From an uncultured Gammaproteobacteria bacterium (lineage in GTDB: Bacteria; Patescibacteriota; Patescibacteriia; CAZSQN01): a stretch of DNA of 64,000 nucleotides. Both the position numbers and the translations under genes were made by a program. Below the pieces are notes generated by a model. It had not been told where the DNA came from, ran no database searches, and saw only the letters and a program-made list of their open reading frames with translations. Location: positions 130,354 through 194,353 of the forward strand of contig CAZSQN010000001.1 in assembly GCA_964609095.1 (NCBI GenBank), written 5' to 3'. Below, piece after piece: positions 1 to 64,000 of the stretch (the first letter of the stretch is position 1; each line of letters starts with the position of its first letter).

Positions 1-903
1 TCGTTTTTGGCCGGCATTATAGTCCAGGCCGGAATCGGTATTTTTCAGTTTTCCGTTCAGGGCATTTCTCCTTCAACCTTGTTTGGCATTGCCCGCCATG
101 ACCCGGCCTTTTTGGGCGACGCGGTAGTGGAAACAACCGCCGGCCGGTGGCTGCGCGCTTACGGCGCCCTGCCGCATCCGAACATTTTGGGCGGATACTT
201 GGCAATTGCTTTAATTTTTTTGACAACCATAATCATCTGGCGTAAAAAAAATCAAAAAAAAGACATTTTCGCGCTTTTTGGATTGCTTATACTTTCTGCC
301 GCGCTTTTTTTCACTTTTTCGCGCGGAGCCATAATCGCCGCCGGAGCCGGCGGGCTTGTCTTTTTGTGGAACGCGTTTTTGAAAAATGGAGATGAGCGGT
401 TTCACCGGATTATAAAATTCGGATTGCCGGTCGCGGTTTTGTGGGCAGTTTTAGGATTAACTTTTGTGCCGCTTCTCCAGGCCAGATTTATGGGTTTAGG
501 GCGAGTGGAGCAAATATCAACGAATGAGAGAATGTATGAATATGGGCAGGCGTTTGAGCTTTTGCCGCGCTTTGCCGTAGTCGGCGCGGGGATAGGCGCG
601 TACACTAAACGGTTGGAAGAAATTAGCCCCGGACTTCCGGGTTATGCTTACCAGCCGGTGCACAATTTATATCTCCTTCTTTTTATAGAACTTGGATTGA
701 TTGGCGCTATACTTTTTCTTGTCCTGATTTTAAGTTTTATCCGCGCGCTTAATCCGACCGCGAGATGGGCCGCGTATCCTATTCTCGCGGCCCTTTTAAC
801 TTTGGGATTTTCTGACCATTACTTGTGGTCGCTTGAAGCCGGTATAATGTTATTTTGGACGACTTTAGGATTGCTCTATAATTTCCGCGCGACTGAAATT
901 TAA
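1..903 (+). CDS. O-antigen ligase (Wzy_C) family polytopic membrane protein, 5' end outside window
   Basis: ORF open from window edge; multi-TM profile; FTFSRGA and HNLYLLLFIELG segments typical of O-antigen ligase family. Confidence 0.5.
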   Translation, partial: SFLAGIIVQAGIGIFQFSVQGISPSTLFGIARHDPAFLGDAVVETTAGRWLRAYGALPHPNILGGYLAIALIFLTTIIIWRKKNQKKDIFALFGLLILSAALFFTFSRGAIIAAGAGGLVFLWNAFLKNGDERFHRIIKFGLPVAVLWAVLGLTFVPLLQARFMGLGRVEQISTNERMYEYGQAFELLPRFAVVGAGIGAYTKRLEEISPGLPGYAYQPVHNLYLLLFIELGLIGAILFLVLILSFIRALNPTARWAAYPILAALLTLGFSDHYLWSLEAGIMLFWTTLGLLYNFRATEI

Positions 904-1054
904 TTAGCGGTCTTTGACATTTGGAAGAGGGTATAATAAGCTTCATCGTGTTCTTTTGAAGAAACCAACCGCGGGCGGGCGCCATGAGGGCAATCCGCTT
1001 TTAAACGCAAACCCCAACCCCCCGACTGCGCTCGGGGTAAACAAGGAGCAGGAC

Positions 1055-1297
1055 ATGAGAGTGGTTCTCGGCATTTTGATGGTTGTCGGCGGTATTGCGC
1101 TTGGCGTTTACGTCGGCATTTAGGTTTGTTTTGTCGGCGGCATTGTTGACATCATTGAGCAGGTTCAGGCCACTCATGTGACGGCAACTACGGTTGCTTG
1201 GGGCATTGCCAAGATCTTTTTTGCGGGTCTTTTGGGCTGGCTCTCGGCCCTTATTCTGGTTATTCCCGGATTTGCTTTCATCGCCAGCCACGACTAA
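1055..1297 (+). pseudogene. Small hydrophobic membrane protein ORF interrupted by an in-frame TAG at 1121-1123
   Basis: Good RBS (aaggag) 8 nt upstream of ATG 1055; same reading frame stays open through TAG to TAA at 1295-1297 and encodes a hydrophobic peptide (MRVVLGILMVVGGIALGVYVGI*VCFVGGIVDII...GFAFIASHD). Confidence 0.3.
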
Positions 1298-1306
1298 TTA
1301 GAAGCG

Positions 1307-1342
1307 CCCCGTACAAGAGATAAGCTCTTGTGCGGGGTTTTT
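1307..1342 (+). terminator. Rho-independent terminator
   Basis: 13-bp stem ccccgtacaagag / ctcttgtgcgggg with 5-nt loop followed by T5. Confidence 0.7.
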
Positions 1343-1391
1343 GTTTTGATAAATTTCCATCTTCAATTGCGCGCTAGGGGCTGTTGTATTA

Positions 1392-1418
1392 TTAGCACTC
1401 TTACTTGACAAGTGCTAA
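1392..1418 (+). promoter_or_regulatory. CIRCE operator (HrcA binding site) upstream of groES-groEL
   Basis: TTAGCACTC-N9-AAGTGCTAA matches CIRCE consensus TTAGCACTC-N9-GAGTGCTAA with one mismatch; sits about 100 nt upstream of groES and overlaps a TTGACA hexamer. Confidence 0.85.
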
Positions 1419-1517
1419 TGGCCTGTTGTAAGGTTTAAGCAAACAAATGGCTCAGAGCCATTTTTGTTACCTTAATTATTAAGAGCTGAAAGTTAAAAGC
1501 TGACAGCTAATTATTAT

Positions 1518-1805
1518 ATGAATGTACGTCCTCTTGGAGACAGAGTGATTGTGCGGCCTATTAAGGAGGAAGAGGCCACCAAGGCCGGTATTATTCTCCC
1601 CGATACCGCCAAGGAAAAGCCGGAACGCGGCGAAGTTATCGCCGTTGGTCCTGGCAAAATGCTTGAAAACGGAACGCGCGTGGCGATTTCCGTTAAAGCG
1701 GGAGAGAAAGTATTGTTTAAAAAATACAGCCCTGACGAACTTAAGGTCGAAGGTCAGGAGGTCTATGTGCTGCGGGAGGAGGATTTACTCGCGGTAATCG
1801 AATAG
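1518..1805 (+). CDS. groES: Co-chaperonin GroES
   Basis: 95 aa; MNVRPLGDRVIV...mobile loop and roof motifs typical of GroES; immediately upstream of groEL. Confidence 0.95.
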   Translation: MNVRPLGDRVIVRPIKEEEATKAGIILPDTAKEKPERGEVIAVGPGKMLENGTRVAISVKAGEKVLFKKYSPDELKVEGQEVYVLREEDLLAVIE

Positions 1806-1817
1806 CCATAAGCCCTA

Positions 1818-1842
1818 AGCTATATGCCATAAGCATATAGCT
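1818..1842 (+). promoter_or_regulatory. Perfect intercistronic stem-loop between groES and groEL
   Basis: agctatatgc-cataa-gcatatagct, 10-bp perfect stem, 5-nt loop; followed by direct repeat cttacagcc x2. Confidence 0.4.
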
Positions 1843-1869
1843 TACAGCCTACGGCTTACAGCCAACACT

Positions 1870-3516
1870 ATGTCTGCTAAACAAATTTTATATGATGTGC
1901 ACGCGCGGTCAGCTTTAAAGACCGGCGTGGATAAGCTCGCGAACGCGGTTAAAGTGACGCTTGGCCCAAAAGGCCGACAGGTTGTGATTGATAAAGGATA
2001 TGGTTCGCCGATGGTAACCAAAGACGGAGTTTCCGTAGCCAAAGAAATTGAACTGGAAGATAAGATGGAAAATATCGGCGCGGAATTGGTCAAGGAAGTT
2101 GCCAGCAAAACCAATGATGTGGCCGGAGACGGCACTACTACCGCCACTCTTCTTGCCCAAGCTATTGTTGGCGAGGGTTTGAAAAATGTGACTGCCGGCG
2201 CTAATCCGATGCTCTTGAAGCGCGGGCTGGAGCGAGCAGTGGAAGCGGTTGTGGCCGGACTTAAAAAGGTCTCAAAAGAAGTAAAAACACACGAAGAGAT
2301 TGAACAGGTGGCGAGTATCTCCGCCAACGACGCGGAAATCGGCAAAACCATTGCCGAAGCAATGAAAGAAATTTCCAAAGAAATGCGCGACATCAAGGAT
2401 GTGGTGATTACGGTGGAAGAGTCGCAGTCATTCGGCTTTTCGCGCGAAGTAGTCAAGGGTATGCGCTTTGACAAGGGTTATTCTTCTCCTTATATGGTCA
2501 CTAATGCCGAACGGATGGAAGCGGAATATGCCGACCCTTACATTTTGATTACCGATAAAAAGATTTCTTCAGTGCAGGACATTGTGCCGCTTTTGGAAAA
2601 AGTGGTGGCTAGCGGCAAAAAGGAATTAGTGATTATTGCCGAAGAGGTTGAAGGCGAGGCCTTGGCCACGCTGGTGGTTAACAAGCTTCGCGGCACTTTT
2701 AACACGTTGGCCGTCAAGGCGCCGGGCTTTGGCGACAGGAGAAAAGAAATGTTAAAAGATATTGCCGTGCTCACCGGCGGCACAGTGATTACAGAAGAGC
2801 TGGGATTAAAGTTAGAAAACGCGTCTCTTAATGATCTTGGCCACGCCAGAAAAGTTGTTTCTACCAAAGAGCACACTACGATTGTGGAAGGCGCCGGTGA
2901 TGAGAAAAATGTTAAAGACCGCGTAGCACAGATTAAAAAAGAATTGGAAGCAGCCACCTCGGAATTTGATAAGGAAAAGTTGCAGGAACGGCTGGCCAAG
3001 CTGGCCGGAGGCGTGGCTGTCATTAAAGTCGGCGCCGCCACCGAAACCGAAATGAAAGAGAAAAAGCAAAGGATTGAAGACGCGGTCAATGCCACCAAAG
3101 CGGCCGTGGAAGAGGGAATTGTGCCCGGAGGCGGAGTAGCGCTTTTACGCGCCGCCGCGCATATTAAAGATTTGCATCTTGAAGGCGACGAGAAAGTCGG
3201 AGCTTCCATACTTCTGCGCGCGCTGGAATTCCCTATCCGCCAGATTGCCGAAAATGCCGGAGCTGACGGCTCCGTGATTGTTGAAGAAGTGAGAAAGCGT
3301 GAGGGCAATGTCGGTTACAATGCATTGGAAGACAAGTTTGAGGATATGGTTTCCGCCGGCATTATTGACCCGACCAAAGTGACGAGGATCGCGCTCCAAA
3401 ACGCCTCCTCTATCGCGGCGATGATTCTTACTACCGAGGCCGTAGTTGCCGAAAAGCCGGAGAAAAAGGAAAAAGCCGCTCACGGCGGACATGGAATGGA
3501 AGGAATGGAATACTAA
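1870..3516 (+). CDS. groEL: Chaperonin GroEL
   Basis: 548 aa; strong full-length GroEL similarity incl. C-terminal GGM-type tail ([10 protein letters not shown]). Confidence 0.97.
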
Positions 3517-3555
3517 TTTAGCTTATAGCTTTCAGCTGTTAGCTTTTAGAACAAA

Positions 3556-3584
3556 ACACCTCCGACTTATCGGGGGTGTTTTTG
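3556..3584 (+). terminator. Rho-independent terminator after groEL
   Basis: acacctccg / cgggggtgt stem followed by T-tract. Confidence 0.7.
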
Positions 3585-3616
3585 GTTATGGGCGGGGTTT
3601 ATGTTAAAATTAAAAT

Positions 3617-4540
3617 ATGAAAATTCTGATCAAACTGCTTGAGTCGTATGTTATCGTGCTGATTTTGGCGTTATTTTCTGGGCTTGCGTTCCCCGATTTT
3701 GGTTTATATATAGCTCCGGCCAGCACTTTGTTTTTGCAAATCATCTTTTTTCTTTCTTCTCTTAAACTTGACGCCCGCGCTCTCGCGGTAGAGGCTAAAA
3801 GGAAAAGGACGATTGTCTTGGTAAACTTTTACATGCTTATCTTATTTCCCGCGACAGTTTTTTTGCTTGCTAAATTTTTGGCGCCCCAATACGCGCTTCC
3901 GCTCCTGCTTCTTGCGGCTATGCCTGCCGGAATGACTTCGCCGCTTCTCTCCGAGATAGTGGGAGGCTCGGTTGGGTTCGCGCTCGTTTTAACTATGACG
4001 ACATCGCTTTTTTCCCCGATTACTATTCCTCTGATGATTAAATTGCTTGCCGGAGCAAGTGTCGTGGTGCCGATTATGGCGATGTTTAAATCTTTATTCT
4101 TTGTGATTGTCGTTCCGTTTGCTTTGGCACAGACCGTCAGGTTGTTTTTTCATGAAAAGATTAAAGCCACCTTTTTTACCTTTAAGCCGATTTCAATTCT
4201 GTTTCTCGGCTTGCTTATATTCGGCATTGTCGCGAAACAGGCGGGGGAGCTTCGCACGCATCTCGGTTTGTTTTTAGGAGCATTGACTGTTTTGTCAATC
4301 TTTTTCTTTCTTTTGCATTTGATCGGATATTGGGGCGTGCCGGGTTTGGCGCGCGCCGAACGTTTATCAGCAACAATCTGTCTTACTTATATGAACTTTA
4401 CTCTGGCTATTTTTTTGGCAGGCAAATTTTTTCCACGGCCGGAAGTTCTTATTCCGGTTATTCTCTCCGTATTTCCTTGGAGCATCGGAATTATACCGTT
4501 TAAATTTTTGGCCAATCGCAGACAGAAAAATGGAACTTGA
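3617..4540 (+). CDS. Polytopic membrane transporter, bile acid:sodium symporter (BASS)/AEC-like family (tentative)
   Basis: 307 aa, about 10 TM helices; MPAGMTSPLLSEIVGGSVGFALVLTMTTSLFSPITIPL region resembles BASS core; family assignment from memory only. Confidence 0.4.
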   Translation: MKILIKLLESYVIVLILALFSGLAFPDFGLYIAPASTLFLQIIFFLSSLKLDARALAVEAKRKRTIVLVNFYMLILFPATVFLLAKFLAPQYALPLLLLAAMPAGMTSPLLSEIVGGSVGFALVLTMTTSLFSPITIPLMIKLLAGASVVVPIMAMFKSLFFVIVVPFALAQTVRLFFHEKIKATFFTFKPISILFLGLLIFGIVAKQAGELRTHLGLFLGALTVLSIFFFLLHLIGYWGVPGLARAERLSATICLTYMNFTLAIFLAGKFFPRPEVLIPVILSVFPWSIGIIPFKFLANRRQKNGT

Positions 4541-4553
4541 AACATGGAACATG

Positions 4554-4580
4554 AAACACTCCCGCGTTGGGAGTGTTTTA
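4554..4580 (+). terminator. Rho-independent terminator
   Basis: aaacactccc-gcgtt-gggagtgttt stem-loop plus T-run; preceded by ggaac(a/t)tgaaaca repeat units. Confidence 0.65.
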
Positions 4581-4728
4581 AAGTTGAAAAGGATTTGTAA
4601 AAAAAGAGTTTACAACAAAAATAAGCGACCGCTTCAAATTGTTGTAAAATGCGAGATTTTAATTTTTGGCCAGCCGTCGCTGCGTACAACCGCTTGCGAA
4701 AAGTGAAAATTTTTGGTATAATATAAAC

Positions 4729-5100
4729 ATGGAAAATGAAATGAGCCAGAATGTATTGCAAGAAGCAAAGCCGGCTCCAACTAAAGACAAAGATATTGAA
4801 GACAACAAAATTATTGCCGCCATCTCCTATTTGGGCGTTCTGGCTTTTATTCCTTTGCTTTTGAAAAAGGATAGTCCGTTTGCCCAGCACCACGCCAGGC
4901 AGGGCCTCGCGCTTTTTATGGTCTGGATAGCGTGGGGAATAGTTGGTTTGTTTTTTTCACTGGCGCAGCTTTCCGCGCTTGTTAATTTGGGCTATTTGAC
5001 GCTTATCGTCATAATGATTATAGGAATTTCCAAGGCCTGGAAAGGCGAGCTCTGGCAGCTGCCTATAATCGGCGAGTACGCGAAAAAACTTAAATTTTGA
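4729..5100 (+). CDS. DUF4870-like small membrane protein
   Basis: 123 aa from ATG 4729 (ORF track start 4666 is over-extended); IAAISYLGVLAFIPLLL...FAQHHARQGLAL motif typical of DUF4870; TTGCGA-N17-TGGTATAAT promoter ends 7 nt before the ATG (near-leaderless). Confidence 0.5.
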   Translation: MENEMSQNVLQEAKPAPTKDKDIEDNKIIAAISYLGVLAFIPLLLKKDSPFAQHHARQGLALFMVWIAWGIVGLFFSLAQLSALVNLGYLTLIVIMIIGISKAWKGELWQLPIIGEYAKKLKF

Positions 5101-5209
5101 ACATAATGCGAATTTCGCGAATGAACGCGAATGCCGCAAATATGCAAATACGGTATTCGCACATTCGTAGATTGGCATAAAATTCATATTATTCGCGTTA
5201 TATTTTTTT

Positions 5210-6314
5210 ATGAAAGATCTTATTGCGAAATTAGAAACACTTAAGAGCCGCGTACTCCAAGGCAGGAGGTTACTTTGACCTGGATAAATTAAAAACAGAA
5301 ATCAAGGCCTTGGAATGGCAAATGAACCAGAAGGATTTTTGGAACGATACGCGTGTGGCCAAAGAGGTCGCGACCAAGCACTCGGAGCTTTCCACCGAAG
5401 TTTCCAATTGGGAAGAGATACAAAAAAAGGTTGAAGACCTTTTGGAATTCTGCCGCGAAGCGGAAGAAACCGGCGAGACATCCATCCGTCCGGAAGCGGA
5501 AAAACAATACGAAGAATTATTAAAGAACTTTGAGCATTTGGAGTTCTTTCTTTTATTTTCGGAAAAATACGACGAGGGTAATTGTATCGTATCAATCCAT
5601 GCCGGCACCGGGGGCACCGAGGCCATGGATTGGGCCGGAATGCTCGCGAGAATGATTTTGCGTTTTAGCGAACGTCAGGGGTTCCGCGCGGAAATTTTAG
5701 ACGAGCATCGCGGCGCCGAAGCTGGGTACAAAAGCATAACTATAATGTTTGAAGGCCGATATGCTTATGGCTACCTTAAATCGGAACACGGCGTGCATCG
5801 GCTGGTGCGCATTTCTCCTTTTGACGCGGAAAAAATGCGCCATACTTCTTTCGCGCTTATAGAAGCGCTGCCGGTTTTGGCTGAAGTTGAAGAAATTAAA
5901 ATAGACCCCAAGGACTTGCGCGTAGACACGTTTCTTTCTTCCGGACATGGAGGACAATCAGTGCAGACAACTTACTCGGCTGTGCGCGTCGTGCATCTTC
6001 CAACAGGCATTACCGTTTCCGTGCAAAATGAGCGAAGTCAGACGCAAAACAAAGAAACAGCATTAAAGATATTGCAGGCCAAACTTCATGCTTTGGCCCA
6101 AGCTGAGCGGGCTGAAGAAAAGCAAAAAATCCGCGGTGAATATACGAGCGCCGAGTGGGGGAACCAGGCGCGGTCTTATGTTCTGCATCCGTATAAATTG
6201 GTCAAAGACCATCGGACAAAATTTGAAACCTCCGATGCCGAATCTGTTTTGGAAGGAAAGTTGGAGGAGCTGGTGGAGAGTTATTTGAGATGGAAGAAGG
6301 TAAAATCAAAATAA
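5210..6314 (+). CDS. prfB: Peptide chain release factor 2 with programmed +1 ribosomal frameshift
   Basis: Frame 0: MKDLIAKLETLKSRVLQGRRLL then TGA at 5276-5278; internal SD-like AGGAGG followed by CTT TGA C; +1 frame continues DLDKLKTEIKALEWQMNQ... into the 5310..6314 ORF; GGQ and SPF (RF2-specific) motifs present. Confidence 0.9.
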
Positions 6315-6396
6315 CCAATCCCGAATACCGAAAAAATAACTAATACCCAATAAATATCTAATGTCTAATTGCTCTAGATAAAGATTAAAGATATAA

Positions 6397-6526
6397 ATCC
6401 GAATATCGAAATTCGAAACTCGAAACAATGCTCAAAATCATAATTTTCAAATTCTCAAAACGTTTTGAACATTTGAACTTTAGATATTTGAATTTGTTTC
6501 GGATTTCGGGCTTCGGATTTCGAGTT
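6397..6526. repeat. Iteron-like heptad arrays: (T)CGAAAY x4 and inverse TTTCGRR x4 flanking a caaaacgttttg palindrome
   Basis: aatccgaatatcgaaattcgaaactcgaaaca (6397-6428) versus tgtttcggatttcgggcttcggatttcgagtt (6495-6526); in the 232-bp prfB-tsaC spacer. Confidence 0.5.
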
Positions 6527-6546
6527 TTAATTCTTTAAAGTGCGGT

Positions 6547-7137
6547 ATGTTAAAAAATGCTGATATCGCTAAAGCAATTTTAATTTTGAGAAAAGGCGGT
6601 GTAGTTGCCATTCCCACCGAAACCGCTTATGGACTGGCGGCGGATTCAATGAACCCAAGCGCGGTTAAAAAGATTTTTTTGATAAAAGGACGTTCTAAAA
6701 CAAAACCTTTGCCGCTTATCGCCGCCTCGCTTAAAATGGTTAAAAAGTTTTTTTATTTATCCAAAATTGAAGAAAAATTGGCGCGCGATTTTTGGCCCGG
6801 GCCTCTGACCATGCTCTTAAAATCCAAAAGGAAATTTCCTCCGGCGTTAATTCGCGGCAAAAAGAAAATTGCCGTCAGGGTTTCTTCCTCGCCAGTGGCG
6901 GCAGAAATATCCGCGCGTTTGGGACGGCCGATTACTTCCACCTCGGCCAATTTATCCGGCCGCAATGAGCTTTACAGCGCGGCGGCTGTAGCGGCTGAAT
7001 TTAAGAATAAAAAGGCAAAACCTGATATGATATTGGATGGCGGCAGATTGCCGCGGAGGAAACCGTCCACAATTATAGAATTTCAAAATGGCAGAATAAT
7101 TATCTTAAGAAAAGGTCAAATAAAATTTAGGAATTAG
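6547..7137 (+). CDS. tsaC: L-threonylcarbamoyladenylate synthase (YrdC/Sua5 family)
   Basis: 196 aa; IPTETAYGLAAD motif and YrdC-domain length. Confidence 0.85.
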   Translation: MLKNADIAKAILILRKGGVVAIPTETAYGLAADSMNPSAVKKIFLIKGRSKTKPLPLIAASLKMVKKFFYLSKIEEKLARDFWPGPLTMLLKSKRKFPPALIRGKKKIAVRVSSSPVAAEISARLGRPITSTSANLSGRNELYSAAAVAAEFKNKKAKPDMILDGGRLPRRKPSTIIEFQNGRIIILRKGQIKFRN

Positions 7138-7164
7138 AAATTTGAAATTGGAAATTTTCGTGTT

Positions 7165-8325
7165 ATGCCTCTTCATCCCATAAATTTTTTGCAAAAACAT
7201 TTTTTCGCCCATCATCTCGCGCGCGAGCTTAAAGAGCTTTACGCCTCTACCGCTATTTTAACTTTTGCCGCCGCGGCCATTGCCATTTTTGAACCGATTT
7301 ATTTTATTACTATCGGCTTTACCCTCGCGCAGGTGCTTTTGTTTTACGGCACCGTGTACGTACTTTACTTCTTTTTATTGCCGCTCGGCGCAAAGTTTGC
7401 TCGTTCCCGCGGCTATGAGCACGGCATTCTTTATTCTTCTCCATTTTTGATTTTGTATTACCTTTCTCTTTTTGCCATACCGCAGAGCAAGATTTTTGTC
7501 GGAGTAGCCGTGCTGGCTTTTGCCATTCAGAAGATTCTTTATTGGCCCAGCTTTCACGCCGATATGGCCCGGTTTGGCAACACCGAGGAGCGCGGGCGCG
7601 AATTGGGAGGCATAGAATTGCTTTTGGCCTTTGTCGCTATTTTGGCGCCGGCTTTTGGCGGCTTGATTATTTCTTTGTTCGGATTCAAGGTCCTTTTTGC
7701 CATCGTTTCCGTTTTGATTTTGGCTTCTAATATCCCCTTGCTTTTGACGCCGGAAAATTTTACTCCGGTGCCGTTTTCTTATAAAGACGCGATGGCTGAT
7801 TTGTTTAAAAAAGAAAACGCGAGAAAGACAATTTCCAGATTTGGTTTTGGCGAACAGCTCCTGACCGCTATTGCTTGGCCAATTTTCATCTTTGCCATCG
7901 TGCCCCAGTTTAGGAAATTGGGCTTAATCGTGTCAGCCACGATTTTGTTCACTTCTCTGACGATGCTTATTGTGGGGCGTCTGACCGATACCCGTTATAG
8001 AAATTTGCTTATCCGTCTTGGAACAATTTTTACGTTTTTTTCCCATCCGGTGCGTTTGATGGTTTTAACCCCCTTTGGCGTGCTGGCGGCTGACACTTTT
8101 TACGGCATTTCCCGTTCCGTTTTGGGCATACCTTTTACCGCTTCCGTTTACGACGAGGCAAAGAACGGGAGTATTATGCGCTCGCTTATGCGTCACGAAA
8201 TGGCGCTGGCCGCCGGCAAGGCCCTGGCCTCTTTTGCCGGCATCGCCTTAATCTTTCTTTTCCCGCCGGGCTGGGCCGCGCTTTTTATCTTTGGCGCGTT
8301 TTTGACCCTGTTTTATTTTTTATAA
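7165..8325 (+). CDS. Polytopic membrane protein, probable MFS-type transporter
   Basis: 386 aa, about 12 predicted TM segments; no specific motif recognised. Confidence 0.4.
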   Translation: MPLHPINFLQKHFFAHHLARELKELYASTAILTFAAAAIAIFEPIYFITIGFTLAQVLLFYGTVYVLYFFLLPLGAKFARSRGYEHGILYSSPFLILYYLSLFAIPQSKIFVGVAVLAFAIQKILYWPSFHADMARFGNTEERGRELGGIELLLAFVAILAPAFGGLIISLFGFKVLFAIVSVLILASNIPLLLTPENFTPVPFSYKDAMADLFKKENARKTISRFGFGEQLLTAIAWPIFIFAIVPQFRKLGLIVSATILFTSLTMLIVGRLTDTRYRNLLIRLGTIFTFFSHPVRLMVLTPFGVLAADTFYGISRSVLGIPFTASVYDEAKNGSIMRSLMRHEMALAAGKALASFAGIALIFLFPPGWAALFIFGAFLTLFYFL

Positions 8326-9204
8326 ATGTCTATTCTCTCCTCTAAGAGAATAAAAGAGTTAGTCGCGGAACTTGGAATATCGCCCCAAAAAACTTTGGGG
8401 CAGAATTTTTTAATAGACGAAAATATTTTGCAGAAAATTATTTCCGTCGCCGAACTTACGGACAAAGACACTATTTTAGAGATTGGCCCGGGATTGGGAA
8501 TTTTAACTAAAGAATTAGCCGTTCGCGCGGGTAAAGTGATTGCTATTGAGAAAGACAAAAAGCTTGTTCATTATCTCCAATCAGCAATGAAGTCACCGCC
8601 AAGGCAGGATCCCGCCTTTTCCGCTTTAAATTTTAAAGAGGCGGCGGGACAATATAACAATATAACAATCGTGGAGGAAGATTTTTTAAAAATTGATTTA
8701 TCTAAATTGGGTTTGGGCAAGAGTTATAAGATTGTCGCCAATTTGCCGTATTCAATAACCTCTGACGCCATAAGAAAGATAATGGAGTCCGATCCGGCGC
8801 CAAGCGCGGCAGTGCTGATGGTGCAAAAAGAGGTGGCTGAACGCATCTGCGCCAAACCAGGGGATATGAGCTTACTGGCGTTGTCCGTCCAATATTATGG
8901 AGTTCCAAGTTTAATGTTTCAGGTCTCAAGAGGAAGTTTTTGGCCAGTGCCCAAAGTTGACAGCGCGGTTATAAAAATACTTATAGACAAAAAACGCGAC
9001 TTAAAAGTCGCAGAAGATTTTTTTAGAATCGCGCGCATCGGATTTTCCTCGCCCAGGAAACAATTGCAAAATAATTTATCCTCGGGGCTGCATACTTCAA
9101 AAGAAAAAACAATTGAACTTTTGAATCGCGCCAAAATCAACCCCAAAGCCCGTCCGGAGGAGCTGGGAGTCGGCGATTGGGAAAGATTGGCGCAAATGGA
9201 TTGA
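8326..9204 (+). CDS. rsmA: 16S rRNA (adenine1518/1519-N6)-dimethyltransferase
   Basis: LGQNFLIDENIL and EIGPGLGILT SAM-binding motifs; 292 aa. Confidence 0.9.
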   Translation: MSILSSKRIKELVAELGISPQKTLGQNFLIDENILQKIISVAELTDKDTILEIGPGLGILTKELAVRAGKVIAIEKDKKLVHYLQSAMKSPPRQDPAFSALNFKEAAGQYNNITIVEEDFLKIDLSKLGLGKSYKIVANLPYSITSDAIRKIMESDPAPSAAVLMVQKEVAERICAKPGDMSLLALSVQYYGVPSLMFQVSRGSFWPVPKVDSAVIKILIDKKRDLKVAEDFFRIARIGFSSPRKQLQNNLSSGLHTSKEKTIELLNRAKINPKARPEELGVGDWERLAQMD

Positions 9205-9290
9205 CGCCAGAAGTTTCTTATAGTATCTTGATTTAACCGTTGGTTCTTTAAATTCAAACAAGATAAACCCAACAAACAAGGAGTTAAAAG

Positions 9291-9749
9291 ATGGCTGATA
9301 GCGGCTCTGAAAGATTTACTGTTTTCGTAAACTACGACGATCCCCGTTGGGGTAAGTTTGATAGTGGGCATTATGATTGTCACTTGCATCCAGATTTTGC
9401 CGTCGCGCATTTTCCAAGCAATGATCATGGTCTGGCTAAAGTGATCATGTGCTATGTAACTCCCGATCCCGCGAATCTGACAGATGCTAGAAAAGCTTTG
9501 AGTGAGATTAAACAACTTGGACTTCGTCGTCCTGACAGAGCAGAAGCCGAAATGTTTTTTGAACAGTATCCCGAGGAGCAAAACAAGTTTCCAATCATTG
9601 CTTTGTGTGGATCAATTGTTGGCGATGGCGTTGATAGGCGCGTCGCTTATATCAGCGCACACAATGACGAGTTTGCTGTAGGTGAAGTTAAGCTCGGACG
9701 CGACGGGTTTCTTAAGTATAGATTTCTCGCCGTCCGCAAGTCCGTCTAA
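9291..9749 (+). CDS. Hypothetical protein
   Basis: 152 aa; strong RBS (aaggag); no recognisable domain; followed by a clean terminator. Confidence 0.5.
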   Translation: MADSGSERFTVFVNYDDPRWGKFDSGHYDCHLHPDFAVAHFPSNDHGLAKVIMCYVTPDPANLTDARKALSEIKQLGLRRPDRAEAEMFFEQYPEEQNKFPIIALCGSIVGDGVDRRVAYISAHNDEFAVGEVKLGRDGFLKYRFLAVRKSV

Positions 9750-9801
9750 ATTCTGCAAAGCAAAACTTTGGTGGACAAGTAACGTTCTTTGAATTTTCGT
9801 G

Positions 9802-9830
9802 CCCTTCCGGCAAATGTCGGAAGGGTTTTA
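9802..9830 (+). terminator. Rho-independent terminator
   Basis: cccttccg-gcaaatgt-cggaaggg followed by TTTTA. Confidence 0.7.
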
Positions 9831-9896
9831 TATTTAACACTCATCTTTTTGTCTTGTTGTTAAACATATATGTAATACACCGCCGTCTATTTAAAG

Positions 9897-10076
9897 ATGG
9901 GAAAATGGTATGTCGGATGTATAGAAGTTCCGGGTGTGAATACACAGGGAAGGACGCTTAAAGAATTAAAGAATAATCTTAAGGAGGCCTTAGTTTTGGT
10001 TTTAAAAGTAGGCAGGTCTATTCTCGCGAAAGAACGGCCTCGGGGAAAAGTCGTTCGTGAGCGCATTAGACTCTAA
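9897..10076 (+). CDS. HicB/UPF0150-like antitoxin-fold small protein (orphan)
   Basis: 59 aa, below ORF-track cutoff; MGKWYVGCIEVPGVNTQGRTLKELKNNLKEALVLVL matches the HicB/UPF0150 pattern (Y..I.E.PG....G.T.eEa..n..EA..l.l); no HicA partner seen. Confidence 0.4.
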   Translation: MGKWYVGCIEVPGVNTQGRTLKELKNNLKEALVLVLKVGRSILAKERPRGKVVRERIRL

Positions 10077-10097
10077 AACTTTCTTTAAAACTCTTAA

Positions 10098-10133
10098 AGT
10101 CCCTATTACTTGCTATAGCAAGTAATAGGGACT
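10098..10133. repeat. 36-bp perfect palindrome AGTCCCTATTACTTGCTATAGCAAGTAATAGGGACT (copy 1)
   Basis: Perfect inverted repeat; second near-identical copy at 10818-10850; the two flank ORF 10186..10734. Confidence 0.9.
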
Positions 10134-10185
10134 ATGATTGTTTTAGCAAATTTGATGTTTAATCATTCATATATGATTATGATTT

Positions 10186-10734
10186 ATGACCAAGAAAGGC
10201 GAAATCGCATTTAAGATTTTGGCGGCGGTAGGTTTGGCAGGGGTGGTATGCGCGGCAGTTGTCGCGCCAAATGTTTTCCAATTTCTGCCAAATCCGTACA
10301 AAAGAAAATACCCTAAAAGATCTTTAGATAAAGCTCTTCAACGATTGAAAGATCGCGGACTGTTGAAATTCGCCGCCGGTTCTAATGGCTGGAGAGTTGA
10401 ACTTACGGAAAAAGGCCGTGAAGAACTTTTTGCGTATGAGACGTGTGAAAAAATGTTTAAGAAGCCCAAACGATGGGATGGCAAATGGCGGCTTCTCGTG
10501 TTTGATATTGAGGAGAAAAGAAAAAGCATCAGAGAAATGGTGCGACAAACACTTGTGCGGCTGGGATTTTATCGTTTGCAGGATAGCGTTTGGGCACATC
10601 CTTATGAATGCGAGGATGTGTTGGAACTTTTGCGCGCTAAATACCGCGTTCGCCATGAGGCGTTGTATTTACGCGCGGAGTATTTGGCTAAAGATCATTG
10701 GCTGCGTAAGCACTTTAATCTTCCTTTAGATTAA
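10186..10734 (+). CDS. PaaX-family-like transcriptional regulator (short form)
   Basis: 182 aa; N-terminal wHTH-like segment ending LTEKGREEL; C-terminal RWDGKWRLLVFDIEEKRKSIREMVRQTLVRLGFYRLQDSVWAHP resembles PaaX_C (WDGxW...LGFG.L..G.W) by recollection. Confidence 0.45.
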   Translation: MTKKGEIAFKILAAVGLAGVVCAAVVAPNVFQFLPNPYKRKYPKRSLDKALQRLKDRGLLKFAAGSNGWRVELTEKGREELFAYETCEKMFKKPKRWDGKWRLLVFDIEEKRKSIREMVRQTLVRLGFYRLQDSVWAHPYECEDVLELLRAKYRVRHEALYLRAEYLAKDHWLRKHFNLPLD

Positions 10735-10817
10735 ATTCGTTTATTTCGTGCAGCTTGCTGCGCGGAGGTTCATTGCGTTTGAATTAAAAATAATTTTGGA
10801 AGGAAAAGATTGTTTGT

Positions 10818-10850
10818 CCCCCATTACTTGCTATAGCAAGTAATAGGAGT
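10818..10850. repeat. Palindrome copy 2 (CCCATTACTTGCTATAGCAAGTAATAGG)
   Basis: Same 26-30-bp palindromic core as 10098-10133 with one mismatch. Confidence 0.85.
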
Positions 10851-10965
10851 ATTGGGAATGAAGTTAATTCTATAAGAAGCGCGGCAATTTTTGATGTTAT
10901 ATAGAAATGATCATGAGGTTAATTTTTTTGATTGTGTTTTAATTGCAAATGAGATAGATTATTTA

Positions 10966-11751
10966 ATGAATATGTCCATGATTAAAACAGCCGAAGAAAT
11001 AGAGATAATGCGCCAAGGGGGCGCTATTTTGTCGCGTGTTTTGGGTGAAGTTGTCGCTCGCATCGTGCCTGGAGCGATAACATTGGAACTGGACGAATTG
11101 GCAGAGCGTAGAATGCGCGAGGCCGGCGGCGAGCCGTCGTTTAAGGGATATAAGACGCGCGGAGCCAAGACGGCGTTTCCTTCTTCTCTTTGCATATCTA
11201 TAAATGACGAGGTGGTGCATGCGCCGGCAACTCCGAGCCGCGCGCTTAAAGAAGGTGACATAACCGGATTGGATATCGGCGTTCGTTATAAAGGGTATTG
11301 CACGGACATGGCCGTAACTATTGGCGTTGGCAAAGTTTCCCGCGAAGCAAAGAGATTAATGTCCGTGACCCGCGACTCGCTTATGCGCGGGGTCTCCGCG
11401 GTCAAGCCGGGGAATTTCGTTTCCGATATCGGCAAAGCCGTGCAGGGCTATGCAGAAAAAAATGGATTTTCCATTGTCAGGGATTTGGTCGGGCATGGCG
11501 TAGGAAAGGGAGTTCACGAAGAGCCAAAGGTGCCGAATTATTTTGACGAGGATTTGCCGCCGGTTGAACTTAAACCGGGACTGGTTATTGCCATTGAACC
11601 GATGGTGAATGTTGGAGATTGCGAAGTGAGGACTCTTGGCGACGGCTGGACGATAGTCACATCCGACTGCTCGCTTTCGGCGCATTTTGAAATGACGGTG
11701 GCGGTGACAGATATTGGGTATGAGATTTTAACGCCACTACCAAGGTTATAG
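10966..11751 (+). CDS. map: Methionine aminopeptidase type I
   Basis: MetAP fold residues and metal ligands pattern (D...D...H...E...E); likely start MNMSMIK at 10966 (or MSMIK at 10972; ORF-track start 10891 over-extended). Confidence 0.9.
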   Translation: MNMSMIKTAEEIEIMRQGGAILSRVLGEVVARIVPGAITLELDELAERRMREAGGEPSFKGYKTRGAKTAFPSSLCISINDEVVHAPATPSRALKEGDITGLDIGVRYKGYCTDMAVTIGVGKVSREAKRLMSVTRDSLMRGVSAVKPGNFVSDIGKAVQGYAEKNGFSIVRDLVGHGVGKGVHEEPKVPNYFDEDLPPVELKPGLVIAIEPMVNVGDCEVRTLGDGWTIVTSDCSLSAHFEMTVAVTDIGYEILTPLPRL

Positions 11752-11796
11752 GGTTTAGGGTAAATCTAAACGCTATACGCTAACCGCTAAACGCTT

Positions 11797-12195
11797 ATGA
11801 AGTATCTAGGAATTGACCATGGCGGAAAAAGAATAGGTTTAGCCATTGGCGATGACGAAACGCGCGTCGCCAGCCCGTTAGAAGTGGTTGAAGCGGATTC
11901 TAACGAGGAGGCCGTTGCCGCAATTGGTTTGATTATAAAAGAAGAAGGAATTGATAAAATAATTTTGGGTCTGCCTCTATCCCTCAAAGGAGAAGAAGGA
12001 GCGCAGGCGGCTCGCGTGCGCGAGTTTGGAAACGGATTGAGCAAGCTGTCCAAGATTGACGTTATCTATGAGGACGAACGGCTTTCTTCCAAAATGGCAG
12101 ACGCGCTCCTAAAAGAAGCGTTGCCGGAGAAGCGGGACGCCGTGGCGGCGATGGTGATACTGCAATCTTATTTAGATAAATTGCGTAAAGTATAA
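11797..12195 (+). CDS. ruvX: Holliday-junction resolvase-like YqgF/RuvX
   Basis: 132 aa; MKYLGIDHGGKRIGLAIGD signature. Confidence 0.85.
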   Translation: MKYLGIDHGGKRIGLAIGDDETRVASPLEVVEADSNEEAVAAIGLIIKEEGIDKIILGLPLSLKGEEGAQAARVREFGNGLSKLSKIDVIYEDERLSSKMADALLKEALPEKRDAVAAMVILQSYLDKLRKV

Positions 12196-12196
12196 A

Positions 12197-12246
12197 ACAT
12201 GAAACCTGAAACATGATTTGTGTTCTATGTTTCATGCTTCATGCCG
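12197..12246. repeat. Imperfect hairpin built from CATGAAACA units
   Basis: catgaaacctgaaacatga ... tatgtttcatgcttcatg between ruvX and recO; related hairpins at 4541-4560 and 26611-26662. Confidence 0.6.
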
Positions 12247-12254
12247 TGTGAAAT

Positions 12255-13007
12255 ATGACTTACCGAACACTGGGTATTGTCTTGCGCCGCCGCGATGTGC
12301 GCGAAGCCGACCGACTTTATACTATTTATACCCGCGAACACGGCAAGATTGAGGCCATCGCGCGAGGCGGCAGAAAGATGGCCTCAAAATTATCTCCGCA
12401 TTTGGAAACATTTGCCACGGTGGATTTGTTAATTGCCCGGGGAAGATTGTGGGACCATGTTGCCGGCGCGGAATGCGCTTTGCGTTTTGGCGAAATCAGC
12501 TCACGCTATTTACCCACTGTTGCCGCGTGCTACGGTCTGGAAGCGATTGACGTTTTTACAAAGCACGGAGCTCGCGATCTCGGGCTTTGGAATTTGCTTC
12601 TTGAATATCTGCGCGCGCTGAATACCATCCCCGGCGGCTCATCGGCCGGAATTCTTTTTGGAATCACCAGAGCTTACTCTTGCCAGCTGCTTGCCCGTTT
12701 GGGAGTCGCGCCGGAATTGGGCAGATGCCATAATTGCAAGACGACGGATTCTCCGTCTTGGGAACTTGCTTCCGCCGGGATTCTTTGCTACGGTTGTTCC
12801 GGGATAAAGATGAACGAACCGTCAATGCCGCTTGGAAAAGAAGCTCTTTTACTTTTAAAGGCATATTGCCAAGAGCCGCTGGATAAATTTCTTTCGCCCT
12901 TGGAGGATGGTGGCGGCAATAAGGCGGCTTGGGGAGCCGTTGATTTTCTTTTAAGGACGCAGCTCGGAGCCAATCTTAAAAGCGAAAAATTTTTGAGCGT
13001 CAATTAG
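12255..13007 (+). CDS. recO: DNA repair protein RecO
   Basis: 250 aa; N-terminal OB fold region and C-terminal Cys4 zinc motif (CHNC...CYGC). Confidence 0.85.
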   Translation: MTYRTLGIVLRRRDVREADRLYTIYTREHGKIEAIARGGRKMASKLSPHLETFATVDLLIARGRLWDHVAGAECALRFGEISSRYLPTVAACYGLEAIDVFTKHGARDLGLWNLLLEYLRALNTIPGGSSAGILFGITRAYSCQLLARLGVAPELGRCHNCKTTDSPSWELASAGILCYGCSGIKMNEPSMPLGKEALLLLKAYCQEPLDKFLSPLEDGGGNKAAWGAVDFLLRTQLGANLKSEKFLSVN

Positions 13008-13022
13008 CCGGAGGAGAGAGAA

Positions 13023-13313
13023 TTGGGGCAAAAGCCGTCGCGCGTAACCAAGCATGCGATTAAACGGTATATGGGCCGCGTGCATAAGGGCCGGAGATTG
13101 AGGGAGCGCCACATTGTGGAGCGGATTCGGCAGATGCTAAAGCGCGGCTATCCAGTCGCGACAACGCGGAGAAATCAGGCGGTGCTGGAAAGCAAGCTTC
13201 ACGATGGGCGGGTATTTTACCTTATCTACGGCAATGATTCCGTTATCACTATAGTAACCGCCTCCATGTTTGAAGAAAGCCTGCGCCGGAGCGACTATCG
13301 CCTCATTTCATAA
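13023..13313 (+). CDS. Small basic hypothetical protein (DUF4258-like, possible toxin-fold)
   Basis: 96 aa; TKHAIKRYMGR motif loosely resembles DUF4258; weak. Confidence 0.3.
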   Translation: MGQKPSRVTKHAIKRYMGRVHKGRRLRERHIVERIRQMLKRGYPVATTRRNQAVLESKLHDGRVFYLIYGNDSVITIVTASMFEESLRRSDYRLIS

Positions 13314-13344
13314 TTCTCGCCTTCCCAAAAGGCGAGATTTTTTT
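13314..13344 (+). terminator. Rho-independent terminator
   Basis: tctcgcc-ttcccaaaa-ggcgaga then T8. Confidence 0.75.
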
Positions 13345-13388
13345 TGGCCGCTTTACTACGGCGGATATTTGGTATAAATTATTCTTAT

Positions 13389-14780
13389 ATGATTAAAACC
13401 AGAACAACCGTGTTAGACGCCGTTTCGCGCGTCGGCGAAGAAATATTGCTCAAAGGATGGGTGCGCGGCAGGCGAGATATGGGCAAGATTATTTTTATTG
13501 ATTTGCGCGACCGAAGCGGAATTATGCAAGTGATTTGCGCCGCGCCGGAGGTTGTGGCGACGGCAAACCAGCTTAGAAGCGAATACGCGGTTGCCATCCG
13601 CGGTTTGGTTAAAGAGCGCAGCGCGAAGCAAATAAACGAAAAATTGCCATCCGGCCGGGTGGAAGTTGAAGCTCTGGAAGTCATCATAATCAATCCCGCA
13701 AAAACGCCTCCTTTTGAATTGGACAAAGACACTCGTTTTGTAAATGAGGAAACCAGATTAAGATACCGTTATCTTGATTTGAGAAGTGAAAGAATGTTAA
13801 AAAATCTGGAATTGCGGCACAGAGTAATTAAATTTTTCCGCGATTTCTTGTCGGACAGAGGATTTTTGGAAGTGGAGACCCCGATTTTAACCAAGGGCAC
13901 GCCGGAGGGGGCGCGCGAATTTATTGTTCCCTCGCGGCTTCATGCGGGCAAGGCCTATGTTTTGCCGCAATCGCCCCAGCAGTTTAAGCAGCTTCTGATG
14001 GTCGCCGGCGTTGAAAAATATTTTCAGGTGGCCAAGGCCTTCCGGGACGAGGACCAGCGCGGAGACCGCCAGCCGGAGTTTACCCAACTTGATATTGAAA
14101 TGAGTTTTGTGGAGCAGGAAGATATTTTAAAATTGGGCGAAGAGATGATGAACGCGCTCATTGACGCGCTAAACGATGCGGGCGGTGGCTATCGCGTTTC
14201 CAAAAATCCGTGGCCGCGCCTTACTTATGCCGAGGCGATGGAAAAATATAAAACCGACAAGCCGGATTTGCGGGAAGATAAAAATAATCCAAAAGAGCTT
14301 GCTTTCGCCTGGGTGGTTGATTTTCCAATGTATGAGCAAGACGCCGAAGGGGCGCTGGCCGCCGCGCACCATCCTTTTACCAGGCCGCATTCGGAAGACG
14401 AGCATTTATTGGAATTGGATCCGTTAAAAGTAAGAGCGCGGTCGTATGATATTGTTTTGAACGGATATGAAATTTCGTCGGGGTCCATCCGCATCCATGA
14501 GCGCGAACTGCAGAACAGGATATTTAAAATTTTAGGGCTCTCGCAGGAAGAAATTAACGCTAAATTCGGCCATATGCTGGAAGCGTTTGAATACGGCGCT
14601 CCGCCGCACGGCGGATTTGCTCCCGGGTTGGACAGGTTAGTGATGATTTTGGCGGACGAGCCCAATATCCGCGAAGTTATGGCCTTTCCCAAAACCGGCG
14701 ACGCGCGCGACCCGATGATGGGCTCTCCCTCTCTAATCGGCGCGAAACAAATGAAAGACGCGCATATAAAATGGACTTAA
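13389..14780 (+). CDS. aspS: Aspartyl-tRNA synthetase (short, archaeal/eukaryal-like form without GAD insertion)
   Basis: Class II motifs FRDEDQRGDRQPEFTQLDIEMSF and GSIRIHE; QSPQQFKQLLMV; start MIKTRTT at 13389 downstream of the 13314-13344 terminator. Confidence 0.85.
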   Translation: MIKTRTTVLDAVSRVGEEILLKGWVRGRRDMGKIIFIDLRDRSGIMQVICAAPEVVATANQLRSEYAVAIRGLVKERSAKQINEKLPSGRVEVEALEVIIINPAKTPPFELDKDTRFVNEETRLRYRYLDLRSERMLKNLELRHRVIKFFRDFLSDRGFLEVETPILTKGTPEGAREFIVPSRLHAGKAYVLPQSPQQFKQLLMVAGVEKYFQVAKAFRDEDQRGDRQPEFTQLDIEMSFVEQEDILKLGEEMMNALIDALNDAGGGYRVSKNPWPRLTYAEAMEKYKTDKPDLREDKNNPKELAFAWVVDFPMYEQDAEGALAAAHHPFTRPHSEDEHLLELDPLKVRARSYDIVLNGYEISSGSIRIHERELQNRIFKILGLSQEEINAKFGHMLEAFEYGAPPHGGFAPGLDRLVMILADEPNIREVMAFPKTGDARDPMMGSPSLIGAKQMKDAHIKWT

Positions 14781-14812
14781 ATTTTTAACTTTTAACTTTT
14801 AATTTAAATTGT

Positions 14813-15328
14813 ATGGCGGCTTCAAAAAAAATTCTAACTCATCTTAAAGCCGGCAAAGTCAAGTTTGACGTGGTTGAGCACAAGAAAGTTTATACTGCTT
14901 ATGATTTAGCGCGGACGCTTGGCGAAAAACTGGAAAAAATCGCCAAAACGCTTCTGGTGGAGGCGGAACTGCCCAAACTGCAGAAAAAAGGAAAAAATTA
15001 TTTCGTCGTGGTGTTGCCGGCGTCTTACCGACTGGATTTGCAGAAATTAAAAAAAGAATTAAAGGCAAAAAGCGCGGTTTTGGCGCCGGAGCGCGTGATG
15101 AAAAAATTCGGCATCAAGCCGGGAGAGCTGACCCCGTTTGGCTCTTTGCACAAACTTGAGGTGCTTTTGGACAAGGGATTGGCCAAAACCAAAGAAGTGA
15201 TTCTTTCCGCCGGAAGTCTAACTGACGCTGTCAGAATGAAGGTAAAAGATTTGCACAAATTGGAGGGCGCGCGCCTTGTCGGCGCCGGCGCCAAAATTGC
15301 GGCCAAAAAAGCTAAAAAAAGAAAATAA
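14813..15328 (+). CDS. YbaK/ProX-like aminoacyl-tRNA deacylase domain protein with Lys-rich tail
   Basis: 171 aa; KTLLVEAE...YFVVVLPASYRLDLQKLK...GIKPGELTPFG pattern of YbaK/ProX editing domains. Confidence 0.55.
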   Translation: MAASKKILTHLKAGKVKFDVVEHKKVYTAYDLARTLGEKLEKIAKTLLVEAELPKLQKKGKNYFVVVLPASYRLDLQKLKKELKAKSAVLAPERVMKKFGIKPGELTPFGSLHKLEVLLDKGLAKTKEVILSAGSLTDAVRMKVKDLHKLEGARLVGAGAKIAAKKAKKRK

Positions 15329-15336
15329 CCGGGTCA

Positions 15337-16032
15337 ATGCCGTACAAAGTCAGATTGGAAAAATTTGAAGGTCCGCTGGATTTATTGCTCCAGCTGATTG
15401 AATCGGAAGAGCTGCCCATAACGGAGGTGTCGCTGGCCGAAGTTGCCGAACAATATGTGGCGCATCTTCAGGCGATTGAAGAAAAAAATCCGGAGGAACT
15501 GGCCGATTTTCTTCTTGTCGCCGCCAAGCTCCTGCTTATAAAATCGCGCGTTCTTTTGCCGTCTCTGGATTTGAATCTGGAAGAAGATGGCATCAGCTTG
15601 GAAGACCAGCTGAAGTTATATAAGGAATACGCCCAAGCGTCAAAAACGGTCCAGGCAATTATCGGCAAGCGCGCTTTTAGCTGGCCAAGGCAGAAGGCGC
15701 CTCTTCAAGCGGGGATATTCACCCCCCCCAAGGGGCTTAATCCCGGGAAATTAGCCGCGGTATTTAGGGATATTTTGCGCGCGCTTGCGCCCGTCTCCAA
15801 GCTTCCCGGCGCCGCCATTTCCCGCGCCATCTCCATAAAAGAAAAGATAGAAGAGCTGCGTCGGCTGATTTTGTCTAAAGCGCAGATTAATTTTTCTCAG
15901 ATTATGCGCGGAGCCAAAAGCAAGACGGAAGTGATTGTCAGCTTTTTGGCTCTTTTGGAGCTTATCAAGCAAAAAATAGTCAATGTGTCGCAGAAAGAAT
16001 TGTTTGAAGATATCAGCGTAAAAAGAATATAG
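15337..16032 (+). CDS. scpA: Segregation and condensation protein A
   Basis: FEGPLDLLLQLIESEELPITEVSLAEVAEQYVAHL signature. Confidence 0.85.
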   Translation: MPYKVRLEKFEGPLDLLLQLIESEELPITEVSLAEVAEQYVAHLQAIEEKNPEELADFLLVAAKLLLIKSRVLLPSLDLNLEEDGISLEDQLKLYKEYAQASKTVQAIIGKRAFSWPRQKAPLQAGIFTPPKGLNPGKLAAVFRDILRALAPVSKLPGAAISRAISIKEKIEELRRLILSKAQINFSQIMRGAKSKTEVIVSFLALLELIKQKIVNVSQKELFEDISVKRI

Positions 16033-16056
16033 ATAATACCAATTTAATTCGTTTTT

Positions 16057-16635
16057 GTGGCAAATCTGAAACAGAAAATTGAAAGCATTATGTTTGTGGC
16101 GACGCATCCCCTGCATCTTAAAAAGATGGCGGAGTTTTTGGACGCGAATGTTTCCAAAGTTGAAGAGGCAATGGAAGAGCTAAGGCAATACTACAAAGAA
16201 CGCGGCGGCGGAATGCAGATTTTAAAAAATGGAAAAGAGTATCAGATGGTCACCTCCCCCGAGTGCTCAAAGACCGTTGAAGAATATGTGCGCAAGGAGG
16301 AGACGGGCGAGCTGACGCGCCCCCAGCTTGAAACGCTCACGGTCATTGCTTACCGCGGACCCATTAGCAAGCCGGAATTGGACCAGGTCAGGGGCATAAA
16401 TTCGGCTTTAATTTTGCGCAATTTGATGATCCGCGGACTGGTGCAGGAGGAAGAAGATAAAAAAACGGGAATGTCCAATTATGCCATCACTATGGATTTT
16501 CTCCGGTTTCTGGGTTTGCGGGAGGTAGGGGAACTTCCCGATTATGAGCGGCTTCGCGGAGATAAAACAATCAGCGACTTGCTTGAACAGATGAAAAAAA
16601 ATAAAATCGCGGGAGGCGGCGCGGCGCCGGTATGA
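16057..16635 (+). CDS. scpB: Segregation and condensation protein B
   Basis: IESIMFVATHPL start and tandem wHTH architecture; downstream of scpA. Confidence 0.8.
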   Translation: MANLKQKIESIMFVATHPLHLKKMAEFLDANVSKVEEAMEELRQYYKERGGGMQILKNGKEYQMVTSPECSKTVEEYVRKEETGELTRPQLETLTVIAYRGPISKPELDQVRGINSALILRNLMIRGLVQEEEDKKTGMSNYAITMDFLRFLGLREVGELPDYERLRGDKTISDLLEQMKKNKIAGGGAAPV

Positions 16636-17603
16636 CCGCCATATTGTTTTTTCAAGTTATTTTTTCTATTATTTTGGCGGCGCTGACGGGGAATCTGCCT
16701 TTGTCTTTTTTAGAATCAAAGGCGCGAATGGGCAAATTGGGATTTTTTGAAAAAAGAGACGCTTCTTTAGAATCCAATTACCTGCCCGCTTCCGCCGACA
16801 AGCCGTCTCCGCCAAAGAGAAAGCCAGGAAGCCGTTCCGTGGGCATAGAAATATCAGCCAATGTGGCCGCGGCGGTTGATATGGTAAGCGGCAAAACGCT
16901 TTTTGAAAAAAAAGCCGATTTTGCCATGCCTTTGGCGTCGCTTACCAAACTGATGACCGCGCTCGTGGCGCTGGAGGCGCCGCCGGAGTGGGAGCGTGAA
17001 GTAGTGATAATGGAAAGCGACTTGCGGGAAGGGCCGCGTTCTATGAATGCGGGGGATAAAATTACGATTAAAGACCTTTTTTATTCGGCGCTTGTCGCTT
17101 CTGAAAATACGGCCGCCGTGGCTCTTAGCCGATCAATGGACATTGCTCCGGATGAATTTATTTTAAGGATGAACGCAAAGGCGGAAGAATTGGGCATGCT
17201 TAATTCAAGCTTTAAGGATGTCACCGGCCTTGATCCCGGCAATATCGCTAACGCGCTTGACGTGGCGGTTTTGGCGCGCGCCGCTTTTAAGGAAGAAAAA
17301 ATAAAAAATGCTCTGATGACAAGCTCGTATGAAATAGTGAAATCAAATACGGGCGAGAAGAAGAATATCAAGAATACCGACCGGTTGCTGGATGGAGTGC
17401 TTAATCGCGAACCGTTTAAGATTCAGGGCGGAAAAACAGGCTATATTGACGAAAGCGGATATAATTTTGTTTTTGAAGTTAAAGGCGGCAAAAAACAGGA
17501 TTTGGTGGTTGTTGTTTTTGGCAGCGAAAGCGCGGAGGCGCGCTTCGAAGATGCGAAAAATCTGGCTTTGTGGGCTTTTGAAAATTTTGATTGGGAAAAA
17601 TAA
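16632..17603 (+). CDS. D-alanyl-D-alanine carboxypeptidase (peptidase S11, PBP5/6-like)
   Basis: SxxK (ASLTK), SxN (SENTAA) and KTG (GKTGY) motifs; ATGA overlap with scpB. Confidence 0.8.
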   Translation: MTAILFFQVIFSIILAALTGNLPLSFLESKARMGKLGFFEKRDASLESNYLPASADKPSPPKRKPGSRSVGIEISANVAAAVDMVSGKTLFEKKADFAMPLASLTKLMTALVALEAPPEWEREVVIMESDLREGPRSMNAGDKITIKDLFYSALVASENTAAVALSRSMDIAPDEFILRMNAKAEELGMLNSSFKDVTGLDPGNIANALDVAVLARAAFKEEKIKNALMTSSYEIVKSNTGEKKNIKNTDRLLDGVLNREPFKIQGGKTGYIDESGYNFVFEVKGGKKQDLVVVVFGSESAEARFEDAKNLALWAFENFDWEK

Positions 17604-17609
17604 TTTTTT

Positions 17610-18092
17610 ATGTTTTTTGAATGGCTTAACAATTTGCCGCACGAGCTTGGAACCGTCGTCATTGCCATGACGCCGATTTTGGAATTACGCGCTTCCATAC
17701 CGATAGCGCTCGGCGTTTATAAAATGTCAATTCCTTCGGCGATATTTTTTTCCGCTATCGGCGACATGATTCCGGCCGTCATCATCCTTCGCTACGCGGG
17801 CGTTATCTCGGAACTGATGAGCAAACATTCGCGATTTTTTGATAACGCGATGAAATGGTGGGCTAAAAGGACGGAGAAAAAATTTCTGGACGGGTTTGCC
17901 AAATACGGTTTGGCGGCGCTTTTTATTTTTGTGGCTGTGCCATTGCCCGGCACCGGCAGCTGGAGCGGAGCTTTGGCGGCGTTTTTGTTCCGTCTTCCGT
18001 TTTTGCCGTCGCTTCTGGCCATAGCCGCGGGAGTGTTTGTCGCGGCTTTTATTGTTGCCGGAGCCAGCGCCGGAGCGCTTGCTATTTTTTAG
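17610..18092 (+). CDS. Small polytopic membrane protein (COG2426-like, putative small export protein family)
   Basis: 160 aa, 4 hydrophobic helices; LELRASIPIALG motif; family assignment tentative. Confidence 0.35.
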   Translation: MFFEWLNNLPHELGTVVIAMTPILELRASIPIALGVYKMSIPSAIFFSAIGDMIPAVIILRYAGVISELMSKHSRFFDNAMKWWAKRTEKKFLDGFAKYGLAALFIFVAVPLPGTGSWSGALAAFLFRLPFLPSLLAIAAGVFVAAFIVAGASAGALAIF

Positions 18093-18164
18093 AATTTAAT
18101 AGATATTGAAAAATAAAAAGCGGCCATATGCGGCGCTTTTTAGCTGTAAATAATTGTGTTTAAT

Positions 18165-18241
18165 TGGTAGCGGGGGCCGGAATCGAACCGGCGACCTAGG
18201 GCTTATGAGTCCCTCGCTCTAACCGACTGAGCTACCCCGCC
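18165..18241 (-). tRNA. tRNA-Met (CAU), elongator-type (or Ile2-lysidine; CAU anticodon)
   Basis: Reverse complement folds as cloverleaf GGCGGGGUAGCUCAGUCGGUUAGAGC...CUCAUAA...GGUUCGAUUCC...ACCA; paired 1:72; CCA encoded. Confidence 0.85.
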
Positions 18242-18545
18242 GTGCGCTCGCTTACCGACCGCACTCTCGTTCATGCTCAATGCTTCGCCTTCACTTTCGT
18301 GCAGTCGCCGCTCGCTGTTGCGTCTGTACAACAGAAGCAGCTATATTAGGGTGATTTTAAATTCTCTGCCCACAACTGTACACACAACGCTGGTTTTGTG
18401 CACGGTTGCGGGGGTGGGATTTCTTTCGCTCCGACTCAAGTCCGGGCGCTGCGTACCAGCCCGATAACATCGGGCTTACTCGCGTCCTTCAAATCCCGTC
18501 CTTGATCCGCGCAACACTGTACAGAAGAAATAGCTTCTGTCCACT

Positions 18546-18618
18546 GTTGCGGGGGTGGGATTTGAACCCACGACCTCCAGGTTATGGGCCTGGCGAGCTG
18601 CCACTGCTCTACCCCGCT
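18546..18618 (-). tRNA. Initiator tRNA-fMet (CAU)
   Basis: Closely parallels E. coli tRNA-fMet (GAGCAG D-region, CCCAUAA anticodon loop, UUCAAAUCC T-loop, CCCCGCAA 3' end); unpaired A1:A72; CCA not encoded. Confidence 0.8.
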
Positions 18619-18675
18619 GTATTTACAGTAAATATTATCATAATTTAGATTTGTTGTCAATTTGAAAATTTTCTC

Positions 18676-19623
18676 ATGTATATTTCTCTTTTTTACGATG
18701 TCATCATCATGGGTTTTCTGCTTTTGACCGGCGCGGGAATTATTTTTCTTGTTTTTTTTAAATCAGCGCGCAGCCGCTTTTGGGTGAGGCATAAAAAGCT
18801 TTTTGCGGCTGCGCTCTCCGCGCTCGGCCTCATATGGTTTGTTGTTTTTTACGGGTCGTTTATCGAACCGCGATTGATAGTTCTGGCAAATTACGAATTT
18901 AATTCAAAAAAGGTCAGCCGACCCATGCGCATAGCGGTGGTGTCAGACACGCATGCCGGACCGGCAAAAGGGAAAAGATTTATTAAAAGATTGGCAAATA
19001 AAATAGAGCGCGCTAAACCCGATGCCGTTTTTTTGCTGGGCGATTTAATCTCCGATGATGAAAGCAATATTCCTTTGCTTGAACCATTGCTGGCGCTCTC
19101 CGCGAACACGCCTACTTTTGCCATTTTGGGAAATCATGATTACTTGGGCGTGCCCAATCAGGGACAGGTTGTAAAATCATTTTCGCCGCTTGAGCCGTAT
19201 TTACGCCGATACGGAGTTACGGCGCTCAAAAATGAAAATACTCAAATTGAGCTGAATGGGAATAAACTGGCCATTGCCGGAATTGACGATCTTGCTTCCG
19301 GAGCGCCGGATATGCGAGCCGCACTTATGGGAATGCCGCCGGAAGCATTGCGCGTTCTTTTATCGCACAGTCCCGACGCGGTTTTATATTTAAAACCGGG
19401 CGAAGTTGATATGGTTATGTCAGGGCATACGCATGGCGGCCAGATTCGGCTTCCTTTTATCGGTCCGATTGCGCCAGAACCAACTGTTTTGGGAAGGAAG
19501 TTCACGCGCGGATTTTATGTCATAAATAATATCACCCTTTTTATTACCTCCGGGGCTGGGGAAAGCGGGCCGCGCGCCAGATTGTTTGTGCCGCCGGAGA
19601 TTGCCATATTTGAAATAAAATAA
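18676..19623 (+). CDS. Membrane-anchored calcineurin-like metallophosphoesterase
   Basis: VSDTHAG, GDLISDD, GNHDY, SGHTHGG motifs; two N-terminal TM helices. Confidence 0.75.
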   Translation: MYISLFYDVIIMGFLLLTGAGIIFLVFFKSARSRFWVRHKKLFAAALSALGLIWFVVFYGSFIEPRLIVLANYEFNSKKVSRPMRIAVVSDTHAGPAKGKRFIKRLANKIERAKPDAVFLLGDLISDDESNIPLLEPLLALSANTPTFAILGNHDYLGVPNQGQVVKSFSPLEPYLRRYGVTALKNENTQIELNGNKLAIAGIDDLASGAPDMRAALMGMPPEALRVLLSHSPDAVLYLKPGEVDMVMSGHTHGGQIRLPFIGPIAPEPTVLGRKFTRGFYVINNITLFITSGAGESGPRARLFVPPEIAIFEIK

Positions 19624-19648
19624 CCCCGACAAATCGTCGAGGTTGTTT

Positions 19649-20086
19649 TTATTTAGCTTTTGGTTTGGCGAATTTGGCGGAAACAACGGCTTTGAGGTTG
19701 TCTTCGCGAGACGGGTTTGGATTCATGCCATAAATATTCACGTCTACCCAAATCCATCTGGCGTTTTGTCCTCGCGCTTTAGCAACGGCGATGAGGCGGA
19801 AGTCAAGAAGAGTCGTTGGCGAAATAAGATCATAGCTTATATGAGCGAGCGGCGTATGGCCGTCAGAAAGCGTGCTCATTGCCGCCATAACTGCCGCGGC
19901 GTCAGCCAAAACTGCCAGCACCCCGCCTTGCACAATCATCATTGGACCCGCTGTCACCAGGTCGTTCATCTCTATTTCCATAGAGACCTCGGCAAATCCC
20001 GGCGAGAGGCCGTCAAGTCGCAGAGGAAATTTTTGTCCAAGCGGAGCATCGTTGAACCATTTTTTTAGCTCTTCCAATCTGTCCAT
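19649..20086 (-). CDS. PaaI/4HBT-family hotdog thioesterase
   Basis: 145 aa; GGVLAVLADAA...hotdog pattern; RBS ggaggag; TAATG overlap with upstream gene. Confidence 0.65.
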   Translation of the reverse strand: MDRLEELKKWFNDAPLGQKFPLRLDGLSPGFAEVSMEIEMNDLVTAGPMMIVQGGVLAVLADAAAVMAAMSTLSDGHTPLAHISYDLISPTTLLDFRLIAVAKARGQNARWIWVDVNIYGMNPNPSREDNLKAVVSAKFAKPKAK

Positions 20087-20493
20087 TAGCGAGCTCCTCC
20101 CTTTTTTGAACTTGGTCTTCTGGAACTAGACACCTTGATTGCGCGCCGCGGCTCGTCAATCCAGCGGATATTTGAAAGGATACCGCGGCGAGTATTATGA
20201 CAGACCATAACAGTGGCGCCACGGCCTTCATAGAAGTTGAGATTATCATGCCACCTCTCATCGCACTCAACCGAGATCGCGCGATCGTTCTCGCGGACTG
20301 TTTCAACAACTGTTCCTTTTCGCCAGATATTGCCGGCTGTTCTAACTTCAACACGAGTGCCGAGAGGAAAGTTTGCCCACCCCGTCTCAAAGTCATCCAT
20401 GCCCGGATCATCCCAGTAAAGTTTTCCATTGGTCGCTTCAGCAAGACGGTCAACTTTAGATTTTTCTTTAACCATCAGGTTTTCTCCTTTCAA
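20086..20493 (-). CDS. Hypothetical protein (possible start MVKEK at 20475)
   Basis: 135 aa ORF co-directional and overlapping by 1 nt with thioesterase gene; no recognised domain. Confidence 0.4.
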   Translation of the reverse strand: MKGENLMVKEKSKVDRLAEATNGKLYWDDPGMDDFETGWANFPLGTRVEVRTAGNIWRKGTVVETVRENDRAISVECDERWHDNLNFYEGRGATVMVCHNTRRGILSNIRWIDEPRRAIKVSSSRRPSSKKGGAR

Positions 20494-20664
20494 GGATCTG
20501 TTTATTGTTTATAACAAAAAAACACTCCTGTCAACCCCGCTCCTTTCTTAGAACTGGCTATCACTTTACGCCAACTAAAGCCGCAGGCGTTTCCGTGATT
20601 AAGATTCTCAATAATCAGTAAATAAACTTTGAGAAAGGGGTGGGGGGTCAAGGGTGCTTTGTCT

Positions 20665-20750
20665 TGGTGCCGCGGGAGGGAGTTGAACCCTCATGACCTT
20701 GCGGTCGCGGGATTTTGAGTCCCGTGCGTCTGCCATTTCGCCACCGCGGC
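20665..20750 (-). tRNA. tRNA-Leu (CAA)
   Basis: Reverse complement GCCGCGGUGGCGAAAUGGCAGACGCACGGGACUCAAAAUCCCG + long variable arm + GAGGGUUCAACUCCCUCCCGCGGCACCA; CCA encoded; ORF 20648..20875(-) overlaps it and is rejected. Confidence 0.85.
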
Positions 20751-20947
20751 TTATAGTATTTACTGCCGTAAATTAGAAAACTGTTTGCGGTGTCGACCCG
20801 GGCAACTTTTTGTTGCCCGCGAAGCCCTCGCCTGCTCGGACTTCGCCCACCGCGGCGATGTTCGTATTTAATCATACTTTTTAAAAAGTATCAACAAGAA
20901 TCGGTTGCGGGAGTTAGCTTAAAGCTGTAAGCTATATAGGAAATCAC

Positions 20948-21054
20948 ATTATTATAGTTGCGGCTGTTGTACAGACGCAAAAGCGAACGGCGGATGAGCG
21001 AAAGTGAGGGCGAATAATTGAGCCCGAACGGGAGCTAGTCCGGCAAGTGAGCTC
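20948..21054 (+). promoter_or_regulatory. Conserved structured leader motif, copy A (upstream of parA)
   Basis: ...tagttgc[hairpin]aaagcg..gagcgaaagtgaggg..cccgaacgggagc..gagctcATG shares boxes CGAAAGTGAGGG and CCCGAACGGGAGC with copies at 50697-50823 and 52785-52890. Confidence 0.6.
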
Positions 21055-21831
21055 ATGGCACACGTCATTGCGGTAGTTAACCAAAAAGGCGGAGTGGGCA
21101 AGACCACCACCGCCGTTAATCTTGGGGCATACCTTGCTTCGCTGGGAAGGTATGTGCTTTTGGTTGACCTTGATTCGCAGGCAAATGCCACAAGCGGCTT
21201 GGGCTGCGACCATCGCAATCTGGACAAGGGCGTATATGAAACAATAGTCGGTTTGGCGAATTTTCGCGACATTGTGAGGGAAACCGGCATTCCCGGGTTT
21301 CGTTTGGCTCCAGCCACTTCGGCTTTGGCCGGCGCCAATGTGGAATTGGTTAATCTTGCTGAACGCGAATTTCAGTTGCGCAACGCCATGTTGGAGATAA
21401 GGAACGATTATGATTTTATTTTGATTGACTGCCCGCCGTCATTGGGCGTGCTAACCATCAACGGTTTGGTGGCGGCTGACCGCGTGCTTATTCCGGTGCA
21501 GGCGGAGTATTTTGCGCTTGAAGGGTTGGGGCAGCTGCTTGAGACCATCGGTTTGGTAAAGCAAAATTTGCGTCCTGATTTGGAAATAATGGGCGCGGTC
21601 ATCACAATGTTTGAAGGACGTCTGCGGCTTTCTAACGATGTTTTGCAGGAATTGTACAAATATTTTCCCAATCAGATTTTCCGCTCCGTTGTTCCGCGAA
21701 GCGTGCGCTTGGCAGAGGCGCCGTCGCATGGCAAAACGATTATGAGCTACGACGGCGGCTCCAAAGGAGCCAAGGCGTATGAACGACTGGCGCGGGAAGT
21801 GGAGGAACACCTTCAAATTTCTAATTTTTAA
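21055..21831 (+). CDS. parA: Chromosome partitioning ATPase ParA/Soj
   Basis: KGGVGKTTTAVNL deviant Walker A; 258 aa. Confidence 0.9.
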   Translation: MAHVIAVVNQKGGVGKTTTAVNLGAYLASLGRYVLLVDLDSQANATSGLGCDHRNLDKGVYETIVGLANFRDIVRETGIPGFRLAPATSALAGANVELVNLAEREFQLRNAMLEIRNDYDFILIDCPPSLGVLTINGLVAADRVLIPVQAEYFALEGLGQLLETIGLVKQNLRPDLEIMGAVITMFEGRLRLSNDVLQELYKYFPNQIFRSVVPRSVRLAEAPSHGKTIMSYDGGSKGAKAYERLAREVEEHLQISNF

Positions 21832-21844
21832 TTTCTAATGTCTA

Positions 21845-22729
21845 ATGTCAGGTTTGGGTCGGGGTTTACAATCTTTGATACCGAGCAGAAAAGTTTTGCC
21901 GGCTGAAGCGTATAGAGCCGCGAGCGTGCCAAGCTCGTCTTTGGGGTTTTCCTCTTCGTCGGTAAGCCAGGCTGGGGCGCCGCTTCAAGCGCTGATTGAT
22001 AAAGTAAAACCAAATCCGCGCCAGCCGCGCGAGCATTTTTCGCACACGGCCATTGAGGAGCTGATCGCTTCCATAAAAGAGCACGGCGTGCTTCAGCCGT
22101 TGGTAGTTACCGCTAATGTTGACGGAACTTATGAGCTGATTGCCGGCGAGCGTCGGCTTCGCGCGGCAAAATTGGCGGGATTGGCAACCGTGCCGGTAAT
22201 TATCCGCACCGCCAATGAACAGCAGAAGTTAGAGTTGGCTTTAATAGAAAATCTTCAGCGTCAGGATCTTTCTCCGATTGAAGAGGCCAAGGCATTTAGA
22301 TTGCTTTTGGAGGAATATGATTTAACGCAGGAAGAAGTGGCCGGCAAGATGGGCAAGAGCCGCGGATATGTTGCGAACACGGTCCGTCTTTTAAATTTGC
22401 CGGAAGAGGCGCAAACGGCAGTCAGCAAAGGTTATATTACGGCAAGCAACGCGCGCACTTTAGCGGGTTTGGAGAGCGAAGCGGAACAGAAAAAATGGCT
22501 TCAAAAAATGATGAAAGAGGGAATGACGGCGCGTGAGGCGGAAAGAATGGTTACCAAAAAAAAGCGGGCAATGCTGCGCGATCCGCAAGTAGCCGCAGAC
22601 GAAGAAACGCTTCGCGAGGCGCTGGGCACGAAAGTGACTATTGAAAAAAAAGCAGGAAGAGGCATTATCGCCATCGGCTTTTACTCCGACGAAGAATATC
22701 GCGGGTTGATAAAGAGATTAAAAAAATAG
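21845..22729 (+). CDS. parB: Chromosome partitioning protein ParB/Spo0J
   Basis: ParB box LIAGERRLRAAKLAGL plus HTH region; follows parA. Confidence 0.9.
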   Translation: MSGLGRGLQSLIPSRKVLPAEAYRAASVPSSSLGFSSSSVSQAGAPLQALIDKVKPNPRQPREHFSHTAIEELIASIKEHGVLQPLVVTANVDGTYELIAGERRLRAAKLAGLATVPVIIRTANEQQKLELALIENLQRQDLSPIEEAKAFRLLLEEYDLTQEEVAGKMGKSRGYVANTVRLLNLPEEAQTAVSKGYITASNARTLAGLESEAEQKKWLQKMMKEGMTAREAERMVTKKKRAMLRDPQVAADEETLREALGTKVTIEKKAGRGIIAIGFYSDEEYRGLIKRLKK

Positions 22730-22756
22730 CCCCGATATTCTCGGGGCTATTTTTTA
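22727..22756. terminator. Bidirectional rho-independent terminator between parB and rel
   Basis: tagccccga-tattc-tcggggcta flanked by A6 and T7. Confidence 0.7.
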
Positions 22757-24240
22757 TTTTGTTCCGAAATTTTTTCTATTTTTTGCATCCAATTTGTCTT
22801 TGTCCGTTTTAAGGTGGCGCGGATTTTGGCGCGGGCGCCGGCTGTTTTTACAAACGCCAGCCAGTCGGGCGAAGGAGCTTTGCGGTTTTTATCAATCTGA
22901 ATTTCCACCACATCGCCCGAGCGGAGCGGCGTGTTTAGAGCCGTCAATTGGTCATTGATGCGGGCTCCCACGCATTTGTCGCCGATGTCCGAGTGGATGG
23001 CGTAGGCAAAGTCAATCGGCGTGGCGCGTTCCGGTAGATCAATCACGTCTCCTTTGGGCGTAAAGACGAAGATGCGGTTTTGGAACACGTCAATTTTTAA
23101 ACTGTCCAGCGACTCCAAAAATTGCTGTTTGTCTTGAAGGTCTTTTTGCAGCTGGGCCAGTTCTTTTACCCATTTGAGTTTTGGCTCGTCGCCTCGTCCG
23201 GCGCGCGTCTCATCATAGCCCCAGTGCGCGGCAATTCCGTATTCCGCTTCTTCTTGCATTTTTTCCGTGCGTATTTGGACCTCAATAATTTTTCCGTCCT
23301 CGGCAAAGACGGTGGTGTGAAGCGACTGATAGCCGTTAGGTTTGGGCTGGGCGATATAGTCCTTGATGCGGCCGCGCATCGGCTTCCAGAGACCATGGAC
23401 GATTCCCAAGACCGCGTAGCAATCGGCCACGTCTTTAACAATAATGCGGAGCGCTATAAGGTCATAGATTTTAGAAACATCCCGTTCGTGGCGCAACAGC
23501 TTTTGGTATAAGCTGTAAAGCCGTTTGGCCCGGCCGTAGATTTGCACGAATTTGATTCCTGCCTGATGCAGTTCCGTTTCCAGTTTTTTTGCCACTTTTT
23601 TAATATACCTTTCTCTTTCAATCAATTTTTCGGAAACGGCAGACACGGTCCATTTATATTCTTCAGGATAAACATATTTAAAGGCCGCGTCTTCCAAACG
23701 GCCTTTAATTTCAAACATTCCCAAGCGGTTGGCAATGGGAGCGTAGATTTCCAGCGATTCAAGCGCGATGCGCATTCTTTTTTCCGGCGGCAAGGCGGAG
23801 AGAGTTTCCAGATTGTGCAGGCGGTCGGCAAATTTTATAAAAATCACGCGCACGTCGTTGGCCATGGCCATAAACATTTTGCGCAGATTTTCAATGTAGC
23901 GCTCCGCTCCGCGGTATTTTAGCTTGCCAAGCTTGGTAATGCCGGAAACCAGCGTTGCCACCTCGGCTCCGAAATTTTTTTCAATCTCTTTTAGGGTAAC
24001 GGCGGTGTCTTCGGGAACATCGTGAAGCAAGCAGGCGATGATAATCACGCTCGGCATTTTCATATCGGCAAGAATCTGCGCCGCGGCAAGCGGGTGGGTG
24101 ATATAGGGTTCTCCCGAAGTCCGTTTTTGCCCTTTGTGCGCGGATTCGGCAAATTCATAAGTCAGCCGAATCATGGCGAGATCGGCTTTGGGATGGTACA
24201 TTTTTACGGTTTTAAGTATTTTTTCTATTCCTGCCGCCAT
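22747..24240 (-). CDS. rel: Short bifunctional (p)ppGpp synthetase/hydrolase Rel/SpoT homolog (HD + synthetase + TGS, no ACT domain)
   Basis: HD motif HDVPED, synthetase domain with YQSLHTTV, C-terminal TGS (RIFVFTPKGDVIDLP); 497 aa versus ~740 for full RelA. Confidence 0.85.
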   Translation of the reverse strand: MAAGIEKILKTVKMYHPKADLAMIRLTYEFAESAHKGQKRTSGEPYITHPLAAAQILADMKMPSVIIIACLLHDVPEDTAVTLKEIEKNFGAEVATLVSGITKLGKLKYRGAERYIENLRKMFMAMANDVRVIFIKFADRLHNLETLSALPPEKRMRIALESLEIYAPIANRLGMFEIKGRLEDAAFKYVYPEEYKWTVSAVSEKLIERERYIKKVAKKLETELHQAGIKFVQIYGRAKRLYSLYQKLLRHERDVSKIYDLIALRIIVKDVADCYAVLGIVHGLWKPMRGRIKDYIAQPKPNGYQSLHTTVFAEDGKIIEVQIRTEKMQEEAEYGIAAHWGYDETRAGRGDEPKLKWVKELAQLQKDLQDKQQFLESLDSLKIDVFQNRIFVFTPKGDVIDLPERATPIDFAYAIHSDIGDKCVGARINDQLTALNTPLRSGDVVEIQIDKNRKAPSPDWLAFVKTAGARAKIRATLKRTKTNWMQKIEKISEQNKK

Positions 24241-24318
24241 ATCAACATATTACCTTATCAGATTTTTCTCGTCAGGTCAATTTATCCAGCCCTTTTGGAC
24301 GAACCAAAAGGGCTGGAT

Positions 24319-24349
24319 TCAAAAACCCCGCCTTGTTAGCGGCGGGGTT
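24319..24349 (-). terminator. Rho-independent terminator downstream of topA (minus strand)
   Basis: aaccccgcc-ttgttagc-ggcggggtt, T5 on minus strand. Confidence 0.6.
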
Positions 24350-24357
24350 TATCAGAT

Positions 24358-26601
24358 TTATTGTTTGTTTCCCTCGCGCGAATAATCGCACTCCTTTTGG
24401 CTGCAGCGGATAACGCCTTTGGCGCCCAAAACCAGAAGCGAGCCGCAGGACGGGCATTCTTCTCCGGTGGGCTTGTTCCAAAGCGCGAAAGTGCATTTGG
24501 GATATTTGTCGCAGCCGTAGAAAATCCGTTTGCGCTTGGTGCGGCGTTCCACAAGGTCTCCGGTTTTGCAGGATGGGCACTTAACGCCGGTATTTAAGGA
24601 AATTGATTTTGTGTAATCGCATTCAGGATGTTTGGTACACCTGAAATAGGCGCCGAATCTGCCTTCTTTCGCCTCAAGCGGCGCGCCGCATTTTTCGCAG
24701 GGCGCGGTTGGCTTCGGCAGAGGAGTTTTGTTTTGGTTCTCATCTCCCGATTTGGGAAGCGGTTTGGTTTGCCGGCACGCGGGAAATCCGGTGCAGGCAA
24801 GAAATTTTCCGAAACGGCCCATCTTTACCACCATGGGCGCTCCGCATTTCTCGCATATCTGGTCGCTCGCCTCTTCGGTCAGGGCGCGTTTTGATATTTC
24901 TTTTTCTTTTTTTGTCAGGTTTTTTTTGAATGGCTCGTAGAATTCGCGCACGGCCGGCACCCACTCGCGCTCTCCCTCGGCGATTTCATCCAGCGAGTCC
25001 TCCATTTTTGCCGTGAATCCGTAATCCACAATTTGCGGAAAATGCCTGACCAAAAGATCGTTTACCAAAAAGGCGATTTCCGTAGGTTTTAACCGCCGGT
25101 TTTCAATCCGTTCCACATAACCGCGGTCAATGACGGTGGAGATGGTCGGCGCGTAGGTTGAAGGACGGCCGATGCCGTATTCTTCCAGAGCGTGGACAAG
25201 CGAGGCGTCGCTGTAGCGCGCCGGCGGTTCGGTAAAGTGCTGTTTTGGCTCAATTCCCGCGGCGCGCGCCGGAGTGCCGGCTTCAAGCGATGGGGGAAGC
25301 GCGGACTCTTTTTGCGCGTCGGGATAAATGCGCATATAGCCGTCAAAAGCAATCATTTGGCCGGTCGCCCTGAAAACATATTTTGGTTTGGCGCCGTCGG
25401 TTTCCACGTCAACCGAAGTTGACGAAAGAACCGCCTCGTTCATTTGCGAGGCGACGGCCCGTTTCCAGATAAGGTCGTAGAGCTTGTACTGCTGGTCGGT
25501 GAGGTAATCTCTTACTTTTTGCGGAGTGCGCGCGACTTCCGTCGGGCGGATGGCCTCGTGCGCTTCTTGGGCAAGTTTTGATTTGTTCAAATGGCGCCGC
25601 GGAGAAGACGGAGCGTAATCCCCGCCAAATTCTTTTTTGATGAAAGCGGCTGCTTCGTTTAAAAATTTTTCCGACAGATTGACGGAGTCGGTGCGCATAT
25701 AGGTTATGAGCCCGACTTGTCCCTCGCCCATAAGGTCTGTTCCCTCGTAGAGCTGTTGGGCAATCATCATTGTTTGTTTGGCGGAAAAATTAAGTTTGCG
25801 GTTGGCTTCCTGCTGAAGTGTGGAAGTGATAAAAGGCGCCGGAGGAGAGCGGCGGATTTCCTTTTTTTCAACCGAGGCGATGGTGTAATCGGTGTTTTCC
25901 AAATTTTTAAGAATTTTTTTGGCCTCATCGGCGTTTTTGACGGCAAGTTTTTCTAATATGGCGCCGTCTGCCTTGTGCAGGCGGGCCGGAAACGTTTCTT
26001 TGGTCGCCGGTAATTCAAAAACGGCTTCCAAGCTCCAATATTCTTCCGGAATAAATTTTTGGATTTCCCGCTCCCGTTCCACAATAAGCCGGACGGCAAC
26101 GGATTGGACCCTTCCGGCAGAAAGCCCCTTGGCCACTTTCTTCCAAAGAAAAGGCGAGAGCTCGTAGCCGACAAGGCGGTCAAGAACGCGCCGCGCTTGC
26201 TGGGCGCTGACCATATTTAAATCAATCTTGCGGGGATGAAGGAGCGACTCGCTGATGGCCTCTTTGGTTATTTCATGAAAGGTGATTCGCTTTATCTTTT
26301 TTGGCTCGGTTTTAAGCACTTCGGACAAGTGCCAGGAAATGGCCTCGCCTTCGCGGTCTTCGTCGGTGGCAAAGTATATTTCATCGGCTTTGGAGGCGCT
26401 TTTGGCAAGGTCGGTCGCGACTTTTTTGCTCGCGAGCGGCACGACGTATTTGGGAGTAAAGTTGTTGTCAACATCAACGCCAAGTTCCCGTTTTGGCAAA
26501 TCCCTGATATGGCCAAAAGATGATTTAACGACAAACTCATCACCCAAAAAACGGCCGATGGTTTTTGCTTTGGTTGGTGATTCTACGATGACTAATTTCA
26601 T
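24358..26601 (-). CDS. topA: DNA topoisomerase I
   Basis: Toprim MKLVIVESPTKAK start, catalytic core and several C-terminal Cys4 zinc ribbons; ORF-track start at 26634 over-extends into the hairpin repeat. Confidence 0.92.
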   Translation of the reverse strand: MKLVIVESPTKAKTIGRFLGDEFVVKSSFGHIRDLPKRELGVDVDNNFTPKYVVPLASKKVATDLAKSASKADEIYFATDEDREGEAISWHLSEVLKTEPKKIKRITFHEITKEAISESLLHPRKIDLNMVSAQQARRVLDRLVGYELSPFLWKKVAKGLSAGRVQSVAVRLIVEREREIQKFIPEEYWSLEAVFELPATKETFPARLHKADGAILEKLAVKNADEAKKILKNLENTDYTIASVEKKEIRRSPPAPFITSTLQQEANRKLNFSAKQTMMIAQQLYEGTDLMGEGQVGLITYMRTDSVNLSEKFLNEAAAFIKKEFGGDYAPSSPRRHLNKSKLAQEAHEAIRPTEVARTPQKVRDYLTDQQYKLYDLIWKRAVASQMNEAVLSSTSVDVETDGAKPKYVFRATGQMIAFDGYMRIYPDAQKESALPPSLEAGTPARAAGIEPKQHFTEPPARYSDASLVHALEEYGIGRPSTYAPTISTVIDRGYVERIENRRLKPTEIAFLVNDLLVRHFPQIVDYGFTAKMEDSLDEIAEGEREWVPAVREFYEPFKKNLTKKEKEISKRALTEEASDQICEKCGAPMVVKMGRFGKFLACTGFPACRQTKPLPKSGDENQNKTPLPKPTAPCEKCGAPLEAKEGRFGAYFRCTKHPECDYTKSISLNTGVKCPSCKTGDLVERRTKRKRIFYGCDKYPKCTFALWNKPTGEECPSCGSLLVLGAKGVIRCSQKECDYSREGNKQ

Positions 26602-26610
26602 AAAACGAAG

Positions 26611-26662
26611 CATGAAGCATGGAGCATGAAACAAATATGTGTTTCATGTTTCATGATACATG
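26611..26662. repeat. Inverted repeat hairpin of CATGAAGCA/CATGAAACA units
   Basis: catgaagcatggagcatgaaaca-aatatg-tgtttcatgtttcatgatacatg between dprA stop and topA start. Confidence 0.7.
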
Positions 26663-26664
26663 AT

Positions 26665-27765
26665 TTAACGCGAAAGCGCGTAGTGCATTCCTCCCATGTG
26701 CCTTACCGCGCCTCTCATCTCAAGGAGAGTAAGAGTAGCAGAAACTGTGGAAATGTCAAGCCCGCTCTCGCGGGAGAGCTCGTCAATGTGACGGCTGTCA
26801 TGGCGCAGAGAGAGCATTAAGGCCGCTTCTTCGGGTCCGGCCGGAATAAGCGGAGGAGAAACATGAATTTCCATATTTACTCCCAAAATTGAAGCGATGT
26901 CTTCGGAGCCGGTTACCAGCCGCGCTCCCATTTTTAGCAGGTTGTTTGAGCCGCGCGATGTTTCGGCCATAATGTTCCCGGGAACGGCGAAAACTTCCCG
27001 GTTATAATCAAGCGCGGCGCGGGCGGTGATAAGCGAACCGGAATCAAGGTCCGCTTCCACCACCAATGTGCCCAACGTTGCGCCGGCAATAATTCTGTTG
27101 CGGACGGGGAAATGGCTTTTGAAGCTTAAAGAGCCGGGGGGATATTCAGAGATTATCGCTCCTCCTTTATCTATAATCTCTTTGGCTAAGTTCTGGTTTG
27201 ACGCCGGATAAATTGAAGCGCTGTCGCAGCCGGAGCCGAGGACGGCCACGGTGTGGCCGGCGGCGCGAAGCGCGGCGCGGTGGGCAACAGTATCAATGCC
27301 CAAAGCCAGTCCTGAAAAAATGCTGATTTTGGCGGCCGCGAGCGGCGCCGTTATTTCTTCCGCCGCCCGTTTGCCGTAAGGCGTCATTTTCCGCGTGCCC
27401 ACCACCGCCAGAGGAAAACGAAGAGAAGAAAGCGAACCTCTTAAAAAGAGTATTTGCGGCAGGTCGGGTATTTCTCTTAAAAGCGCCGGATAGCCGGGGT
27501 CTTCCGGCAGAAGGATATTGATTTTTTCCGCGTTCAGTTTTTCTTCAAATTCGCTGATGTTTATGTTTTTCCTTTTTTCCAAAAAGATATTGGCTGCTTT
27601 TTCCTCCAGTCCGGCGGCGGTGAGCTCATGGCGCGAAGCGCGGAATACCTCCTCGGGGTCGCCAAAAGCGCGGCGCAGGCGGGCAAGGCGAACCGCGCCG
27701 ATTTGTTCAATTTGAGTAAGCGATGCCCAGAGAATTTTGTTTTTATCCGGATTTCCATTCGGCAT
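26665..27765 (-). CDS. dprA: DNA processing protein DprA (Smf)
   Basis: Rossmann-like DprA core (VVGTRKMTPYG...SGLALGIDTVAHRAAL...AVLGSG) plus C-terminal wH domain. Confidence 0.85.
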   Translation of the reverse strand: MPNGNPDKNKILWASLTQIEQIGAVRLARLRRAFGDPEEVFRASRHELTAAGLEEKAANIFLEKRKNINISEFEEKLNAEKINILLPEDPGYPALLREIPDLPQILFLRGSLSSLRFPLAVVGTRKMTPYGKRAAEEITAPLAAAKISIFSGLALGIDTVAHRAALRAAGHTVAVLGSGCDSASIYPASNQNLAKEIIDKGGAIISEYPPGSLSFKSHFPVRNRIIAGATLGTLVVEADLDSGSLITARAALDYNREVFAVPGNIMAETSRGSNNLLKMGARLVTGSEDIASILGVNMEIHVSPPLIPAGPEEAALMLSLRHDSRHIDELSRESGLDISTVSATLTLLEMRGAVRHMGGMHYALSR

Positions 27766-27937
27766 AATTGATTTCCATCATAAGTTATATCCGCCGGATT
27801 TGTACAGCGCCGATTTTGACTTTGGGGCAAAGATGTGGTAAGGTTTCCCCCAAAAGGCGGCGAGAGCTCTGTCGGCGTGCGCGGATGGCATACCCTCCAA
27901 ACCATTCTACGCGGGCCGGCAGAATTTTCGGCATCTT

Positions 27938-28216
27938 TTGAACGAAGGAGAAAAGAAAGAGATGGACAGGATAATGCAGGTCATTGTCGTTTCGCTCATT
28001 TTTTTGATAATGCTGGCTATCTTTGTCGGCATCAAATATGTCGTCGGCGAGCTTGGCTATAAAAATTTTGTTTTTGCTTTGGCCGTCATAGGAATTTTTT
28101 TCTGCGCGCGCGGACTTTATCAAGTGCGGCTTTCAAATGAAAATATCCGGCAGGAGCTGGAGAGGATGCGGTTGGAGCGCGACCGGCGCCGCCAAGACGA
28201 AGCTGACGATAAATAA
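27938..28216 (+). CDS. Small membrane protein with charged C-terminal tail
   Basis: 92 aa (or 84 aa from MDRIMQV); two hydrophobic helices then RQELERMRLERDRRRQDEADDK. Confidence 0.4.
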   Translation: MNEGEKKEMDRIMQVIVVSLIFLIMLAIFVGIKYVVGELGYKNFVFALAVIGIFFCARGLYQVRLSNENIRQELERMRLERDRRRQDEADDK

Positions 28217-28245
28217 AACCCCCATAGAAAGGGGGTTTATTTTAT
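28215..28245. terminator. Bidirectional terminator
   Basis: aaaaccccc-atagaaa-gggggttt with flanking A/T runs; between convergent ORF 27938..28216 and pth. Confidence 0.7.
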
Positions 28246-28764
28246 ATATTTATAAACCGTTTTTTTGACTTCGTCCATTATGGCCGGCAGTTCCGTCCCC
28301 TCCTTTTTAGAAAGTTCTCCAAGCACGAATTTTTTAGTTTCTTTTTTAACGGCCGGCGCGATGCCAACCTTGATTCTTGAAAAATTTTTTGCGCCCAGCG
28401 AGGATATCACCGACTCCACTCCTTTATGTCCCGCGCTGCCGCGATTTCTAACAAGCCGCGCCGCGCCCCACGGAAGGTCTATATCGTCATGGATAACAAG
28501 CAGGTCGGAAAGCGATATCTTATAATAAGAAAATAAACGGGACACCGCTTCTCCGGAAGAGTTCATAAAAGTAAGCGGTTTAGCCAGGATGATTTCTTCG
28601 TTTTGGCGTTTGCCTTTGGAAACAAGCGATTGAAATTTTTTATTTTCTTTGAATTCAGGCAATTCTAATTCTTGGCGTAAGGCATCCAAAGCCATAAAGC
28701 CGAGATTGTGGCGCGTGGTTTCATATTCTCTTCCCGGGTTGCCCAATCCTATGATTAGCTTCAT
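28237..28764 (-). CDS. pth: Peptidyl-tRNA hydrolase
   Basis: MKLIIGLGNPGREYETTRHNLGF signature. Confidence 0.92.
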   Translation of the reverse strand: MKLIIGLGNPGREYETTRHNLGFMALDALRQELELPEFKENKKFQSLVSKGKRQNEEIILAKPLTFMNSSGEAVSRLFSYYKISLSDLLVIHDDIDLPWGAARLVRNRGSAGHKGVESVISSLGAKNFSRIKVGIAPAVKKETKKFVLGELSKKEGTELPAIMDEVKKTVYKYIK

Positions 28765-28765
28765 A

Positions 28766-30106
28766 TCACTCTCTTCGTTTCACGCTTTTAGAAATTATTT
28801 TAATAGGCGTGCCCTTGAATCCAAATTTTTCCCGCAGGCGATTTTCAATAAATCTTATGTAAGAAGGATGAATGGGCGCCAACTCTTTAATCACAAGCAT
28901 AAAAGTCGGCGGCGCCGAGCTTATTTGTTTTAGGGAGTAAATGTACGGATGGCGCACGCCTTTGGCTTTGGTCGGCCGATGCTCCCTTACGGTTTTTTTT
29001 AAAAATTTTTCTAAAAGCGGCTCGTCTATCATTTTTCCGGCTTCCTCTTTGGAAAGCCGCGCCAGATTTAAGATTTCTCCGACTCTTTCTCCGGTTTTGG
29101 CGGAAGTAAACAAGATCGGCGCCCACGAAAGGAAGGGCAGGTCGCGGATTATTTTGGCGCGGTAAGCGTCCATAGTTTTGGCTGTTTTGTCGCGCACCAA
29201 ATCCCATTTATTGACCACGGTGACCACCGGTTTTCCCGATTCTTCTATTATTCCGGCAAGGTGGCGTTCCTGCGTGCCCAATCCCTCTCTTGCGTCAAGC
29301 GTCAGAACAATCGCGTCGGCGCGATGGATGACCGCTAAGCTTTTTTTAACCCCGGCTTTTTCCAAACCCGGCGCGATTTTGGCCCGTTTCCTGATGCCGG
29401 CCGTATCAATCAAAGTAAACGGCCTTCCGTTATAAAGAAGAAGGGAGTCCTGCGGCTCTCTTGTGGTATGGGGAATATCCGAGACAATGACCCGCTCTTC
29501 ACCCAAGATTTTATTGACGAGAGATGATTTGCCGACATTGGGTTTTCCTATTATTGCCACTTTTATAGGGGTTTCGTCAAACGGGCTTTGTATTTTTTTA
29601 TCCTCCGCGGCAAGCTTGCGCGAAATTGAATCAAGCAGGTCGCCGACGCCGGCGCCGTTTTCCGCCGAAACGGGAATTATTTTACCGAGATTAAGCCGCA
29701 TCCATTCTTTATCCTCCGCCCGGGAGCGAAGCGCCGGGTTATCCGCCTTATTTCCCACGAGGAGCGTTGGTTTGCGGCTTGCTTTTAATTTTTTGGCGAT
29801 TTCCCGTTCTTGCGGCAGAAGCCCCGTTTGCAGGTCAACGACAAAAAGTATGAAATGCGCCTCGGAGATGGCGCGTTCCGCTTGGCGCAGGACATTTTTT
29901 TCAATCTCGCTTTTGCGCTCCACATCCAAGCCGCCGGTATCCACAAAAACAAGTTCCGTATTTTGCCAGATTGTTTCTCCGTAATTTCTATCGCGGGTTG
30001 TGCCGGCAATGGGCGAGGTAATGGCTTTTGATTCTGAAATAATTCTGTTAAAAAGCGTTGACTTGCCGACATTTGTCCGTCCGATTAAAGCAATGATTGG
30101 TTTCAT
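28766..30106 (-). CDS. der: Ribosome biogenesis GTPase Der (EngA)
   Basis: Two tandem GTPase domains (GRTNVGKSTLFN and GKPNVGKSSLVN) plus KH-like C-terminus. Confidence 0.9.
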   Translation of the reverse strand: MKPIIALIGRTNVGKSTLFNRIISESKAITSPIAGTTRDRNYGETIWQNTELVFVDTGGLDVERKSEIEKNVLRQAERAISEAHFILFVVDLQTGLLPQEREIAKKLKASRKPTLLVGNKADNPALRSRAEDKEWMRLNLGKIIPVSAENGAGVGDLLDSISRKLAAEDKKIQSPFDETPIKVAIIGKPNVGKSSLVNKILGEERVIVSDIPHTTREPQDSLLLYNGRPFTLIDTAGIRKRAKIAPGLEKAGVKKSLAVIHRADAIVLTLDAREGLGTQERHLAGIIEESGKPVVTVVNKWDLVRDKTAKTMDAYRAKIIRDLPFLSWAPILFTSAKTGERVGEILNLARLSKEEAGKMIDEPLLEKFLKKTVREHRPTKAKGVRHPYIYSLKQISSAPPTFMLVIKELAPIHPSYIRFIENRLREKFGFKGTPIKIISKSVKRRE

Positions 30107-30110
30107 AAGA

Positions 30111-31544
30111 TTATTGAATTACGGCAAGGGACCTTGAGCCCAGGATGATGAGGAAATCCGCATTGGGAAGAGCGCTTCCTCCGGCCGGCGCGCCGCCTTC
30201 TATCGCCAGCTCGTTGCCGCTTCCTCCGTTATAAAATCCGGGAAGCGTAACCGAAACATTGGCGTCAAGCATCGTGCGCAGTTTTACGAGCGCGTCGCTT
30301 TCGCTGCCCGGCTTTATTTCGTAAATAACCGTTTTTTCATAATCGCGCGTGCGGGAATTTCCTATCTTTACAACCCGATAGCCGGAACGTTTAAGCAGTT
30401 CGGCAACGCCGGCGGCAAAGCCGGGAACATTGGTGCCGTTTTGAATTTCCACGGTCGGAAGGTTCCCCTTTTTTTGTTCAGGAGGACTGCTGAAGATATT
30501 TTTGGCGATCTCGCGCACTTCGTCCCAAGTTCCGCTCGCCGGCAAAAGCACAAACGCATTGTCTATAAGCCGTGCGACAAGCGGACCGTCCGGCGCCGTT
30601 TCCAGTCCGTGTTTAGCTATTTTTTGCGGAGAGACGTCTCTGGCAAACGCGCCGAGCCGCGCAAGCTCCCACGGCTCAAGGTCCGTTTCAGCGTGTTCGG
30701 AAAGAGTTTGCCATGTTTTTATAAGCTTGGCCGGACTTCCCAAAAATCCGCGCGAGAGGATTTTATCCCTTACGGCCAGAAGTATTTTTTGCTGGCGTTT
30801 GCTTCTGGCAAAGTCGGATCCTTCCCCGTTGCTGCCGTGGCGCGAACGCACATATTCCAAAGCGCGCTCGCCATCCATTGTTTGGCTTCCGGCGCGGAAG
30901 CTTAACGCTTGAGTTAGAAAGTCGTCGGTGGGATAAAGCGGATCGGTGAAATCGCGTTCCACGTTTATGGTCACACCATCGAGAATGTCCACTAATTTTT
31001 TAAATCCCTGAAAATCAACGCGTGCGAAATAATGGACTGTGAGATTAAGAAGGTCGCCGACAACTTCCGAGGTGAAGCGGCCGCCGGAGCCGGGAATAGT
31101 TTCTTCGGCAAAAGCGTAGGCGTTGTTTATTCTTCTGTATCCGTACCCGGGAATCGGCACAAACAGGTCGCGCGGGATGGAGAGCATGCCCACTTGTTTT
31201 GTTTTTGGGTCAATGCTCGCGAGGATAATGGTGTCGGTTAGATTCTGACCTTCGTGCCCCTCGCCGCCGATGCCCAGCAGCAGGATATTTACTCTGCCTT
31301 CCTTTTCTCCTTTAAGCGCCCGGTCGCCGCTTGCGATCAGGGAGCGCACCCCGCTTAAAAAAGAAAATTTATTTCGCCCCTCATTTTTGTTCGCGCTTCC
31401 GGCGTCGCGATTTATCATTATCACTCCGGTTAAAGCCAAAACAAAAAAAGCAACCAGAAAGAAGCGATTCCGGAAGCGGCCGCGTTTTCGCGGATTTTGG
31501 GCGCTATTTATTTTTTCAAGAAAATTTATTTTTGGAGCGGGCAT
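30111..31544 (-). CDS. LytR-CpsA-Psr (LCP) family cell-envelope phosphotransferase
   Basis: N-terminal TM anchor, LCP core (NILLLGIGGEGHEGQNLTDTIILASI...LSIPRDL), C-terminal LytR_C-like domain. Confidence 0.8.
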   Translation of the reverse strand: MPAPKINFLEKINSAQNPRKRGRFRNRFFLVAFFVLALTGVIMINRDAGSANKNEGRNKFSFLSGVRSLIASGDRALKGEKEGRVNILLLGIGGEGHEGQNLTDTIILASIDPKTKQVGMLSIPRDLFVPIPGYGYRRINNAYAFAEETIPGSGGRFTSEVVGDLLNLTVHYFARVDFQGFKKLVDILDGVTINVERDFTDPLYPTDDFLTQALSFRAGSQTMDGERALEYVRSRHGSNGEGSDFARSKRQQKILLAVRDKILSRGFLGSPAKLIKTWQTLSEHAETDLEPWELARLGAFARDVSPQKIAKHGLETAPDGPLVARLIDNAFVLLPASGTWDEVREIAKNIFSSPPEQKKGNLPTVEIQNGTNVPGFAAGVAELLKRSGYRVVKIGNSRTRDYEKTVIYEIKPGSESDALVKLRTMLDANVSVTLPGFYNGGSGNELAIEGGAPAGGSALPNADFLIILGSRSLAVIQ

Positions 31545-31831
31545 GTCTTCTCTGTCTCGCGTCTTTATCCCTTTTCTATATTATATCTGATTTATACCTG
31601 TTTTTTATCCACGGCGCAACCTTGTTAGAAGTTCTAAGCTGAAAGCTTAAATTTCGAACTCTTTACCTCGCAAATTGAGTGTGAAGATTAATTACAAAAC
31701 GATCTCTCCTTTGTAAGCGGGAGAGATTTTTTATTCTGCCGATATGCTGCCCTTGCTTAATCATTAGTTTCGTGTTATCTTCAATTAAAGAACTATCTTA
31801 AAGTATTGCTCGGCCGTGCGCCTGTTTTCTG

Positions 31832-31908
31832 GGACGATTAGCTCAGCTGGTTAGAGCGTCCCGTTCACATCGGGAAGGTCGCTGGTTCGAGTCCAGCATC
31901 GTCCACCA
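31832..31908 (+). tRNA. tRNA-Val (CAC)
   Basis: GGACGAUUAGCUCAGCUGGUUAGAGC...UUCACAU anticodon loop...GGUUCGAGUCC...ACCA; CCA encoded. Confidence 0.85.
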
Positions 31909-31920
31909 GAGATTTTTTTT

Positions 31921-32547
31921 ATGTCTATTTTTTTTCGGAAAAATTCTGCCAAAAGTTCTGGCGAGTTGCACCCGCGCGGCGCCATCCGCGCCGTTTTGGC
32001 CTATCTGGCGGAACTGGTGCAAGTGGTTTTGATTTCGCTTGCCATTATTATTCCCATCAGGTATTTGCTGGTTCAGCCATTTTACGTAAAAGGCGCGTCA
32101 ATGGAGCCGAATTTTTATGACAAGGAATATCTGATTATAGACGAAATTTCTTATCGTTTTAGGGAGCCGGAGCGGGGAGATATTGTTGTTTTCCGCTATC
32201 CGCTTGATCCAAGCCAGTTTTTTATTAAACGGATTATCGGACTTCCGGGCGAAAGAGTCAGGATTTCCGGCGGGCAGGTAACAGTTTTTAATTCGGCCAA
32301 TCCGCAAGGCAAAATAGTTGATGAATCAAAATATCTGGGCGGCGCTTTCACGGTAGGAGAAAAAACCATTACCCTTCGCGCCGATGAATTTTATCTTTTG
32401 GGAGATAACCGCAACGCTTCCATGGATTCCAGGGTTTTCGGCCCGGTCAAAAGAAAATTAATTATCGGCAGGGTCTGGCTGCGCGGCTGGCCCATAGATA
32501 AAGCAATGGCTTTTTCCGCCCCGTCGTATCCTGATTTGGGAAATTAA
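31921..32547 (+). CDS. lepB: Signal peptidase I
   Basis: GASMEP catalytic Ser box, N-terminal TM, KR box region. Confidence 0.85.
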   Translation: MSIFFRKNSAKSSGELHPRGAIRAVLAYLAELVQVVLISLAIIIPIRYLLVQPFYVKGASMEPNFYDKEYLIIDEISYRFREPERGDIVVFRYPLDPSQFFIKRIIGLPGERVRISGGQVTVFNSANPQGKIVDESKYLGGAFTVGEKTITLRADEFYLLGDNRNASMDSRVFGPVKRKLIIGRVWLRGWPIDKAMAFSAPSYPDLGN

Positions 32548-32556
32548 GATATTTTT

Positions 32557-33942
32557 ATGTCTCGCACGCCTAAAAAGAAAGAATTAAAAGCAAAAGAAAT
32601 CAAACCCGTCCTCAGCGCGCCTAAAGCGGAACCCAAAAAAACGTCAGGGCCCCAGCTTCTGCGCGGAATGAAGGATATTTTGCCTGCGGAACAAAGATAT
32701 TGGGATTTTATCCGCGAGCGCAGCGCCAAACTGGCCGGCGCTTATTCTTTTGAACGGATAGACACGCCTGTTCTGGAAGAAACAAAATTGTTTACCCGCG
32801 CGGTCGGCAAATACACTGATATTGTGGAAAAGGAAATGTTTACTTTTCTTGATGCCGGCGAAGAGTCCGTGACCTTGCGGCCGGAGGGGACGGCGCCGGT
32901 TGTCCGCGCCTACATCAATCACGGCATGCTGAATCTGCCCCAGCCGGTGAAATTATGGTATCTGGGCCCGATGTTCCGCTATGGGCGGCCGCAATCCGGC
33001 TCTTACCGCCAGTTTCATCAATGGGGGCTGGAAATTTTAGGCGAAGCCAAGCCGGCTGCCGACGCCGAACTGATTTTTTTGGCTTACACCCTTTGCAAAG
33101 AGCTGGGCTTAAGAGTTGTCGTGCATATCAACAGTTTGGGGCATCCCGGATGCCGCGAACAATATAAAAACGAATTAGTGGATTATTACAAAACAAAACG
33201 TTCGCAGATTTGCGATGACTGCAAAAGGCGCCTCTTAAGAAACCCGCTTCGCGTGCTGGACTGCAAAGAAGAAAAGTGCCAGCCCGTCAAGCAGGGCGCC
33301 CCGCAGATGGTAGACAAGCTTTGCGATGAAGACAGGAACCATTTTATGAAGGTTTTGGAATTTCTGGATGAAATTGATTTGCCTTACCAGTTAAATCCTT
33401 ATTTAGTCAGAGGGCTTGATTATAATACGCGCACCGTCTTTGAAATTTTTGCCCAAAATTCCGATGAATCAATATCTTCTTCCGCGCTTGGCGGCGGCGG
33501 GCGTTATGATGATTTGGCGGAACTGATGGGCGGGCGCCCTACGCCGGGAGTTGGTTTTGCTTTAGGTATTGAAAGATTGATTTTGGCCTTAAAGGAGCAG
33601 AACGTGAATGTCCCCGATCCCCAGCCGCCTTTTGTTTATCTGGCCCAGCTCGGCGACCATGCCAAACGCAAGGCCCTGACTTTGTTTGAAGAAATCAGAG
33701 CCGCCGGCATTCCGGCTACGGTTAATTTTGCCAAGGACTCGCTTAAAACCCAGATGGAGCTTTCAGCCAAGCTTAATGTAAGATACACGATTATTCTGGG
33801 GCAAAAGGAAGTGCTTGACGGAACAGTGATATTGCGCGATATGGATAGCGGAGTGCAGGAGGTCGTGGACAGAAAAAAGATAGTTGACGCGCTTAAAAAG
33901 AAACGCGCGGCGGAAAGTTTTGACCTTAATCATAAAGAATGA
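32557..33942 (+). CDS. hisS: Histidyl-tRNA synthetase
   Basis: Class II HisRS motifs (GMKDILP, FERIDTPVLEE, RPEGTAPVVRAY) plus C-terminal anticodon-binding domain. Confidence 0.88.
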   Translation: MSRTPKKKELKAKEIKPVLSAPKAEPKKTSGPQLLRGMKDILPAEQRYWDFIRERSAKLAGAYSFERIDTPVLEETKLFTRAVGKYTDIVEKEMFTFLDAGEESVTLRPEGTAPVVRAYINHGMLNLPQPVKLWYLGPMFRYGRPQSGSYRQFHQWGLEILGEAKPAADAELIFLAYTLCKELGLRVVVHINSLGHPGCREQYKNELVDYYKTKRSQICDDCKRRLLRNPLRVLDCKEEKCQPVKQGAPQMVDKLCDEDRNHFMKVLEFLDEIDLPYQLNPYLVRGLDYNTRTVFEIFAQNSDESISSSALGGGGRYDDLAELMGGRPTPGVGFALGIERLILALKEQNVNVPDPQPPFVYLAQLGDHAKRKALTLFEEIRAAGIPATVNFAKDSLKTQMELSAKLNVRYTIILGQKEVLDGTVILRDMDSGVQEVVDRKKIVDALKKKRAAESFDLNHKE

Positions 33943-33992
33943 TAAAGTATTATTGTTAATACCTTATTGTTAAACCCTAAGGGAGGTGTCAC

Positions 33993-34241
33993 ATGTCAGA
34001 AGTAAGAAAAAGAAAAGGAGAGAGTTTTGAAAGTTTATTGCGCAGATTCAGCCGTCGCGTACAGCAGAGCGGCCGTCTTTTGCAGGCGAAAAAAATCCGC
34101 TTTCACCAATCGCCGAAAACGCGGCGCGAGGTCCGCGATTCGGCGCTGCATCGGATTAAGACGCGGCAAAAAAGAGAATATCTTATAAAGACTGGATTGC
34201 TTAAAGAGGAAATACTGCCGCTTCGCGGACGCAGGAGATAG
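33993..34241 (+). CDS. rpsU: 30S ribosomal protein S21
   Basis: 82 aa basic protein, S21 pattern; RBS gggagg. Confidence 0.85.
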   Translation: MSEVRKRKGESFESLLRRFSRRVQQSGRLLQAKKIRFHQSPKTRREVRDSALHRIKTRQKREYLIKTGLLKEEILPLRGRRR

Positions 34242-34295
34242 AAAACGGGTTTTGGCAGAAAACTTTTATGGCCGCGGGGTCCGGTTATCGGTTAT

Positions 34296-34739
34296 ATGAG
34301 CATAGCTCTTAAAATAGCTGAAGAATTACAGCAGGCGCAAAAGGCAAAAAACGAACTCGTGGTTTCGGCGTTACGAGTGCTTAGGGCTGAAATGCTTAAT
34401 TCTGCCATAGCCAAAATGAAAAAAGAATTATCAGACGAAGAAGCAATCGGCGTGATCAAATCTCAAGTTAAGAGATTGCGGGAGGCGGTTGTTGATTTTG
34501 AGCGCGGAGGTCGGAGCGATCTGGCCGAAAAAAATCAAAAAGAGATAGGGGTTTTGGAAAAATATCTGCCCGCGGGAATATCCGAAGATGAAATTAGAAA
34601 AGAAGTTCAGACGGTCATCTCCGCCGGTTCATACAAGACAGCTGATTTTGGCAAAGCAATGAAGGAGGTAATGGCAAAATTAAAAGGAAAGGCGGACGGA
34701 GCAGTTGTGAGCCGGATTTTGAAGGAGACATTGAAATAA
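34296..34739 (+). CDS. GatB/YqeY domain protein
   Basis: 147 aa; YqeY pattern (ELVVSALRVLRAEM...KYLP). Confidence 0.8.
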   Translation: MSIALKIAEELQQAQKAKNELVVSALRVLRAEMLNSAIAKMKKELSDEEAIGVIKSQVKRLREAVVDFERGGRSDLAEKNQKEIGVLEKYLPAGISEDEIRKEVQTVISAGSYKTADFGKAMKEVMAKLKGKADGAVVSRILKETLK

Positions 34740-34773
34740 AAGTCAAAAGTTAAAATTAAATAATGACGAGTCC

Positions 34774-36531
34774 ATGCCTCGTCTAAACAAAAAAAAGATT
34801 AAATTTTTTCAATTGACTGTTATCACGGCAGCTTTTTTTGCCGTGTTTTTGTTTTTTTTGCCGCCGCTTTCGGCCTTGGCGTTGGAGACCGGATTGGAGC
34901 AGGTCGGCGAAACCATCTCGCTGCCCACGACTGACATCCGCATCGTTATCGTGCGCATAATCAATATCGCTCTTGGATTTTTAGGCATTATCGCGGTGCT
35001 GATTTTGCTCTACGGCGGATTCATCTGGATGACTTCCGGCGGCGATGAAAGAAAAGTGGAAACAGCCAAATCAATCATAAAAAACGGCGCGATCGGGCTC
35101 ATCATCATCATTCTTTCTTTTGCCATTACCAGATTTATTTTGACGCGGCTGGAGCAGGCGGCTTTTGGTCCCGGCGCTCCCGGGCGCGGGCGCGGCGGCC
35201 CCCCGATTGAACGGCTCTCCGGAGCGCTTGGCACGGGACCGGTGCAGATGCACTTCCCCCGGCGCGGAGCCACCAATGTGCCGCGCAATACCAACGTGAT
35301 GGTGACCTTTAAGGATTCCATTGATACCGCCACCGTGACCCCTGATAACTTCCGCGTGAGCAGATCCAGCGAGCGTGGCGGCCCCTTTGTTTCCGGTATT
35401 TTTAGATTTTCCGCTGACGGGAAAACGGCGGTGTTTGACCCGACAGAGCTTCTTGGCAGCGGGACCGATAATATTTTCTATACGGTCCGGCTGGATGGCG
35501 GGACCGGCGGGATAAGAAACAGCTCCGGCGAGGCGATTTTTTCCGGCTCGTTTGGCGAAGGTTATCTTTGGGAATTCCAGACCGGAACGTTTGTTGACGC
35601 CGCTCCGCCGCAGGTAATTTCGCGAGTTCCTTTCGGCGGCAGAAATCCGAGAAATATTTTGGTGCAGGTGAATTTTTCCGAGGCCATGGATCCGACTTCG
35701 GTTACCGGAGAAACAGAGGAAGGCGGCGCCGGTTTCCGCAATCTTATGGTGCGGGGAGGCGTCGCGCCGGTTGCCGGTTCGTGGACCGTCTCCAATGAAT
35801 ATCGGACAGTTGAATTTCAGACAGCTGATCTCTGCGGGACAAATTCCTGCGGCGGCAATGTGTACTGCCTGTCAAGCAATACGGAATTTACAGCCATCAT
35901 TGTGGCCGCGACTTTGGGCGCGGAACCGCCCGCTTCTTCCGGATTCCCTTATGACGGAGCGGTTGACGCTTCCGGCAATTCGTTAGACGGAAACAACGAC
36001 AATTTGGCCGCGGGCCCTCCGGCAGACAGCTTTCTTTGGGATTTTAGCACTGATAACACCATTGATTTGCGGCCGCCGACGTTGGAGATTTTGTCCCCGG
36101 GCATAGATGAAGGCAATGTTGCCGTGGACCGGCCGATTGAGATGACTTTTTCTAAAATTATGAGCGGCAGTTCGCTGACCAATGAAAATATCTCGCTTGG
36201 CAGCGAGCCATTGTATGAATTCTGGTACTCGCTCCGGAGCGAATTATTGGATGAGCGCAATGAGGTTGCCACTTCCAGCGCCCCGGTTAAAACAAGAGCG
36301 CTCATAGAGCACGGCGTGCTCGCGTCTTCTTCCGAAACGACCAGATACGATTATTTCCCGGGAGCGACCTCGGGCGTGAAAGATGTTTTGCAAAATTGTT
36401 TTTTCCCCGGAGCCGGGCCAAGAAGCGGTTCTGACGCCGGAGGCGGGGTTTGCGCCACGAGCCGTTCCGAACCGTATTGCTGCAACGGCAATCCTTCGGC
36501 AACGGCTTGTCCGTATTTGCGAGCGCCATGA
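34774..36531 (+). CDS. Secreted/membrane-anchored surface protein: VirB2/TrbC-pilin-like N-terminal module + Gly/Pro linker + Ig-like (SbsA/Big_5-type) domains
   Basis: 585 aa; signal peptide then two hydrophobic helices around WMTSGGDE; N-terminal about 120 aa about 70% identical to N-terminus of the downstream giant protein; stop overlaps next start (ATGA). Confidence 0.7.
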   Translation: MPRLNKKKIKFFQLTVITAAFFAVFLFFLPPLSALALETGLEQVGETISLPTTDIRIVIVRIINIALGFLGIIAVLILLYGGFIWMTSGGDERKVETAKSIIKNGAIGLIIIILSFAITRFILTRLEQAAFGPGAPGRGRGGPPIERLSGALGTGPVQMHFPRRGATNVPRNTNVMVTFKDSIDTATVTPDNFRVSRSSERGGPFVSGIFRFSADGKTAVFDPTELLGSGTDNIFYTVRLDGGTGGIRNSSGEAIFSGSFGEGYLWEFQTGTFVDAAPPQVISRVPFGGRNPRNILVQVNFSEAMDPTSVTGETEEGGAGFRNLMVRGGVAPVAGSWTVSNEYRTVEFQTADLCGTNSCGGNVYCLSSNTEFTAIIVAATLGAEPPASSGFPYDGAVDASGNSLDGNNDNLAAGPPADSFLWDFSTDNTIDLRPPTLEILSPGIDEGNVAVDRPIEMTFSKIMSGSSLTNENISLGSEPLYEFWYSLRSELLDERNEVATSSAPVKTRALIEHGVLASSSETTRYDYFPGATSGVKDVLQNCFFPGAGPRSGSDAGGGVCATSRSEPYCCNGNPSATACPYLRAP

Positions 36532-39500
36532 AAATAAATTATCGCCAGCTTAAAATATTATTTTTTATCGCCCTTGCTTTGGTCGGGGTTGTTGCTTTTT
36601 TATCATCTCCTGTTTTAGCCGCCGAGCTGAACCTTGGTTTGGAGCCGGTTGGCGCGGAGATAGCTTTGCCAATCGCCGATATTAGGGTGGTCATTGTCCG
36701 CATTATCAATATAGCGCTGGGCTTTCTTGGCATACTCGTGGTGCTGCTTATGCTTTACGGCGGTTTTACTTGGATGACCGCCGGCGGCGATGAGAAAAAA
36801 ATAGAAACAGCCAAAAAGATCATAACCAACGCGGTCATCGGTTTAATCATCATCATTCTTTCTTTTGCCATCTCTTCCTTTATATTAAGGCGGCTGCAGG
36901 AAGCGGTTGGCGGCGCCGGTCCGGGCGGGCCTGCGGGCGGCCGCGGCCCCGGAGCCGGCGGTTTGCCGGCGGGCGCGTTTTATACCCGCGCCATTACGCC
37001 TTCGGGCGCTACCTCCATCCGCAATGTGACGGTGCGGGCCATATTTTCTTCAAATGTTGATTCCGCAACATTGTCCGGAAATTTAACCGTGGCCAGAGCC
37101 AGCGACAGCGCGGTTGTTTCCGGACGGCTTACCGCCTCTTCCAATGTCGCGGAATTTGTGCCGGATACTCCCTGTCCGGATGCCAACAATGATGGCGCGC
37201 CTGACGCGCCGGCTTGCTTTTCCGCCGACACTGATTTTAGAGTAATTGTTTCCACGGGCCTGCGCGACGACAGGGGCCGTCCGCTCCAATGCGGAGGGCT
37301 GGCGCCAAGCTGTGAAGGCGCTTTCCGCACCGGAAGTTTGGTGGATACCGCGCCGCCCTCAGTGCAGGTGACTTCGCCTGATGACGGCGCCAATGTTCCG
37401 GCTGACTCGCTTGTTCCCCTGCAGGCGTTTGGCAGCGATGATTCCGGCGTTTCCTATATAGAATTTTCAGTTGACGGACGCGTCATTGACAGCGACGCGC
37501 CCACCGGCGGCTATGCCGATGTCGAATGGGATTCAACCGGCGCGTCCGCGGGAAGGCACACGATTTCCGCCAGGGCTTATGATTTAGACAATAATTCGGC
37601 TGTTTCTTCGCCGGTTAATGTTTCAGTGCGGCCGGCATACTGCTTTAACGGCGTGCTGGACGGAGATGAAACGGCGGCTGATTGCGGCGGCTCCTGCGGA
37701 GCTTGCGCCGCGAGCGGCTGTTCATCCGATGCCGACTGCTCGTCAGGCAATTGCAGCAACGGCATTTGCGTTGAAACGCCAAGGATAGACGAAGTCGCGC
37801 CTTTGGACGGGCAAGTCGGAAGTTTGATTACCATCTCCGGAGCATTTTTTGGGGATAGCCCCGGCAGAGTGTTGTTCCGTTCCGCTACTGGCGAAACAGT
37901 GGCCACCGGCGGCGTTTGTTCTGACTATTGGCGCGATAATCAGATTGTGGCGGCCGTTCCCGAAGGCGCGATTGACGGTCCCATTAGAGTTGAAGCGTCC
38001 TCCGGAGAAAGCGACAGCACATCTGACGCGCGCGGTCCGGTGATGCCTGATTTTGACGTCAATAATGTTTTAAGGCCGGGTATTTGCAGAATTGTGCCGG
38101 CCTCGGCGCGACCAGATGAAACATTTACTTTGGAAGGAACGGGTTTTGGCTCCGCGGCTCCGGGGGCGAACGTGAGTTTTGGCGGAAGAACGGCCGTTAC
38201 CTCCTCTTGGGCCGACGCGTCAATTGCGGGAGCGGTGCCGCGGATTGCTTCCGGCCGCGTTCCGGTTCAGGTTACCGTCGGCGGCGGCAGTTCCAATCCT
38301 GTTTATTTTAATGTTTTGTCTCTCTCCGCCGGCAGAGAGCCGCAGATTTTAGAAATCAACCCATCCGCCGGGCCCAAAGGCGAATACATCACTTTAAGCG
38401 GAGATAATTTTGGCGAAACAGTCGGCACGGTTACCTTTCGTAATCCCGTGACCAATGATGAGGCGCGGGCTGACGTTGATTTGCCCGAAGCGTGCGCGAC
38501 TGATTTCTGGCGCAACAACTCAATCACGGTTAAAGTTCCGCGTCGTTACAATGACGGCAGAACCGAACTTTCCGAGTCAGCGCATTCCGTAACCGTTGTT
38601 CGTTCCGACGGAGCGAATTCCAACGCAATTGATTTTGCGGTTACTGCCGGAACGGCAAAACCTGGCCTCTGCGCCATTAATCCTGATAATGGCCCGGCCG
38701 GAACGGATATTTTACTTTCCGGAGAGCGGTTTGGGGTCGCCAGAGGCGCGGTTATTTTTAGTCAAAATCAGCGCGTGAGCCCGCCGGAGGGCGCGTGGAA
38801 TGATGAAGAAATCCGCGTTGCCGTTCCCGAAGCGGCCGTTACCGGCCCGGTAAAAGTGGTTGTCGGAAGTCAGGAATCAAATCCTCTTAATTTCGCGGTG
38901 CAGAATTGCAATCAAAGCGCTTGCGACGCCGGATTCTCCTGCTGTCAGAGTTCGGGCACCTGCGTGAGGGAAGGGGAATCCTGCGCCGGAGCCGCCCTTT
39001 CCGGCGGTTATGCCTGGCGCATATCAACCGGCCCGATACCCACGACTCCGCGCGTGGTGGAAGAATGCCGCGAAGCTGTTTCGCCGTCTCCTTCGCCTTG
39101 GGACGCAAGACGCGGGGGCAATAATGTTTGCGTCAACGCGGCCATAAATGTGCGTTTTACGGTTGATATGGATTCCTCCTCGCTTGTTCCCGGAAATATT
39201 GTGGTTGAACGTTGCCTTGGGGAGGGGGCCGAGCCGTGCGCCAGTAGAGAGCTGGTGACAGGACGCGTGGACGCGTCAGTCAGGGCAATCCGTTTTGTCC
39301 CTCTTGCCTCTTTGAATGCCAACGCAACTTATCTTGTCACTTTAACCACCGGATTGCGGGCGGCCGGAGCCGCCGGCGGCGCCATGGAAGAAAATGCCGC
39401 CCGCTGCGGAGCCGGCAATGCTTATTGTTTCAGATTTAAGACCAGGCCGAACGCGGAAAATTGCGCCATCGGCAGTTCCGTTATGGATCCGGCTGATTTT

Positions 39501-42500
39501 GTTTCCAGAGAACAGGAGGACTTGGCTTATGTCGCCTCGGCTTTGGCCGGCGACGATATCTGCGTTTCGTTAAACGCTGATGCTTATGATTGGATTTGGA
39601 GCGTGCGCGAAGCGGACGGCTCACTGTTATCCGGAATCAATCCCGAAGCCAGAGTTGCCAATAATGACAATCTAGGCGGCGGAGCTGACGGGCTTTCTCC
39701 TGACGGACGGGTAGACAGCCGCCAGAGCGTCAGCACTCTTGCCGAAACCATTCCTGATCCGCCTGTTTACGTGCATGCGGCGGCGGCGGAAAGGACCGGC
39801 CGCGGCCGGCTGACAATTGATTTTACCGACCCGGAGATTGTGGAAAGCTGGCCTGCCTGCGACTCGGCCTGCGTCAACGCCGAGGTGGCGGCAAGATTCA
39901 ATACGGCCATGGACGCGGCAAGTTTTGCCGGAAACGCGTTTTTGCAACGTTGCGCCAACGAGTCGTGCCGGCTTTTTGATCAGGATATCTCGGTTTCGCC
40001 GTCTTATGACGAAGACGCTCGGATTTTAAGAATTGAACATCCTGCTTTGGAACCCTCGCGTTATTATCGCGTCAGGATTGGCAATGCGGCCAGATCGCGG
40101 TCCGGCGTGAATTTAACCCGTCTTAATTATGGAAATTATTATTCCTGGATTTTCCGCACCAAAGACGACAGCGCCGGCTGCGGCGTGGCGTCGGTGGATG
40201 TGTCTCCGGCAAGCATCCAGCTTTATTATCTTGGCGCCAGGCAAACGTTCAGGTCCGCGCCAATATCGCCTCCTGATGAATGTTCGCCCTCCGGCCAAAG
40301 ATTGACCCCGACCGATTATTCATGGGGCTGGGATGTCAGTAACAGAAATGTGGCGGAACTTTTGGATGACGGCGCTTTAAATGTTCTGCCGACTTCCGGC
40401 GTTAACGGCTGTTCTGATAAATGTCTGCGCGTCGGTTCGTCTGCCGGAATTCCGGTTTGCGGAAACGGCGGAGCTCCGGAGCGGGGCGAGGATTGCGATG
40501 ACGGAAATACTGTCTCGCGCGACGGATGCAGCGAGATTTGCTTAAGCGAGGGTTCTGATTTTGGCGGGAGCGACTGCGGCGACGGAAATGTCGGCGTGGG
40601 CGAGGATTGCGATGACGGAAACACGACTGCCGGAGACGGATGCGGTTCTTATTGTCTGAATGAGGGCTCAACCGCCGGCGGGTCGCTTTGCGGAAATAAC
40701 GATCTCGGGGACGGCGAGGATTGCGATGATGGAAATACTACCGGCGGCGACGGCTGCAGCGCTGAATGTTTGGACGAAGGTTCTATTAAGGGCCCCATGT
40801 CTGTTTGCGGAAATAGGGTGATAGAAGCCGGCGAGGATTGCGATGATGGAAACACTGCTGCACGCGACGGCTGTTCAAGCAGGTGCCTTAACGAGGGAAG
40901 ACCCGCCTGCGCCAACGGCAACAGAGCCAATTGCTGCGGTAATGGAATCACCGACAATTTTGAGGATTTTGATGACGGCAATACAACTTCCGGCGACGGC
41001 TATTCCAATCGCTGTCTGGCCGAGGGCTCGTCGATTTCTTACAACTCTATTTGCGGCAATGGTTCAAACGAAAACGACCTTGAGGCCGGCGAGGAGTGCG
41101 AGTTTACTTCGCGCGATAATCTGGTTGACCCGCTTCAGTACGCGGAAGCGCGAAATCAGGGGGAAACTTCCGTGAACGCTTCAACTGCCGGCCAAAGAGG
41201 ATCGGCCAATCTTCGCGTCCAATGCGTCTGCCAGAATGATTCTATGTGCGCTTCCGGCGGATTTCCGCCGGGTCTGGGCTGCGGCGCTGACAAATGCTGT
41301 TCCGCCCGTCCGAGAGTTGAGGAGGTTTCGCCTTTGGACGGTTCGCGAGACGCGTGCAGAAACGCGCTCCTTACAGCCAAGTTTTCCACTTTGATGGACG
41401 CAACTAGTTTTACTTCCGCCACGGTGCGGCTTGATTCCGCGGCTGTTGCGGGCGCGTGTCCGCAAGACAGCGCTCTGGTGGACGGGGTCTGGTGCGAAGG
41501 AGGCGCGGGCGAACTGCGTTTGGGCGCGCGCGCTGTTACTGAAGTCGTTGGCGAGATGGCGGAAGAAAAAACAATTTTGCAGATTTCCGGCGCCTCGGCT
41601 TTGCGCGCCAACACGGGTTATCGCGCGCGCATCATCGGCGATCCCAATATCGGCGATAACGCGACTCAAGGAGTAAAGAGCAAAACGGGCGTGGGCATGG
41701 ATGGCAATTACATCTGGACGTTTAGCACAGGCAGTGATATCTGTTCTTTGGACGAAGCGGAAATAGCTCCGTCTCCTGTTACATTTTTAACCACTGCTGA
41801 TCCGGATGGCACTAAGACGGTTGCCGTCCGCGCTTTAAGCAGAAGGAACGGCAATCTGGTGGAGATAGCCGGCATGCCAGAATATGATTGGGAATGGAGC
41901 TGGGCTGATTCAGACGCTATAGAGCCGGAATCAAAAATCATATCCCGCTCTGCCGGCGCGAGAAGAGAAGAACAAACAATTTCCAGCCGCCCAAGAAACG
42001 GCCAGATTACTTTGACCGCTACGGCGGAAATTATTACCGACACGTTTTTTACGCCCACTACCGCGAGGCGGTTAGTCGGGCCCGATGTTATTCCCGGTCG
42101 GCGCGTCAGTGATACCTCTTTGGTTATAGTAAATCTTTGCGAAAATCCCTGGCCGGAGCGGATAGGCGGTTTTTGGGAGCCGTTTACCGACGGGGATATG
42201 AATTTTTCATTATTTTATTGCCGCGACCGCGGCAATCAGGGAACTGCCGATGACCTGCCCGGGCTTATTGCCACCCGCGTTCCGGCTCCGCCTTCTCCAA
42301 ATATCATCCGTGAATATCTGTTTGCGGCCAATCCTTGTCCGGAAGATGGCACCGGTTGCGAAGCCGGGGACGCGCTGGGTATGAGGATAGCGGCTAACGG
42401 CGAGCATCTTTCCCCCCGCGACTGGTATTACCGGCAGGGATTCCGCGGTTCTCCAAGTTCCCGGGTTATTGACGGTTACGCCGGCTTGGAAGATGGAAGA

Positions 42501-45500
42501 ACGGTTTATGTAAACGCGGCAAACAAAATAGGCGACCCGGTTTATACCAACATTTATATTGTTTCTTATAACGAAGGCGCCGGAGATGATGTTGTGGCCG
42601 CGCGCGATCAGATTCTTGCCAACTGGAAACTTTCAACCAATGTCGGCTCCGCCCGGCGCTGCGTTGACGCTGACGGATTGCCTATGACTGTCGGTGAAGG
42701 AGCGGAGAGAAACCCGGCAGTATGTTTAAGCGACGCGGACTGCCGCGGAATCGGCGAGCCGCCGCGGGACGGATTCTGCGACGCCTCCGGAGACAAATTG
42801 CGCCGCGACGCAATCCGGCTCGGCGATGTAAGGTCAATGGAGATTGCTTTAAACGCTTATAAAAACAGCCACAAGCATTGTTCCAGAAATGTTGACAGGA
42901 TTTGTATTATTGACAGCAATTGCCCGAGCGGCGAGCAATGCGTTGGCGATTATCCCAGAATGACCGCCGGCACTTTTATTCCGTCGTTATCCGTTTCAAA
43001 GTGGCCTTCGTGGCAGAATCTGGGCAGCGAGCTCGGCGTCACGCTCCCCAATGACCCTTTGAATAATTATTCATCTTGTCCCGACGGCGCTCTTCGCGCG
43101 ACCTGCTGGAATTCGCAAAATCAAACTTACGCCTGCAATGAATTTTCAAACGTGTATCATTACCGAAATCGCGGCGGCACGCGCTATGATTTGTCCGCGG
43201 AGCTGGAATTTGGACCCTTGCCTCATGAGGTGGCGGATGGCGTTGCTGATTCCGCCCTCCGCGTTAATTTGTGGGCGCCGCTTCCGACAGGGCCGATAAT
43301 TCCCGGAGAAACAACTTATGAGCTTAATTTCAACGAACAATGCCAAGGGGTAACTCTTTCCGCAAATAATCTTTGCGGCGACGGAGTGGTTGGTCCGGAT
43401 GAGCAGTGCGAGGCGCCTTCATCAGATATTGTTTCTTGCGAAGCTGGCGGCAGAGCCGGGTTTGCCAATCTGACCTGCGGGGCTGATTGCCGGTGGTTTG
43501 GAACGCAAGGGTGCCAGACCGGCAGATGCGGAGACGGAGTAAGGCAGGAGCCGGAAATTTGCGATGACGGAGTGAGAAACGGCTCTTACGGCCGCTGTAA
43601 TGTTTCCTGTACCGGAATCGGCGATCGCTGCGGCGACGGCGGGCGGCAGGGGCCGGAAGTTTGCGATGAGGGCCAATTAAACGGCCAATACAATCATTGC
43701 GCTTGGGATTGCCGGAGCAACCCCGGAACTTATTGCGGAGACAAAGTAAAAAATGGGACCGAAGAATGCGATGGAGAAAAAGGCGTGGCCAATGTAGAAG
43801 GTCTTCCCGTTTGCGGAGCGAACGCGCAAGGATTTCCAACCGGCCGCAATTGCCGGAGCGATTGCGGTTGGAGCGGCTGCGAGGCAATGGGATTTTGCGG
43901 CAATGGCCTTAAGGAAGGAAGGGAAGAGTGCGATGACGGAAACGCCAATAATACCGATGGCTGCATTATTATTTCCGGCCGCGAGAGCGATCTGGCTGTT
44001 TCTTGCAGAAATGCCCGTTGCGGCGACGGGTTTACTTATAATGGAACAGAGCTTTGCGATGCCGGGCCGGAAAACGGCGTTTCCTGCGTTCCCGGATACG
44101 GCGTTTCCTGCAATTACTGCACCAACCTCTGCAATCCGGCAACTATCTCCGGAGGTTCCTGCGGGGATGGACGAGTTTCCGGGCCGGAAGTGTGCGATGG
44201 CAATCTTAAAGCCAATAATCAAGCGCTGCTTAATACAGAAACCTGCCATGGCAATTGTCTGGCAATTTGTCCGCCGACTTTTGAAGAACGAGGCGCGACT
44301 TGGAGAAAGGCGGCTTTGGCAGATGGAGTTGCTCCGTCGCCGTCAGCATCCGTGGAAGTGGCCGCGAATGAAGAAGCGACCTTGATTCTTCCGGCCTGCC
44401 GCAGTTCTTCGGGAGAGCGCCGTTGTATTGGCGGGACAAATGCCGGAAATGTATGTACGGGCGAAATAGAAGGGTTTTGTGATGTGGACTGCGCTTATCA
44501 ATGTCCGGGCGGGCGTTGCGGTGAAGCTCATCCCATTACTGCCGACCTGGCTTTTACTGAAGCTGAACTGTCGCCGATTGACGTGGTGTTTGTGACGGAT
44601 CTCTCAGGCTCCATGAATGTGCCAGACGCTTCTTGCGATAATCCTGACGAGAGTAAAAATTGCGATATGCCCGGAGGCGGAACAGATACCTGGGAAGGGA
44701 AAAAATGTTCTGTTGACGCTGATTGCGTGCGACCGCGGCCAAGAAGAAGCAGCATAGTCGGCACATGCGTGACTGCCGATACCCGTATAGAATGCGCTAA
44801 AGACGCGCAGAAAAAAGCCATTGATTCGCTTTTTGACGCTTATCCGCGCGGGCTTATACATATAGGACTCGTGTCTTTTAAGGGCAATTCGGCAACAATG
44901 GATACGCCGGAAGTGTGCGGAGAAGGCAGGTTATGCGATGATCCAACCGCGCATCGGCGCGCGCTTAAAGATATTGTTGATGCTTATGTCGCGAGCGGAG
45001 GCACGCCGACCTCGCGCGGAGTTGATGACGCCCGTTGTATCCTTTTAGGATCTCGGCCCGATTCGCAAGATGTTTTGCATAATAACCCTTTTCCTAATTG
45101 TCCCGATGTTCCTATTACCAGAGATGTTGAGGATTTAAGAAATAATATCAAGACCGTTCTTTTGATGAGCGATGGCGCTCCGTCAGGAGGATTTAATCCT
45201 GCCGCCGCCGCAACTGCGATTAAAACCAGCCATACTTTTACCGAAGGGAACGAAGAAGTGGTTATTCCGCCCTCCTATGTTTATTCTATGGCTTTTACCA
45301 ATTCCACCGCGCTTATTAAAGATATGATTGATTGGAGCAGCGATTGCCGCACATTTGGAGTTTCCGAATGGAATGCCGGAGAATGCCTTTTCTCCGATGG
45401 CGCGGCCGGAAGCGCTGATGACCTTAACGCGCATAACGCGGATACGACGCACGAGGAATACGGTTATTCATCAACGACGGACCTTACTCCGCTTTACACT

Positions 45501-45719
45501 GCCATTATCGGATCAATCACCGGCGTTCGTGTTATTTTAGAAAACGGCAATGAAGCGGCCGCGACCGAAGTTGCCCCGGGCGGAGACAGGCCGCTTTTCG
45601 TGCCGGCTAATTTTAGCTGTAATCCGAATAGGGCCACCGAACTTGCCGGCCGCATCCTTTATAAAGGAAGGGGAACAATGAGAGTATCGGACACAAAGTT
45701 GTCCGCTTGCTTCCCGTGA
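36528..45719 (+). CDS. Giant (about 3063 aa) multidomain surface adhesin-like protein
   Basis: Start ATG 36528 overlapping upstream stop; N-terminal VirB2/TrbC-like module; Ig-like domains (about 37000-37650, 39100-40100); 4-5 IPT/TIG domains (about 37780-38900); six tandem Myxococcus-type Cys-rich repeats CGxGxxExGEDCDDGNTxxGDGCSxxCLxEGS (40458-41130); second Cys-rich repeat bank (about 43375-44215); C-terminal VWA domain with MIDAS DLSGS (about 44575-45330). Confidence 0.85.
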   Translation: MKINYRQLKILFFIALALVGVVAFLSSPVLAAELNLGLEPVGAEIALPIADIRVVIVRIINIALGFLGILVVLLMLYGGFTWMTAGGDEKKIETAKKIITNAVIGLIIIILSFAISSFILRRLQEAVGGAGPGGPAGGRGPGAGGLPAGAFYTRAITPSGATSIRNVTVRAIFSSNVDSATLSGNLTVARASDSAVVSGRLTASSNVAEFVPDTPCPDANNDGAPDAPACFSADTDFRVIVSTGLRDDRGRPLQCGGLAPSCEGAFRTGSLVDTAPPSVQVTSPDDGANVPADSLVPLQAFGSDDSGVSYIEFSVDGRVIDSDAPTGGYADVEWDSTGASAGRHTISARAYDLDNNSAVSSPVNVSVRPAYCFNGVLDGDETAADCGGSCGACAASGCSSDADCSSGNCSNGICVETPRIDEVAPLDGQVGSLITISGAFFGDSPGRVLFRSATGETVATGGVCSDYWRDNQIVAAVPEGAIDGPIRVEASSGESDSTSDARGPVMPDFDVNNVLRPGICRIVPASARPDETFTLEGTGFGSAAPGANVSFGGRTAVTSSWADASIAGAVPRIASGRVPVQVTVGGGSSNPVYFNVLSLSAGREPQILEINPSAGPKGEYITLSGDNFGETVGTVTFRNPVTNDEARADVDLPEACATDFWRNNSITVKVPRRYNDGRTELSESAHSVTVVRSDGANSNAIDFAVTAGTAKPGLCAINPDNGPAGTDILLSGERFGVARGAVIFSQNQRVSPPEGAWNDEEIRVAVPEAAVTGPVKVVVGSQESNPLNFAVQNCNQSACDAGFSCCQSSGTCVREGESCAGAALSGGYAWRISTGPIPTTPRVVEECREAVSPSPSPWDARRGGNNVCVNAAINVRFTVDMDSSSLVPGNIVVERCLGEGAEPCASRELVTGRVDASVRAIRFVPLASLNANATYLVTLTTGLRAAGAAGGAMEENAARCGAGNAYCFRFKTRPNAENCAIGSSVMDPADFVSREQEDLAYVASALAGDDICVSLNADAYDWIWSVREADGSLLSGINPEARVANNDNLGGGADGLSPDGRVDSRQSVSTLAETIPDPPVYVHAAAAERTGRGRLTIDFTDPEIVESWPACDSACVNAEVAARFNTAMDAASFAGNAFLQRCANESCRLFDQDISVSPSYDEDARILRIEHPALEPSRYYRVRIGNAARSRSGVNLTRLNYGNYYSWIFRTKDDSAGCGVASVDVSPASIQLYYLGARQTFRSAPISPPDECSPSGQRLTPTDYSWGWDVSNRNVAELLDDGALNVLPTSGVNGCSDKCLRVGSSAGIPVCGNGGAPERGEDCDDGNTVSRDGCSEICLSEGSDFGGSDCGDGNVGVGEDCDDGNTTAGDGCGSYCLNEGSTAGGSLCGNNDLGDGEDCDDGNTTGGDGCSAECLDEGSIKGPMSVCGNRVIEAGEDCDDGNTAARDGCSSRCLNEGRPACANGNRANCCGNGITDNFEDFDDGNTTSGDGYSNRCLAEGSSISYNSICGNGSNENDLEAGEECEFTSRDNLVDPLQYAEARNQGETSVNASTAGQRGSANLRVQCVCQNDSMCASGGFPPGLGCGADKCCSARPRVEEVSPLDGSRDACRNALLTAKFSTLMDATSFTSATVRLDSAAVAGACPQDSALVDGVWCEGGAGELRLGARAVTEVVGEMAEEKTILQISGASALRANTGYRARIIGDPNIGDNATQGVKSKTGVGMDGNYIWTFSTGSDICSLDEAEIAPSPVTFLTTADPDGTKTVAVRALSRRNGNLVEIAGMPEYDWEWSWADSDAIEPESKIISRSAGARREEQTISSRPRNGQITLTATAEIITDTFFTPTTARRLVGPDVIPGRRVSDTSLVIVNLCENPWPERIGGFWEPFTDGDMNFSLFYCRDRGNQGTADDLPGLIATRVPAPPSPNIIREYLFAANPCPEDGTGCEAGDALGMRIAANGEHLSPRDWYYRQGFRGSPSSRVIDGYAGLEDGRTVYVNAANKIGDPVYTNIYIVSYNEGAGDDVVAARDQILANWKLSTNVGSARRCVDADGLPMTVGEGAERNPAVCLSDADCRGIGEPPRDGFCDASGDKLRRDAIRLGDVRSMEIALNAYKNSHKHCSRNVDRICIIDSNCPSGEQCVGDYPRMTAGTFIPSLSVSKWPSWQNLGSELGVTLPNDPLNNYSSCPDGALRATCWNSQNQTYACNEFSNVYHYRNRGGTRYDLSAELEFGPLPHEVADGVADSALRVNLWAPLPTGPIIPGETTYELNFNEQCQGVTLSANNLCGDGVVGPDEQCEAPSSDIVSCEAGGRAGFANLTCGADCRWFGTQGCQTGRCGDGVRQEPEICDDGVRNGSYGRCNVSCTGIGDRCGDGGRQGPEVCDEGQLNGQYNHCAWDCRSNPGTYCGDKVKNGTEECDGEKGVANVEGLPVCGANAQGFPTGRNCRSDCGWSGCEAMGFCGNGLKEGREECDDGNANNTDGCIIISGRESDLAVSCRNARCGDGFTYNGTELCDAGPENGVSCVPGYGVSCNYCTNLCNPATISGGSCGDGRVSGPEVCDGNLKANNQALLNTETCHGNCLAICPPTFEERGATWRKAALADGVAPSPSASVEVAANEEATLILPACRSSSGERRCIGGTNAGNVCTGEIEGFCDVDCAYQCPGGRCGEAHPITADLAFTEAELSPIDVVFVTDLSGSMNVPDASCDNPDESKNCDMPGGGTDTWEGKKCSVDADCVRPRPRRSSIVGTCVTADTRIECAKDAQKKAIDSLFDAYPRGLIHIGLVSFKGNSATMDTPEVCGEGRLCDDPTAHRRALKDIVDAYVASGGTPTSRGVDDARCILLGSRPDSQDVLHNNPFPNCPDVPITRDVEDLRNNIKTVLLMSDGAPSGGFNPAAAATAIKTSHTFTEGNEEVVIPPSYVYSMAFTNSTALIKDMIDWSSDCRTFGVSEWNAGECLFSDGAAGSADDLNAHNADTTHEEYGYSSTTDLTPLYTAIIGSITGVRVILENGNEAAATEVAPGGDRPLFVPANFSCNPNRATELAGRILYKGRGTMRVSDTKLSACFP
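40458..41130. repeat. Tandem about 117-bp coding repeats (Cys-rich module) inside the giant gene
   Basis: gaggattgcgatga(c/t)ggaaa(t/c)ac recurs at 40490, 40598, 40715, 40832 with conserved spacing; six protein-level copies. Confidence 0.8.
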
Positions 45720-45794
45720 ATTATGAATAATGAATTAGGAATAAGGAATCGTTGAATCAAAAATTCATAATTCCTGATTCCTTATTCCAAAACA

Positions 45795-46664
45795 ATGACT
45801 GACGAATTACAATCGCAACCAATAGCTACGGAGACAATGCCGCCAGAAGCAGAAATAACGGCGATTAGGCGCAAGAAGCCGATTGTTTTGGGCTTGGTTT
45901 CCATCCTTTTAATTGTTATAATAGGAGGCGGAGTGATTTATTTTTTCAGAAATAAAATAGGCCTGCCCGGCAGGCCCGTTCCCTTGCCAAGGGTAATGGA
46001 AAAAATAGAAAATGGAAGAGCCCGCTGCACCGCGGCGCGGGATAAAGAAAAGTGTTTGTCTGAACTTACTTTGGATGAGGCGGTCGCCGGCAAGCAGGTT
46101 GCGGCTTGCGAAAAAGTGGCGGATGCTTCTTTGCGCGACGGCTGTTATGACACAATCGCGCGCGAACTCGGCGATGAGAAGATGTGTACCCGCGTTTCTC
46201 TGCCCGCTGCCGCTGATGATTGCGCCGGCGCCATAATTTTTGCCAAATCCAAAAAGTCAGACGATATGGCTTTGTGCGCGGCCATTGCTTCGCCGCGATG
46301 GCAAGACGGTTGTTATAGATTTATTTGGAGCGAACGGGGAACCAGAGAACTTTGCGAAACGGCTGGAGATAAGCGCGATCAGTGTCTTAATTTTATTATA
46401 ACGAGCGAAGCTGCGGGGAGCGGAGAGCCGGCATTGTGCGCTGAAATTTCCGTTGAAGAAGAACGGGTTGCTTGCGAAGAGCTTGCCAGCGAAGCCGCGG
46501 CCGAAACGGCTTCTGCCCGCGACGATGACGGTGACGGTCTTACAAATGCGGAGGAAGCAAGATACGGAACAAATCCAAATAATCCAGACACGGATGGTGA
46601 TGGATTTAAGGACGGGGACGAGGTAAAGGCGGGGTATAACCCAAAAGGACCGGGACGTCTATGA
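45795..46664 (+). CDS. Membrane-anchored protein with novel Cys-rich repeats and C-terminal thrombospondin-type-3 Ca-binding repeats
   Basis: 289 aa; N-terminal TM; about 5 repeats C-x7-9-(R)DGCY; C-terminus DDDGDGLTNAEE...DTDGDGFKDGDE...GYNPKGPGRL. Confidence 0.6.
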   Translation: MTDELQSQPIATETMPPEAEITAIRRKKPIVLGLVSILLIVIIGGGVIYFFRNKIGLPGRPVPLPRVMEKIENGRARCTAARDKEKCLSELTLDEAVAGKQVAACEKVADASLRDGCYDTIARELGDEKMCTRVSLPAAADDCAGAIIFAKSKKSDDMALCAAIASPRWQDGCYRFIWSERGTRELCETAGDKRDQCLNFIITSEAAGSGEPALCAEISVEEERVACEELASEAAAETASARDDDGDGLTNAEEARYGTNPNNPDTDGDGFKDGDEVKAGYNPKGPGRL

Positions 46665-46755
46665 TAGAATCTGGAATCTGGAATCTGAAATTTAGAATTT
46701 GAGGTTTAAATTAAAATTCTAAATTCTATATTCTAAATTCTATATTCTAAATTTT

Positions 46756-47442
46756 ATGTTCGAAAACACTCCGCCTAATTTACCAACCGCTAAAGAGCCG
46801 GAAGATATTTTTGGCGAAAAAAAATCGGCTCCAGCCGGAGCCGGAGCGCCGTCCGCGCCGGGAGCTCCATCTGCGCCGCCGCGTCCCGCTCCTCCGTCTC
46901 GTCCGCTAGTTCCTCCGCCTTTGACGCCGCCAGCCGCCCCCAAGCCGCCTGCGCCAGGAGCAGCGCCGTCTCGGGCAACTCCGGCAGCGGTTGAAAAGCC
47001 GTCAAAATCATGGAAAAGGGTGGTTTTATTTGTCGTTGTTTTGGCAGTTTTAGGCGGCGGAGGTTATTTTGCTCTGACTTATTTTGGTTTGTTGGGTCCT
47101 AAGAAGCCGGTTCCTTCGCCGGAAAAAGAAGAAACATTGCCGCCGCCTCCGCCCCCAGCGCCGGTTCAAGAAGAAACTCCGGCTCCGCCGCCTCCGCCCC
47201 CAGCGCCGGTTGATTCTGACGGAGACGGGTTGACCGATGAAAATGAGCAAAGCTTGGGCACTGACCCGCTTAAAGCCGATACTGACGCTGACGGACTTTT
47301 GGACAATGAAGAAGTGCGCATTTATAAAACAGACCCGTTAAATTCTGACACTGACGGCGATGGCTATAAAGACGGCGATGAGGTCAGAAATAGTTATAAT
47401 CCGAACGGTCCGGGCCGGCTTTTCCAAGTGCCGACACAGTAA
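46756..47442 (+). CDS. Proline-rich membrane-anchored protein with TSP3-like Ca-binding repeats
   Basis: 228 aa; Pro/Ala-rich N-term, one TM, PPPPPAP linkers, DSDGDGLTDENE...DTDADGLLDNEE...DTDGDGYKDGDE...SYNPNGPGRL C-terminus. Confidence 0.6.
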   Translation: MFENTPPNLPTAKEPEDIFGEKKSAPAGAGAPSAPGAPSAPPRPAPPSRPLVPPPLTPPAAPKPPAPGAAPSRATPAAVEKPSKSWKRVVLFVVVLAVLGGGGYFALTYFGLLGPKKPVPSPEKEETLPPPPPPAPVQEETPAPPPPPPAPVDSDGDGLTDENEQSLGTDPLKADTDADGLLDNEEVRIYKTDPLNSDTDGDGYKDGDEVRNSYNPNGPGRLFQVPTQ

Positions 47443-47519
47443 ATTGGAATAAAGAATTAAGAATTATGAATAATGGAAGTAGAATTCTTAATTCTTGATT
47501 CATAATTCATGATTCAAAA

Positions 47520-48548
47520 ATGATGGAACCGATTAAACCGCCATTAACTCCGTCTGCTCCATCCGCGCAGGCAATTTCCGAACCGGAGATTAAAACAATG
47601 CCCGAACGATTTATCGGCGCTCCTCTTAAAGCGCCTCCGAAACCGGTAGAAAAGGTTGTTGTGGTTGAAAAAGTAATAGAAAAAAAAGTTTTACCCCCGG
47701 CTCCTTTGCCTGTTGGTCTTAAAAAAGCGGGTTTTCCCAAGTGGGCAATAGCGGCGATACTTCTTTTAATAATCGGCGGCGGAGCAGGGCTTTGGTATGC
47801 GGTTTCATTAACTCCGGCCAAGCTGGTTGCGGTTACCCCGCCTCCTCCGCCGGCTCCATTGCCGCGCTGTTCCGACGGACTTGATAATGACGGCGACGGT
47901 TTGATTGATAATGCGGATCAGGGCTGCGAGAATCCAAGCGACAATGATGAAACTAATCTTCCGCCGCCCCCGCCGCCTCCGTCAGGCCCAAAGGCCGGCG
48001 CTGACAGCGATGCCGACGGTTTAACAGATGAAGAAGAAAAGGTTTATGGGTCCAATTTCCAAAATTCGGACTCGGATGGCGACGGATTTATTGATGGGGT
48101 AGAGTTGTTTCATCTGTATAATCCGGCCGGTCTGGCTCCGGTGCGTTTGATTGATACCGGTTCCGTCACGCTTTTTAAAGACCGTCTGGAGCGTTATCAA
48201 ATTTATTTTCCAAAACCATGGAGCGCTGTTGAAGCCCCGGACAGCAAAACAGCCGCTTTCCATTCTTTGGGAGAAGACGCGATGGAAGTTCTCGTGGAAG
48301 AAAACATTAACCGCCTTCCTATCACCAACTGGTATCTGGAGCGCAATCCAGGCGTCAAACCCGCGGAACTTGAAACATTTATAACCAAGAGTAATTTAGA
48401 CGGAGTAAAAAGCCCTGATCGGCTTACGGCTTATATCTCGGCCAACAGCTCGGTTTACGTCATCACCTACCGGCTGGGAGCCGATGAGACGATTAATTTT
48501 AGAAAAACGTTTGAGATGATGTTAAATAGTTTTACCCGATTGCGATGA
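47520..48548 (+). CDS. Proline-rich membrane-anchored protein with TSP3-like repeats plus extra C-terminal globular domain
   Basis: 342 aa; CSDGLDNDGDGLIDNADQGCENPSDNDE, DSDADGLTDEEE, DSDGDGFIDGVE, LYNPAGLAPVRL then about 140-aa domain; stop overlaps ybeY start (ATGA). Confidence 0.6.
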   Translation: MMEPIKPPLTPSAPSAQAISEPEIKTMPERFIGAPLKAPPKPVEKVVVVEKVIEKKVLPPAPLPVGLKKAGFPKWAIAAILLLIIGGGAGLWYAVSLTPAKLVAVTPPPPPAPLPRCSDGLDNDGDGLIDNADQGCENPSDNDETNLPPPPPPPSGPKAGADSDADGLTDEEEKVYGSNFQNSDSDGDGFIDGVELFHLYNPAGLAPVRLIDTGSVTLFKDRLERYQIYFPKPWSAVEAPDSKTAAFHSLGEDAMEVLVEENINRLPITNWYLERNPGVKPAELETFITKSNLDGVKSPDRLTAYISANSSVYVITYRLGADETINFRKTFEMMLNSFTRLR

Positions 48549-48970
48549 TTAAAGTAGAAATAAGCGGCTCATCAAAAATTTCATCCGCCGAAGTATTGAA
48601 GATAATCCGCAGAGCGCTTAAAGCCGCCGGCATAAAAGATGCGTACGTTTCTGTTGCTTTTATCACGTCGGAGGAAATTAAAAAATGGAACCGCCTTTAT
48701 AGAAAGAAGGCAAGAGCAACCGATATCTTGTCTTTTGGTTTTAACCGGGCAATGGGCGATGAAAAAAAATGGAAACGGGCAGGCGAGCTCTTGATCTGCG
48801 AAGCGGCGGCCAAAATTAACGCTAAAGAAAAACGCCATTCGCTTAAAAAAGAAATCGGAACTCTTTTGGTTCACGGCTCCCTGCATCTGGTCGGCTACGA
48901 TCATGAAGGCGAGAGGGAAGCGAAGACGATGTTTGCGTTACAGAACAAAATTATAATGAAACTAAAATGA
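48545..48970 (+). CDS. ybeY: rRNA maturation endoribonuclease YbeY
   Basis: HGSLHLVGYDHE metal-binding motif; 141 aa. Confidence 0.85.
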   Translation: MIKVEISGSSKISSAEVLKIIRRALKAAGIKDAYVSVAFITSEEIKKWNRLYRKKARATDILSFGFNRAMGDEKKWKRAGELLICEAAAKINAKEKRHSLKKEIGTLLVHGSLHLVGYDHEGEREAKTMFALQNKIIMKLK

Positions 48971-48974
48971 AAGT

Positions 48975-49343
48975 ATGAACAGAATGAGAAGGTTTGCGAG
49001 AAGCTTCAGATTTGCTTTTAAGGGTTTGATGACGGTTATAAAAGAAGAGCAGAGTTTTAGAATTCAGCTTTTTTCCGCTTTTGTCGTTTTGATTCTTTCT
49101 TTGGCGTTCCGCATCAGCAAGTGGGAAGCGGTCGCGCTCATTCTTGTTGCTTCTTCGGTACTTGTGTTAGAATTAATCAATAGCACTTTGGAGCGGGTTG
49201 TTGATTATATGAAACCGCGCCTTCATCATTATGTGGAAGCGGTTAAAGACATTATGGCGGCGGCGGTTTTGGTTGCGGCTGCGGCGGCGGCTGCGGTGGG
49301 AATAATTATTTTCTGGCCTTATCTTAAAGAATTGATTAAATAA
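48975..49343 (+). CDS. dgkA: Diacylglycerol/undecaprenol kinase DgkA family
   Basis: 122 aa, 3 TM; ELINSTLERVVDYM and VKDIMAAAVL motifs. Confidence 0.75.
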   Translation: MNRMRRFARSFRFAFKGLMTVIKEEQSFRIQLFSAFVVLILSLAFRISKWEAVALILVASSVLVLELINSTLERVVDYMKPRLHHYVEAVKDIMAAAVLVAAAAAAAVGIIIFWPYLKELIK

Positions 49344-49357
49344 AACACAAAATTGTT

Positions 49358-50602
49358 ATGGCAGGACAAGAATACATTGCCGGAATAGATATAGGATCAA
49401 CAGCGGTACGGATTGCCGTTGGGGTAAGGACGCCCGGATCTGAAAACAAAATGATAAATATAATCGGCCTGACAGAAGTGCCTTCCGAGGGAGTGCATAG
49501 AGGCATCATCAATTCCATTGATGATGTTGTTTCGTCTATTTCTATGTGCCGCGAGCGGCTGGAGAGAATGATCGGCGCTCCGGTAGACAGGGTTTGGGTC
49601 GGAATCTCCGGGCCGCAAATAGTCTCACAGACGTCCCGCGGATTTATTGCCGTGGCCAGAGCCGACGGAGAAATTCAGGAGGAAGACATGGAGCGCGCTA
49701 TTGAAGCGGCCAGGACCGTGCCGACGCAGTCAAATTATGAAATTATTCATGTTTTGCCAAAAAGTTTTACGGTTGACCGGCAGGCAGGCGTAAAAAGTCC
49801 GGTCGGCATGATTGGCACCCGACTTGAAGTTGACGCCGAAATAATTCAGGCGCCCATGGCGCAAAGAAAAAATTTAACCAACGCGATTTATCGGGCGCGT
49901 CTTGATATTGAAGATCTTGTTTACGCCCCTCTGGCCACCTCTGAAGCGGTGGCTAGCGACAGGCAAAAAAAACTCGGAACCGCGATGATAAATATCGGCA
50001 GCGGCACCACCTCGCTGATTGTTTTTGAAGAAGGGGATGTGCTGCATACGGCCGTGCTGCCGCTTGGCTCCGAACATATCACGGCTGATATCGGCATAGG
50101 ACTGCGCACCTCGCCTGATATTGCCGAAGAAATAAAAACAAAATTCGGCACAGCGGCTCCGGCGCAGGTGAATAAAAATGAAGAAATTAATTTGCGGGAT
50201 GTTGGCGCAAGTGAAGATGAATTTGTCAGCCGCCGGCACGTGGCGGAAATCATTGAAGCGCGAGTTGAAGAAATATATGAAAAGGTGGATAAAGAATTGC
50301 GCCGCATTGACAGAAGCGGCCTCCTTCCGGGGGGCGCGGTTTTAACCGGCGGAGGCAGCAAGCTGCCCGGCATGGTTGATCTGGCCAAAAGGACTTTGCG
50401 GCTGCCGGCTTCCCTTGGTTATCCGGCGGGAATAATGACGGTGACGGAAGCCGTTCACGATCTTTCTTTTTCAACCGCTGTCGGCTTGGTGCTTTGGGGC
50501 GACCGCGTAATAAATACTTCTCCTTCCGGCGGCTCTATGGGCGGCGGGTTTGGAAAAATTGCCAAAGGGCTGGGAAAACTTTTTGGATCGTTTCGGCCGT
50601 AG
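49358..50602 (+). CDS. ftsA: Cell division protein FtsA
   Basis: Actin-fold FtsA (YIAGIDIGSTAVRIAVG N-term, 414 aa); directly upstream of ftsZ. Confidence 0.85.
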   Translation: MAGQEYIAGIDIGSTAVRIAVGVRTPGSENKMINIIGLTEVPSEGVHRGIINSIDDVVSSISMCRERLERMIGAPVDRVWVGISGPQIVSQTSRGFIAVARADGEIQEEDMERAIEAARTVPTQSNYEIIHVLPKSFTVDRQAGVKSPVGMIGTRLEVDAEIIQAPMAQRKNLTNAIYRARLDIEDLVYAPLATSEAVASDRQKKLGTAMINIGSGTTSLIVFEEGDVLHTAVLPLGSEHITADIGIGLRTSPDIAEEIKTKFGTAAPAQVNKNEEINLRDVGASEDEFVSRRHVAEIIEARVEEIYEKVDKELRRIDRSGLLPGGAVLTGGGSKLPGMVDLAKRTLRLPASLGYPAGIMTVTEAVHDLSFSTAVGLVLWGDRVINTSPSGGSMGGGFGKIAKGLGKLFGSFRP

Positions 50603-50696
50603 AAGGCGATTGTCAGGCGGTGAATACTTTTTGTGTTCATCTTGTGGACTGTGCGCGTTGACACGGTTTTTTTAATTTAGGATAATCTAAAGGTCA

Positions 50697-50823
50697 TAAT
50701 TCTTTAATGTAGTTGCGTCCCGATAGTTTTCATCGGGATGCAAAGGAGAGCGAGACGCGCGCGAAAGAGAGGGCGAGCCCGATAAGGGAGAGCCCGAACG
50801 GGAGCGCGTGTCGGAAGCGAGCA
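50697..50823 (+). promoter_or_regulatory. Conserved structured leader motif, copy B (upstream of ftsZ)
   Basis: ataattctttaatgtagttgc + hairpin (tcccgat-agttttc-atcggga) + aaaggagagcgagacgcgcgcgaaagagaggg...cccgaacgggagcgcgtgtcggaagcgagcaATG. Confidence 0.65.
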
Positions 50824-52035
50824 ATGCCCGAAGTCAAACCGGAAATAGAAACGTTTGCAAAAATAAAAGTAGTCGGAGTCGGCGGCTCCGGCGGCTCTGC
50901 CGTAAATCGGATGGTTCAGGCAAAGATACGGGGAGTGGAATTTATTGCCTTAAACACGGATGTGCAAGCCCTGCATTATTCGCACGCGTCAACCAAGCTC
51001 CATATTGGAAAAACTGTAACGCGCGGGCTTGGCGCGGGAATGGACCCCGATCAGGGAAGGCGCGCGGCGGAAGAATCGCAGAACGAAATAAGAGACATAT
51101 TAAAAAGCGCGGATATGGTTTTTGTTACCTGCGGGCTTGGCGGCGGCACAGGGAGCGGCGCGGCTCCGATTGTGGCTGAAGTGGCTAAAGAGAACGGAGC
51201 CCTTGTCGTGGGAGTTGTCACCAAACCGTTTGCTTTTGAGGGAGCGCAAAGGCGCGAGATAGCGGAAAAAGCTCATGATTTGCTTCAAGACAGAGTTGAC
51301 GCGATTATCACCGTGCCCAACGACAGGGTCTTGCAAATTATTGATAAAAAAACAACCTTGCTTGAATCATTCCGCATTGTCGACGATGTTTTGCGCCAAG
51401 GCGTGCAGGGAATTTCGGAATTGATTACCGTTCCCGGTTTAATTAACGTTGACTTTGCCGATGTCAAGGCGATTCTGAAAGATTCCGGTTCGGCTCTGAT
51501 GGGCATTGGCCGCGGCACTGGCGAGAATCGCGCGGTTGAGGCGGCCAAAGCCGCCATTGCTTCGCCGTTGCTCGAGGTTTCTATTGACGGCGCAAAAGGA
51601 ATATTGTTTATCGTGACCGGCGGAACCAACATCGGCATGCATGAAGTTGCCGAAGCGGCAAAAATAGTCACCGGTTCATCCGACTCCAATGCCAAAGTTA
51701 TTTTCGGCACGGTGATTGATGAAAATATGAAGGAAGAAGTCAAGATTACCGTGGTGGCAACCGGTTTTGCCGACGGCAAGCCGGCAAACGCGGCGAGAAG
51801 TTTTGGCAATTATGTACCCACGGCGCTTCTTTCTAAAATGAGAAGCGACGCGAGCGCCGCCCCGGGGCTTTCTCTGGAGGGCTCCGCAAGCGTTGGTAAT
51901 GGGAATGGAAACGGCAATGGAAATGGGAAAAAACTTGAAATAAAAAAATCAATGAGCTCGCTTAAAACAGAATTGCCCAAAACCGAAGTCGAAGATCTTG
52001 AAATTCCGGCTTTTATAAGGAAGAAGATGCTTTAA
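50824..52035 (+). CDS. ftsZ: Cell division protein FtsZ
   Basis: GGGTGSG tubulin signature ([12 protein letters not shown]), start [21 protein letters not shown] at 50824 (ORF track 50713 start lies inside leader motif); GNGNGNGNGNG linker; C-terminal [11 protein letters not shown] FtsA-binding peptide. Confidence 0.93.
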
Positions 52036-52065
52036 AGAATTAATAAGCCGCGTTTATATTTATAT

Positions 52066-52425
52066 ATGGAAAACGATAAGATAATGCAAGATATTCTTGA
52101 GACAGTTATCTTTATAAAAGATAACGCTGTAACTAAAGAGGAATTTGAAACCCGTTTAGGCGGGGTAGAGTCGCGCTTGGATGGCGTAGAAACCCGTTTA
52201 GGCGGGGTTGAACAGAGATTGACCAAAATTGAAGCAATCATGGTTACCAAGGATTATCTTGATGATAAACTTGCAGATTTGAAAGGCGATCTCATCGTTA
52301 AACAACGGAAGATAGAAGACAGGATTAGTGCGCTGGTTTCCATGTTAAGCAACCGTAAGGTTTTGGAGCAAACTGATGTAAAATTATTGACCGATCTTCG
52401 CGTTTTTCCTCATATTACTGATTAA
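52066..52425 (+). CDS. Coiled-coil hypothetical protein (possible division-associated)
   Basis: 119 aa; repeated TRLGGVESRLDGVETRLGGVEQRL heptad-like segments; immediately downstream of ftsZ. Confidence 0.45.
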   Translation: MENDKIMQDILETVIFIKDNAVTKEEFETRLGGVESRLDGVETRLGGVEQRLTKIEAIMVTKDYLDDKLADLKGDLIVKQRKIEDRISALVSMLSNRKVLEQTDVKLLTDLRVFPHITD

Positions 52426-52495
52426 AACCAGTTAGAAAGATTGTTTGTGCCAAAATCCCGTCCAATCGGGGTTTTTGTCTTTATTGCACAAGAGC

Positions 52496-52524
52496 TTGAC
52501 AATCGTGGCTTAAGATGCTATTAT
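52496..52524 (+). promoter_or_regulatory. Consensus sigma70-type promoter TTGACA-N17-TATTAT
   Basis: -35 TTGACA 52496-52501, 17-nt spacer, -10 TATTAT 52519-52524. Confidence 0.7.
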
Positions 52525-52530
52525 TAGCGC

Positions 52531-52771
52531 AATCCGGCACAGTCGCAGGACACAACCGGACAAGAGCTAAGATATAACCATGCGGTTATTATCTGATGCT
52601 CAAGCAATAGTGAATAGTAGCGTTGACTGGCCAAGACGCGCTTGTGTCGAGCCCGGAACATTAAGTTCCGATTGCCCCTCCTGGCTATGCACGCCGAATC
52701 CGCTAATTGCTAAAGGAAAGAAGCTCGGTCGTGTGTTTGGCCCCACCTTTGTTGTGGGGCCACTTTTTTTT
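52531..52771 (+). ncRNA. Candidate small non-coding RNA (about 240 nt), identity unknown
   Basis: Bracketed by the consensus promoter and a strong terminator (tggccccac-ctttgtt-gtggggcca + T8, 52738-52771); only ORF (52580..52801) runs through the terminator; internal stems (ccgg...ccgg, cggaac-atta-gttccg). Confidence 0.45.
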
Positions 52772-52784
52772 ATGTATAATAAAG

Positions 52785-52890
52785 ATAATTCTTTAATGTA
52801 GTTGCATTCGTTGTACGAATGCAAAGCGGAGCGAGACACTCGCGAAAGTGAGGGTAAAACCCGAACGGGAGCGAGTGTCGGAAGCGAGCA
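52785..52890 (+). promoter_or_regulatory. Conserved structured leader motif, copy C (upstream of nrdR)
   Basis: ataattctttaatgtagttgc + hairpin (gcattcg-ttgta-cgaatgc) + aaagcggagcgagacactcgcgaaagtgagggtaaaacccgaacgggagcgagtgtcggaagcgagcaATG. Confidence 0.65.
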
Positions 52891-53346
52891 ATGCACTGTC
52901 CGGTTTGCAACAATAGAGATACCAAAGTCGTAGACAGCCGCATGGGAGGCGACGGCGCGTCAATTAGAAGAAGAAGGGAATGCGAAAAGTGCGGTTTCAG
53001 ATTTTCCACGCTGGAAGAAGTGGAGATTTTTGACCTCGCCATCATTAAACGCGACGGCAGGCGCGAAGCATACAGGAGAGAGAAAATAGAGGCGGGATTG
53101 AAGCTGGCGCTCCAAAAGCGGCCGTACACATCAAGCGACTTTCAGAATTTGGTTGCCGCCATTGAGCGCGATATACAAAAGAAACGTAAAACGGAAATCA
53201 CCTCAAAGGAGATTGGAGAAATCGTTATGCACCGCCTTAAGACATTTGATAAAGTGGCTTATATCAGATTTGCCTCGGTTTACCGCTTGTTTGAAGACGT
53301 AAAAACATTTGAAAAAGAACTTAAAAAACTTAAACATAAAAAATAA
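52891..53346 (+). CDS. nrdR: Transcriptional repressor NrdR
   Basis: MHCPVCNN zinc ribbon plus ATP-cone; 151 aa. Confidence 0.92.
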   Translation: MHCPVCNNRDTKVVDSRMGGDGASIRRRRECEKCGFRFSTLEEVEIFDLAIIKRDGRREAYRREKIEAGLKLALQKRPYTSSDFQNLVAAIERDIQKKRKTEITSKEIGEIVMHRLKTFDKVAYIRFASVYRLFEDVKTFEKELKKLKHKK

Positions 53347-53351
53347 AAATT

Positions 53352-53666
53352 ATGCGGATTGAATCGGAATCAAATGAAAATTCCGCCGAGCTAAAAACAT
53401 TAGTGGTGGAAAATGTAAAATTAACGCGCGATTTGGCGCATTCCATCAAAAAAATAAAAAGATATATGTTTTGGCTTCAGGTGGTCAGCTGGTTTAAATT
53501 TTTAATTTTGGCCGTGCCGTTAGTTTTGGCGGCAATATATTTGCCCCCGCTTTTATCAAATCTGACCAGAACTTACGGCGAACTTTTGGGAAATAAAGAG
53601 GGCGAGGTGAATCTGCAAGAACTTCTTAAATCGCCGGCCGTTCAAGAATTGTTAAAGAAAAAATAG
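53352..53666 (+). CDS. Hypothetical small membrane protein
   Basis: 104 aa; one central TM helix; no known domain. Confidence 0.4.
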   Translation: MRIESESNENSAELKTLVVENVKLTRDLAHSIKKIKRYMFWLQVVSWFKFLILAVPLVLAAIYLPPLLSNLTRTYGELLGNKEGEVNLQELLKSPAVQELLKKK

Positions 53667-53685
53667 CCATTGTGATTTTTAAGAT

Positions 53686-55119
53686 ATGGCCAAACGCACT
53701 AAAATTATTTGCACCATCGGGCCCGCCTCCGAGTCGGCACAAACACTGGAAGCAATGGTTGGCGCGGGCATGAATGCGGCCCGGCTTAACATGAGCCATG
53801 GTTCTTATGAAAACCACGCCAAACTTATTAGAAATCTTCGCGCGGTTTCAAAAAAAACAGGCGAACCATTAGCTATTTTAATGGATCTTCAGGGCCCCAA
53901 GATTCGGGTCGGCAATTTGCCAAAAGAAGGAGTGAAATTGGAAGCCGGCAGAAAAGTGATTTTCACCAACGATATTACTTCGAACGGCGAAGCCAAAGAT
54001 AAGGACAAAATCCCGGTTGCTTATTTGGCTTTGCATAAAGATATAAAAGCCGGCAGCCGCATGCTTTTGGATGATGGTTTGCTTGAGGCGCGGGTATCAG
54101 CCGTAAAAGGAAAAGATATTTATGCGAAAGTGATAATCGGCGGCATGCTTGCCTCGCATAAGGGTTTGAATCTGCCGGATGCGTCAATCAGCATCCCGGC
54201 TATTACCAACAAAGATAAAGAAGACATCAAATTCGGCCTAAATCAAAAAGTTGATTTTATCGCGCTTTCTTTCGTGCGCGAAGCGGATGATGTGCGGCGA
54301 TTGCGCCGGCTTATCTCGTTCAAAGACAAAAGCGAGACGCCGATAAAGATAATCGTGAAGATAGAAAAGCACGAAGCCATTAAAAATTTTGATGAAATTC
54401 TTGAAGAAGCAGACGGGGTGATGGTGGCAAGAGGCGATTTGGCCATAGAGACGCCGGCGGAGCATGTGCCGATTTATCAAAAAGAAATTATTGATAAATG
54501 CCGGCATAAATGCAAACCGGTGATTGTGGCCACGCAAATGCTTGACTCTATGATAAGAAATCCCCGTCCGACAAGGGCCGAGGTGTCTGATGTGGCTAAT
54601 GCGGTCATAGACCACGCCGACGCCGTGATGCTCTCGGGCGAATCTGCCACCGGCAAATATCCGGTGGAGGCGGTAAAAATAATGGCCAAGACAATTGAAG
54701 AAACAGAAAGGTCTAAATATGATGATGTTTCCATCGGCGCTGAGATAAAAGAAGAAACCGGAGATAAAGCGGCGCTAACCGCCATGGCGACTCTTTTAGA
54801 CCAGCTTACCGGAGCTAAAATTATTTTAGGAGCCAGCTGGAGCGGAATTACCGGACAGATGCTCGCTCACTATCGGCCGGAAGTGCCTATTGTCATAGGT
54901 TCTCCAAATGAGCGGGTGGTGCGGCAGCTAAATCTTTCGTGGGGCATCAGGCCGTTTTTTCTTAAACGGGTAAAAAATGTTGACGCGCTTATTGACGGAC
55001 TTTTTTCTTACGTGAAAAAAGCAAAATTGGCAAAAAGGGGAGACCGCGTTATTCTCCTCTCCGGAGAAGCGGTGGGCGCTCCGGGACGCGCAACTCTTGT
55101 TGGGCTGCGACGTTTGTGA
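53686..55119 (+). CDS. pyk: Pyruvate kinase
   Basis: TKIICTIGPAS...MSHGS N-terminus and full PK barrel/C-domain, 477 aa. Confidence 0.92.
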   Translation: MAKRTKIICTIGPASESAQTLEAMVGAGMNAARLNMSHGSYENHAKLIRNLRAVSKKTGEPLAILMDLQGPKIRVGNLPKEGVKLEAGRKVIFTNDITSNGEAKDKDKIPVAYLALHKDIKAGSRMLLDDGLLEARVSAVKGKDIYAKVIIGGMLASHKGLNLPDASISIPAITNKDKEDIKFGLNQKVDFIALSFVREADDVRRLRRLISFKDKSETPIKIIVKIEKHEAIKNFDEILEEADGVMVARGDLAIETPAEHVPIYQKEIIDKCRHKCKPVIVATQMLDSMIRNPRPTRAEVSDVANAVIDHADAVMLSGESATGKYPVEAVKIMAKTIEETERSKYDDVSIGAEIKEETGDKAALTAMATLLDQLTGAKIILGASWSGITGQMLAHYRPEVPIVIGSPNERVVRQLNLSWGIRPFFLKRVKNVDALIDGLFSYVKKAKLAKRGDRVILLSGEAVGAPGRATLVGLRRL

Positions 55120-55163
55120 TAAGGTATTTATGCGGTGACAGCGCTTTTTCTCTGTTAAGCTCT

Positions 55164-55183
55164 AGACCCGCAAGGGTCTTTTT
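55164..55183 (+). terminator. Rho-independent terminator after pyk
   Basis: agaccc-gcaa-gggtct + TTTT. Confidence 0.6.
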
Positions 55184-55216
55184 AAATTTCAAAGAATAGA
55201 AAATTGTCCGCAAAGC

Positions 55217-55291
55217 GGGTCCGTGGTGTAGCCCGGTTAACACGTCTCCCTGTCACGGAGAAGACCGAGGGTTCAAATCCCTTCGGACCCG
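55217..55291 (+). tRNA. tRNA-Asp (GUC)
   Basis: GGGUCCGUGGUGUAGCCCGGUUAACAC...CUGUCAC anticodon loop...GGUUCAAAUCC..CGGACCCG; flanked by an extended inverted repeat (tccgcaaagcg / cgctttgcgga); CCA not encoded. Confidence 0.85.
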
Positions 55292-55322
55292 CTTTGCGGA
55301 GAAGATCATCTCGAATAAAAAT

Positions 55323-55350
55323 AACGGCTTAACGGCCGTTGTTTTATTTT
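55323..55350 (+). terminator. Terminator after tRNA-Asp
   Basis: aacggc-ttaac-ggccgtt followed by T-rich run. Confidence 0.55.
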
Positions 55351-55397
55351 TGTTTTTGTGCTAAAGTTTTGTTGCTCTTTGACAAAGGAGGAAAGGG

Positions 55398-56132
55398 ATG
55401 CTCACGACATTGCTTGTTTTGGGCGGTACCTGTCTTTATTTGCAAATCGGCCGGCTGATGAGCAACAAGGCGTGGGATATTTGGGAAAAGCGAAAGCGGA
55501 CGCTTGGTTCTTTCTTGCTTTTTCCTTTTTCGCATTTGACCGACTCTGTTGGATTCGGTAATAGCGCAGAAACAGAACCTTTTGTTGAAATCCTTGGTTC
55601 AAAAAGGACTTATTTGCTGGCATCTTCCCTTTTTTGGCCCTGGCGGCTTGTTTTGCCGGCGTTGGTTGTGCCTTTTATGGGTTTTAGTTACGTCGTAGGC
55701 AACGCTTACGGGTTGGCAAGCAATAATAAAATTGTCAGGTTTTGTTTTGGCAAAATCGGGCAAGCGCTCCTTGCTTTGGGCGCGCCTATCTACAAGCTTG
55801 GCAAGGCAACGTTTTTGGCTCTTAATGAGCCGGAAGAAGCCATCAAGGGATTAGGAAGAGGAATAAAGTCGGCCGTAAGCTGGCTTAGCGGAGGGAAGGC
55901 CGCTGCTTTGCCGGAGCATGTTTCGGAGGATTCATTGCCGTCAATGCGGGAAGAGCTTTATGGATTGCTGGCGGAAAAAGAAGTTTTGGAGCAAAGGGTT
56001 CAAGAATTGCAAGAGCAAATTTGCGCGGAAGAAGCCAAGCGCATGGGCACCTACCGCGAGCCGCCAAAGCTCATGGATTCCAATCAAGACAATTCCGTTG
56101 CTCTTGGCACAAGTTCGCATGGCCCTGAATAA
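55398..56132 (+). CDS. Hypothetical membrane protein with C-terminal coiled coil
   Basis: 244 aa; RBS aaaggagg; several TM helices then EELYGLLAEKEVLEQRVQELQEQ. Confidence 0.5.
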   Translation: MLTTLLVLGGTCLYLQIGRLMSNKAWDIWEKRKRTLGSFLLFPFSHLTDSVGFGNSAETEPFVEILGSKRTYLLASSLFWPWRLVLPALVVPFMGFSYVVGNAYGLASNNKIVRFCFGKIGQALLALGAPIYKLGKATFLALNEPEEAIKGLGRGIKSAVSWLSGGKAAALPEHVSEDSLPSMREELYGLLAEKEVLEQRVQELQEQICAEEAKRMGTYREPPKLMDSNQDNSVALGTSSHGPE

Positions 56133-56289
56133 GTTCCGATTTGTATTTTACTTTGTTTTGGCGTTATTTGTGCTTGCGTCTTTTTGGTTTTTTGTTGACC
56201 TTGAGGTTGCGGGGAAGTACTTTTGGGCAGCTTATGAAGGCATAAAAGAAGCGTATTTTGAGTATGGTCTTTATCTAAATAATCAGTAA
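56119..56289 (+). CDS. Possible small membrane protein (56 aa)
   Basis: MALNKFRFVFYFVLALFVLASFWFF...; overlaps stop of upstream gene in another frame; followed by terminator. Confidence 0.25.
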   Translation: MALNKFRFVFYFVLALFVLASFWFFVDLEVAGKYFWAAYEGIKEAYFEYGLYLNNQ

Positions 56290-56292
56290 AGC

Positions 56293-56318
56293 AAAGCCGT
56301 TTCCACGGCTTTTTATTT
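56293..56318 (+). terminator. Rho-independent terminator
   Basis: aagccgt-ttcc-acggctt + TTTTATTTT. Confidence 0.65.
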
Positions 56319-56431
56319 TGCCCTTGACGGTTTTGCGGTTGGTGTGTTAAGCTTTTAAATGCGTTTAAAGAGGCGCTTTTTATTTAATCAAAATTGAAAA
56401 TTAGAAATTGGAAATTGTAAATTTGCAGTTT

Positions 56432-56851
56432 ATGCCCACGGTTCATCAGCTTATAAAATACGGACGACGGAGTTTGGTCAAAAAGTCAAAGTCCCCTGCT
56501 TTGCAGTTCACGCTTGATACTATAAAGAGAAAGCGCACCATGCTTTCTTCCGGCAGTCCCTTTAAGCGCGGAGTTTGCGTTAAAGTGACCACCACCACGC
56601 CAAAGAAGCCAAACTCGGCTTTGCGTAAAATCGCCCGCGTGCGTTTGAGCAACGGTTCGGAAGTGACGGCCTACATCCCGGGAGTGGGACACAATTTGCA
56701 GGAACATTCTATTGTGATGATTCGCGGAGGCCGCGTTAAAGATTTGCCGGGTGTTCGCTATCACATTGTGCGCGGCACTTATGACACCCAAGGCGTAGAT
56801 GGCCGTCGCCGCGGCCGTTCGCTCTACGGCGCAAAGAGGCCTAAAAGCTAA
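56432..56851 (+). CDS. rpsL: 30S ribosomal protein S12
   Basis: [13 protein letters not shown]...[23 protein letters not shown] signature; ORF-track start 56408 over-extended. Confidence 0.93.
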
Positions 56852-56875
56852 CAGTTATAAGCTAAAAGCTATCTT

Positions 56876-57343
56876 ATGAGAGGCAAACCAGCCCCAAAAC
56901 GAACTATTCTTCCCGACTCGCGGTTTCACAACATAACCGTGGCTAAACTTGTAAATTACATTATGCGCCGCGGGAAAAAAACCATTGCCGAAAAGGTTGT
57001 TTATCGCGCTTTTGAAGTGATGGCGGACAAGAGCAAAAAAGACCCTCTTGAGATTTTTGATTTGGCTTTGAAAAATGTTATGCCGACGGTTGAGGTCAAA
57101 AGCCGCCGCGTCGGCGGAGCCAATTATCAGATTCCAACTCCGGTGCGCGGAGAGCGCAAATTGGCCCTGGCTTTCCGCTGGATTATTGCCGGCGCCAAAG
57201 CCAAACGCGGAATACCCATGCATCAGAAATTGGCAGATGAATTTCTTCTTGCTTCAAACAACGAAGGCGCCGCCATTAAAAAGAAACTGGATGTTTACAG
57301 AATGGCAGAGGCCAACCGCGCCTTTGCGCACTTCGCAAGATAA
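56876..57343 (+). CDS. rpsG: 30S ribosomal protein S7
   Basis: 155 aa S7 pattern. Confidence 0.92.
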   Translation: MRGKPAPKRTILPDSRFHNITVAKLVNYIMRRGKKTIAEKVVYRAFEVMADKSKKDPLEIFDLALKNVMPTVEVKSRRVGGANYQIPTPVRGERKLALAFRWIIAGAKAKRGIPMHQKLADEFLLASNNEGAAIKKKLDVYRMAEANRAFAHFAR

Positions 57344-57346
57344 AGT

Positions 57347-59428
57347 ATGCCGCGAGAAATCCCGCTTGAACGGGTAAGAAACATTGGAATTATAGCCCAC
57401 ATTGACGCCGGAAAGACAACTGTTTCCGAGCGTGTTTTATTTTACACCGGAAAAAAGCATAAAATCGGCGAAGTGCATGAAGGCGAAGCCACTATGGATT
57501 GGATGGAGCAGGAACGGGAGCGCGGTATTACCATCACGGCCGCCGCTACCACCGCGTTTTGGAAAAATCATCGTATCAACCTTATTGATACTCCGGGCCA
57601 TATTGATTTTACGGTTGAAGTTAAGAGGTCTCTTCGCGTGTTGGACGGAGCCGTGGTTATTTTTGACGGCGTGGCCGGAGTGGAGCCGCAGTCAGAAACA
57701 AACTGGCATTACGCCGACGATTACAAGGTGCCGCGTATTTGCTTTATAAACAAGCTTGACCGCACCGGCGCTGATTTCTACGCCGACCTTCAATCAATTC
57801 ATGAACGACTGACGCTCAACGCTTATCCGCTGCAGCTACCTATCGGGGTTGAAGACAAATTTGTCGGGATTGTTGATTTATTGGCACGCAAGGCCTATAT
57901 CTATAAAGACGATTTGGGAAAAGAGATTGTTGAAGAAGAGCCGCCGGCTGAAATGAAAGATAAAGTTGAGGAATATCGTGCTAAACTCATTGAGAAAATA
58001 GTAGAAAATGACGAAGCCGCGATGAACGCTTATTTTGAGGGAAAAGAGCCGTCGTTGCCGGAATTAAAGGCGCTGCTTAGAAAATCGGTAATCGCTTTTG
58101 ACATCGTACCCGTGCTTTGCGGTTCGGCGTTAAAAAATAAAGGAGTTCAATTTATGCTGGACGCAGTGGTTGATTATCTGCCGTCGCCTTTGGATATTCC
58201 GCCGGTGGCCGGCACTGACCCAAATGATACTGATAAAAAAATGGTCCGGCACGCTTCTGACGATGAGCCGTTTGCCGCCCTGGCTTTTAAAGTGGCGGCC
58301 GATCCGTTTGTGGGTAAGCTTTGCTTTTTCCGCGCTTATTCGGGAAATATCAAAGCCGGTTCTTATGTTCTAAACGCCTCCACCGGAGAGCGGGAGCGCA
58401 TTGGCAGAATCGTGCGTTTGCACGCCAATCACCGCGAAGATGTGGAAGAGGTGTACGCCGGCGAAATCGCGGCTGCGGTGGGGCTTAAAGAAACATTTAC
58501 CGGCCATACCCTTTGCGATGAAGACGCGCCGATTTTGCTTGAATCCATTATTTTTCCGGAGCCGGTTATTTCCGTGGCAGTTGAACCAAAGACCAAGGCG
58601 GACCAGGAAAAAATGGGCATTGCGCTCTCAAAATTGGCCGAAGAAGACCCGACTTTTCGCGTGCGCACCGATGAAGAAACATTGCAGACGATTATTTCCG
58701 GAATGGGAGAATTGCATCTGGATATTATTGTTGACCGCATGAAGCGCGAGTTTAGGGTTGAGGCCAATGTGGGCAAGCCGCAGGTCGCCTATAAAGAAAC
58801 CATTAAAAGAGTCGCCGAAGGCGAGGGCAAATATATCCGCCAGTCAGGAGGCCGCGGACAATACGGTCATTGCTGGCTTAGAGTTGAGCCGCGAGAAAGG
58901 GGCGCGGGCTTTGAGTTTGTTGATGAAGTCAAAGGCGGAGCCATTCCACGGGAGTTTATTCTGCCTATTCATAAAGGAGTTAAAGAAGCGACTGAAAAAG
59001 GGGTATTGGCCGGCTATCCGTTGATTGATGTGCGGGTCGCGGTATATGATGGCAGTTACCATGATGTGGACTCTTCTGAAGCCGCTTTTAAGATTGCCGG
59101 TTCGCTGGCCTTTCAGGAGGCGTCAAAAAGGGCCGGTTTGGTTTTGCTTGAACCGATGATGAAGGTGGAAGTAATCACGCCGGAGCAATCAATGGGCGAT
59201 GTGATAGGCGATTTGAATTCAAAACGCGGACAGATTCAGGAAATGCGCGATCGGGGCAACCAAATTAAAGTAATTGACGCGCTGGCGCCGCTTGCCGAAA
59301 TGTTTGGCTATGCCACGCAGCTGCGGTCTATGACGCAGGGCAGAGCCAGCTACACTATGGAGTTTTCGCATTACGCGGAAGTGCCGGCAAATGTGTCTCA
59401 AGCGATTGTTGAAGGAAAGAAAAAATAA
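57347..59428 (+). CDS. fusA: Elongation factor G
   Basis: 693 aa; G-domain [21 protein letters not shown]. Confidence 0.95.
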
Positions 59429-59441
59429 ATAATGCACGCAT

Positions 59442-59801
59442 ATGAATAATTTATTAAAACGTCTTCTCGAACTTTCTAAAAAGACAGGCGACAGGATTGT
59501 ATTTGCGGATATTGACGGCGAAGATGCCCATGTTGTCTTAACTCTTTCTGATTATGAGGAGCTTGTTGCCGGCCGCCCCGCCTCATTAAAGAAAGAGAAT
59601 GAGCTGAAAGATGCATCGCCGAAGACAGAAACGGCATTTAATAAAAGATTGCCTTTGGCGGAGAGAAACGCGTTAGAAGAGATGGACAAAGAGGTGATTA
59701 AGGCACTGGAGGCGGAAAGAGCCGGGGCTTCCGGCGGGAGATCGACGGAAGAGAGTGGTTTTGAAGTTGAAGACAGATATTTTTTAGAGCCGATTGAATA
59801 G
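59442..59801 (+). CDS. Hypothetical acidic protein inserted between fusA and tuf
   Basis: 119 aa; no domain recognised. Confidence 0.45.
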   Translation: MNNLLKRLLELSKKTGDRIVFADIDGEDAHVVLTLSDYEELVAGRPASLKKENELKDASPKTETAFNKRLPLAERNALEEMDKEVIKALEAERAGASGGRSTEESGFEVEDRYFLEPIE

Positions 59802-59826
59802 GGACGACGGCCTAAAAAGAGGGGGG

Positions 59827-59855
59827 TTGACGGATTAAAATACCTGTGCTAAACT
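59827..59855 (+). promoter_or_regulatory. Putative sigma70 promoter for tuf (TTGACG-N17-TAAACT)
   Basis: Spacing 17; about 80 nt upstream of tuf ATG. Confidence 0.45.
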
Positions 59856-59938
59856 TTATTTTGATAATAATTTAATAAATTTTGTCCACCTCTTTTTATT
59901 TTTAAGGAAAAAGCGGGCGGGCGTTCTAAAAAGACACT

Positions 59939-61129
59939 ATGGCAGGCAAATTTGAAAGAACAAAACCTCATGTAAACGTCGGCACTATCGGCCACGTTGA
60001 CCACGGCAAAACAACTTTGACCGCGGCTATTCTTCAGGTGCTTCGCTCTCAAGGCGGAGTAGCCCAGAATAAGAGCGTTGACGATTTGGATAAAGCGCCG
60101 GAGAGCAAAGCGCGCGGCATTACTATTGCCACGGCTCACTGCGAATACGAAACAGCCAATAGGCATTATGCCCACGTTGACTGTCCCGGCCACGCCGATT
60201 ACGTGAAAAATATGATTACGGGCGCGGCGCAGATGGACGGCGCTATTCTTGTCGTGTCCGCCGCTGACGGCCCAATGCCGCAGACCCGCGAGCACATTCT
60301 TTTGGCGCGCCAGGTCGGCGTTCCTTATATAGTTGTGTTTTTGAACAAGGTGGATACGGTTGAGGACAAAGAGCTTATTGACTTGGTTGAAGAAGAGGTT
60401 CGCGACCTTTTGAAAAAATACAATTTTCCGGGCGACAAGACGCCGATTATCCGCGGCAGCGCGTTAAAAGCATTGCAAAATCCTACTGACGCGGAAGCAA
60501 CTAAGCCGATAATGGAGCTTTTGAAGACCTTGGATGAGTACATCCCCGAGCCGGTTCGTGAAACAGACAAGCCGTTTTTGATGCCGGTTGAAGACGTGTT
60601 TTCCATTGAAGGCCGCGGCACTGTAGTGACCGGCCGCATTGAGCGCGGAATGATTAAGCTGAACGAGGAAGTGGAAATAGTTGGTTTGGGCGAAACCAGA
60701 AAGACGGTTGTAACCGGAATTGAAATGTTTAATAAACAGCTTGACGAGGGCCGTGCCGGAGATAATGCCGGGCTGCTTCTTCGCGGTATTAAAAAGGAAG
60801 AAGTGGAGCGCGGGATGGTGCTTGCCAAAGCCGGTTCCGTGACTCCGCATACGGAATTTGAGGCGGAAGTGTATTGTTTGACCAAAGAAGAAGGCGGACG
60901 CCATAAGCCGTTTTTCACCGGCTATAAGCCGCAGTTCTATATCCGCACCACGGATGTTACCGGAGAAGCAACATTGCCGACTGGCGTTGAAATGGTTATG
61001 CCCGGAGACACCGTTAATCTGGCAGTCAAGCTTATCATCCCGGTTGCTCTTGAGGAAAAGCAGAGGTTTGCCATTCGCGAAGGCGGACATACGGTTGGAG
61101 CCGGAGTAGTGACTAAAATTTCAAAATAA
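59939..61129 (+). CDS. tuf: Elongation factor Tu
   Basis: 396 aa; [22 protein letters not shown]. Confidence 0.96.
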
Positions 61130-61135
61130 ATATGT

Positions 61136-61250
61136 AACCCCGCACTTATTCCATCGGAGACTTTGCAAGATTTCAGGGGTAAAGGCGAAGCCGACTTCGT
61201 CTTCACTCTAACAAGATTAAAAAAGTTTCCCGTAGAATAAGTGCGGGGTT
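61136..61250 (+). promoter_or_regulatory. Long-range inverted repeat (16-bp arms) enclosing about 85 nt between tuf and rpsJ
   Basis: aaccccgcacttattc ... gaataagtgcggggtt; possible tuf terminator/S10-operon leader structure. Confidence 0.45.
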
Positions 61251-61261
61251 GTTCTTCTCTC

Positions 61262-61618
61262 ATGAAAGCAGAAAAAACAAAGACGAATAAAGCCAAGGCC
61301 GCCGGTTCGGAGGAAAGACAACGGATTCGTATTCGTATCCGCGCTTATGATCATAAAATTATTGATCAGTCAACGCGGACCATACTTGAGACGGCGGAGC
61401 GGAGCGGCGCCCAAGTAGTCGGTCCCATACCGCTGCCCACTGAAAAAAAGAAATACACGGTAAACCGCTCGTCTTTTGTGCATAAAGACGCGCGGGAACA
61501 GTATGAAATGCGCATCCACAAGCGGCTTATAGATATTTTTGATCCGACGCCTAGGACAATAGACGCGCTGATGAATTTATCCCTGCCGGCCGGAGTGGAT
61601 GTGGAAATCAAGATGTGA
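61262..61618 (+). CDS. rpsJ: 30S ribosomal protein S10 (with Lys/Ala-rich N-terminal extension)
   Basis: ...[42 protein letters not shown]10 core; start taken at ATG 61262 (track start 61241 lies in hairpin arm). Confidence 0.88.
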
Positions 61619-61774
61619 GCGCCGCAGGTGAAGAAAGATCTCTATAGCGGAGCAGGTAAACGAGTTAGAGAAAACCTTCATCAAGCGGTTATCGCATTAA
61701 GGAGAAAGAATTCATTGATAAGTTATAATCACAACAATTGAAAGGCCTGAATTTCTCGTGAAATGAGAAGTAGG

Positions 61775-61818
61775 CCATCCCTTCCTATCTTGGTAAAAAT
61801 AGGAAGGGATGGCTTTTT
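61775..61818 (+). terminator. Strong rho-independent terminator between rpsJ and rplC
   Basis: gccatcccttcctat-cttggtaaaa-ataggaagggatggc + T5. Confidence 0.75.
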
Positions 61819-61954
61819 GCTTAACTGGAAAAGTATGAATCCCGTTAGAAGCCGCGGTCGCTAGAGCATGTTTATACGGGATTCAAAGCGATTTGTTTGA
61901 ATAATAAATAACAAAATAATCAGCAGGAGCCGACCGCGACCTGCTTCTAATGGG

Positions 61955-62560
61955 ATGAAGTTTATTTTAGGAAAGAAATTGGAAATGACCCAGCGTTTTA
62001 AGTCCGACGGCGAGGTGGTGCCCGTGACCATGATTTCGGTTCCAAAAAATATCGTGACCGGCCTTCGCGCGCCTGATAAAGATGGATATGCGGCGGTGCA
62101 GATCGGCGCGGTTTCGGCTAAACAGCTGTCAAATCCGGAGCGCGGCCACTTAAAGGGTCTGCCCATGCTGAAGCATCTTCGCGAAGTGCGCGTTAAAGAT
62201 GTCGGCGCCTGGAAGCGGGGAGACGAGCTTTCTGTTTCGCAGTTTAGTTTGGGAGAGAAAGTGACAGTTATCGGAACATCCAAAGGAAAAGGATTCCAGG
62301 GCGTGGTTAAGCGCCATCATTTTCATGGCCATCCGCCCACGCACGGGCACAAGGATCAAGAAAGGATGCCGGGTTCAATAGGCGCCGGCGGCGTGCAGCA
62401 CGTTAGAAAAGGGCTTAGAATGGCCGGCAGAATGGGCGGCGAAAGGGTGACTGTAAAAAATCTGGAAGTGGCGGCCATTGACGCGGAAAAGGGAATCATC
62501 ACGCTCTCTGGCGCGGTTCCAGGCAGCCGCGGCGGTTTGCTGATGATTGTCAGCGAATAA
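61955..62560 (+). CDS. rplC: 50S ribosomal protein L3
   Basis: 201 aa L3 pattern. Confidence 0.92.
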   Translation: MKFILGKKLEMTQRFKSDGEVVPVTMISVPKNIVTGLRAPDKDGYAAVQIGAVSAKQLSNPERGHLKGLPMLKHLREVRVKDVGAWKRGDELSVSQFSLGEKVTVIGTSKGKGFQGVVKRHHFHGHPPTHGHKDQERMPGSIGAGGVQHVRKGLRMAGRMGGERVTVKNLEVAAIDAEKGIITLSGAVPGSRGGLLMIVSE

Positions 62561-62568
62561 TTTTAAAT

Positions 62569-63240
62569 TTGAATATGGGAGAGCTTAAAGCAAAAGTTTA
62601 TAACGAAGAAGGTCGGACGGTTGGCGAGGTAAAACTTGATCCGGCTGTTTTTGCCGTTGCCGGCAATTCGTCGCTTTTGCATCAGGCGGTTACTGCCCAG
62701 CAAGCCAACGCCAGAAAGCCGATAGCGCACACTAAAGATCGCGGCGAGGTTTCCGGCGGAGGCAAAAAGCCGTGGAAGCAAAAGGGCACGGGCCGGGCCA
62801 GGCACGGCTCCATCCGTTCGCCGATCTGGGTGGGCGGCGGAGTCACTTTTGGTCCGAACAAAGACCGGAATTTTGGAGTAAAGATTAATAAGAAAATGAA
62901 ACGAAAAGCGCTTTTGATGTGCTTGTCCGATAAGGCGGCGGAGTCAAAAGTGATAGTTTTGGATAAATTTGCCATGGAGGATTACAAAACCTCGCGCGTA
63001 GCCAAGCTTTTGAAAAATCTTTCTTGCGTCGGTGGAACGATATTTGTTTTGCCCGGAGTTGACCAGGTTATTAAAAAATCAGCGCAAAATATTCCGAGAT
63101 TGCAAACCGCGATGGCGGGCAGTTTGAACGCGGTTGATTTGCTTAAAGCCAAAAATCTGCTCACGACCAGTGACGGCCTGGAAGCCATAAGCAAGCTTTG
63201 GGGCGGGAAAACAAAAGCTAAAAAGATAAGTAAATCATAA
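62569..63240 (+). CDS. rplD: 50S ribosomal protein L4
   Basis: 223 aa L4 pattern (GGGKKPWKQKGTGRAR). Confidence 0.92.
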   Translation: MNMGELKAKVYNEEGRTVGEVKLDPAVFAVAGNSSLLHQAVTAQQANARKPIAHTKDRGEVSGGGKKPWKQKGTGRARHGSIRSPIWVGGGVTFGPNKDRNFGVKINKKMKRKALLMCLSDKAAESKVIVLDKFAMEDYKTSRVAKLLKNLSCVGGTIFVLPGVDQVIKKSAQNIPRLQTAMAGSLNAVDLLKAKNLLTTSDGLEAISKLWGGKTKAKKISKS

Positions 63241-63249
63241 ATTTGACAT

Positions 63250-63651
63250 ATGGCATTTTGGGACAGATTTAAAAGAAAACCCCGTTCCGGAGCGCAAGAG
63301 CCGGCTAAACCGCCGCGAGCCGCAAGCAAGACGGAAGAGATTGCGCGCGCCGAAGGCGGCGATACTGGACCGGCTTATAGAGTATTGATTAGGCCTATCC
63401 AATCAGAAAAGGCGGCCAACGCCTCTTCTCTGAATCAATATGTTTTTGAAATTGCTTCCGGCGCCAACAAGCTTCAGGTAAAAGAAGCCGTAATGAAGGT
63501 CTATGGAATAAGGCCGGTTTCCGTAAATATTGTGCGGCTTCCGGGAAAATCTGTCCATTATGGGCGCACTTCCGGCAAGGAAAAAATGACCAAAAAAGCA
63601 ATTGTGACTTTGCCCCCCGGCAAAACTATATCAATTTATGAAGGCGTTTAA
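63250..63651 (+). CDS. rplW: 50S ribosomal protein L23 (N-terminally extended)
   Basis: L23 core YRVLIRPIQSEKA...; about 35-aa basic/Ala-rich N-terminal extension. Confidence 0.88.
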   Translation: MAFWDRFKRKPRSGAQEPAKPPRAASKTEEIARAEGGDTGPAYRVLIRPIQSEKAANASSLNQYVFEIASGANKLQVKEAVMKVYGIRPVSVNIVRLPGKSVHYGRTSGKEKMTKKAIVTLPPGKTISIYEGV

Positions 63652-63665
63652 GGTTCTTAAAAGAT

Positions 63666-64000
63666 ATGCCAGTTAAATACTACAAACCAACAACTTCAGG
63701 ACGCAGGCACGCGAGCGTGGCAGACACCTCCGAGCTTTCGCGCAGCCGCCCTCCAAAAAGATTGCGTTTTTCCCAAAAGCGAAGCGGCGGCAGAAATGCC
63801 CAGGGAAAAATCACGGTCCGCCATCGCGGAGGCGGCGCGGATCGTTTTGTCCGCGTGGTTGATTTTATGCGCGAAAAATATGATATGCCAGCTCGCGTTG
63901 TCACGATTGAATATGATCCCGGACGCGGCGCCCATATCGCGCTTGTCCGTTACAGAGACGGCGAACAACGGTATATAATCGCGCCGCTGGAATTAAATAT
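63666..64000 (+). CDS. rplB: 50S ribosomal protein L2 (3' end outside window)
   Basis: MPVKYYKPTTSGRRHASV... L2 N-terminus; ORF open to window end (not in ORF track). Confidence 0.88.
   Translation, partial: MPVKYYKPTTSGRRHASVADTSELSRSRPPKRLRFSQKRSGGRNAQGKITVRHRGGGADRFVRVVDFMREKYDMPARVVTIEYDPGRGAHIALVRYRDGEQRYIIAPLELN

Follow-up and report, generated by a model that had tools for sequence, protein, structure and literature searches.

A coupled gene pair encoding a short and a giant surface protein

The window, which is the whole 64 kb stretch of DNA analysed here, carries two adjacent frames on the same strand, ORF1 and ORF2, and direct reading bears out their ATGA overlap and the lengths of 585 and about 3063 aa given in the preliminary description. 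The long frame of ORF2 spans 36450-45719, and a start at TTG 36450 was rejected in favour of ATG 36528, which yields 3063 aa, because the resulting N-terminus (MKINYRQLK followed by a hydrophobic stretch) is collinear with ORF1 and with the homologues. The tight coupling of the two genes suggests that the pair is co-produced and acts together. The features are as follows.

34774..36531, + strand: ORF1, 585 aa; a signal peptide and VirB2-like pilin hairpin, then a Gly/Pro linker, domains of Ig-like type (Big_5/CopC-like) and a Cys-rich knob at the C-terminus
34774..34881, + strand: ORF1 signal peptide (aa 1-36), from sequence reading; putative signal peptidase I site between ALA and L
34930..35166, + strand: ORF1 VirB2-like pilin hairpin (aa 53-131), its two helices joined by the loop TSGGDERK
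35224..36528, + strand: ORF1 ectodomain; Ig-like domains of beta-sandwich type (aa 151-531), then a Cys-rich C-terminus in which the motifs QNC and PYCCNG are conserved
36528..36531, + strand: ATGA overlap of ORF1 stop and ORF2 start, read directly from the sequence
36528..45719, + strand: ORF2, 3063 aa; after the signal peptide and VirB2-like pilin hairpin, a long stalk of many domains and a VWA/MIDAS head at the C-terminus
36675..36911, + strand: ORF2 VirB2-like pilin hairpin (aa 50-128); PF18895, 77% identical to the ORF1 hairpin
36999..40160, + strand: ORF2 proximal stalk; Big_5 (weak), Big_7 (aa 277-348), TIG array (about aa 440-800), Big_5 (aa 863-950 and 1100-1211)
40458..41057, + strand: ORF2, first block of Cys-rich acidic repeats (aa 1311-1510); motif count of five CGxG..E(D)CDDGN units, TIGR02232 E=3.8e-39, DUF4215
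41307..41729, + strand: ORF2 Big_5 domain (aa 1594-1734), from the domain scan
41745..43397, + strand: ORF2 conserved central region (aa 1740-2290), without known family
43395..44207, + strand: ORF2 Cys-rich repeat block 2 (aa 2290-2560); motif count, weak DUF4215 matches
44496..45716, + strand: ORF2 C-terminal head (aa 2657-3063); VWA with MIDAS motifs and Cys-rich insertion, then a small C-terminal domain

The giant gene had been described as more GC-rich than its flanks, and GC is indeed 0.53-0.58 over 35-45 kb against about 0.45-0.52 on either side. A foreign origin was rejected as the cause, since the GC3 of ORF2 (0.540) lies inside the housekeeping range of 0.48-0.58 and the excess is found at codon position 2, and therefore stems from amino-acid composition.

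The pilin-like N-terminal module

Both proteins begin with a signal peptide followed by a two-helix hairpin, a topology that AlphaFold2 supports for ORF1 with a signal-peptide helix and then helices at residues 55-87 and 92-131 (pLDDT >90). The AxA/ALAQ position of the signal peptide is kept in the family alignments A1 and A3. The identity of about 70% first reported for the initial 120 or so residues of the two proteins holds for the mature part of the module (71%, and 77% for the hairpin) but not for the signal peptides (22%), the value over aa 4-129 being 59%. ORF1 and ORF2 hold the only copies of the module found in the 64 kb window.

Judged by sequence, the N-module belongs, at significant scores, to the Patescibacteria family of VirB2-like pilins (Pfam T4SS_pilin, PF18895; curated cut-off 26.6 bits). 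ORF1 scores 32.1 bits over aa 59-122, and ORF2 27.8 bits when its first 400 aa are scanned and 24.3 bits when the whole protein is scanned; ORF1 also reaches 33.3 bits with NF045849, under the cut-off of that model. The nearest relatives of the hairpin are free-standing Patescibacteria pilins of 105-160 aa with identities of up to 69% (69% between the ORF2 hairpin and pilin P0002), which have in common with it an invariant Gly and the FxWMT positions; these pilins are encoded by orphan genes that do not adjoin VirB4. When compared by hhalign with seven genuine MPF_T VirB2/TrbC proteins, the hairpin aligned with 81% probability (E=1.2e-5) and with helix, loop and helix in register. The likeness to VirB2/TrbC pilins originally proposed is thus supported by the family match, the free-standing relatives and the profile alignment. 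No protein of the window matched PF04956 (TrbC/VirB2), a result that counts against the pilin interpretation put forward below; some close homologues of the hairpin do match it. No conjugative pilin came near the top of the fold searches, in which any helical hairpin matches, so the fold is too simple to discriminate, and a profile search of PDB sequences found no pilin.

Across the ORF1 family, mean pairwise identity is highest in the hairpin (50%), followed by the ectodomain (41%) and the signal peptide (25%), which is unlike what would be expected of a passive anchor. Moreover, the hairpins of ORF1 and ORF2 resemble each other within one genome (mean 0.557) more than orthologues do between genomes (0.47-0.50), which suggests, from sequence comparison, co-evolution or gene conversion of cooperating parts.

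The stalk and head of ORF2

Beyond the pilin module lie 455 residues in ORF1 and 2,936 in ORF2. HMM scans of ORF2 recognised three Big_5 domains, three or more TIG domains, Big_7, DUF4215 and six stretches of TIGR02232. The count of twelve or more Cys-rich repeats made at the outset is roughly right: nine ExCDxG cores in two blocks are clear, and the remainder are a few degenerate copies seen by eye in the translation and left untabulated. The central region (aa 1740-2290) gave no Pfam match and no PDB sequence match, and has 43 invariant columns over 18 orthologues. Between 50 and 68 of 70 giant orthologues conserve residues 150-2550, ~2,400 in all; such strong conservation between species is less typical of host-specific adhesins and weighs against the reading proposed below.

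The predicted VWA domain is clear at family level only. The copy in the window scores 19.4-19.7 bits against VWA_2, under the cut-off of 27, whereas eight of ten orthologues pass Pfam VWA and the family alignment A4 keeps the MIDAS motifs DxSxS, GxTPT and SDG, as DVVFVTDLSGSM, GGTPT and LMSDG. Against solved structures, the family profile matched the collagen VI VWA (1.8e-12), SpaC (8.7e-10), Streptococcus sanguinis PilB (1.8e-8) and Mfa5 (3e-8). Domain scans and the family profile together confirm the adhesin architecture that had been ascribed to the giant protein, with Ig-like domains, TIG domains, Cys-rich repeats and a VWA/MIDAS tip. The head, present in this form in 14 of 31 complete orthologues, is of the module type of tip adhesins on sortase pili, type V pili and one modular type IV pilin.

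A conserved cassette among housekeeping genes

Far from being peculiar to the genome of the window, the gene pair recurs in conserved synteny, as a cassette, in at least 80 related species. Of 81 loci (80 species loci and the window), 78 have an ORF1-type gene ahead of a giant gene with the hairpin, both lying downstream of the genes for signal peptidase I, HisRS, S21 and YqeY. The 78 scored ORF1-ORF2 junctions comprise 14 ATGA overlaps, two -1 overlaps and 39 gaps of 1-10 nt, and a small free-standing pilin gene lies within the cassette in 27 of the 81 loci, in the order S-O1-O2 or O1-S-O2. Calcium-binding TSP3-repeat membrane proteins are encoded just downstream of the pair. VirB4, VirB6 and VirD4 were looked for and all missing in the 64 kb window, where the neighbours are housekeeping genes, and two of five cassette-bearing ABY1 draft genomes in a published survey were scored VirB4-negative. 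Both observations count against a link to a T4SS; the VirB4-negative genomes are incomplete drafts.

A proposed role as modular VirB2-type pilins and adhesins

We tentatively propose, with confidence a little short of even, that ORF1 and ORF2 are modular VirB2-type pilins, that is, pilin-anchored fibrillar adhesins that form surface fibres on a subunit of the T4SS (conjugation-type) pilus. Each precursor would leave the cytoplasm through Sec, and signal peptidase I would cleave it past the AxA site. The two hydrophobic helices would enter the membrane as a hairpin, with the short charged loop GGDE[R/K]K in the cytoplasm and the C-terminus outside, as in VirB2/TraA, a topology suggested by the sequence and by the established topology of pilins. 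A Gly/Pro linker would then lead to an extracellular rod. That of ORF1 has some four Ig-like domains and a Cys-rich knob, and that of ORF2 runs for roughly 2,500 residues through Ig-like, TIG and disulfide-rich repeats up to the VWA/MIDAS domain, which would bind its ligand via a metal ion. Since the hairpin has remained almost the same as that of free-standing pilins, we propose that T4SS machinery would incorporate ORF1 and ORF2 alongside ordinary small pilins, either capping a short T4SS pilus or scattered thinly along its length, where they would act as its adhesin. A 3,000-residue extension is impossible on every pilus subunit, and ORF2 would therefore be at best a minor or tip subunit. 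An ultra-small bacterium would in this way hold long surface fibres by a module that is usually a small building block of conjugation-type pili.

T4SSs with arrays of VirB2-like pilins are widespread among Patescibacteria, and one cultivated species requires them (PMC12102498; PMC10633639; PMC12857230), while a survey of these systems detected no adhesins and none that was PrgB-like (PMC12102498). VirB2-like proteins form pili in Gram-positive T4SSs too (10.64898/2025.12.18.695078). The preliminary description had considered the architecture to be new, and in the searchable literature, which covers the VirB2-like pilin arrays of Patescibacteria, no case of a large ectodomain joined to a pilin was found.

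The closest systems are those VirB2-like pilins (PF18895) and their arrays (Wang et al. 2023, PMC10633639; Quinonero-Coronel et al. 2025, PMC12102498), which share the family, the signal peptide with two-helix hairpin, the signature residues and the tandem arrangement of pilin-module genes. They differ in that known members consist of the module alone, at about 105-160 aa, and in that the ORF1-ORF2 cassette lies beside housekeeping genes and not virB4. The modular type IV pilin PilB of S. sanguinis (7b7p) likewise joins an N-terminal pilin module to a C-terminal adhesive VWA/MIDAS domain; however, it belongs to the type IV class processed by prepilin peptidase, whose class III signal peptide is missing from ORF1 and ORF2, and no giant stalk links its pilin and VWA parts. 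RrgA (2ww8), SpaC (6m48), GBS104 (3txa) and Mfa5 (6to1) also carry a VWA/MIDAS head at the far end of a filament, but are joined to it via sortase isopeptide bonds or strand exchange, whereas in ORF2 a single polypeptide comprises both head and stalk, with a helical pilin hairpin as its root.

Fibrillar adhesins consist of a stalk of repeated Ig-like domains, an adhesive domain and an anchor (Monzon and Bateman 2021, PMC8286594). ORF2 corresponds to them in its Big_5/Big_7/TIG stalk, its terminal adhesive domain and the single anchor at the other end; its anchor, however, is an N-terminal VirB2-like hairpin instead of a C-terminal LPXTG or other known anchor, and its stalk is conserved between species where theirs evolve fast. 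The proposed role in T4SS target-cell contact would be that of VirB5 at the Gram-negative pilus tip or of PrgB-type adhesins in enterococcal conjugation, which are separate proteins without a pilin module and with no sequence or domain relation found to ORF1 or ORF2. The assembly of PrgF_B2 and other Gram-positive VirB2-like proteins, which are small pilins with two helices in monoderm T4SSs and for which polymerisation on a VirB6 pentamer is predicted, could by analogy be a model for how the ORF1/ORF2 hairpin assembles, although these proteins are of 50-150 aa, are encoded beside virB6 and have no reported ectodomain fusions (10.64898/2025.12.18.695078).

Alternative explanations

A distinct possibility, though a lesser one, is that the pilin-derived hairpin is now a mere two-helix membrane anchor, independent of any T4SS, and that ORF1 and ORF2 are fibrillar proteins of the cell surface, rooted in the membrane and reaching through the wall, ORF2 still being a VWA-tipped adhesin. 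The position of the cassette among housekeeping genes and distant from any T4SS genes, the two VirB4-negative genomes and the orphan state of the nearest free-standing pilins are consistent with this, and an N-terminal anchor with a distal C-terminal head suits a fibrillar adhesin for which a pilus is unnecessary. Such an anchor would nevertheless have to retain the pilin signature residues in the best-conserved segment of the protein and up to 69% identity to the free-standing pilins of other species; small pilin genes sit inside the cassette in a third of the loci, and the draft state of the VirB4-negative genomes weakens their testimony.

It is unlikely that the two proteins serve as structural parts of the envelope, S-layer-like or wall-spanning, with no adhesive role towards other cells. 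The ~2,400 conserved residues of ORF2, vertical inheritance of the cassette beside core genes in 80 species and the TSP3-repeat proteins immediately downstream would fit such a scaffold, but a long stalk that ends in one VWA/MIDAS head is how adhesins are laid out, and the best structural relatives of that head are pilus tip adhesins. The head is also the variable part of the protein, consistent with ligand diversification, and no lattice-forming domain was recognised.

A convergent or compositional likeness to VirB2, arising simply from a signal peptide and two hydrophobic helices, is very improbable: the fold searches yielded generic helical hairpins alone, the PDB-sequence search was without pilins and an hhalign probability of this size can be inflated by transmembrane composition, but the curated PF18895 cut-off is exceeded, some close homologues match TrbC, the VirB2 alignment stays in register across both helices and the loop, and PF18895 proteins adjoin virB4 in 1,135 of 1,948 Patescibacteria assemblies (PMC12102498).

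The ORF1-ORF2 gene pair

ORF1 and ORF2 are best read as modular pilins of the VirB2 type, which amounts to calling them fibrillar adhesins anchored by a pilin, and their two-gene cassette is conserved over a large clade.

34774-36531, + strand: ORF1, 585 aa
36528-45719, + strand: ORF2, the giant gene, ATG at 36528 and frame end at 45719, 3063 aa (long frame 36450-45719)

The two adjacent same-strand frames reported in the preliminary description do overlap as ATGA, the ATG of ORF2 lying across the TGA of ORF1 at 36528-36531. The start of ORF2 was placed at this ATG because the resulting N-terminus is collinear with ORF1 and with the homologues. A scan for promoters and terminators returned counts at chance level. 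The giant gene had also been described as GC-rich; its GC is indeed higher, with the excess carried by codon position 2 (GC2 of 0.538 in the cassette versus 0.35-0.45 elsewhere), and the GC3 of the cassette (0.540) is at the level of housekeeping genes. A foreign source of the GC-rich stretch is ruled out by this housekeeping-like GC3, by the excess at codon position 2 and by synteny in 80 species. The cassette is inherited vertically.

The N-terminal module

Both proteins begin with an N-module, consisting of a signal peptide and a two-helix hairpin, of which no further copy was found within the window. The identity of about 70% first proposed for the two N-termini holds for the mature part (71%) but not over aa 4-129 (59%); the hairpins are 77% identical and the signal peptides merely 22%. 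Both N-termini are Sec signal peptides of the usual kind, each with an AxA site; neither has the G|F/M-TLxE motif of a class III signal peptide cut by prepilin peptidase. A short polar loop connects the two hydrophobic helices that come after the signal peptide, as in the PF18895 T4SS_pilin family (VirB2-like pilins of Patescibacteria, Mollicutes and Gram-positives). Members of this family are free-standing proteins of about 100-160 aa, a size exceeded by both ORF1 (585 aa) and ORF2 (3063 aa). Against a gathering score of 26.6 bits for PF18895, ORF1 reaches 32.1 bits over aa 59-122, and ORF2 reaches 27.8 bits when its first 400 aa are scanned and 24.3 bits as a whole protein. The scores for NCBIfam NF045849 (Mbov_0395 family pilin-like conjugal transfer protein), 33.3 and 30.9 bits, are both below the cut-off of 40; the two proteins are akin to this equivalog yet not members of it. 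An AlphaFold2 model built from a 64-sequence alignment has helices at 6-28, 55-87 and 92-131, with a hairpin pLDDT above 90; it predicts the first as the signal-peptide helix and the other two as the hairpin.

A database search with the N-module recovered 113 proteins, nearly all of them stand-alone Patescibacteria members of PF18895 with lengths of 105-160 aa, the closest being 69% identical to the module. Likewise, the best 120 matches of a profile search were all short pilins, a few of which also match PF04956 (TrbC). The TrbC/VirB2 family PF04956 had been named as a check on the pilin assignment: a Pfam scan of the window's proteins gave no match to it. When the module alignment was compared by hhalign with seven annotated VirB2/TrbC genes of conjugative MPF_T plasmids, the probability was 81% (E=1.2e-5, 62 columns), with helix-loop-helix in register. 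A sequence-profile search of PDB chains with the N-module yielded just spurious matches to designed 'Pizza' proteins. Comparing its fold with those of solved conjugative pilins (TraA, VirB2, TrwL, CedA1) did not discriminate, since a helical hairpin of any origin gives a match. Published work treats PF18895 as the homologue of VirB2 in the T4SSs of Patescibacteria (PMC12102498). Since PF18895, the homologues, the hhalign comparison and this published usage agree, we accept the N-module, on sequence grounds, as a VirB2-like pilin module. The pilin-like character originally assigned to it is thereby supported.

Conservation in the ORF1 family peaks in the hairpin, where mean pairwise identity is 50%; the ectodomain reaches 41% and the signal peptide 25%. 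Likeness between the ORF1 and ORF2 hairpins of a single genome averages 0.557, which exceeds the 0.47-0.50 of orthologous hairpins compared across genomes, and the window pair (34930-35166 versus 36675-36911) is at the high end of this same-genome likeness. Such likeness points to gene conversion or co-evolution. Because the hairpin is both the most conserved part and more alike within a genome, these identities suggest that it makes specific contacts and that ORF1 and ORF2 have common partners. From the sequence and the established pilin topology, the N-terminus would lie outside after signal-peptide cleavage, the charged loop inside and the C-terminus outside, in which case the entire ectodomain would be extracellular. 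In assembled VirB2/TraA pili the C-terminus is on the outer surface, so that a C-terminal extension would fit the geometry of a subunit placed at the tip or sparsely along the pilus.

Stalk and head of the giant protein

Domain architecture of ORF2 (residue positions)
aa 158-348: Big_5 (weak) and Big_7, domain search
about aa 440-800: TIG array, domain search
aa 863-950 and 1100-1211: Big_5, domain search
aa 1311-1510: Cys-rich acidic repeats, block 1 (TIGR02232/DUF4215)
aa 1594-1734: Big_5, domain search
aa 1740-2290 (window 41745-43397, + strand): conserved region without known family, no Pfam or PDB match
aa 2290-2560: Cys-rich repeats, block 2
aa 2657-3063: C-terminal head

The adhesin-like composition expected of ORF2 was recovered: a stalk of Big_5, Big_7, TIG and Cys-rich TIGR02232/DUF4215 repeats is followed by a terminal VWA head, the layout of fibrillar adhesins. 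The 550 residues of aa 1740-2290 contain 43 invariant columns over 18 species, many of them Trp, Cys and Tyr, and may represent an undescribed domain since they match nothing in Pfam or PDB. None of the known surface anchors of fibrillar adhesins (LPXTG/sortase, choline-binding, autotransporter barrel etc.) was found. The ORF1 and ORF2 sequences end in ...KLSACFP and ...CPYLRAP, with neither a sorting motif nor a hydrophobic tail at the C-terminus; their hydrophobic segments are confined to the N-terminal signal peptide and hairpin. The stalk-plus-head layout is shared with fibrillar adhesins and the anchor differs from theirs.

The C-terminal VWA/MIDAS domain proposed earlier stands at the level of the family. 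The window's head alone scores 19.4-19.7 bits against VWA_2, below the cut-off of 27. Its MIDAS motifs occur in the right order and are kept across orthologues: DVVFVTDLSGSM, GGTPT and LMSDG, corresponding to DxSxS, GxTPT and SDG. A homologue search with the head returned one fragment, and head orthologues were taken instead from the fetched loci. Pfam VWA or VWA_2 is passed by eight of ten orthologues (best 6.5e-15), and the head family profile matches solved VWA domains of collagen VI (1.8e-12), SpaC (8.7e-10) and PilB of S. sanguinis (1.8e-8), together with Mfa5, GBS104 and RrgA. The family thus has both the metal-site motifs and the profile match of VWA domains. While aa 150-2550 can be aligned with 50-68 of the 70 giant orthologues, a VWA-type head is present in only 14 of the 31 complete ones, which argues for a conserved stalk with an exchangeable head.

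Conservation across Patescibacteria

At E<1e-30 the ORF1 family comprises 745 cluster representatives; most have 550-700 aa and align end to end, and many columns, Cys positions among them, are invariant. One member is named just 'Ig-like domain-containing protein'. Scanning one genome per species gave 140 relatives, from which 80 loci were fetched, most of them from Candidatus Uhrbacteria, Falkowbacteria, Komeilibacteria and further Patescibacteria. The cassette genomes present in a published table are given there as class ABY1 (PMC12102498 supplement). Complete genomes among the carriers include CP129476.1, OZ246416.1 and OY970181.1. A hidden Markov model of the N-module was run over all ORFs of 81 loci, namely these 80 and the window. 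In 78 of the 81, an ORF1-type gene precedes a second, giant gene bearing the N-module. The ORF1-type genes consist of the N-module and 450-530 aa, reaching 864 aa in two loci, and the 31 complete giant genes have a median length of about 3,200 aa. Junctions after ORF1 (n=78 scored) include 14 ATGA overlaps, two -1 overlaps and 39 gaps of 1-10 nt.

Gene orders in the 81 loci (O1, ORF1-type gene; O2, giant gene)
O1-O2: 51/81
small pilin-O1-O2: 14/81
O1-small pilin-O2: 13/81
other orders: 3/81

An extra small pilin gene is thus present in roughly one related locus in three; the window has it in neither placement. Small pilins between O1 and O2 score strongly, at about 100 (L055-L059, L062, L064-L066, L075, L081, L088), and those preceding O1 score weakly, at 22-47 (L021, L031, L032, L036, L038, L048, L050, L063, L071, L073, L074, L077, L090).

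Same-strand upstream genes across the 80 loci include signal peptidase I (64), HisRS (69), S21 (76) and YqeY (75), and the same synteny occurs in two metagenome contigs besides the fetched loci. In the window, signal peptidase I, HisRS, S21 and YqeY occupy 31921-34739 on the + strand and are followed by the cassette, an order kept in 64-76 of 80 species. The signal peptidase would be expected to cut the pilin signal peptide; its steady proximity to the cassette may or may not be meaningful.

Several long members of the ORF1 family were found: P0186 (2209 aa), P0245 (1134 aa), P0171 (990 aa), and P0156 and P0202 (about 840 aa). When read by eye, P0186 is extended by Cys-rich repeats and by another long C-terminal stretch, P0171 gains about 450 residues whose repeat pattern suggests a beta-propeller, and P0245 contains a long insertion. 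As judged from these proteins, the scaffold of pilin plus Ig is evidently reused with different heads.

Many cassette loci (L014, L017, L024, L025, L027, L028 and others) have the record title 'uncultured Gammaproteobacteria bacterium', and L047, a 7 kb contig titled 'Candidatus Methylomirabilis sp.', carries a Patescibacteria cassette; this looks like mislabelling or mis-binning, not true taxonomic spread. In L001 (JGI Ga0496406_001369) the syntenic cassette is split into short called genes (151, 235, 269, 210 aa and more), which look like the product of assembly frameshift errors, not genuine small genes. In gene catalogues, giant genes of the ORF2 family are probably broken up in many cases.

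T4SS context and interpretation

The search for T4SS components that the preliminary description had called for was confined to the window and came out negative: no VirB4, VirB6 or VirB3/PrgI was detected by Pfam among the 42 main ORFs scanned in the 64 kb, the remaining ones being housekeeping or envelope genes. The closest free-standing pilins are orphan genes too, their neighbourhoods showing no VirB4 link. In published assemblies, the pilin is near virB4 in 1,135 of 1,948, and five cassette-bearing ABY1 draft genomes in the supplementary table are divided into three VirB4-positive and two negative (PMC12102498). The source genome likely has a T4SS, as judged from the presence of VirB4 in 2,417 of 3,035 Patescibacteria assemblies (PMC12102498).

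The T4SS and its VirB2-like pilins are common across Patescibacteria, where arrays of 2-11 pilin genes have been described as well, and they are essential in Southlakia epibionticum, the one species tested (PMC12102498, PMC12857230, PMC10633639). VirB2-like proteins also matter in Gram-positive conjugation (10.64898/2025.12.18.695078). A 2025 survey of the Patescibacteria systems detected no adhesins associated with them (PMC12102498). The reading towards which we lean, holding it slightly short of an even chance, is that ORF1 and ORF2 co-assemble with the T4SS pilus. Somewhat less probable, though a serious contender, is that they stay behind as a membrane-rooted fibre. Should the hairpin be only a membrane anchor, the pair would still represent a surface-protein family that is widespread in the candidate phyla radiation and so far undescribed. 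A role as an envelope scaffold appears improbable. That the hairpin lacks homology to VirB2 is very improbable.

Returning to co-assembly with the pilus, a broader proposition can be put forward tentatively, and we regard it as less likely than not: the T4SS pilus would be the host-attachment organelle across the ABY1-type class (Uhrbacteria, Falkowbacteria, Komeilibacteria and relatives), with the adhesin built onto VirB2-type pilin subunits as a conserved modular pair of about 600 and about 3,000 aa whose heads, VWA among them, can be exchanged. If true, a conjugation-type pilin would for the first time be seen fused to an adhesin, and the essential Patescibacteria T4SS would have the adhesin it has been missing. 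With its long stalks and predicted metal-dependent binding head, the pair is a concrete candidate for the host-contact device of that system. The architecture had been put forward as unreported, and we likewise found no account, in open-access papers and preprints, of a large ectodomain attached to a VirB2-type pilin. The nearest analogue in design is PilB of S. sanguinis, which combines a pilin module with a VWA module and belongs to a different pilin class; similarly, ORF1 and ORF2 resemble modular type IV pilins in design, not in family. The 'modular pilin' idea, so far restricted to type IV pili, would extend to the unrelated VirB2 class, and the two proteins would define a new anchor type for fibrillar adhesins.

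Other features of the window

The cumulative GC skew over 1-64000 rises near-monotonically and most genes are on the + strand, which is consistent with one replichore having no origin or terminus within the window. Two tRNA-Met genes are situated 300 nt apart at 18165-18618, and a 152-aa ORF without Pfam match (9291-9749, + strand) lies between an rRNA adenine dimethylase gene and a PaaX-like gene. Straight after ORF2, at 45795-48548 on the + strand, are three genes of 289, 228 and 342 aa, each encoding a protein with its N-terminus in the cytoplasm and a single transmembrane segment, then a Pro-rich spacer and calcium-binding repeats of the bacterial thrombospondin type 3 (TSP3) kind. Their homologues follow the giant gene in 12, 11 and 8 of the 80 loci, respectively, and they may be part of the same surface apparatus as ORF1 and ORF2.

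Follow-up and report, generated by a model that had tools for sequence, protein, structure and literature searches.

Proteins recognised by the bacterial thrombospondin type 3 profile TSP3_bac (PF18884) carry 22-23-residue repeats in which a DxDxDGxxDxxE loop is followed by a helix and GTDPxxx, and the same repeat occurs in three consecutive proteins, here called A, B and C, that are encoded in the genome of an uncultured Uhrbacteria species (Patescibacteria/CPR); the whole 64,000-nt stretch analysed is referred to as the window. Many of the proteins retrieved in searches are OmpA-like and resemble A, B and C in the TSP3 repeat alone. By contrast with OmpA-like TSP3 proteins, A, B and C have neither a beta-barrel nor an OmpA_C domain, and they combine an N-terminal transmembrane (TM) anchor and a monoderm-type envelope with a capped repeat array. 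The earlier note had suggested a search for OmpA-like partners; the peptidoglycan-binding domain OmpA_C (PF00691) was present just in unrelated proteins that share the repeat.

Three other described systems have comparable Ca2+ loops. The integrin-like gliding adhesin CglD of Myxococcus, for which Ca2+-dependent function has been reported, and MtsD resemble A, B and C in being surface proteins with arrays of acidic DxDxDG Ca2+ loops, and function together with a VWA adhesin; the Ca2+-binding COMP-like domain of CglD has been proposed to interact with the VWA adhesin CglB (bioRxiv 10.1101/2023.10.19.562135). The CglD and MtsD profiles are the best NCBIfam partial matches of A, B and C, over the repeat region only, with scores of 22.6-41 bits for CglD (NF033765, cutoff 400) and about 12-25 bits for MtsD (NF047639, cutoff 800); the three proteins are not members of either family, themselves contain no VWA or EGF domain, and are anchored by a TM helix, not as outer-membrane lipoproteins. 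Among solved structures, only that of the Staphylococcus aureus Bap EF-hand region (PDB 7c7r/7c7u; E 3e-6 against 7c7r, DYDKDGLLDRYE...DTDGDGKNDGDEVVNY) is significantly similar in sequence to the loop pair; Bap, a biofilm protein, differs in being LPXTG-anchored and lacks both the YNPxGxGxL cap and a TM anchor. Dockerin type I, a small docking module of two tandem 22-residue Ca2+ loop-helix ("F-hand") repeats, is alike in topology only: Dockerin_1 is among the precomputed Pfam matches on some homologues, the Dockerin_1 profile (PF00404) gave no match to A, B or C at E<=1, and the window ORFs covered by the Pfam scans include no cohesin. A literature search with TSP3/thrombospondin repeats in CPR/Patescibacteria and with the Pfam identifiers returned no description of A-, B- or C-type proteins, yielding just background on Patescibacteria type IV secretion systems (T4SS) and VirB2-like pilins.

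As the earlier note had described, the locus consists of three same-strand ORFs of 289, 228 and 342 aa directly 3' of a 3089-aa ORF that ends at position 45719. Its features, with positions in the window, are as follows.

34774..36531, + strand: 585-aa protein with T4SS_pilin and Big_5 domains, directly 5' of the giant gene
36528..45719, + strand: giant surface protein; its ATG at 36528 overlaps the stop of the previous gene as ATGA
45725..45791, + strand: giant/A intergenic hairpin with tandem GGAATnn arms (dG -21.5 kcal/mol, z -3.8)
45795..46664, + strand: gene A, 289 aa (NCBI MBI2098899.1, HYT45_00600, "hypothetical protein", Ca. Uhrbacteria)
45879..45947, + strand: A TM helix, about residues 29-51, with RRKK before the helix
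45984..46517, + strand: A ectodomain, an alpha-solenoid of six short-helix/long-helix units with one C-x8-11-C pair each
46521..46622, + strand: A TSP3_bac loops DDDGDGLTNAEE and DTDGDGFKDGDE (Pfam and loop pattern)
46632..46661, + strand: A cap GYNPKGPGRL, the literal C-terminus
46664..46757, + strand: A/B intergenic hairpin, (GGAATCT)n against (AATTCTA)n (dG -24.6 kcal/mol, z -4.2)
46756..47442, + strand: gene B, 228 aa
46756..46812, + strand: B cytoplasmic N-terminal peptide, family pattern MF[DEN]...(K)EPED[IM]F[ASG]
47017..47085, + strand: B TM helix, about residues 88-110
47212..47382, + strand: three B TSP3_bac loops (Pfam and loop pattern)
47395..47421, + strand: B cap YNPNGPGRL, followed by FQVPTQ
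47447..47515, + strand: B/C intergenic hairpin (dG -18.8 kcal/mol, z -3.0)
47520..48548, + strand: gene C, 342 aa (HYT45_00610)
47580..47624, + strand: C cytoplasmic peptide EPEIKTMPERFIGAP, consensus EPEI-x-x-[MI]PE[KR][FY]YG, P28 invariant
47739..47807, + strand: C TM helix, residues 74-96
47868..47927, + strand: C Cys-flanked acidic DxDxDG insert CSDGLDNDGDGLIDNADQGC, residues 117-136, a third DxDxDG loop that is lineage-specific
48003..48104, + strand: two C TSP3-type loops DSDADGLTDEEE and DSDGDGFIDGVE (pattern, family alignment and model)
48114..48149, + strand: C long-form cap LYNPAGLAPVRL (family alignment and model)
48150..48545, + strand: C C-terminal domain, about 132 aa, Mog1/PsbP-like alpha/beta, pLDDT >90
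48545-48970, + strand: ybeY, overlapping C
48975-49343, + strand: dgkA, 3' of ybeY
49358-50602, + strand: ftsA, 3' of dgkA
50713-52035, + strand: ftsZ ORF, likely ATG at 50818, 3' of ftsA

The database record for C (NCBI MBI2098900.1) begins at the second ATG and is 341 aa long, and no protein record for B was found in the collection searched. Long hairpins fill the spacers between the giant gene and A, between A and B, and between B and C, and ftsZ is served by a strong promoter-like site of its own; the claim of co-transcription with ybeY-dgkA-ftsA-ftsZ has a good basis only for C-ybeY-dgkA-ftsA, which overlap or lie no more than 14 nt apart (the C stop and the ybeY start share ATGA at 48545-48548, as claimed). 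The window also encodes an LCP wall-polymer ligase.

Each of the three proteins has one strongly hydrophobic N-terminal TM helix, and because basic residues are commoner N-terminal of the TM segment, the predicted orientation is N-in/C-out. TSP3-type repeats number two in A, three in B and two in C. Searching the entire window with D-x-[DN]-x-[DN]-G-x-x-[DN]-x-x-E, which loosens the DxDxDGxxDxxE loop slightly, gives seven occurrences, each of them inside A, B or C. TSP3_bac matches A (57.4 bits) and B (64.4 bits) above its Pfam gathering cutoff of 25; C scores 20.3 bits, under that cutoff, and both of its loops are family-invariant (D162, D164, D166, G167, D170, E172, E173, D184, D186, D188, D192 and E195) and modelled at pLDDT >90. 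The eukaryotic TSP3 profile that the earlier note had named, PF02412, gave no match to A, B or C at E<=1, and the repeats themselves contain no Cys, unlike the PF02412 repeat. Judging from the EF-hand-like loop consensus and the similarity to the Bap EF-hand region, the loops probably bind Ca2+.

The TSP3 array of each protein ends in a shared motif, GYNPKGPGRL in A, SYNPNGPGRL in B and LYNPAGLAPVRL in C, as the earlier note had noticed. Its placement at the extreme C-terminus is correct for A, but six residues follow it in B. In the structural model of A, Y281 and R288 form a beta-bridge and residues 281-289 have a block-mean pLDDT of 94; in C, L199, Y200 and P202 are family-invariant and Y200 and R209 form the beta-bridge. 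The cap is the best-conserved part of the A family, with N, P, G and G invariant and Y and L nearly so. The motif is widespread in other genomes, yet nearly confined to Patescibacteria: in 53 retrieved C-family loci there are 47 instances of a TSP3 loop with the cap after it, but the 254 TSP3 loops of 36 other loci include a single one. In nearly all A-family members it lies 0-2 residues from the C-terminus and in most B members 4-14, whereas in C-type proteins it is internal, 133-135 aa before the protein end. The module of TSP3 loops plus cap also precedes a sortase domain in two proteins (P0138, with three internal copies of the cap, and P0197), and YkuD-like and helical domains in Magasanik-, Morani-, Parcu- and Yanofskybacteria loci; the long cap variant is found ahead of other ectodomains. 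The cap is therefore the end marker of a portable TSP3 module.

Protein A comprises the TM anchor, six Cys-stapled helical hairpins, two TSP3 loops and the C-terminal cap. An unrecognised Cys repeat does exist in A, as had been suspected, but rather than about five copies of C-x7-9-(R)DGCY there are six C-x8-11-C pairs (78/87, 105/117, 131/143, 161/173, 187/197 and 215/227) with a period of 26-30 aa, in an ectodomain modelled at pLDDT about 90-97; "DGCY" is found in just two units, and the wider-family consensus is (R/K)D-x-CY. Helicobacter Hcp/Sel1-like proteins are cysteine-stapled alpha/alpha repeats, and the A ectodomain is likewise a solenoid of helical hairpins, each unit having its own Cys pair. 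Sel1 and TPR profiles gave no Pfam match to the A ectodomain at E<=1. The repeat family, about 700 sequence clusters, has no Pfam entry; eight of 10 of its long proteins had no Pfam match of any kind, and none of the 10 had Sel1 or TPR above cutoff.

Pro-rich linkers, which had been ascribed to all three proteins, are present in B (22% Pro) and C (12% Pro) but not in A (5% Pro, no real linker). Protein B runs from the cytoplasmic MFENTPPNLPTAKEPEDIF peptide through a Pro-rich tail, the TM helix and a Pro-rich stalk to three TSP3 loops, the cap and six further residues. It is a near-universal single-copy gene with no ectodomain and a strongly conserved cytoplasmic peptide, the two elements of which are carried by 61/68 and 66/68 family members, respectively. 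The conserved cytoplasmic peptides read EPEDIF in B and EPEIxxMPExFYG in C, and one protein (P0080) mixes a B-like MFDD start with a C-type MPERF motif; from their similar layout and N-terminal peptides, B and C are probably paralogues. The Cys-flanked insert of C is missing in the other 16 sequences aligned with C, and scores 35.4 bits against NCBIfam acid_disulf_rpt, under the cutoff of 41. Residues 160-342 of C are modelled at pLDDT >90, and residues 211-342 form an alpha-beta-alpha sandwich matching solved Mog1/PsbP-like members. The extracytoplasmic relatives of this domain are BT_1490, cyanobacterial PsbP, LpqN, DcrB, Apa and Tsi3/TplEi, from which it differs in its 4-16% identity and in sitting behind TSP3 loops and a TM stalk. 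Against the PsbP family proper, C scores below both cutoffs (PF01789, 16.4 bits, cutoff 23.5; NF040946, 13.1 bits, cutoff 60).

The giant protein has an N-terminus resembling T4SS_pilin (PF18895, cutoff 26.6 bits) at a sub-threshold 24.2 bits, followed by Big_7, TIG, Big_5 and DUF4215 domains; the 585-aa upstream protein scores 32.1 bits, above the cutoff, and giant homologues in two other loci (L001 and L003) have an unmarked T4SS_pilin match. Near the C-terminus of the giant there is a sub-threshold Pfam match to VWA_2, and a homologue in a further locus (L093) has a weak VWA match; a PDB sequence search for a VWA domain with the giant C-terminus found nothing. The proposed linkage to a VirB2-like giant recurs, with a giant/pilin homologue in 31 of the 32 related loci that have at least 4 kb of upstream sequence. 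The order giant-(A)-B-C-ybeY-dgkA-ftsA-ftsZ is kept in about 35 species, and hisS-yqeY-pilin-giant-A-B-C-ybeY-dgkA-ftsA-ftsZ-nrdR-pyk is collinear throughout the clade. On the other side, ybeY-dgkA-ftsA-ftsZ follow C within -4 to 52 nt in 36/41 retrieved loci; once three duplicate contigs had been discarded, 35 loci were left, of which 31-32 have ybeY no more than 700 nt away and 31 have ftsA no more than 2.5 kb away. Giant-side and ybeY-side adjacency thus both persist in about 90-97% of loci, and a functional tie to the adhesin cannot be read from gene order. Exceptions run both ways: giant-B-C stay together where ybeY/ftsA are no longer adjacent (L039, L044 and L045; in L039 and L045 ftsA is 9 kb away or missing from the locus), and B-C-ybeY are kept in the only locus without a giant upstream (L036, none within 6 kb), where a T4SS coupling-protein-like ATPase and a zeta toxin, probably a mobile insertion, occupy the expected place; we regard this locus as uninformative. 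Gene order is therefore undecisive between an adhesin and a division link. What it does establish is that the genes are conserved, with B and C position-fixed.

We propose, with a probability of about 0.45, that A, B and C are membrane proteins with a capped module that act as Ca2+-dependent envelope scaffolds or partners of the neighbouring giant pilin-anchored adhesins, the role as adhesin partners being the part that we infer. All three would be type-II (N-in/C-out) single-pass proteins of the Patescibacteria envelope with a common extracellular module, in which two or three EF-hand-like TSP3_bac Ca2+ loops, each with a short helix after it, lead to the cap, a Tyr...(Arg/Lys)-Leu loop of the form YNPxGxGxL or the longer YNPxxxAPxxL that closes the array. 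The module of A has a disulfide-stapled alpha-solenoid attached N-terminally, that of C has a binding domain with the Mog1/PsbP fold attached C-terminally, and that of B carries no cargo. Since their cytoplasmic tails carry conserved short peptides, B and C probably join a cytoplasmic partner to an acidic, Ca2+-loaded head outside the cell, with a Pro-rich stalk crossing the wall between them. Their partners would be giant adhesins with Ig-like domains and a probable VWA domain, and they would act at the cell surface; the translational coupling of C to ybeY would reflect operon compactness rather than common function. The idea that A, B and C are tip components is unlikely, because all three are N-terminally membrane-anchored, which places them at the cell surface and not at the end of a 3000-aa adhesin. 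An adhesin link is favoured by the giant-(A)-B-C order in 31/32 loci, which survives loss of ybeY/ftsA, by a distant A-like protein encoded, in an otherwise unrelated setting (L092), just after a 1645-aa VWA/LamG surface protein, and by the weak VWA matches of the giant and its L093 homologue, with the proposed CglD-CglB interaction as a precedent; the locus with B-C-ybeY and no giant would count against it, and clade-wide collinearity together with equal ybeY adjacency makes the neighbourhood support weak.

The occurrence of the module on sortase and YkuD-like enzymes, which are unrelated to adhesion, fits a generic envelope spacer at least equally. TSP3 plus cap might be a Patescibacteria-wide juxtamembrane or wall-spanning stalk that holds unrelated ectodomains at height and possibly binds Ca2+ and wall polymers, with A, B and C as independent envelope-biogenesis or maintenance proteins in a frozen gene order and with no specific tie to the giant or to division. 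We find this possible, if on balance doubtful: TSP3 repeats fill the periplasm-spanning part of OmpA-family proteins in many matches, LpqN and DcrB, both structural relatives of the C domain, serve in envelope biogenesis, gene order is collinear across the region, and the LCP ligase gene suggests a wall with attached polymers, but a generic stalk explains neither B, with its conserved peptide and no ectodomain, nor the cohesion of giant-B-C where the downstream genes differ. FtsQ/DivIB-type proteins sit upstream of ftsA in other bacteria, and short peptides are known to dock in this way, as with the PilN peptide on PilM and FtsN on FtsA; the B and/or C peptides could accordingly be imagined to dock on FtsA or FtsZ, replacing FtsQ/DivIB-type proteins and coupling division to the envelope. 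The bitopic N-in topology, the conserved short N-terminal peptides, the closeness of the division genes 3' of C, and a P-x-NLP element in many B proteins, loosely resembling the PilN INLLP motif, all point this way. However, many B members lack the NLP element, the non-division genes ybeY and dgkA intervene, and B-C remain with the giant where ftsA is distant or missing, making a divisome link improbable; C as FtsQ/DivIB itself was rejected, given its Mog1/PsbP fold, the lack of a POTRA match, and the two genes between C and ftsA. A hybrid, in which B and C are clade-specific transmembrane couplers whose cytoplasmic peptides sit on a core machine (FtsA/FtsZ being positional candidates) and whose capped TSP3 heads are dockerin-like Ca2+-dependent plugs for the giant pilin-anchored VWA adhesins, is equally a long shot. 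Least credible by far is cleavage or attachment at YNPxGPGRL by a sortase- or exosortase-like enzyme or a PDZ protease. The motif is close to the C-terminus in nearly all A-family and most B members, and a Trypsin_2/PDZ protease gene lies downstream in some related loci, but in A and B it is followed by only 0-6 residues, which include neither the hydrophobic segment nor the basic tail seen in LPXTG, PEP-CTERM or GlyGly-CTERM signals, and the models, judged by DSSP and pLDDT, place it with high confidence as a folded hairpin, probably packed on the last helix. The cap as a C-terminal sorting signal was rejected, since it is internal in C-type proteins and in tandem in P0138, and lacks a TM tail after it.

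The finding is at present a descriptive one. Attachment to host cells is the presumed way of life of Patescibacteria (CPR), and to our knowledge their surface architecture is almost entirely uncharacterised. Two conserved membrane-protein families of fixed position (B and C) emerge from the locus, together with a portable module of TSP3 loops and YNPxGxGxL cap that is an apparent lineage signature of Patescibacteria surface proteins, and, as a third element, an uncatalogued Cys-stapled helical repeat family; existing annotation of these elements is "hypothetical protein" only, and B apparently has no protein record. Were B and C couplers as outlined above, host attachment would be physically wired to the cell cycle in these ultra-small episymbionts. 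If the module is a Ca2+-dependent docking or wall-anchoring device, it would provide a handle for finding and classifying CPR ectoproteins, and a model, open to testing, of the surface arrangement of giant adhesins.

Genes A, B and C encode a trio of N-in/C-out membrane proteins that share a lineage-restricted, capped EF-hand-like module and a conserved genomic neighbourhood. The source is a Candidatus Uhrbacteria (Patescibacteria/CPR) MAG, in which the three ORFs lie, as the earlier note had placed them, on one strand directly 3' of the 3089-aa ORF for a giant surface protein (the giant), which ends at 45719:

45795-46664, + strand, gene A, ORF of 289 aa
46756-47442, + strand, gene B, ORF of 228 aa
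47520-48548, + strand, gene C, ORF of 342 aa

The sequences of A and C match NCBI MBI2098899.1 (HYT45_00600) and MBI2098900.1 (HYT45_00610) exactly, each annotated 'hypothetical protein'; the exact product of gene B is absent from a collection of 15 billion proteins. Since the B ORF is intact and typical of its family, and its product is missing between two consecutive accessions, B is apparently without a protein record in public annotation; presumably locus tag 00605 is untranslated or marked as a pseudogene. A gap left by the gene caller in a related locus (L003, 9256-10001) likewise encodes a B orthologue (MFENTPDNLPVDDIF...), which was called in the duplicate contig L004.

Each protein has a single strongly hydrophobic segment, preceded by an N-terminal extension some 30-90 residues long, and basic residues are commoner on the N-terminal side of this segment. 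This arrangement identifies type-II anchors rather than signal peptides, in keeping with the membrane anchoring read earlier from the sequence. A slightly relaxed form of the DxDxDGxxDxxE loop, D-x-[DN]-x-[DN]-G-x-x-[DN]-x-x-E, has seven matches in the window, all inside A, B and C. In the Pfam scan, the bacterial TSP3 repeat PF18884 (cutoff 25) scored 57 bits in A and 64 bits in B, which upholds the TSP3 assignment for these two; C reached only 20 bits, below the cutoff, and the eukaryotic PF02412, the profile first suggested, matched none of the three. The Pro-rich linkers ascribed to all three do not extend to A, which has none. The ectodomains differ beyond the shared module: that of A is a Cys-stapled solenoid, that of B contains nothing further, and C carries a Mog1/PsbP-fold domain. 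C of this genome also has a private insertion (47868-47927), a DxDxDG loop between two Cys that is a sub-threshold match to the NCBIfam 'acidic double-disulfide repeat'; at this point of the stalk, other members of family C have an FN3 domain or inserts rich in CxxxC.

The TSP3 loops are closed by a YNPxGxGxL-type sequence (the cap). In an alignment of 14 family A sequences, with identities as low as 29%, conservation is highest over the last loop and GYNPxGxGxL, and in 17 family C sequences (down to 28% identity), L199, Y200 and P202 of LYNPAGxAPVRL are invariant. AlphaFold models of A and C are both confident at the cap, and DSSP assigns a beta-bridge from Tyr to Arg/Lys, closing the loop after the last helix; we infer that the cap is a structural closure. 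The motif had been described as the extreme C-terminus of two of the proteins, which is true of A alone, since FQVPTQ follows it in B. Among the retrieved proteins, those of A type have the cap 0-5 residues from their C-terminus and those of B type mostly 4-14 residues from it; in C-type proteins it lies 133-135 residues before the end and is followed by the C-terminal domain. Its recurrence in other proteins and genomes, as anticipated, extends beyond families A, B and C: P0138 has it three times in tandem upstream of a sortase domain, a longer variant (GYNPLKPAPGDKL) precedes helical domains in Morani- and Parcubacteria loci, and looser variants precede a YkuD-like domain in Magasanikbacteria and a helical domain in Yanofskybacteria. 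Given this variety of positions and contexts, two to three TSP3 loops plus cap constitute an autonomous, portable unit, and the shared motif caps the module rather than acting as a terminal signal. The capped module is lineage-restricted: the 53 fetched C-family loci (227 loops) have 47 instances of a TSP3 loop followed by a cap, and a further 36 loci with TSP3 loops (254 in all) have a single one. Judged by their sequence, the loops would bind Ca2+. Among solved structures, the EF-hand region of S. aureus Bap alone resembles the loop pair in sequence (7c7r; E 3e-6). The topology of the module, two loop-helix 'F-hands', resembles that of dockerin, and the dockerin profile had no match in A, B or C in the Pfam scan.

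The Cys repeat noted in A, given as about five copies of C-x7-9-(R)DGCY, is present, but as six C-x8-11-C pairs, just two of which end in DGCY. When 1.84 billion representative proteins were scanned in full by HMMER with the repeat region alone, 709 clusters (defined at 50% identity) matched at E<=1e-3, and 41 did so at E<=1e-10. Long proteins are frequent among them, with up to 9 matched stretches and up to about 30 repeats each; the Cys-Cys spacings have sharp maxima at 12 and 14, so that the period is about 26, and the consensus is ..LC..I.....(R/K)D.CY..(I/V)A.... An N-terminal hydrophobic segment is present in 129 of the 149 top proteins and TSP3 loops in just 12. Eight of ten long members had no match of any kind in a Pfam scan, and none had Sel1/TPR above cutoff. 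The repeat is thus real, uncatalogued and an independent module, whose disulfides in A would be extracellular. The A repeat (45984-46517) and proteins P0355-P0503, mostly N-terminally anchored or secreted, are candidates for a new repeat family definition.

All the well-covered loci that were inspected have the gene order (pilin-domain protein)–giant–(A)–B–C–ybeY–dgkA–ftsA–ftsZ–nrdR–...–pyk. They belong to Uhr-, Magasanik-, Falkow-, Kerfeld- and Buchananbacteria and SG8_24-type genomes, a set that we take to correspond to GTDB class ABY1. Among 38 non-redundant C-family loci, 32 have at least 4 kb of upstream sequence, and 31 of these keep a giant/pilin homologue there, so that linkage to the giant is conserved in gene order; ybeY is immediately 3' of C in 31-32 of 35, and ftsA lies within 2.5 kb in 31 of 35. 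A-type proteins are confined to one sub-clade. Exceptions run both ways: three loci (L039, L044, L045) keep giant–B–C together with ybeY and ftsA gone or 9 kb off, whereas L036 keeps B–C–ybeY without a giant in the 6 kb available. In the giant's place (1-4513), L036 has genes for a zeta toxin, an uncharacterised membrane protein of 479 aa and a TrwB/TraG-like T4SS coupling-protein ATPase of 595 aa that includes a zinc finger; this stretch is probably a mobile insertion. P0181, an A-like protein from outside the clade, is encoded directly 3' of a VWA/LamG surface protein of 1645 aa, and neither ybeY nor ftsA is close by. Many records with the Patescibacteria-type order giant–B–C–ybeY–dgkA–ftsA–ftsZ (L010, L015-L022, L032, L033, L035, L038, L040, L042-L044) are titled 'uncultured Gammaproteobacteria bacterium', which looks taxonomically wrong.

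The TGA of C and the ATG of ybeY overlap as ATGA (48545-48548), as reported previously, and C and ybeY are -4 to 52 nt apart in 36 of 41 fetched loci. From ybeY it is 4 nt to dgkA and a further 14 nt to ftsA, with ftsZ next. Co-transcription of the whole surface module with ybeY–ftsZ, as first proposed, is plausible, but tight packing is limited to C–ybeY–dgkA–ftsA. Each of the spacers upstream (giant|A 75 nt, A|B 91 nt, B|C 77 nt) is taken up by a long AT-rich hairpin with arms of tandem 6-7-mers, and none of the three folded hairpins has a U-tract:

45725-45791, giant|A hairpin, dG -21.5 kcal/mol, z -3.8 vs shuffles
46664-46757, A|B hairpin, dG -24.6 kcal/mol, z -4.2 vs shuffles
47447-47515, B|C hairpin, dG -18.8 kcal/mol, z -3.0 vs shuffles

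Further hairpins with tandem 6-7-mer arms occur in the window at 26608-26665, 12192-12243, 1804-1856 and 10086-10145. Across all these sites, the three spacers included, the units differ from one hairpin to the next (for example, (GGAATCT)3 versus (AATTCTA)n, or AAGCATG x3 versus its complement), and L001 has tandem heptamers in the spacers that correspond to giant|A, A|B and B|C. The hairpins may have a role in attenuation, or in RNA processing or stability. L093 has a canonical GC hairpin and T-run between giant and A. A near-consensus sigma70-type promoter-like site (TTGACA-17-GATAAT, 50658-50686) lies just upstream of ftsZ, whose listed ORF (50713-52035) has a TTG start and a 35-residue extension unlike FtsZ; FtsZ itself probably begins with the ATG at 50818.

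B and C are probably paralogues. B-type proteins start with MF[DEN] in 61 of 68 cases and carry (K)EPED[IM]F[ASG] ahead of the TM helix in 66 of 68, and C-type proteins have an EPEI-x-x-[MI]PE[KR][FY]YG peptide. P0080 joins a B-like MFDD start to the C-type MPERF motif and C-terminal domain, and the B orthologue in L005 bears a C-like domain. Conservation of these short peptides on the cytoplasmic side implies a conserved cytoplasmic partner.

Upstream of A, two consecutive genes (34774-36531 and 36528-45719), coupled through an ATGA overlap (36528-36531), encode the pilin-domain protein (585 aa) and the giant, surface proteins with a T4SS_pilin (VirB2-like) N-terminal domain, sub-threshold in the giant. 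The giant also has Big_7, TIG, Big_5 and DUF4215 domains, and its C-terminal region gives a sub-threshold VWA_2 match (19 bits) and includes a DLSGS (DxSxS) string, read by eye; the L093 homologue has a weak VWA match. No T4SS ATPase was found among the scanned ORFs of the window, the remainder of which is housekeeping (parAB, relA/spoT, topA, dprA, pth, der, LCP ligase, lepB, hisS, yqeY). The LCP gene suggests that wall glycopolymers are attached in this organism:

30111-31544, - strand, LytR-CpsA-Psr (LCP) family protein, 5 kb upstream of the pilin/adhesin genes

We propose, at a probability of roughly 0.45, that A, B and C would act as Ca2+-dependent surface scaffolds that partner the neighbouring giant adhesins. 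There is a precedent in Myxococcus CglD, whose Ca2+-binding COMP-like domain is proposed to contact the VWA adhesin CglB (bioRxiv 10.1101/2023.10.19.562135). The narrower suggestion that the trio are tip components is unlikely because of their membrane anchors. The main competing explanation, that the module is a generic spacer for the wall zone and the three are independent envelope proteins, draws on its presence on sortase and other enzymes, and we consider it rather unlikely. Position and topology would also suit a role in coupling to the divisome, which we regard as improbable, and a sorting-signal role for the cap motif, contradicted by its internal and tandem occurrences, is very improbable indeed.

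TSP3_bac surface proteins are already known, and Pfam and NCBIfam recognise solely this generic repeat in A, B and C; the cap and the B and C families are new, and the Cys-helix repeat is uncatalogued. The literature searched yielded no description of TSP3 proteins of Patescibacteria or of these families. The trio is useful for annotating CPR surfaces and as a source of hypotheses.

Follow-up and report, generated by a model that had tools for sequence, protein, structure and literature searches.

The closest described counterparts of the locus considered here are the C-rich-loop, Hfq-independent small RNAs (sRNAs) of Firmicutes such as RsaE/RoxS, whose C-rich seeds pair with G-rich ribosome-binding regions. 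The window analysed in this study, a stretch of 64,000 nucleotides from one contig, contains between ftsZ and nrdR a candidate that resembles these RNAs in being a stand-alone promoter-terminator unit, in appearing non-coding, and in being predicted to form hairpins that expose an unpaired C-rich motif. It differs from them in length (~240 nt versus ~100 nt, with one C-rich motif), in lacking sequence or covariance model (CM) similarity to them, and in not being conserved beyond one species. 6S RNA (RF00013 and relatives) offers a second comparison, sharing with the candidate a comparable size, a strong housekeeping-type promoter and a stable fold; the candidate, however, is predicted to be branched and multi-hairpin, with neither a closing stem nor a central bubble, and is absent even from sister species.

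Searched against Rfam 15 at gathering score, the whole window yields tRNAs only. Relaxing the threshold to E<=10 on positions 52400-52900 adds four sub-threshold matches, to anti-hemB, UPD-PKc (18.4 bits, E=2.3), Yar_3 and IsrM. The alignment with the lowest E-value is that to anti-hemB (RF02837, Burkholderia RNA 7), at 17.6 bits (E=0.13 in the 501-nt search; gathering score 49.5). It spans 52668-52770 and draws its score mainly on the terminator and a CU-rich loop, the shared layout being a hairpin with a CU-rich loop that has a GC-rich terminator hairpin and U-tract on its 3' side. Membership was nevertheless rejected, as the score falls far under gathering, the alignment requires an insert of 29 nt and is good only over the generic terminator, and the family comes from an unrelated phylum. 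The body was also considered as a degenerate copy of a structured leader that is repeated in this genome (described below), but the CM built from five leader copies (model R1) finds nothing in 52496-52771. Judged by these models, the unit belongs to no Rfam family tested nor to the genome's own repeated leader family, and it fits the generic description of an orphan intergenic sRNA candidate; most likely it is either a young sRNA of one species or an inert insert, not a new RNA class. A literature search for sRNAs or 6S RNA in CPR or Uhrbacteria found nothing relevant. If transcribed and functional, the unit would thus represent an sRNA candidate in a group with none reported in the literature searched, and a clean example of RNA gene birth in which an insertion brings the promoter and an existing terminator gives the 3' end. 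At present it is an orphan confined to a single species, without comparative support.

Signals and predicted fold of the unit

Gene order around the unit is ftsA, ftsZ, orf119, the candidate unit, nrdR, orf104 and pyk (Table 1). A preliminary description of this DNA had proposed a TTGACA-N17-TATTAT promoter at the 5' end of the unit, a terminator made of a 9-bp GC-rich hairpin and T8 at its 3' end, and a position immediately 5' of the nrdR copy of the repeated leader, and the present scans bear out each of these proposals. The promoter scores 11/12 (TTGACA at 52496-52501, a 17-nt spacer and TATTAT at 52519-52524) and carries in addition TG at 52516-52517, giving an extended -10. Two matches of at least 11/12 occur on both strands of all 64 kb, the candidate's own and that of ftsZ at 50658. 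Mononucleotide shuffles produce a mean of 0.72 such matches per 64-kb window, from which simple arithmetic gives a chance expectation of ~0.0014 for an 11/12 match on one strand of 250 nt. The tRNA-Met operon, too, is headed by a promoter of the TTGACA-N17-TG type (18660-18632), so the organism appears to use this consensus.

The terminator ranks first in a terminator scan of the local 6 kb and is the second of two in the orf119-nrdR spacer (terminator 2). Its 9-bp stem (52738-52746 with 52754-52762) includes 7 G-C pairs and encloses a 7-nt loop, T8 follows at 52764-52771, and the hairpin reaches a pairing probability of 0.95 in the fold ensemble, with no competing fold predicted. Placed by these signals, the transcript would start at A52531, 7 nt past the -10, and end within T8. 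The unit therefore has, at the level of sequence only, the own promoter, intrinsic terminator and intergenic location that are generic to trans-acting sRNAs. This is subject to the caveat that the terminator, judging by related genomes, is inherited from the orf119/nrdR spacer, so that promoter and body are the sole new evidence for a separate gene.

Table 1. Positions of the predicted features discussed in the text, in window coordinates unless another locus is named.
Feature	Position	Strand	Basis
Terminator 1 of orf119, left flank of the insertion	52452..52479	+	Terminator scan; conserved in L089, L097, L094
Lineage-specific inserted block, ~250 nt, fuzzy edges; holds promoter and body	~52476..52722	.	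Alignment A2
Sigma-70-type promoter, extended -10	52496..52524	+	TTGACA, 17-nt spacer, TGc-TATTAT
Predicted transcript, ~235-241 nt	52531..52771	+	Inferred from promoter and terminator
Hairpin H1	52533..52560	+	UCCGG-CACA-GUC-GCAG-GAC-ACAA-CCGGA; mean pair probability 0.74-0.76
Hairpin H2	52564..52601	+	GAGC..AGAUAUAACC-AUGC-GGUUAUUAUCU..GCUC; mean pair probability 0.88-0.99
Small hairpin	52635-52648	+	Confident fold element
Hairpin CGGAAC-AUUAA-GUUCCG	52654..52670	+	Pair probability 1.0
CCCUCC, predicted single-stranded, anti-Shine-Dalgarno-like; proposed pairing seed	52676..52681	+	Unpaired probability 0.82
Intrinsic terminator (terminator 2 of the orf119-nrdR spacer)	52738..52771	+	Terminator scan, fold ensemble
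ATGTATAAT, conserved -10 region of the putative nrdR promoter	52772..52780	+	Invariant columns, alignment A2, 5 genomes
Repeated leader, nrdR copy, outside the candidate RNA	52785..52893	+	Covariance model
Repeated leader, ftsZ copy	50696-50826	+	Covariance model
Repeated leader, copy at ParA-like gene	20941-21056	+	Covariance model
Repeated leader, tRNA-Met copy	18357-18242	-	Covariance model
Repeated leader, copy before nrdR in L089	4427-4544 of L089		Covariance model

The full unit is predicted to fold with a minimum free energy (MFE) of -83.7 kcal/mol (z -3.3 to -3.5) into a branched architecture, the first 72 nt of which are taken up by two local hairpins (H1 and H2, p 0.74-0.99). Competing folds are found in region 52603-52737, and the CCCUCC motif falls in the part covered by the weak anti-hemB alignment. 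Taken without the terminator, the body gives z values of -2.3 to -3.6, according to where it is taken to end. Since the background in the window, estimated from 70 windows of 207 nt, has a mean z of -0.83 (sd 1.4; 6 of the 70 at -3 or below), the body is, by this modelling, moderately and not exceptionally structured.

Origin of the insert and possible roles

The exact orf119 and NrdR proteins of the window are present on contig JACOZF010000007.1 of a Candidatus Uhrbacteria MAG (GCA_016181485.1), and the closest NrdR loci come from Candidatus Uhrbacteria and other Patescibacteria MAGs. Among 92 homologues of orf119, the closest relatives outside the source population are in L094 (86% identity), L097 (77%), L096 (73%, over part of the length), L095 (70%) and L089 (68%). 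Aligning the locus revealed that a block holding the promoter and body of the unit is absent from L097, L094, L089 and L095, all of which keep its flanks. L097, L094 and L089 retain orf119, terminator 1, a spacer of 9-20 nt, terminator 2 with its T-tract, and ATGTATAAT; nrdR then follows in L097 and L089, while L094 and L095 are short contigs ending before any downstream gene. In L095, a terminator 2 almost identical to that of the window, including the preceding GCUCGG.CG..UGUUU, lies right after the orf stop. The homologous hairpin and T-tract are thus recognizable in L095, L097 and L094, and degraded in L089. This comparison indicates that terminator 2 and the nrdR promoter are ancestral, and that the promoter and body of the unit, which relatives with both flanks do not have, are a gain in the window's lineage.

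Beyond the four syntenic loci, searches of 80 Uhrbacteria/Patescibacteria nrdR loci with nhmmer, blastn-short and tblastx recovered the flanks only and nothing like the body. The ftsZ-nrdR gap has a median of 84 nt in 72 related loci holding both genes, and the long gaps of some relatives, considered as positional analogues, were set aside because they hold ordinary ORFs or AT-rich spacer (e.g. L033). Synteny in related genomes, which the preliminary description had put forward as a check, therefore speaks against a conserved RNA at this position: none of the relatives examined has the body, and conserved sequence or structure, a generic trait of sRNAs, was not found in the 4 syntenic relatives and 80 further loci, leaving no conservation or covariation to show function. 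Within the source population, 7 contigs from five sequencing runs and the NCBI MAG assembly (one covering 413 of the 475 nt) are 100% identical and consequently carry no information on selection.

We tentatively favour the reading that the unit specifies a non-coding RNA of ~240 nt that is young, confined to this species and transcribed independently, and that may pair through its exposed CCCUCC. In the lineage of one Uhrbacteria species, ~250 bp without a detectable relative would have been inserted between the two tandem terminators of orf119, supplying a near-consensus extended -10 promoter. Transcription, which we infer from the promoter and terminator, would proceed from ~52531 through ~205 nt of new sequence and stop at the pre-existing terminator 2, yielding a discrete, multi-hairpin, non-coding product. 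If functional, this RNA would be expected to act in trans as a base-pairing riboregulator, with CCCUCC directed at G-rich ribosome-binding regions, a role suggested by the modelled accessibility of the motif and by analogy with RsaE/RoxS. A target scan over 62 crude start sites in the window, run with no control genome, gave a best duplex of -22.4 kcal/mol at gene start 13023 and is anecdotal; pairing between the unit and the repeated leader was not significant (z >= -1.9). Polymerases that initiate at the strong new promoter may in addition dampen or occlude the nrdR promoter in cis, because T8 ends 1 nt before ATGTATAAT, the putative nrdR -10, and the -35 position (TTGTGG) lies inside the 3' arm of terminator 2. 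The broader proposal that this is a newly born or acquired sRNA gene in CPR/Patescibacteria, and that either the RNA or its transcription into the nrdR promoter tunes the ftsZ/nrdR neighbourhood (division and dNTP supply), is improbable.

Nothing shows selection on the insert, and for this reason an inert insertion is nearly as likely as a functional sRNA. The block may be a scrap derived from foreign DNA or from rearrangement, for instance what remains of the 5' region of a lost gene or of a mobile element; its promoter-like site might or might not be active, and any transcript would be functionless. Its confinement to a single lineage and a single copy, with no homologue in any collection searched, is consistent with such a scrap, as is the modest structure signal of the body alone; moreover, with the terminator inherited, the promoter alone argues for a gene. 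The insert has no second copy in the 64-kb window or in a further 17.5 kb of the contig (~81 kb), ~0.9 Mb of related loci yielded none either, translated comparison with all fetched loci detected no similarity, and distant blastn searches of phage and plasmid collections returned nothing. Exact-pattern scans gave one 18-mer chance match in IMG/VR, inside a phage coding region, and five 19-20-mer chance matches in JGI metagenomes without extended similarity. What weighs against an inert scrap is the 11/12 promoter with TG, given how rarely 250 nt would contain one by chance, together with the lack of terminal inverted repeats, of a convincing target-site duplication and of a coding remnant. An 'AAGCT'-like direct repeat present at both edges is too short for interpretation. 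An origin by local tandem duplication was also rejected, as the 9-nt repeat ACAAGAGCT on which it would depend is not significant (its score was reached in 35 of 500 shuffles). The GC content of the insert is 50%, against 49% for the window.

It seems unlikely that the unit exists to control nrdR in cis, either as a second upstream start for nrdR-orf104-pyk with a long structured leader governed by termination or read-through, or by occluding the nrdR promoter. Such control would fit the location of the unit on the nrdR strand, the overlap of terminator 2 with the -35 position and the 1-nt distance from T8 to the -10 noted above, and inspection by eye suggests that a weak antiterminator could form between GGCCAAG (52628-52634) and UUUGGCC (52735-41). 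However, the terminator hairpin (probability 0.95) meets no competitor in the ensemble, no riboswitch or other cis-regulatory leader family in Rfam matches the unit, an aptamer without relatives anywhere would be improbable, and nrdR retains a conserved promoter and leader of its own. Because no fold competes with the terminator, most transcripts should end at T8, which makes a stand-alone RNA more plausible than a leader of the riboswitch kind. The suggestion in the preliminary description that read-through could couple the unit to nrdR is likewise unlikely, in view of the strong terminator without a predicted competitor and of the conserved promoter that nrdR keeps directly after the T-tract.

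A divergent housekeeping RNA, whether 6S-like, SRP, RNase P or tmRNA, is very improbable. In principle, a 6S RNA could have the length of ~200-240 nt, the strong promoter and the stable fold seen here, and a 6S-like identity had been entertained in the preliminary description, with a predicted central bubble as its test. No 6S model matches at gathering score in the window or at E<=10 in 52400-52900, and the MFE, MEA and centroid structures, computed with and without the terminator, all give independent H1 and H2 at the 5' end followed by a branched 3' domain. With two local hairpins using up the first 72 nt and a branched architecture overall, the prediction is incompatible with the 6S rod, its closing stem and its central bubble, and the 6S-like proposal was dropped. 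The accompanying statement that the unit carries no RNase P, tmRNA or SRP signature held up in the same searches. RNase P RNA is not matched by Rfam models, including the conserved P4 strands, and the body of ~205 nt is shorter than known bacterial RNase P RNAs. ARAGORN finds 5 tRNAs in the window and nothing at the unit, where Rfam also detects no tmRNA, and SRP RNA models (RF00169/RF01854) find no match, the domain IV motif (GGAA tetraloop with AGCA/GGA loops) being absent from the sequence. An RNA of this kind would furthermore be unexpected as a single-species insertion missing from sister genomes at the locus.

With respect to coding capacity, the preliminary description had noted that the unit holds no credible ORF and that the only ORF of at least 60 codons reads through the terminator, and we reach the same view. 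That frame (ORF73, 52580..52801, 73 aa, ATG start) is the only one of this length on the + strand, and it crosses both the terminator hairpin and T8. A word-index search of 5.8e9 protein clusters returned no homologue of ORF73, and an exhaustive phmmer search of 1.84e9 representatives returned a single match, a repetitive 783-aa protein, which was judged spurious since the similarity is scattered over 8 stretches at E=1.6e-4; the conserved small-protein homologue named beforehand as a potential refutation was therefore not encountered in either collection. Pfam has no match for ORF73 or for the antisense ORF98 and ORF45. The hexamer coding score of ORF73 (-0.09) lies in the spurious-ORF range, compared with 0.34-0.48 for orf119, nrdR and orf104 and an average of 0.60 for 73-codon chunks of long genes. 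No Shine-Dalgarno sequence precedes ORF73, and no gene is called at the unit in any public assembly examined. The unit accordingly shows no protein-coding capacity, as is generic for sRNAs, and a small protein gene, whether ORF73 or one of the two antisense frames, is scarcely credible despite the ATG-initiated open frame of 73 codons, given the missing Shine-Dalgarno sequence, the passage of the frame across the terminator, and the failure of homology, codon-composition and gene-calling evidence alike.

The repeated leader and other structured regions

The repeated leader looks a more remarkable object than the candidate unit. It is ~110-130 nt long, with the invariant blocks TAGTTGC..GCAAAG, GCGAAAGUGAGG, GAACGGGAGCG and GGAAGCGAGC, and compensatory changes affect 15 of the 27 predicted pairs (from 5 sequences only). 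Of the segments tested, the leader-containing one at 52700-52907 has the strongest fold z (-6.5), and the leader corresponds to no Rfam family. Model R1 recovers only the four copies in the window and the one in L089; searching ~80 other Uhrbacteria loci and a further 17.5 kb of the contig with it added none. The 3' end of the leader always falls within a few nt of the start of a product, this being the ATG of nrdR, of ftsZ (50824) and of the ParA-like gene (21055), and the +1 of the second tRNA-Met (18241). That one copy abuts a tRNA 5' end argues against a purely translational role. Possible identities of the leader are a processing element, a ribozyme or a structured repeat specific to this lineage.

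The ftsZ copy also bears on the annotation of that gene. The longest ftsZ ORF begins at TTG 50713 (440 aa), whereas public calls begin at ATG 50824 (403 aa). This ATG comes 1 nt past the GCGAGC block with which the leader copy closes, so the 37 additional codons of the longer frame consist of leader sequence.

The ftsZ-nrdR spacer shows rapid evolution in this lineage, having gained orf119, the insert and the repeated structured leader. The gene orf119 (52066-52425, +), inserted between ftsZ and nrdR, encodes a coiled-coil protein of 119 aa that carries RLGGVE-type repeats. Its homologues are spread over Patescibacteria, with Kuenenbacteria and Kerfeldbacteria among the lineages named, and it reaches the threshold of no Pfam family. 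Because it also follows ftsZ in the closest relatives, orf119 may be a division-associated coiled-coil protein.

The overlapping terminator and promoter upstream of nrdR are kept in five genomes (window 52738-52780, L097 467-515, L094, L095 and L089). The invariant ATGTATA(A/C)T comes directly after the T-tract of terminator 2, and a -35 of TTGTGG or TTGCGG sits in the 3' arm of the terminator.

Further structured regions occur elsewhere in the window. The tRNA-Met operon (18660-18165, -) comprises a TTGACA-N17-TGaTAATAT promoter, a tRNA-Met at 18618-18546 and a second tRNA-Met at 18241-18165, separated by a spacer of ~300 nt that includes the leader copy; the fold z around 18500 is -3.8. A 336-nt gap (61619-61954, +) separates the genes for ribosomal proteins S10 and L3, which are usually adjacent. 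It has no Rfam match at gathering score and folds with a z of -4.8, the second strongest of the 70 windows tested. Finally, a 209-nt intergenic gap at 5101-5309 coincides with a fold z of about -4.0 for positions 5000-5207.
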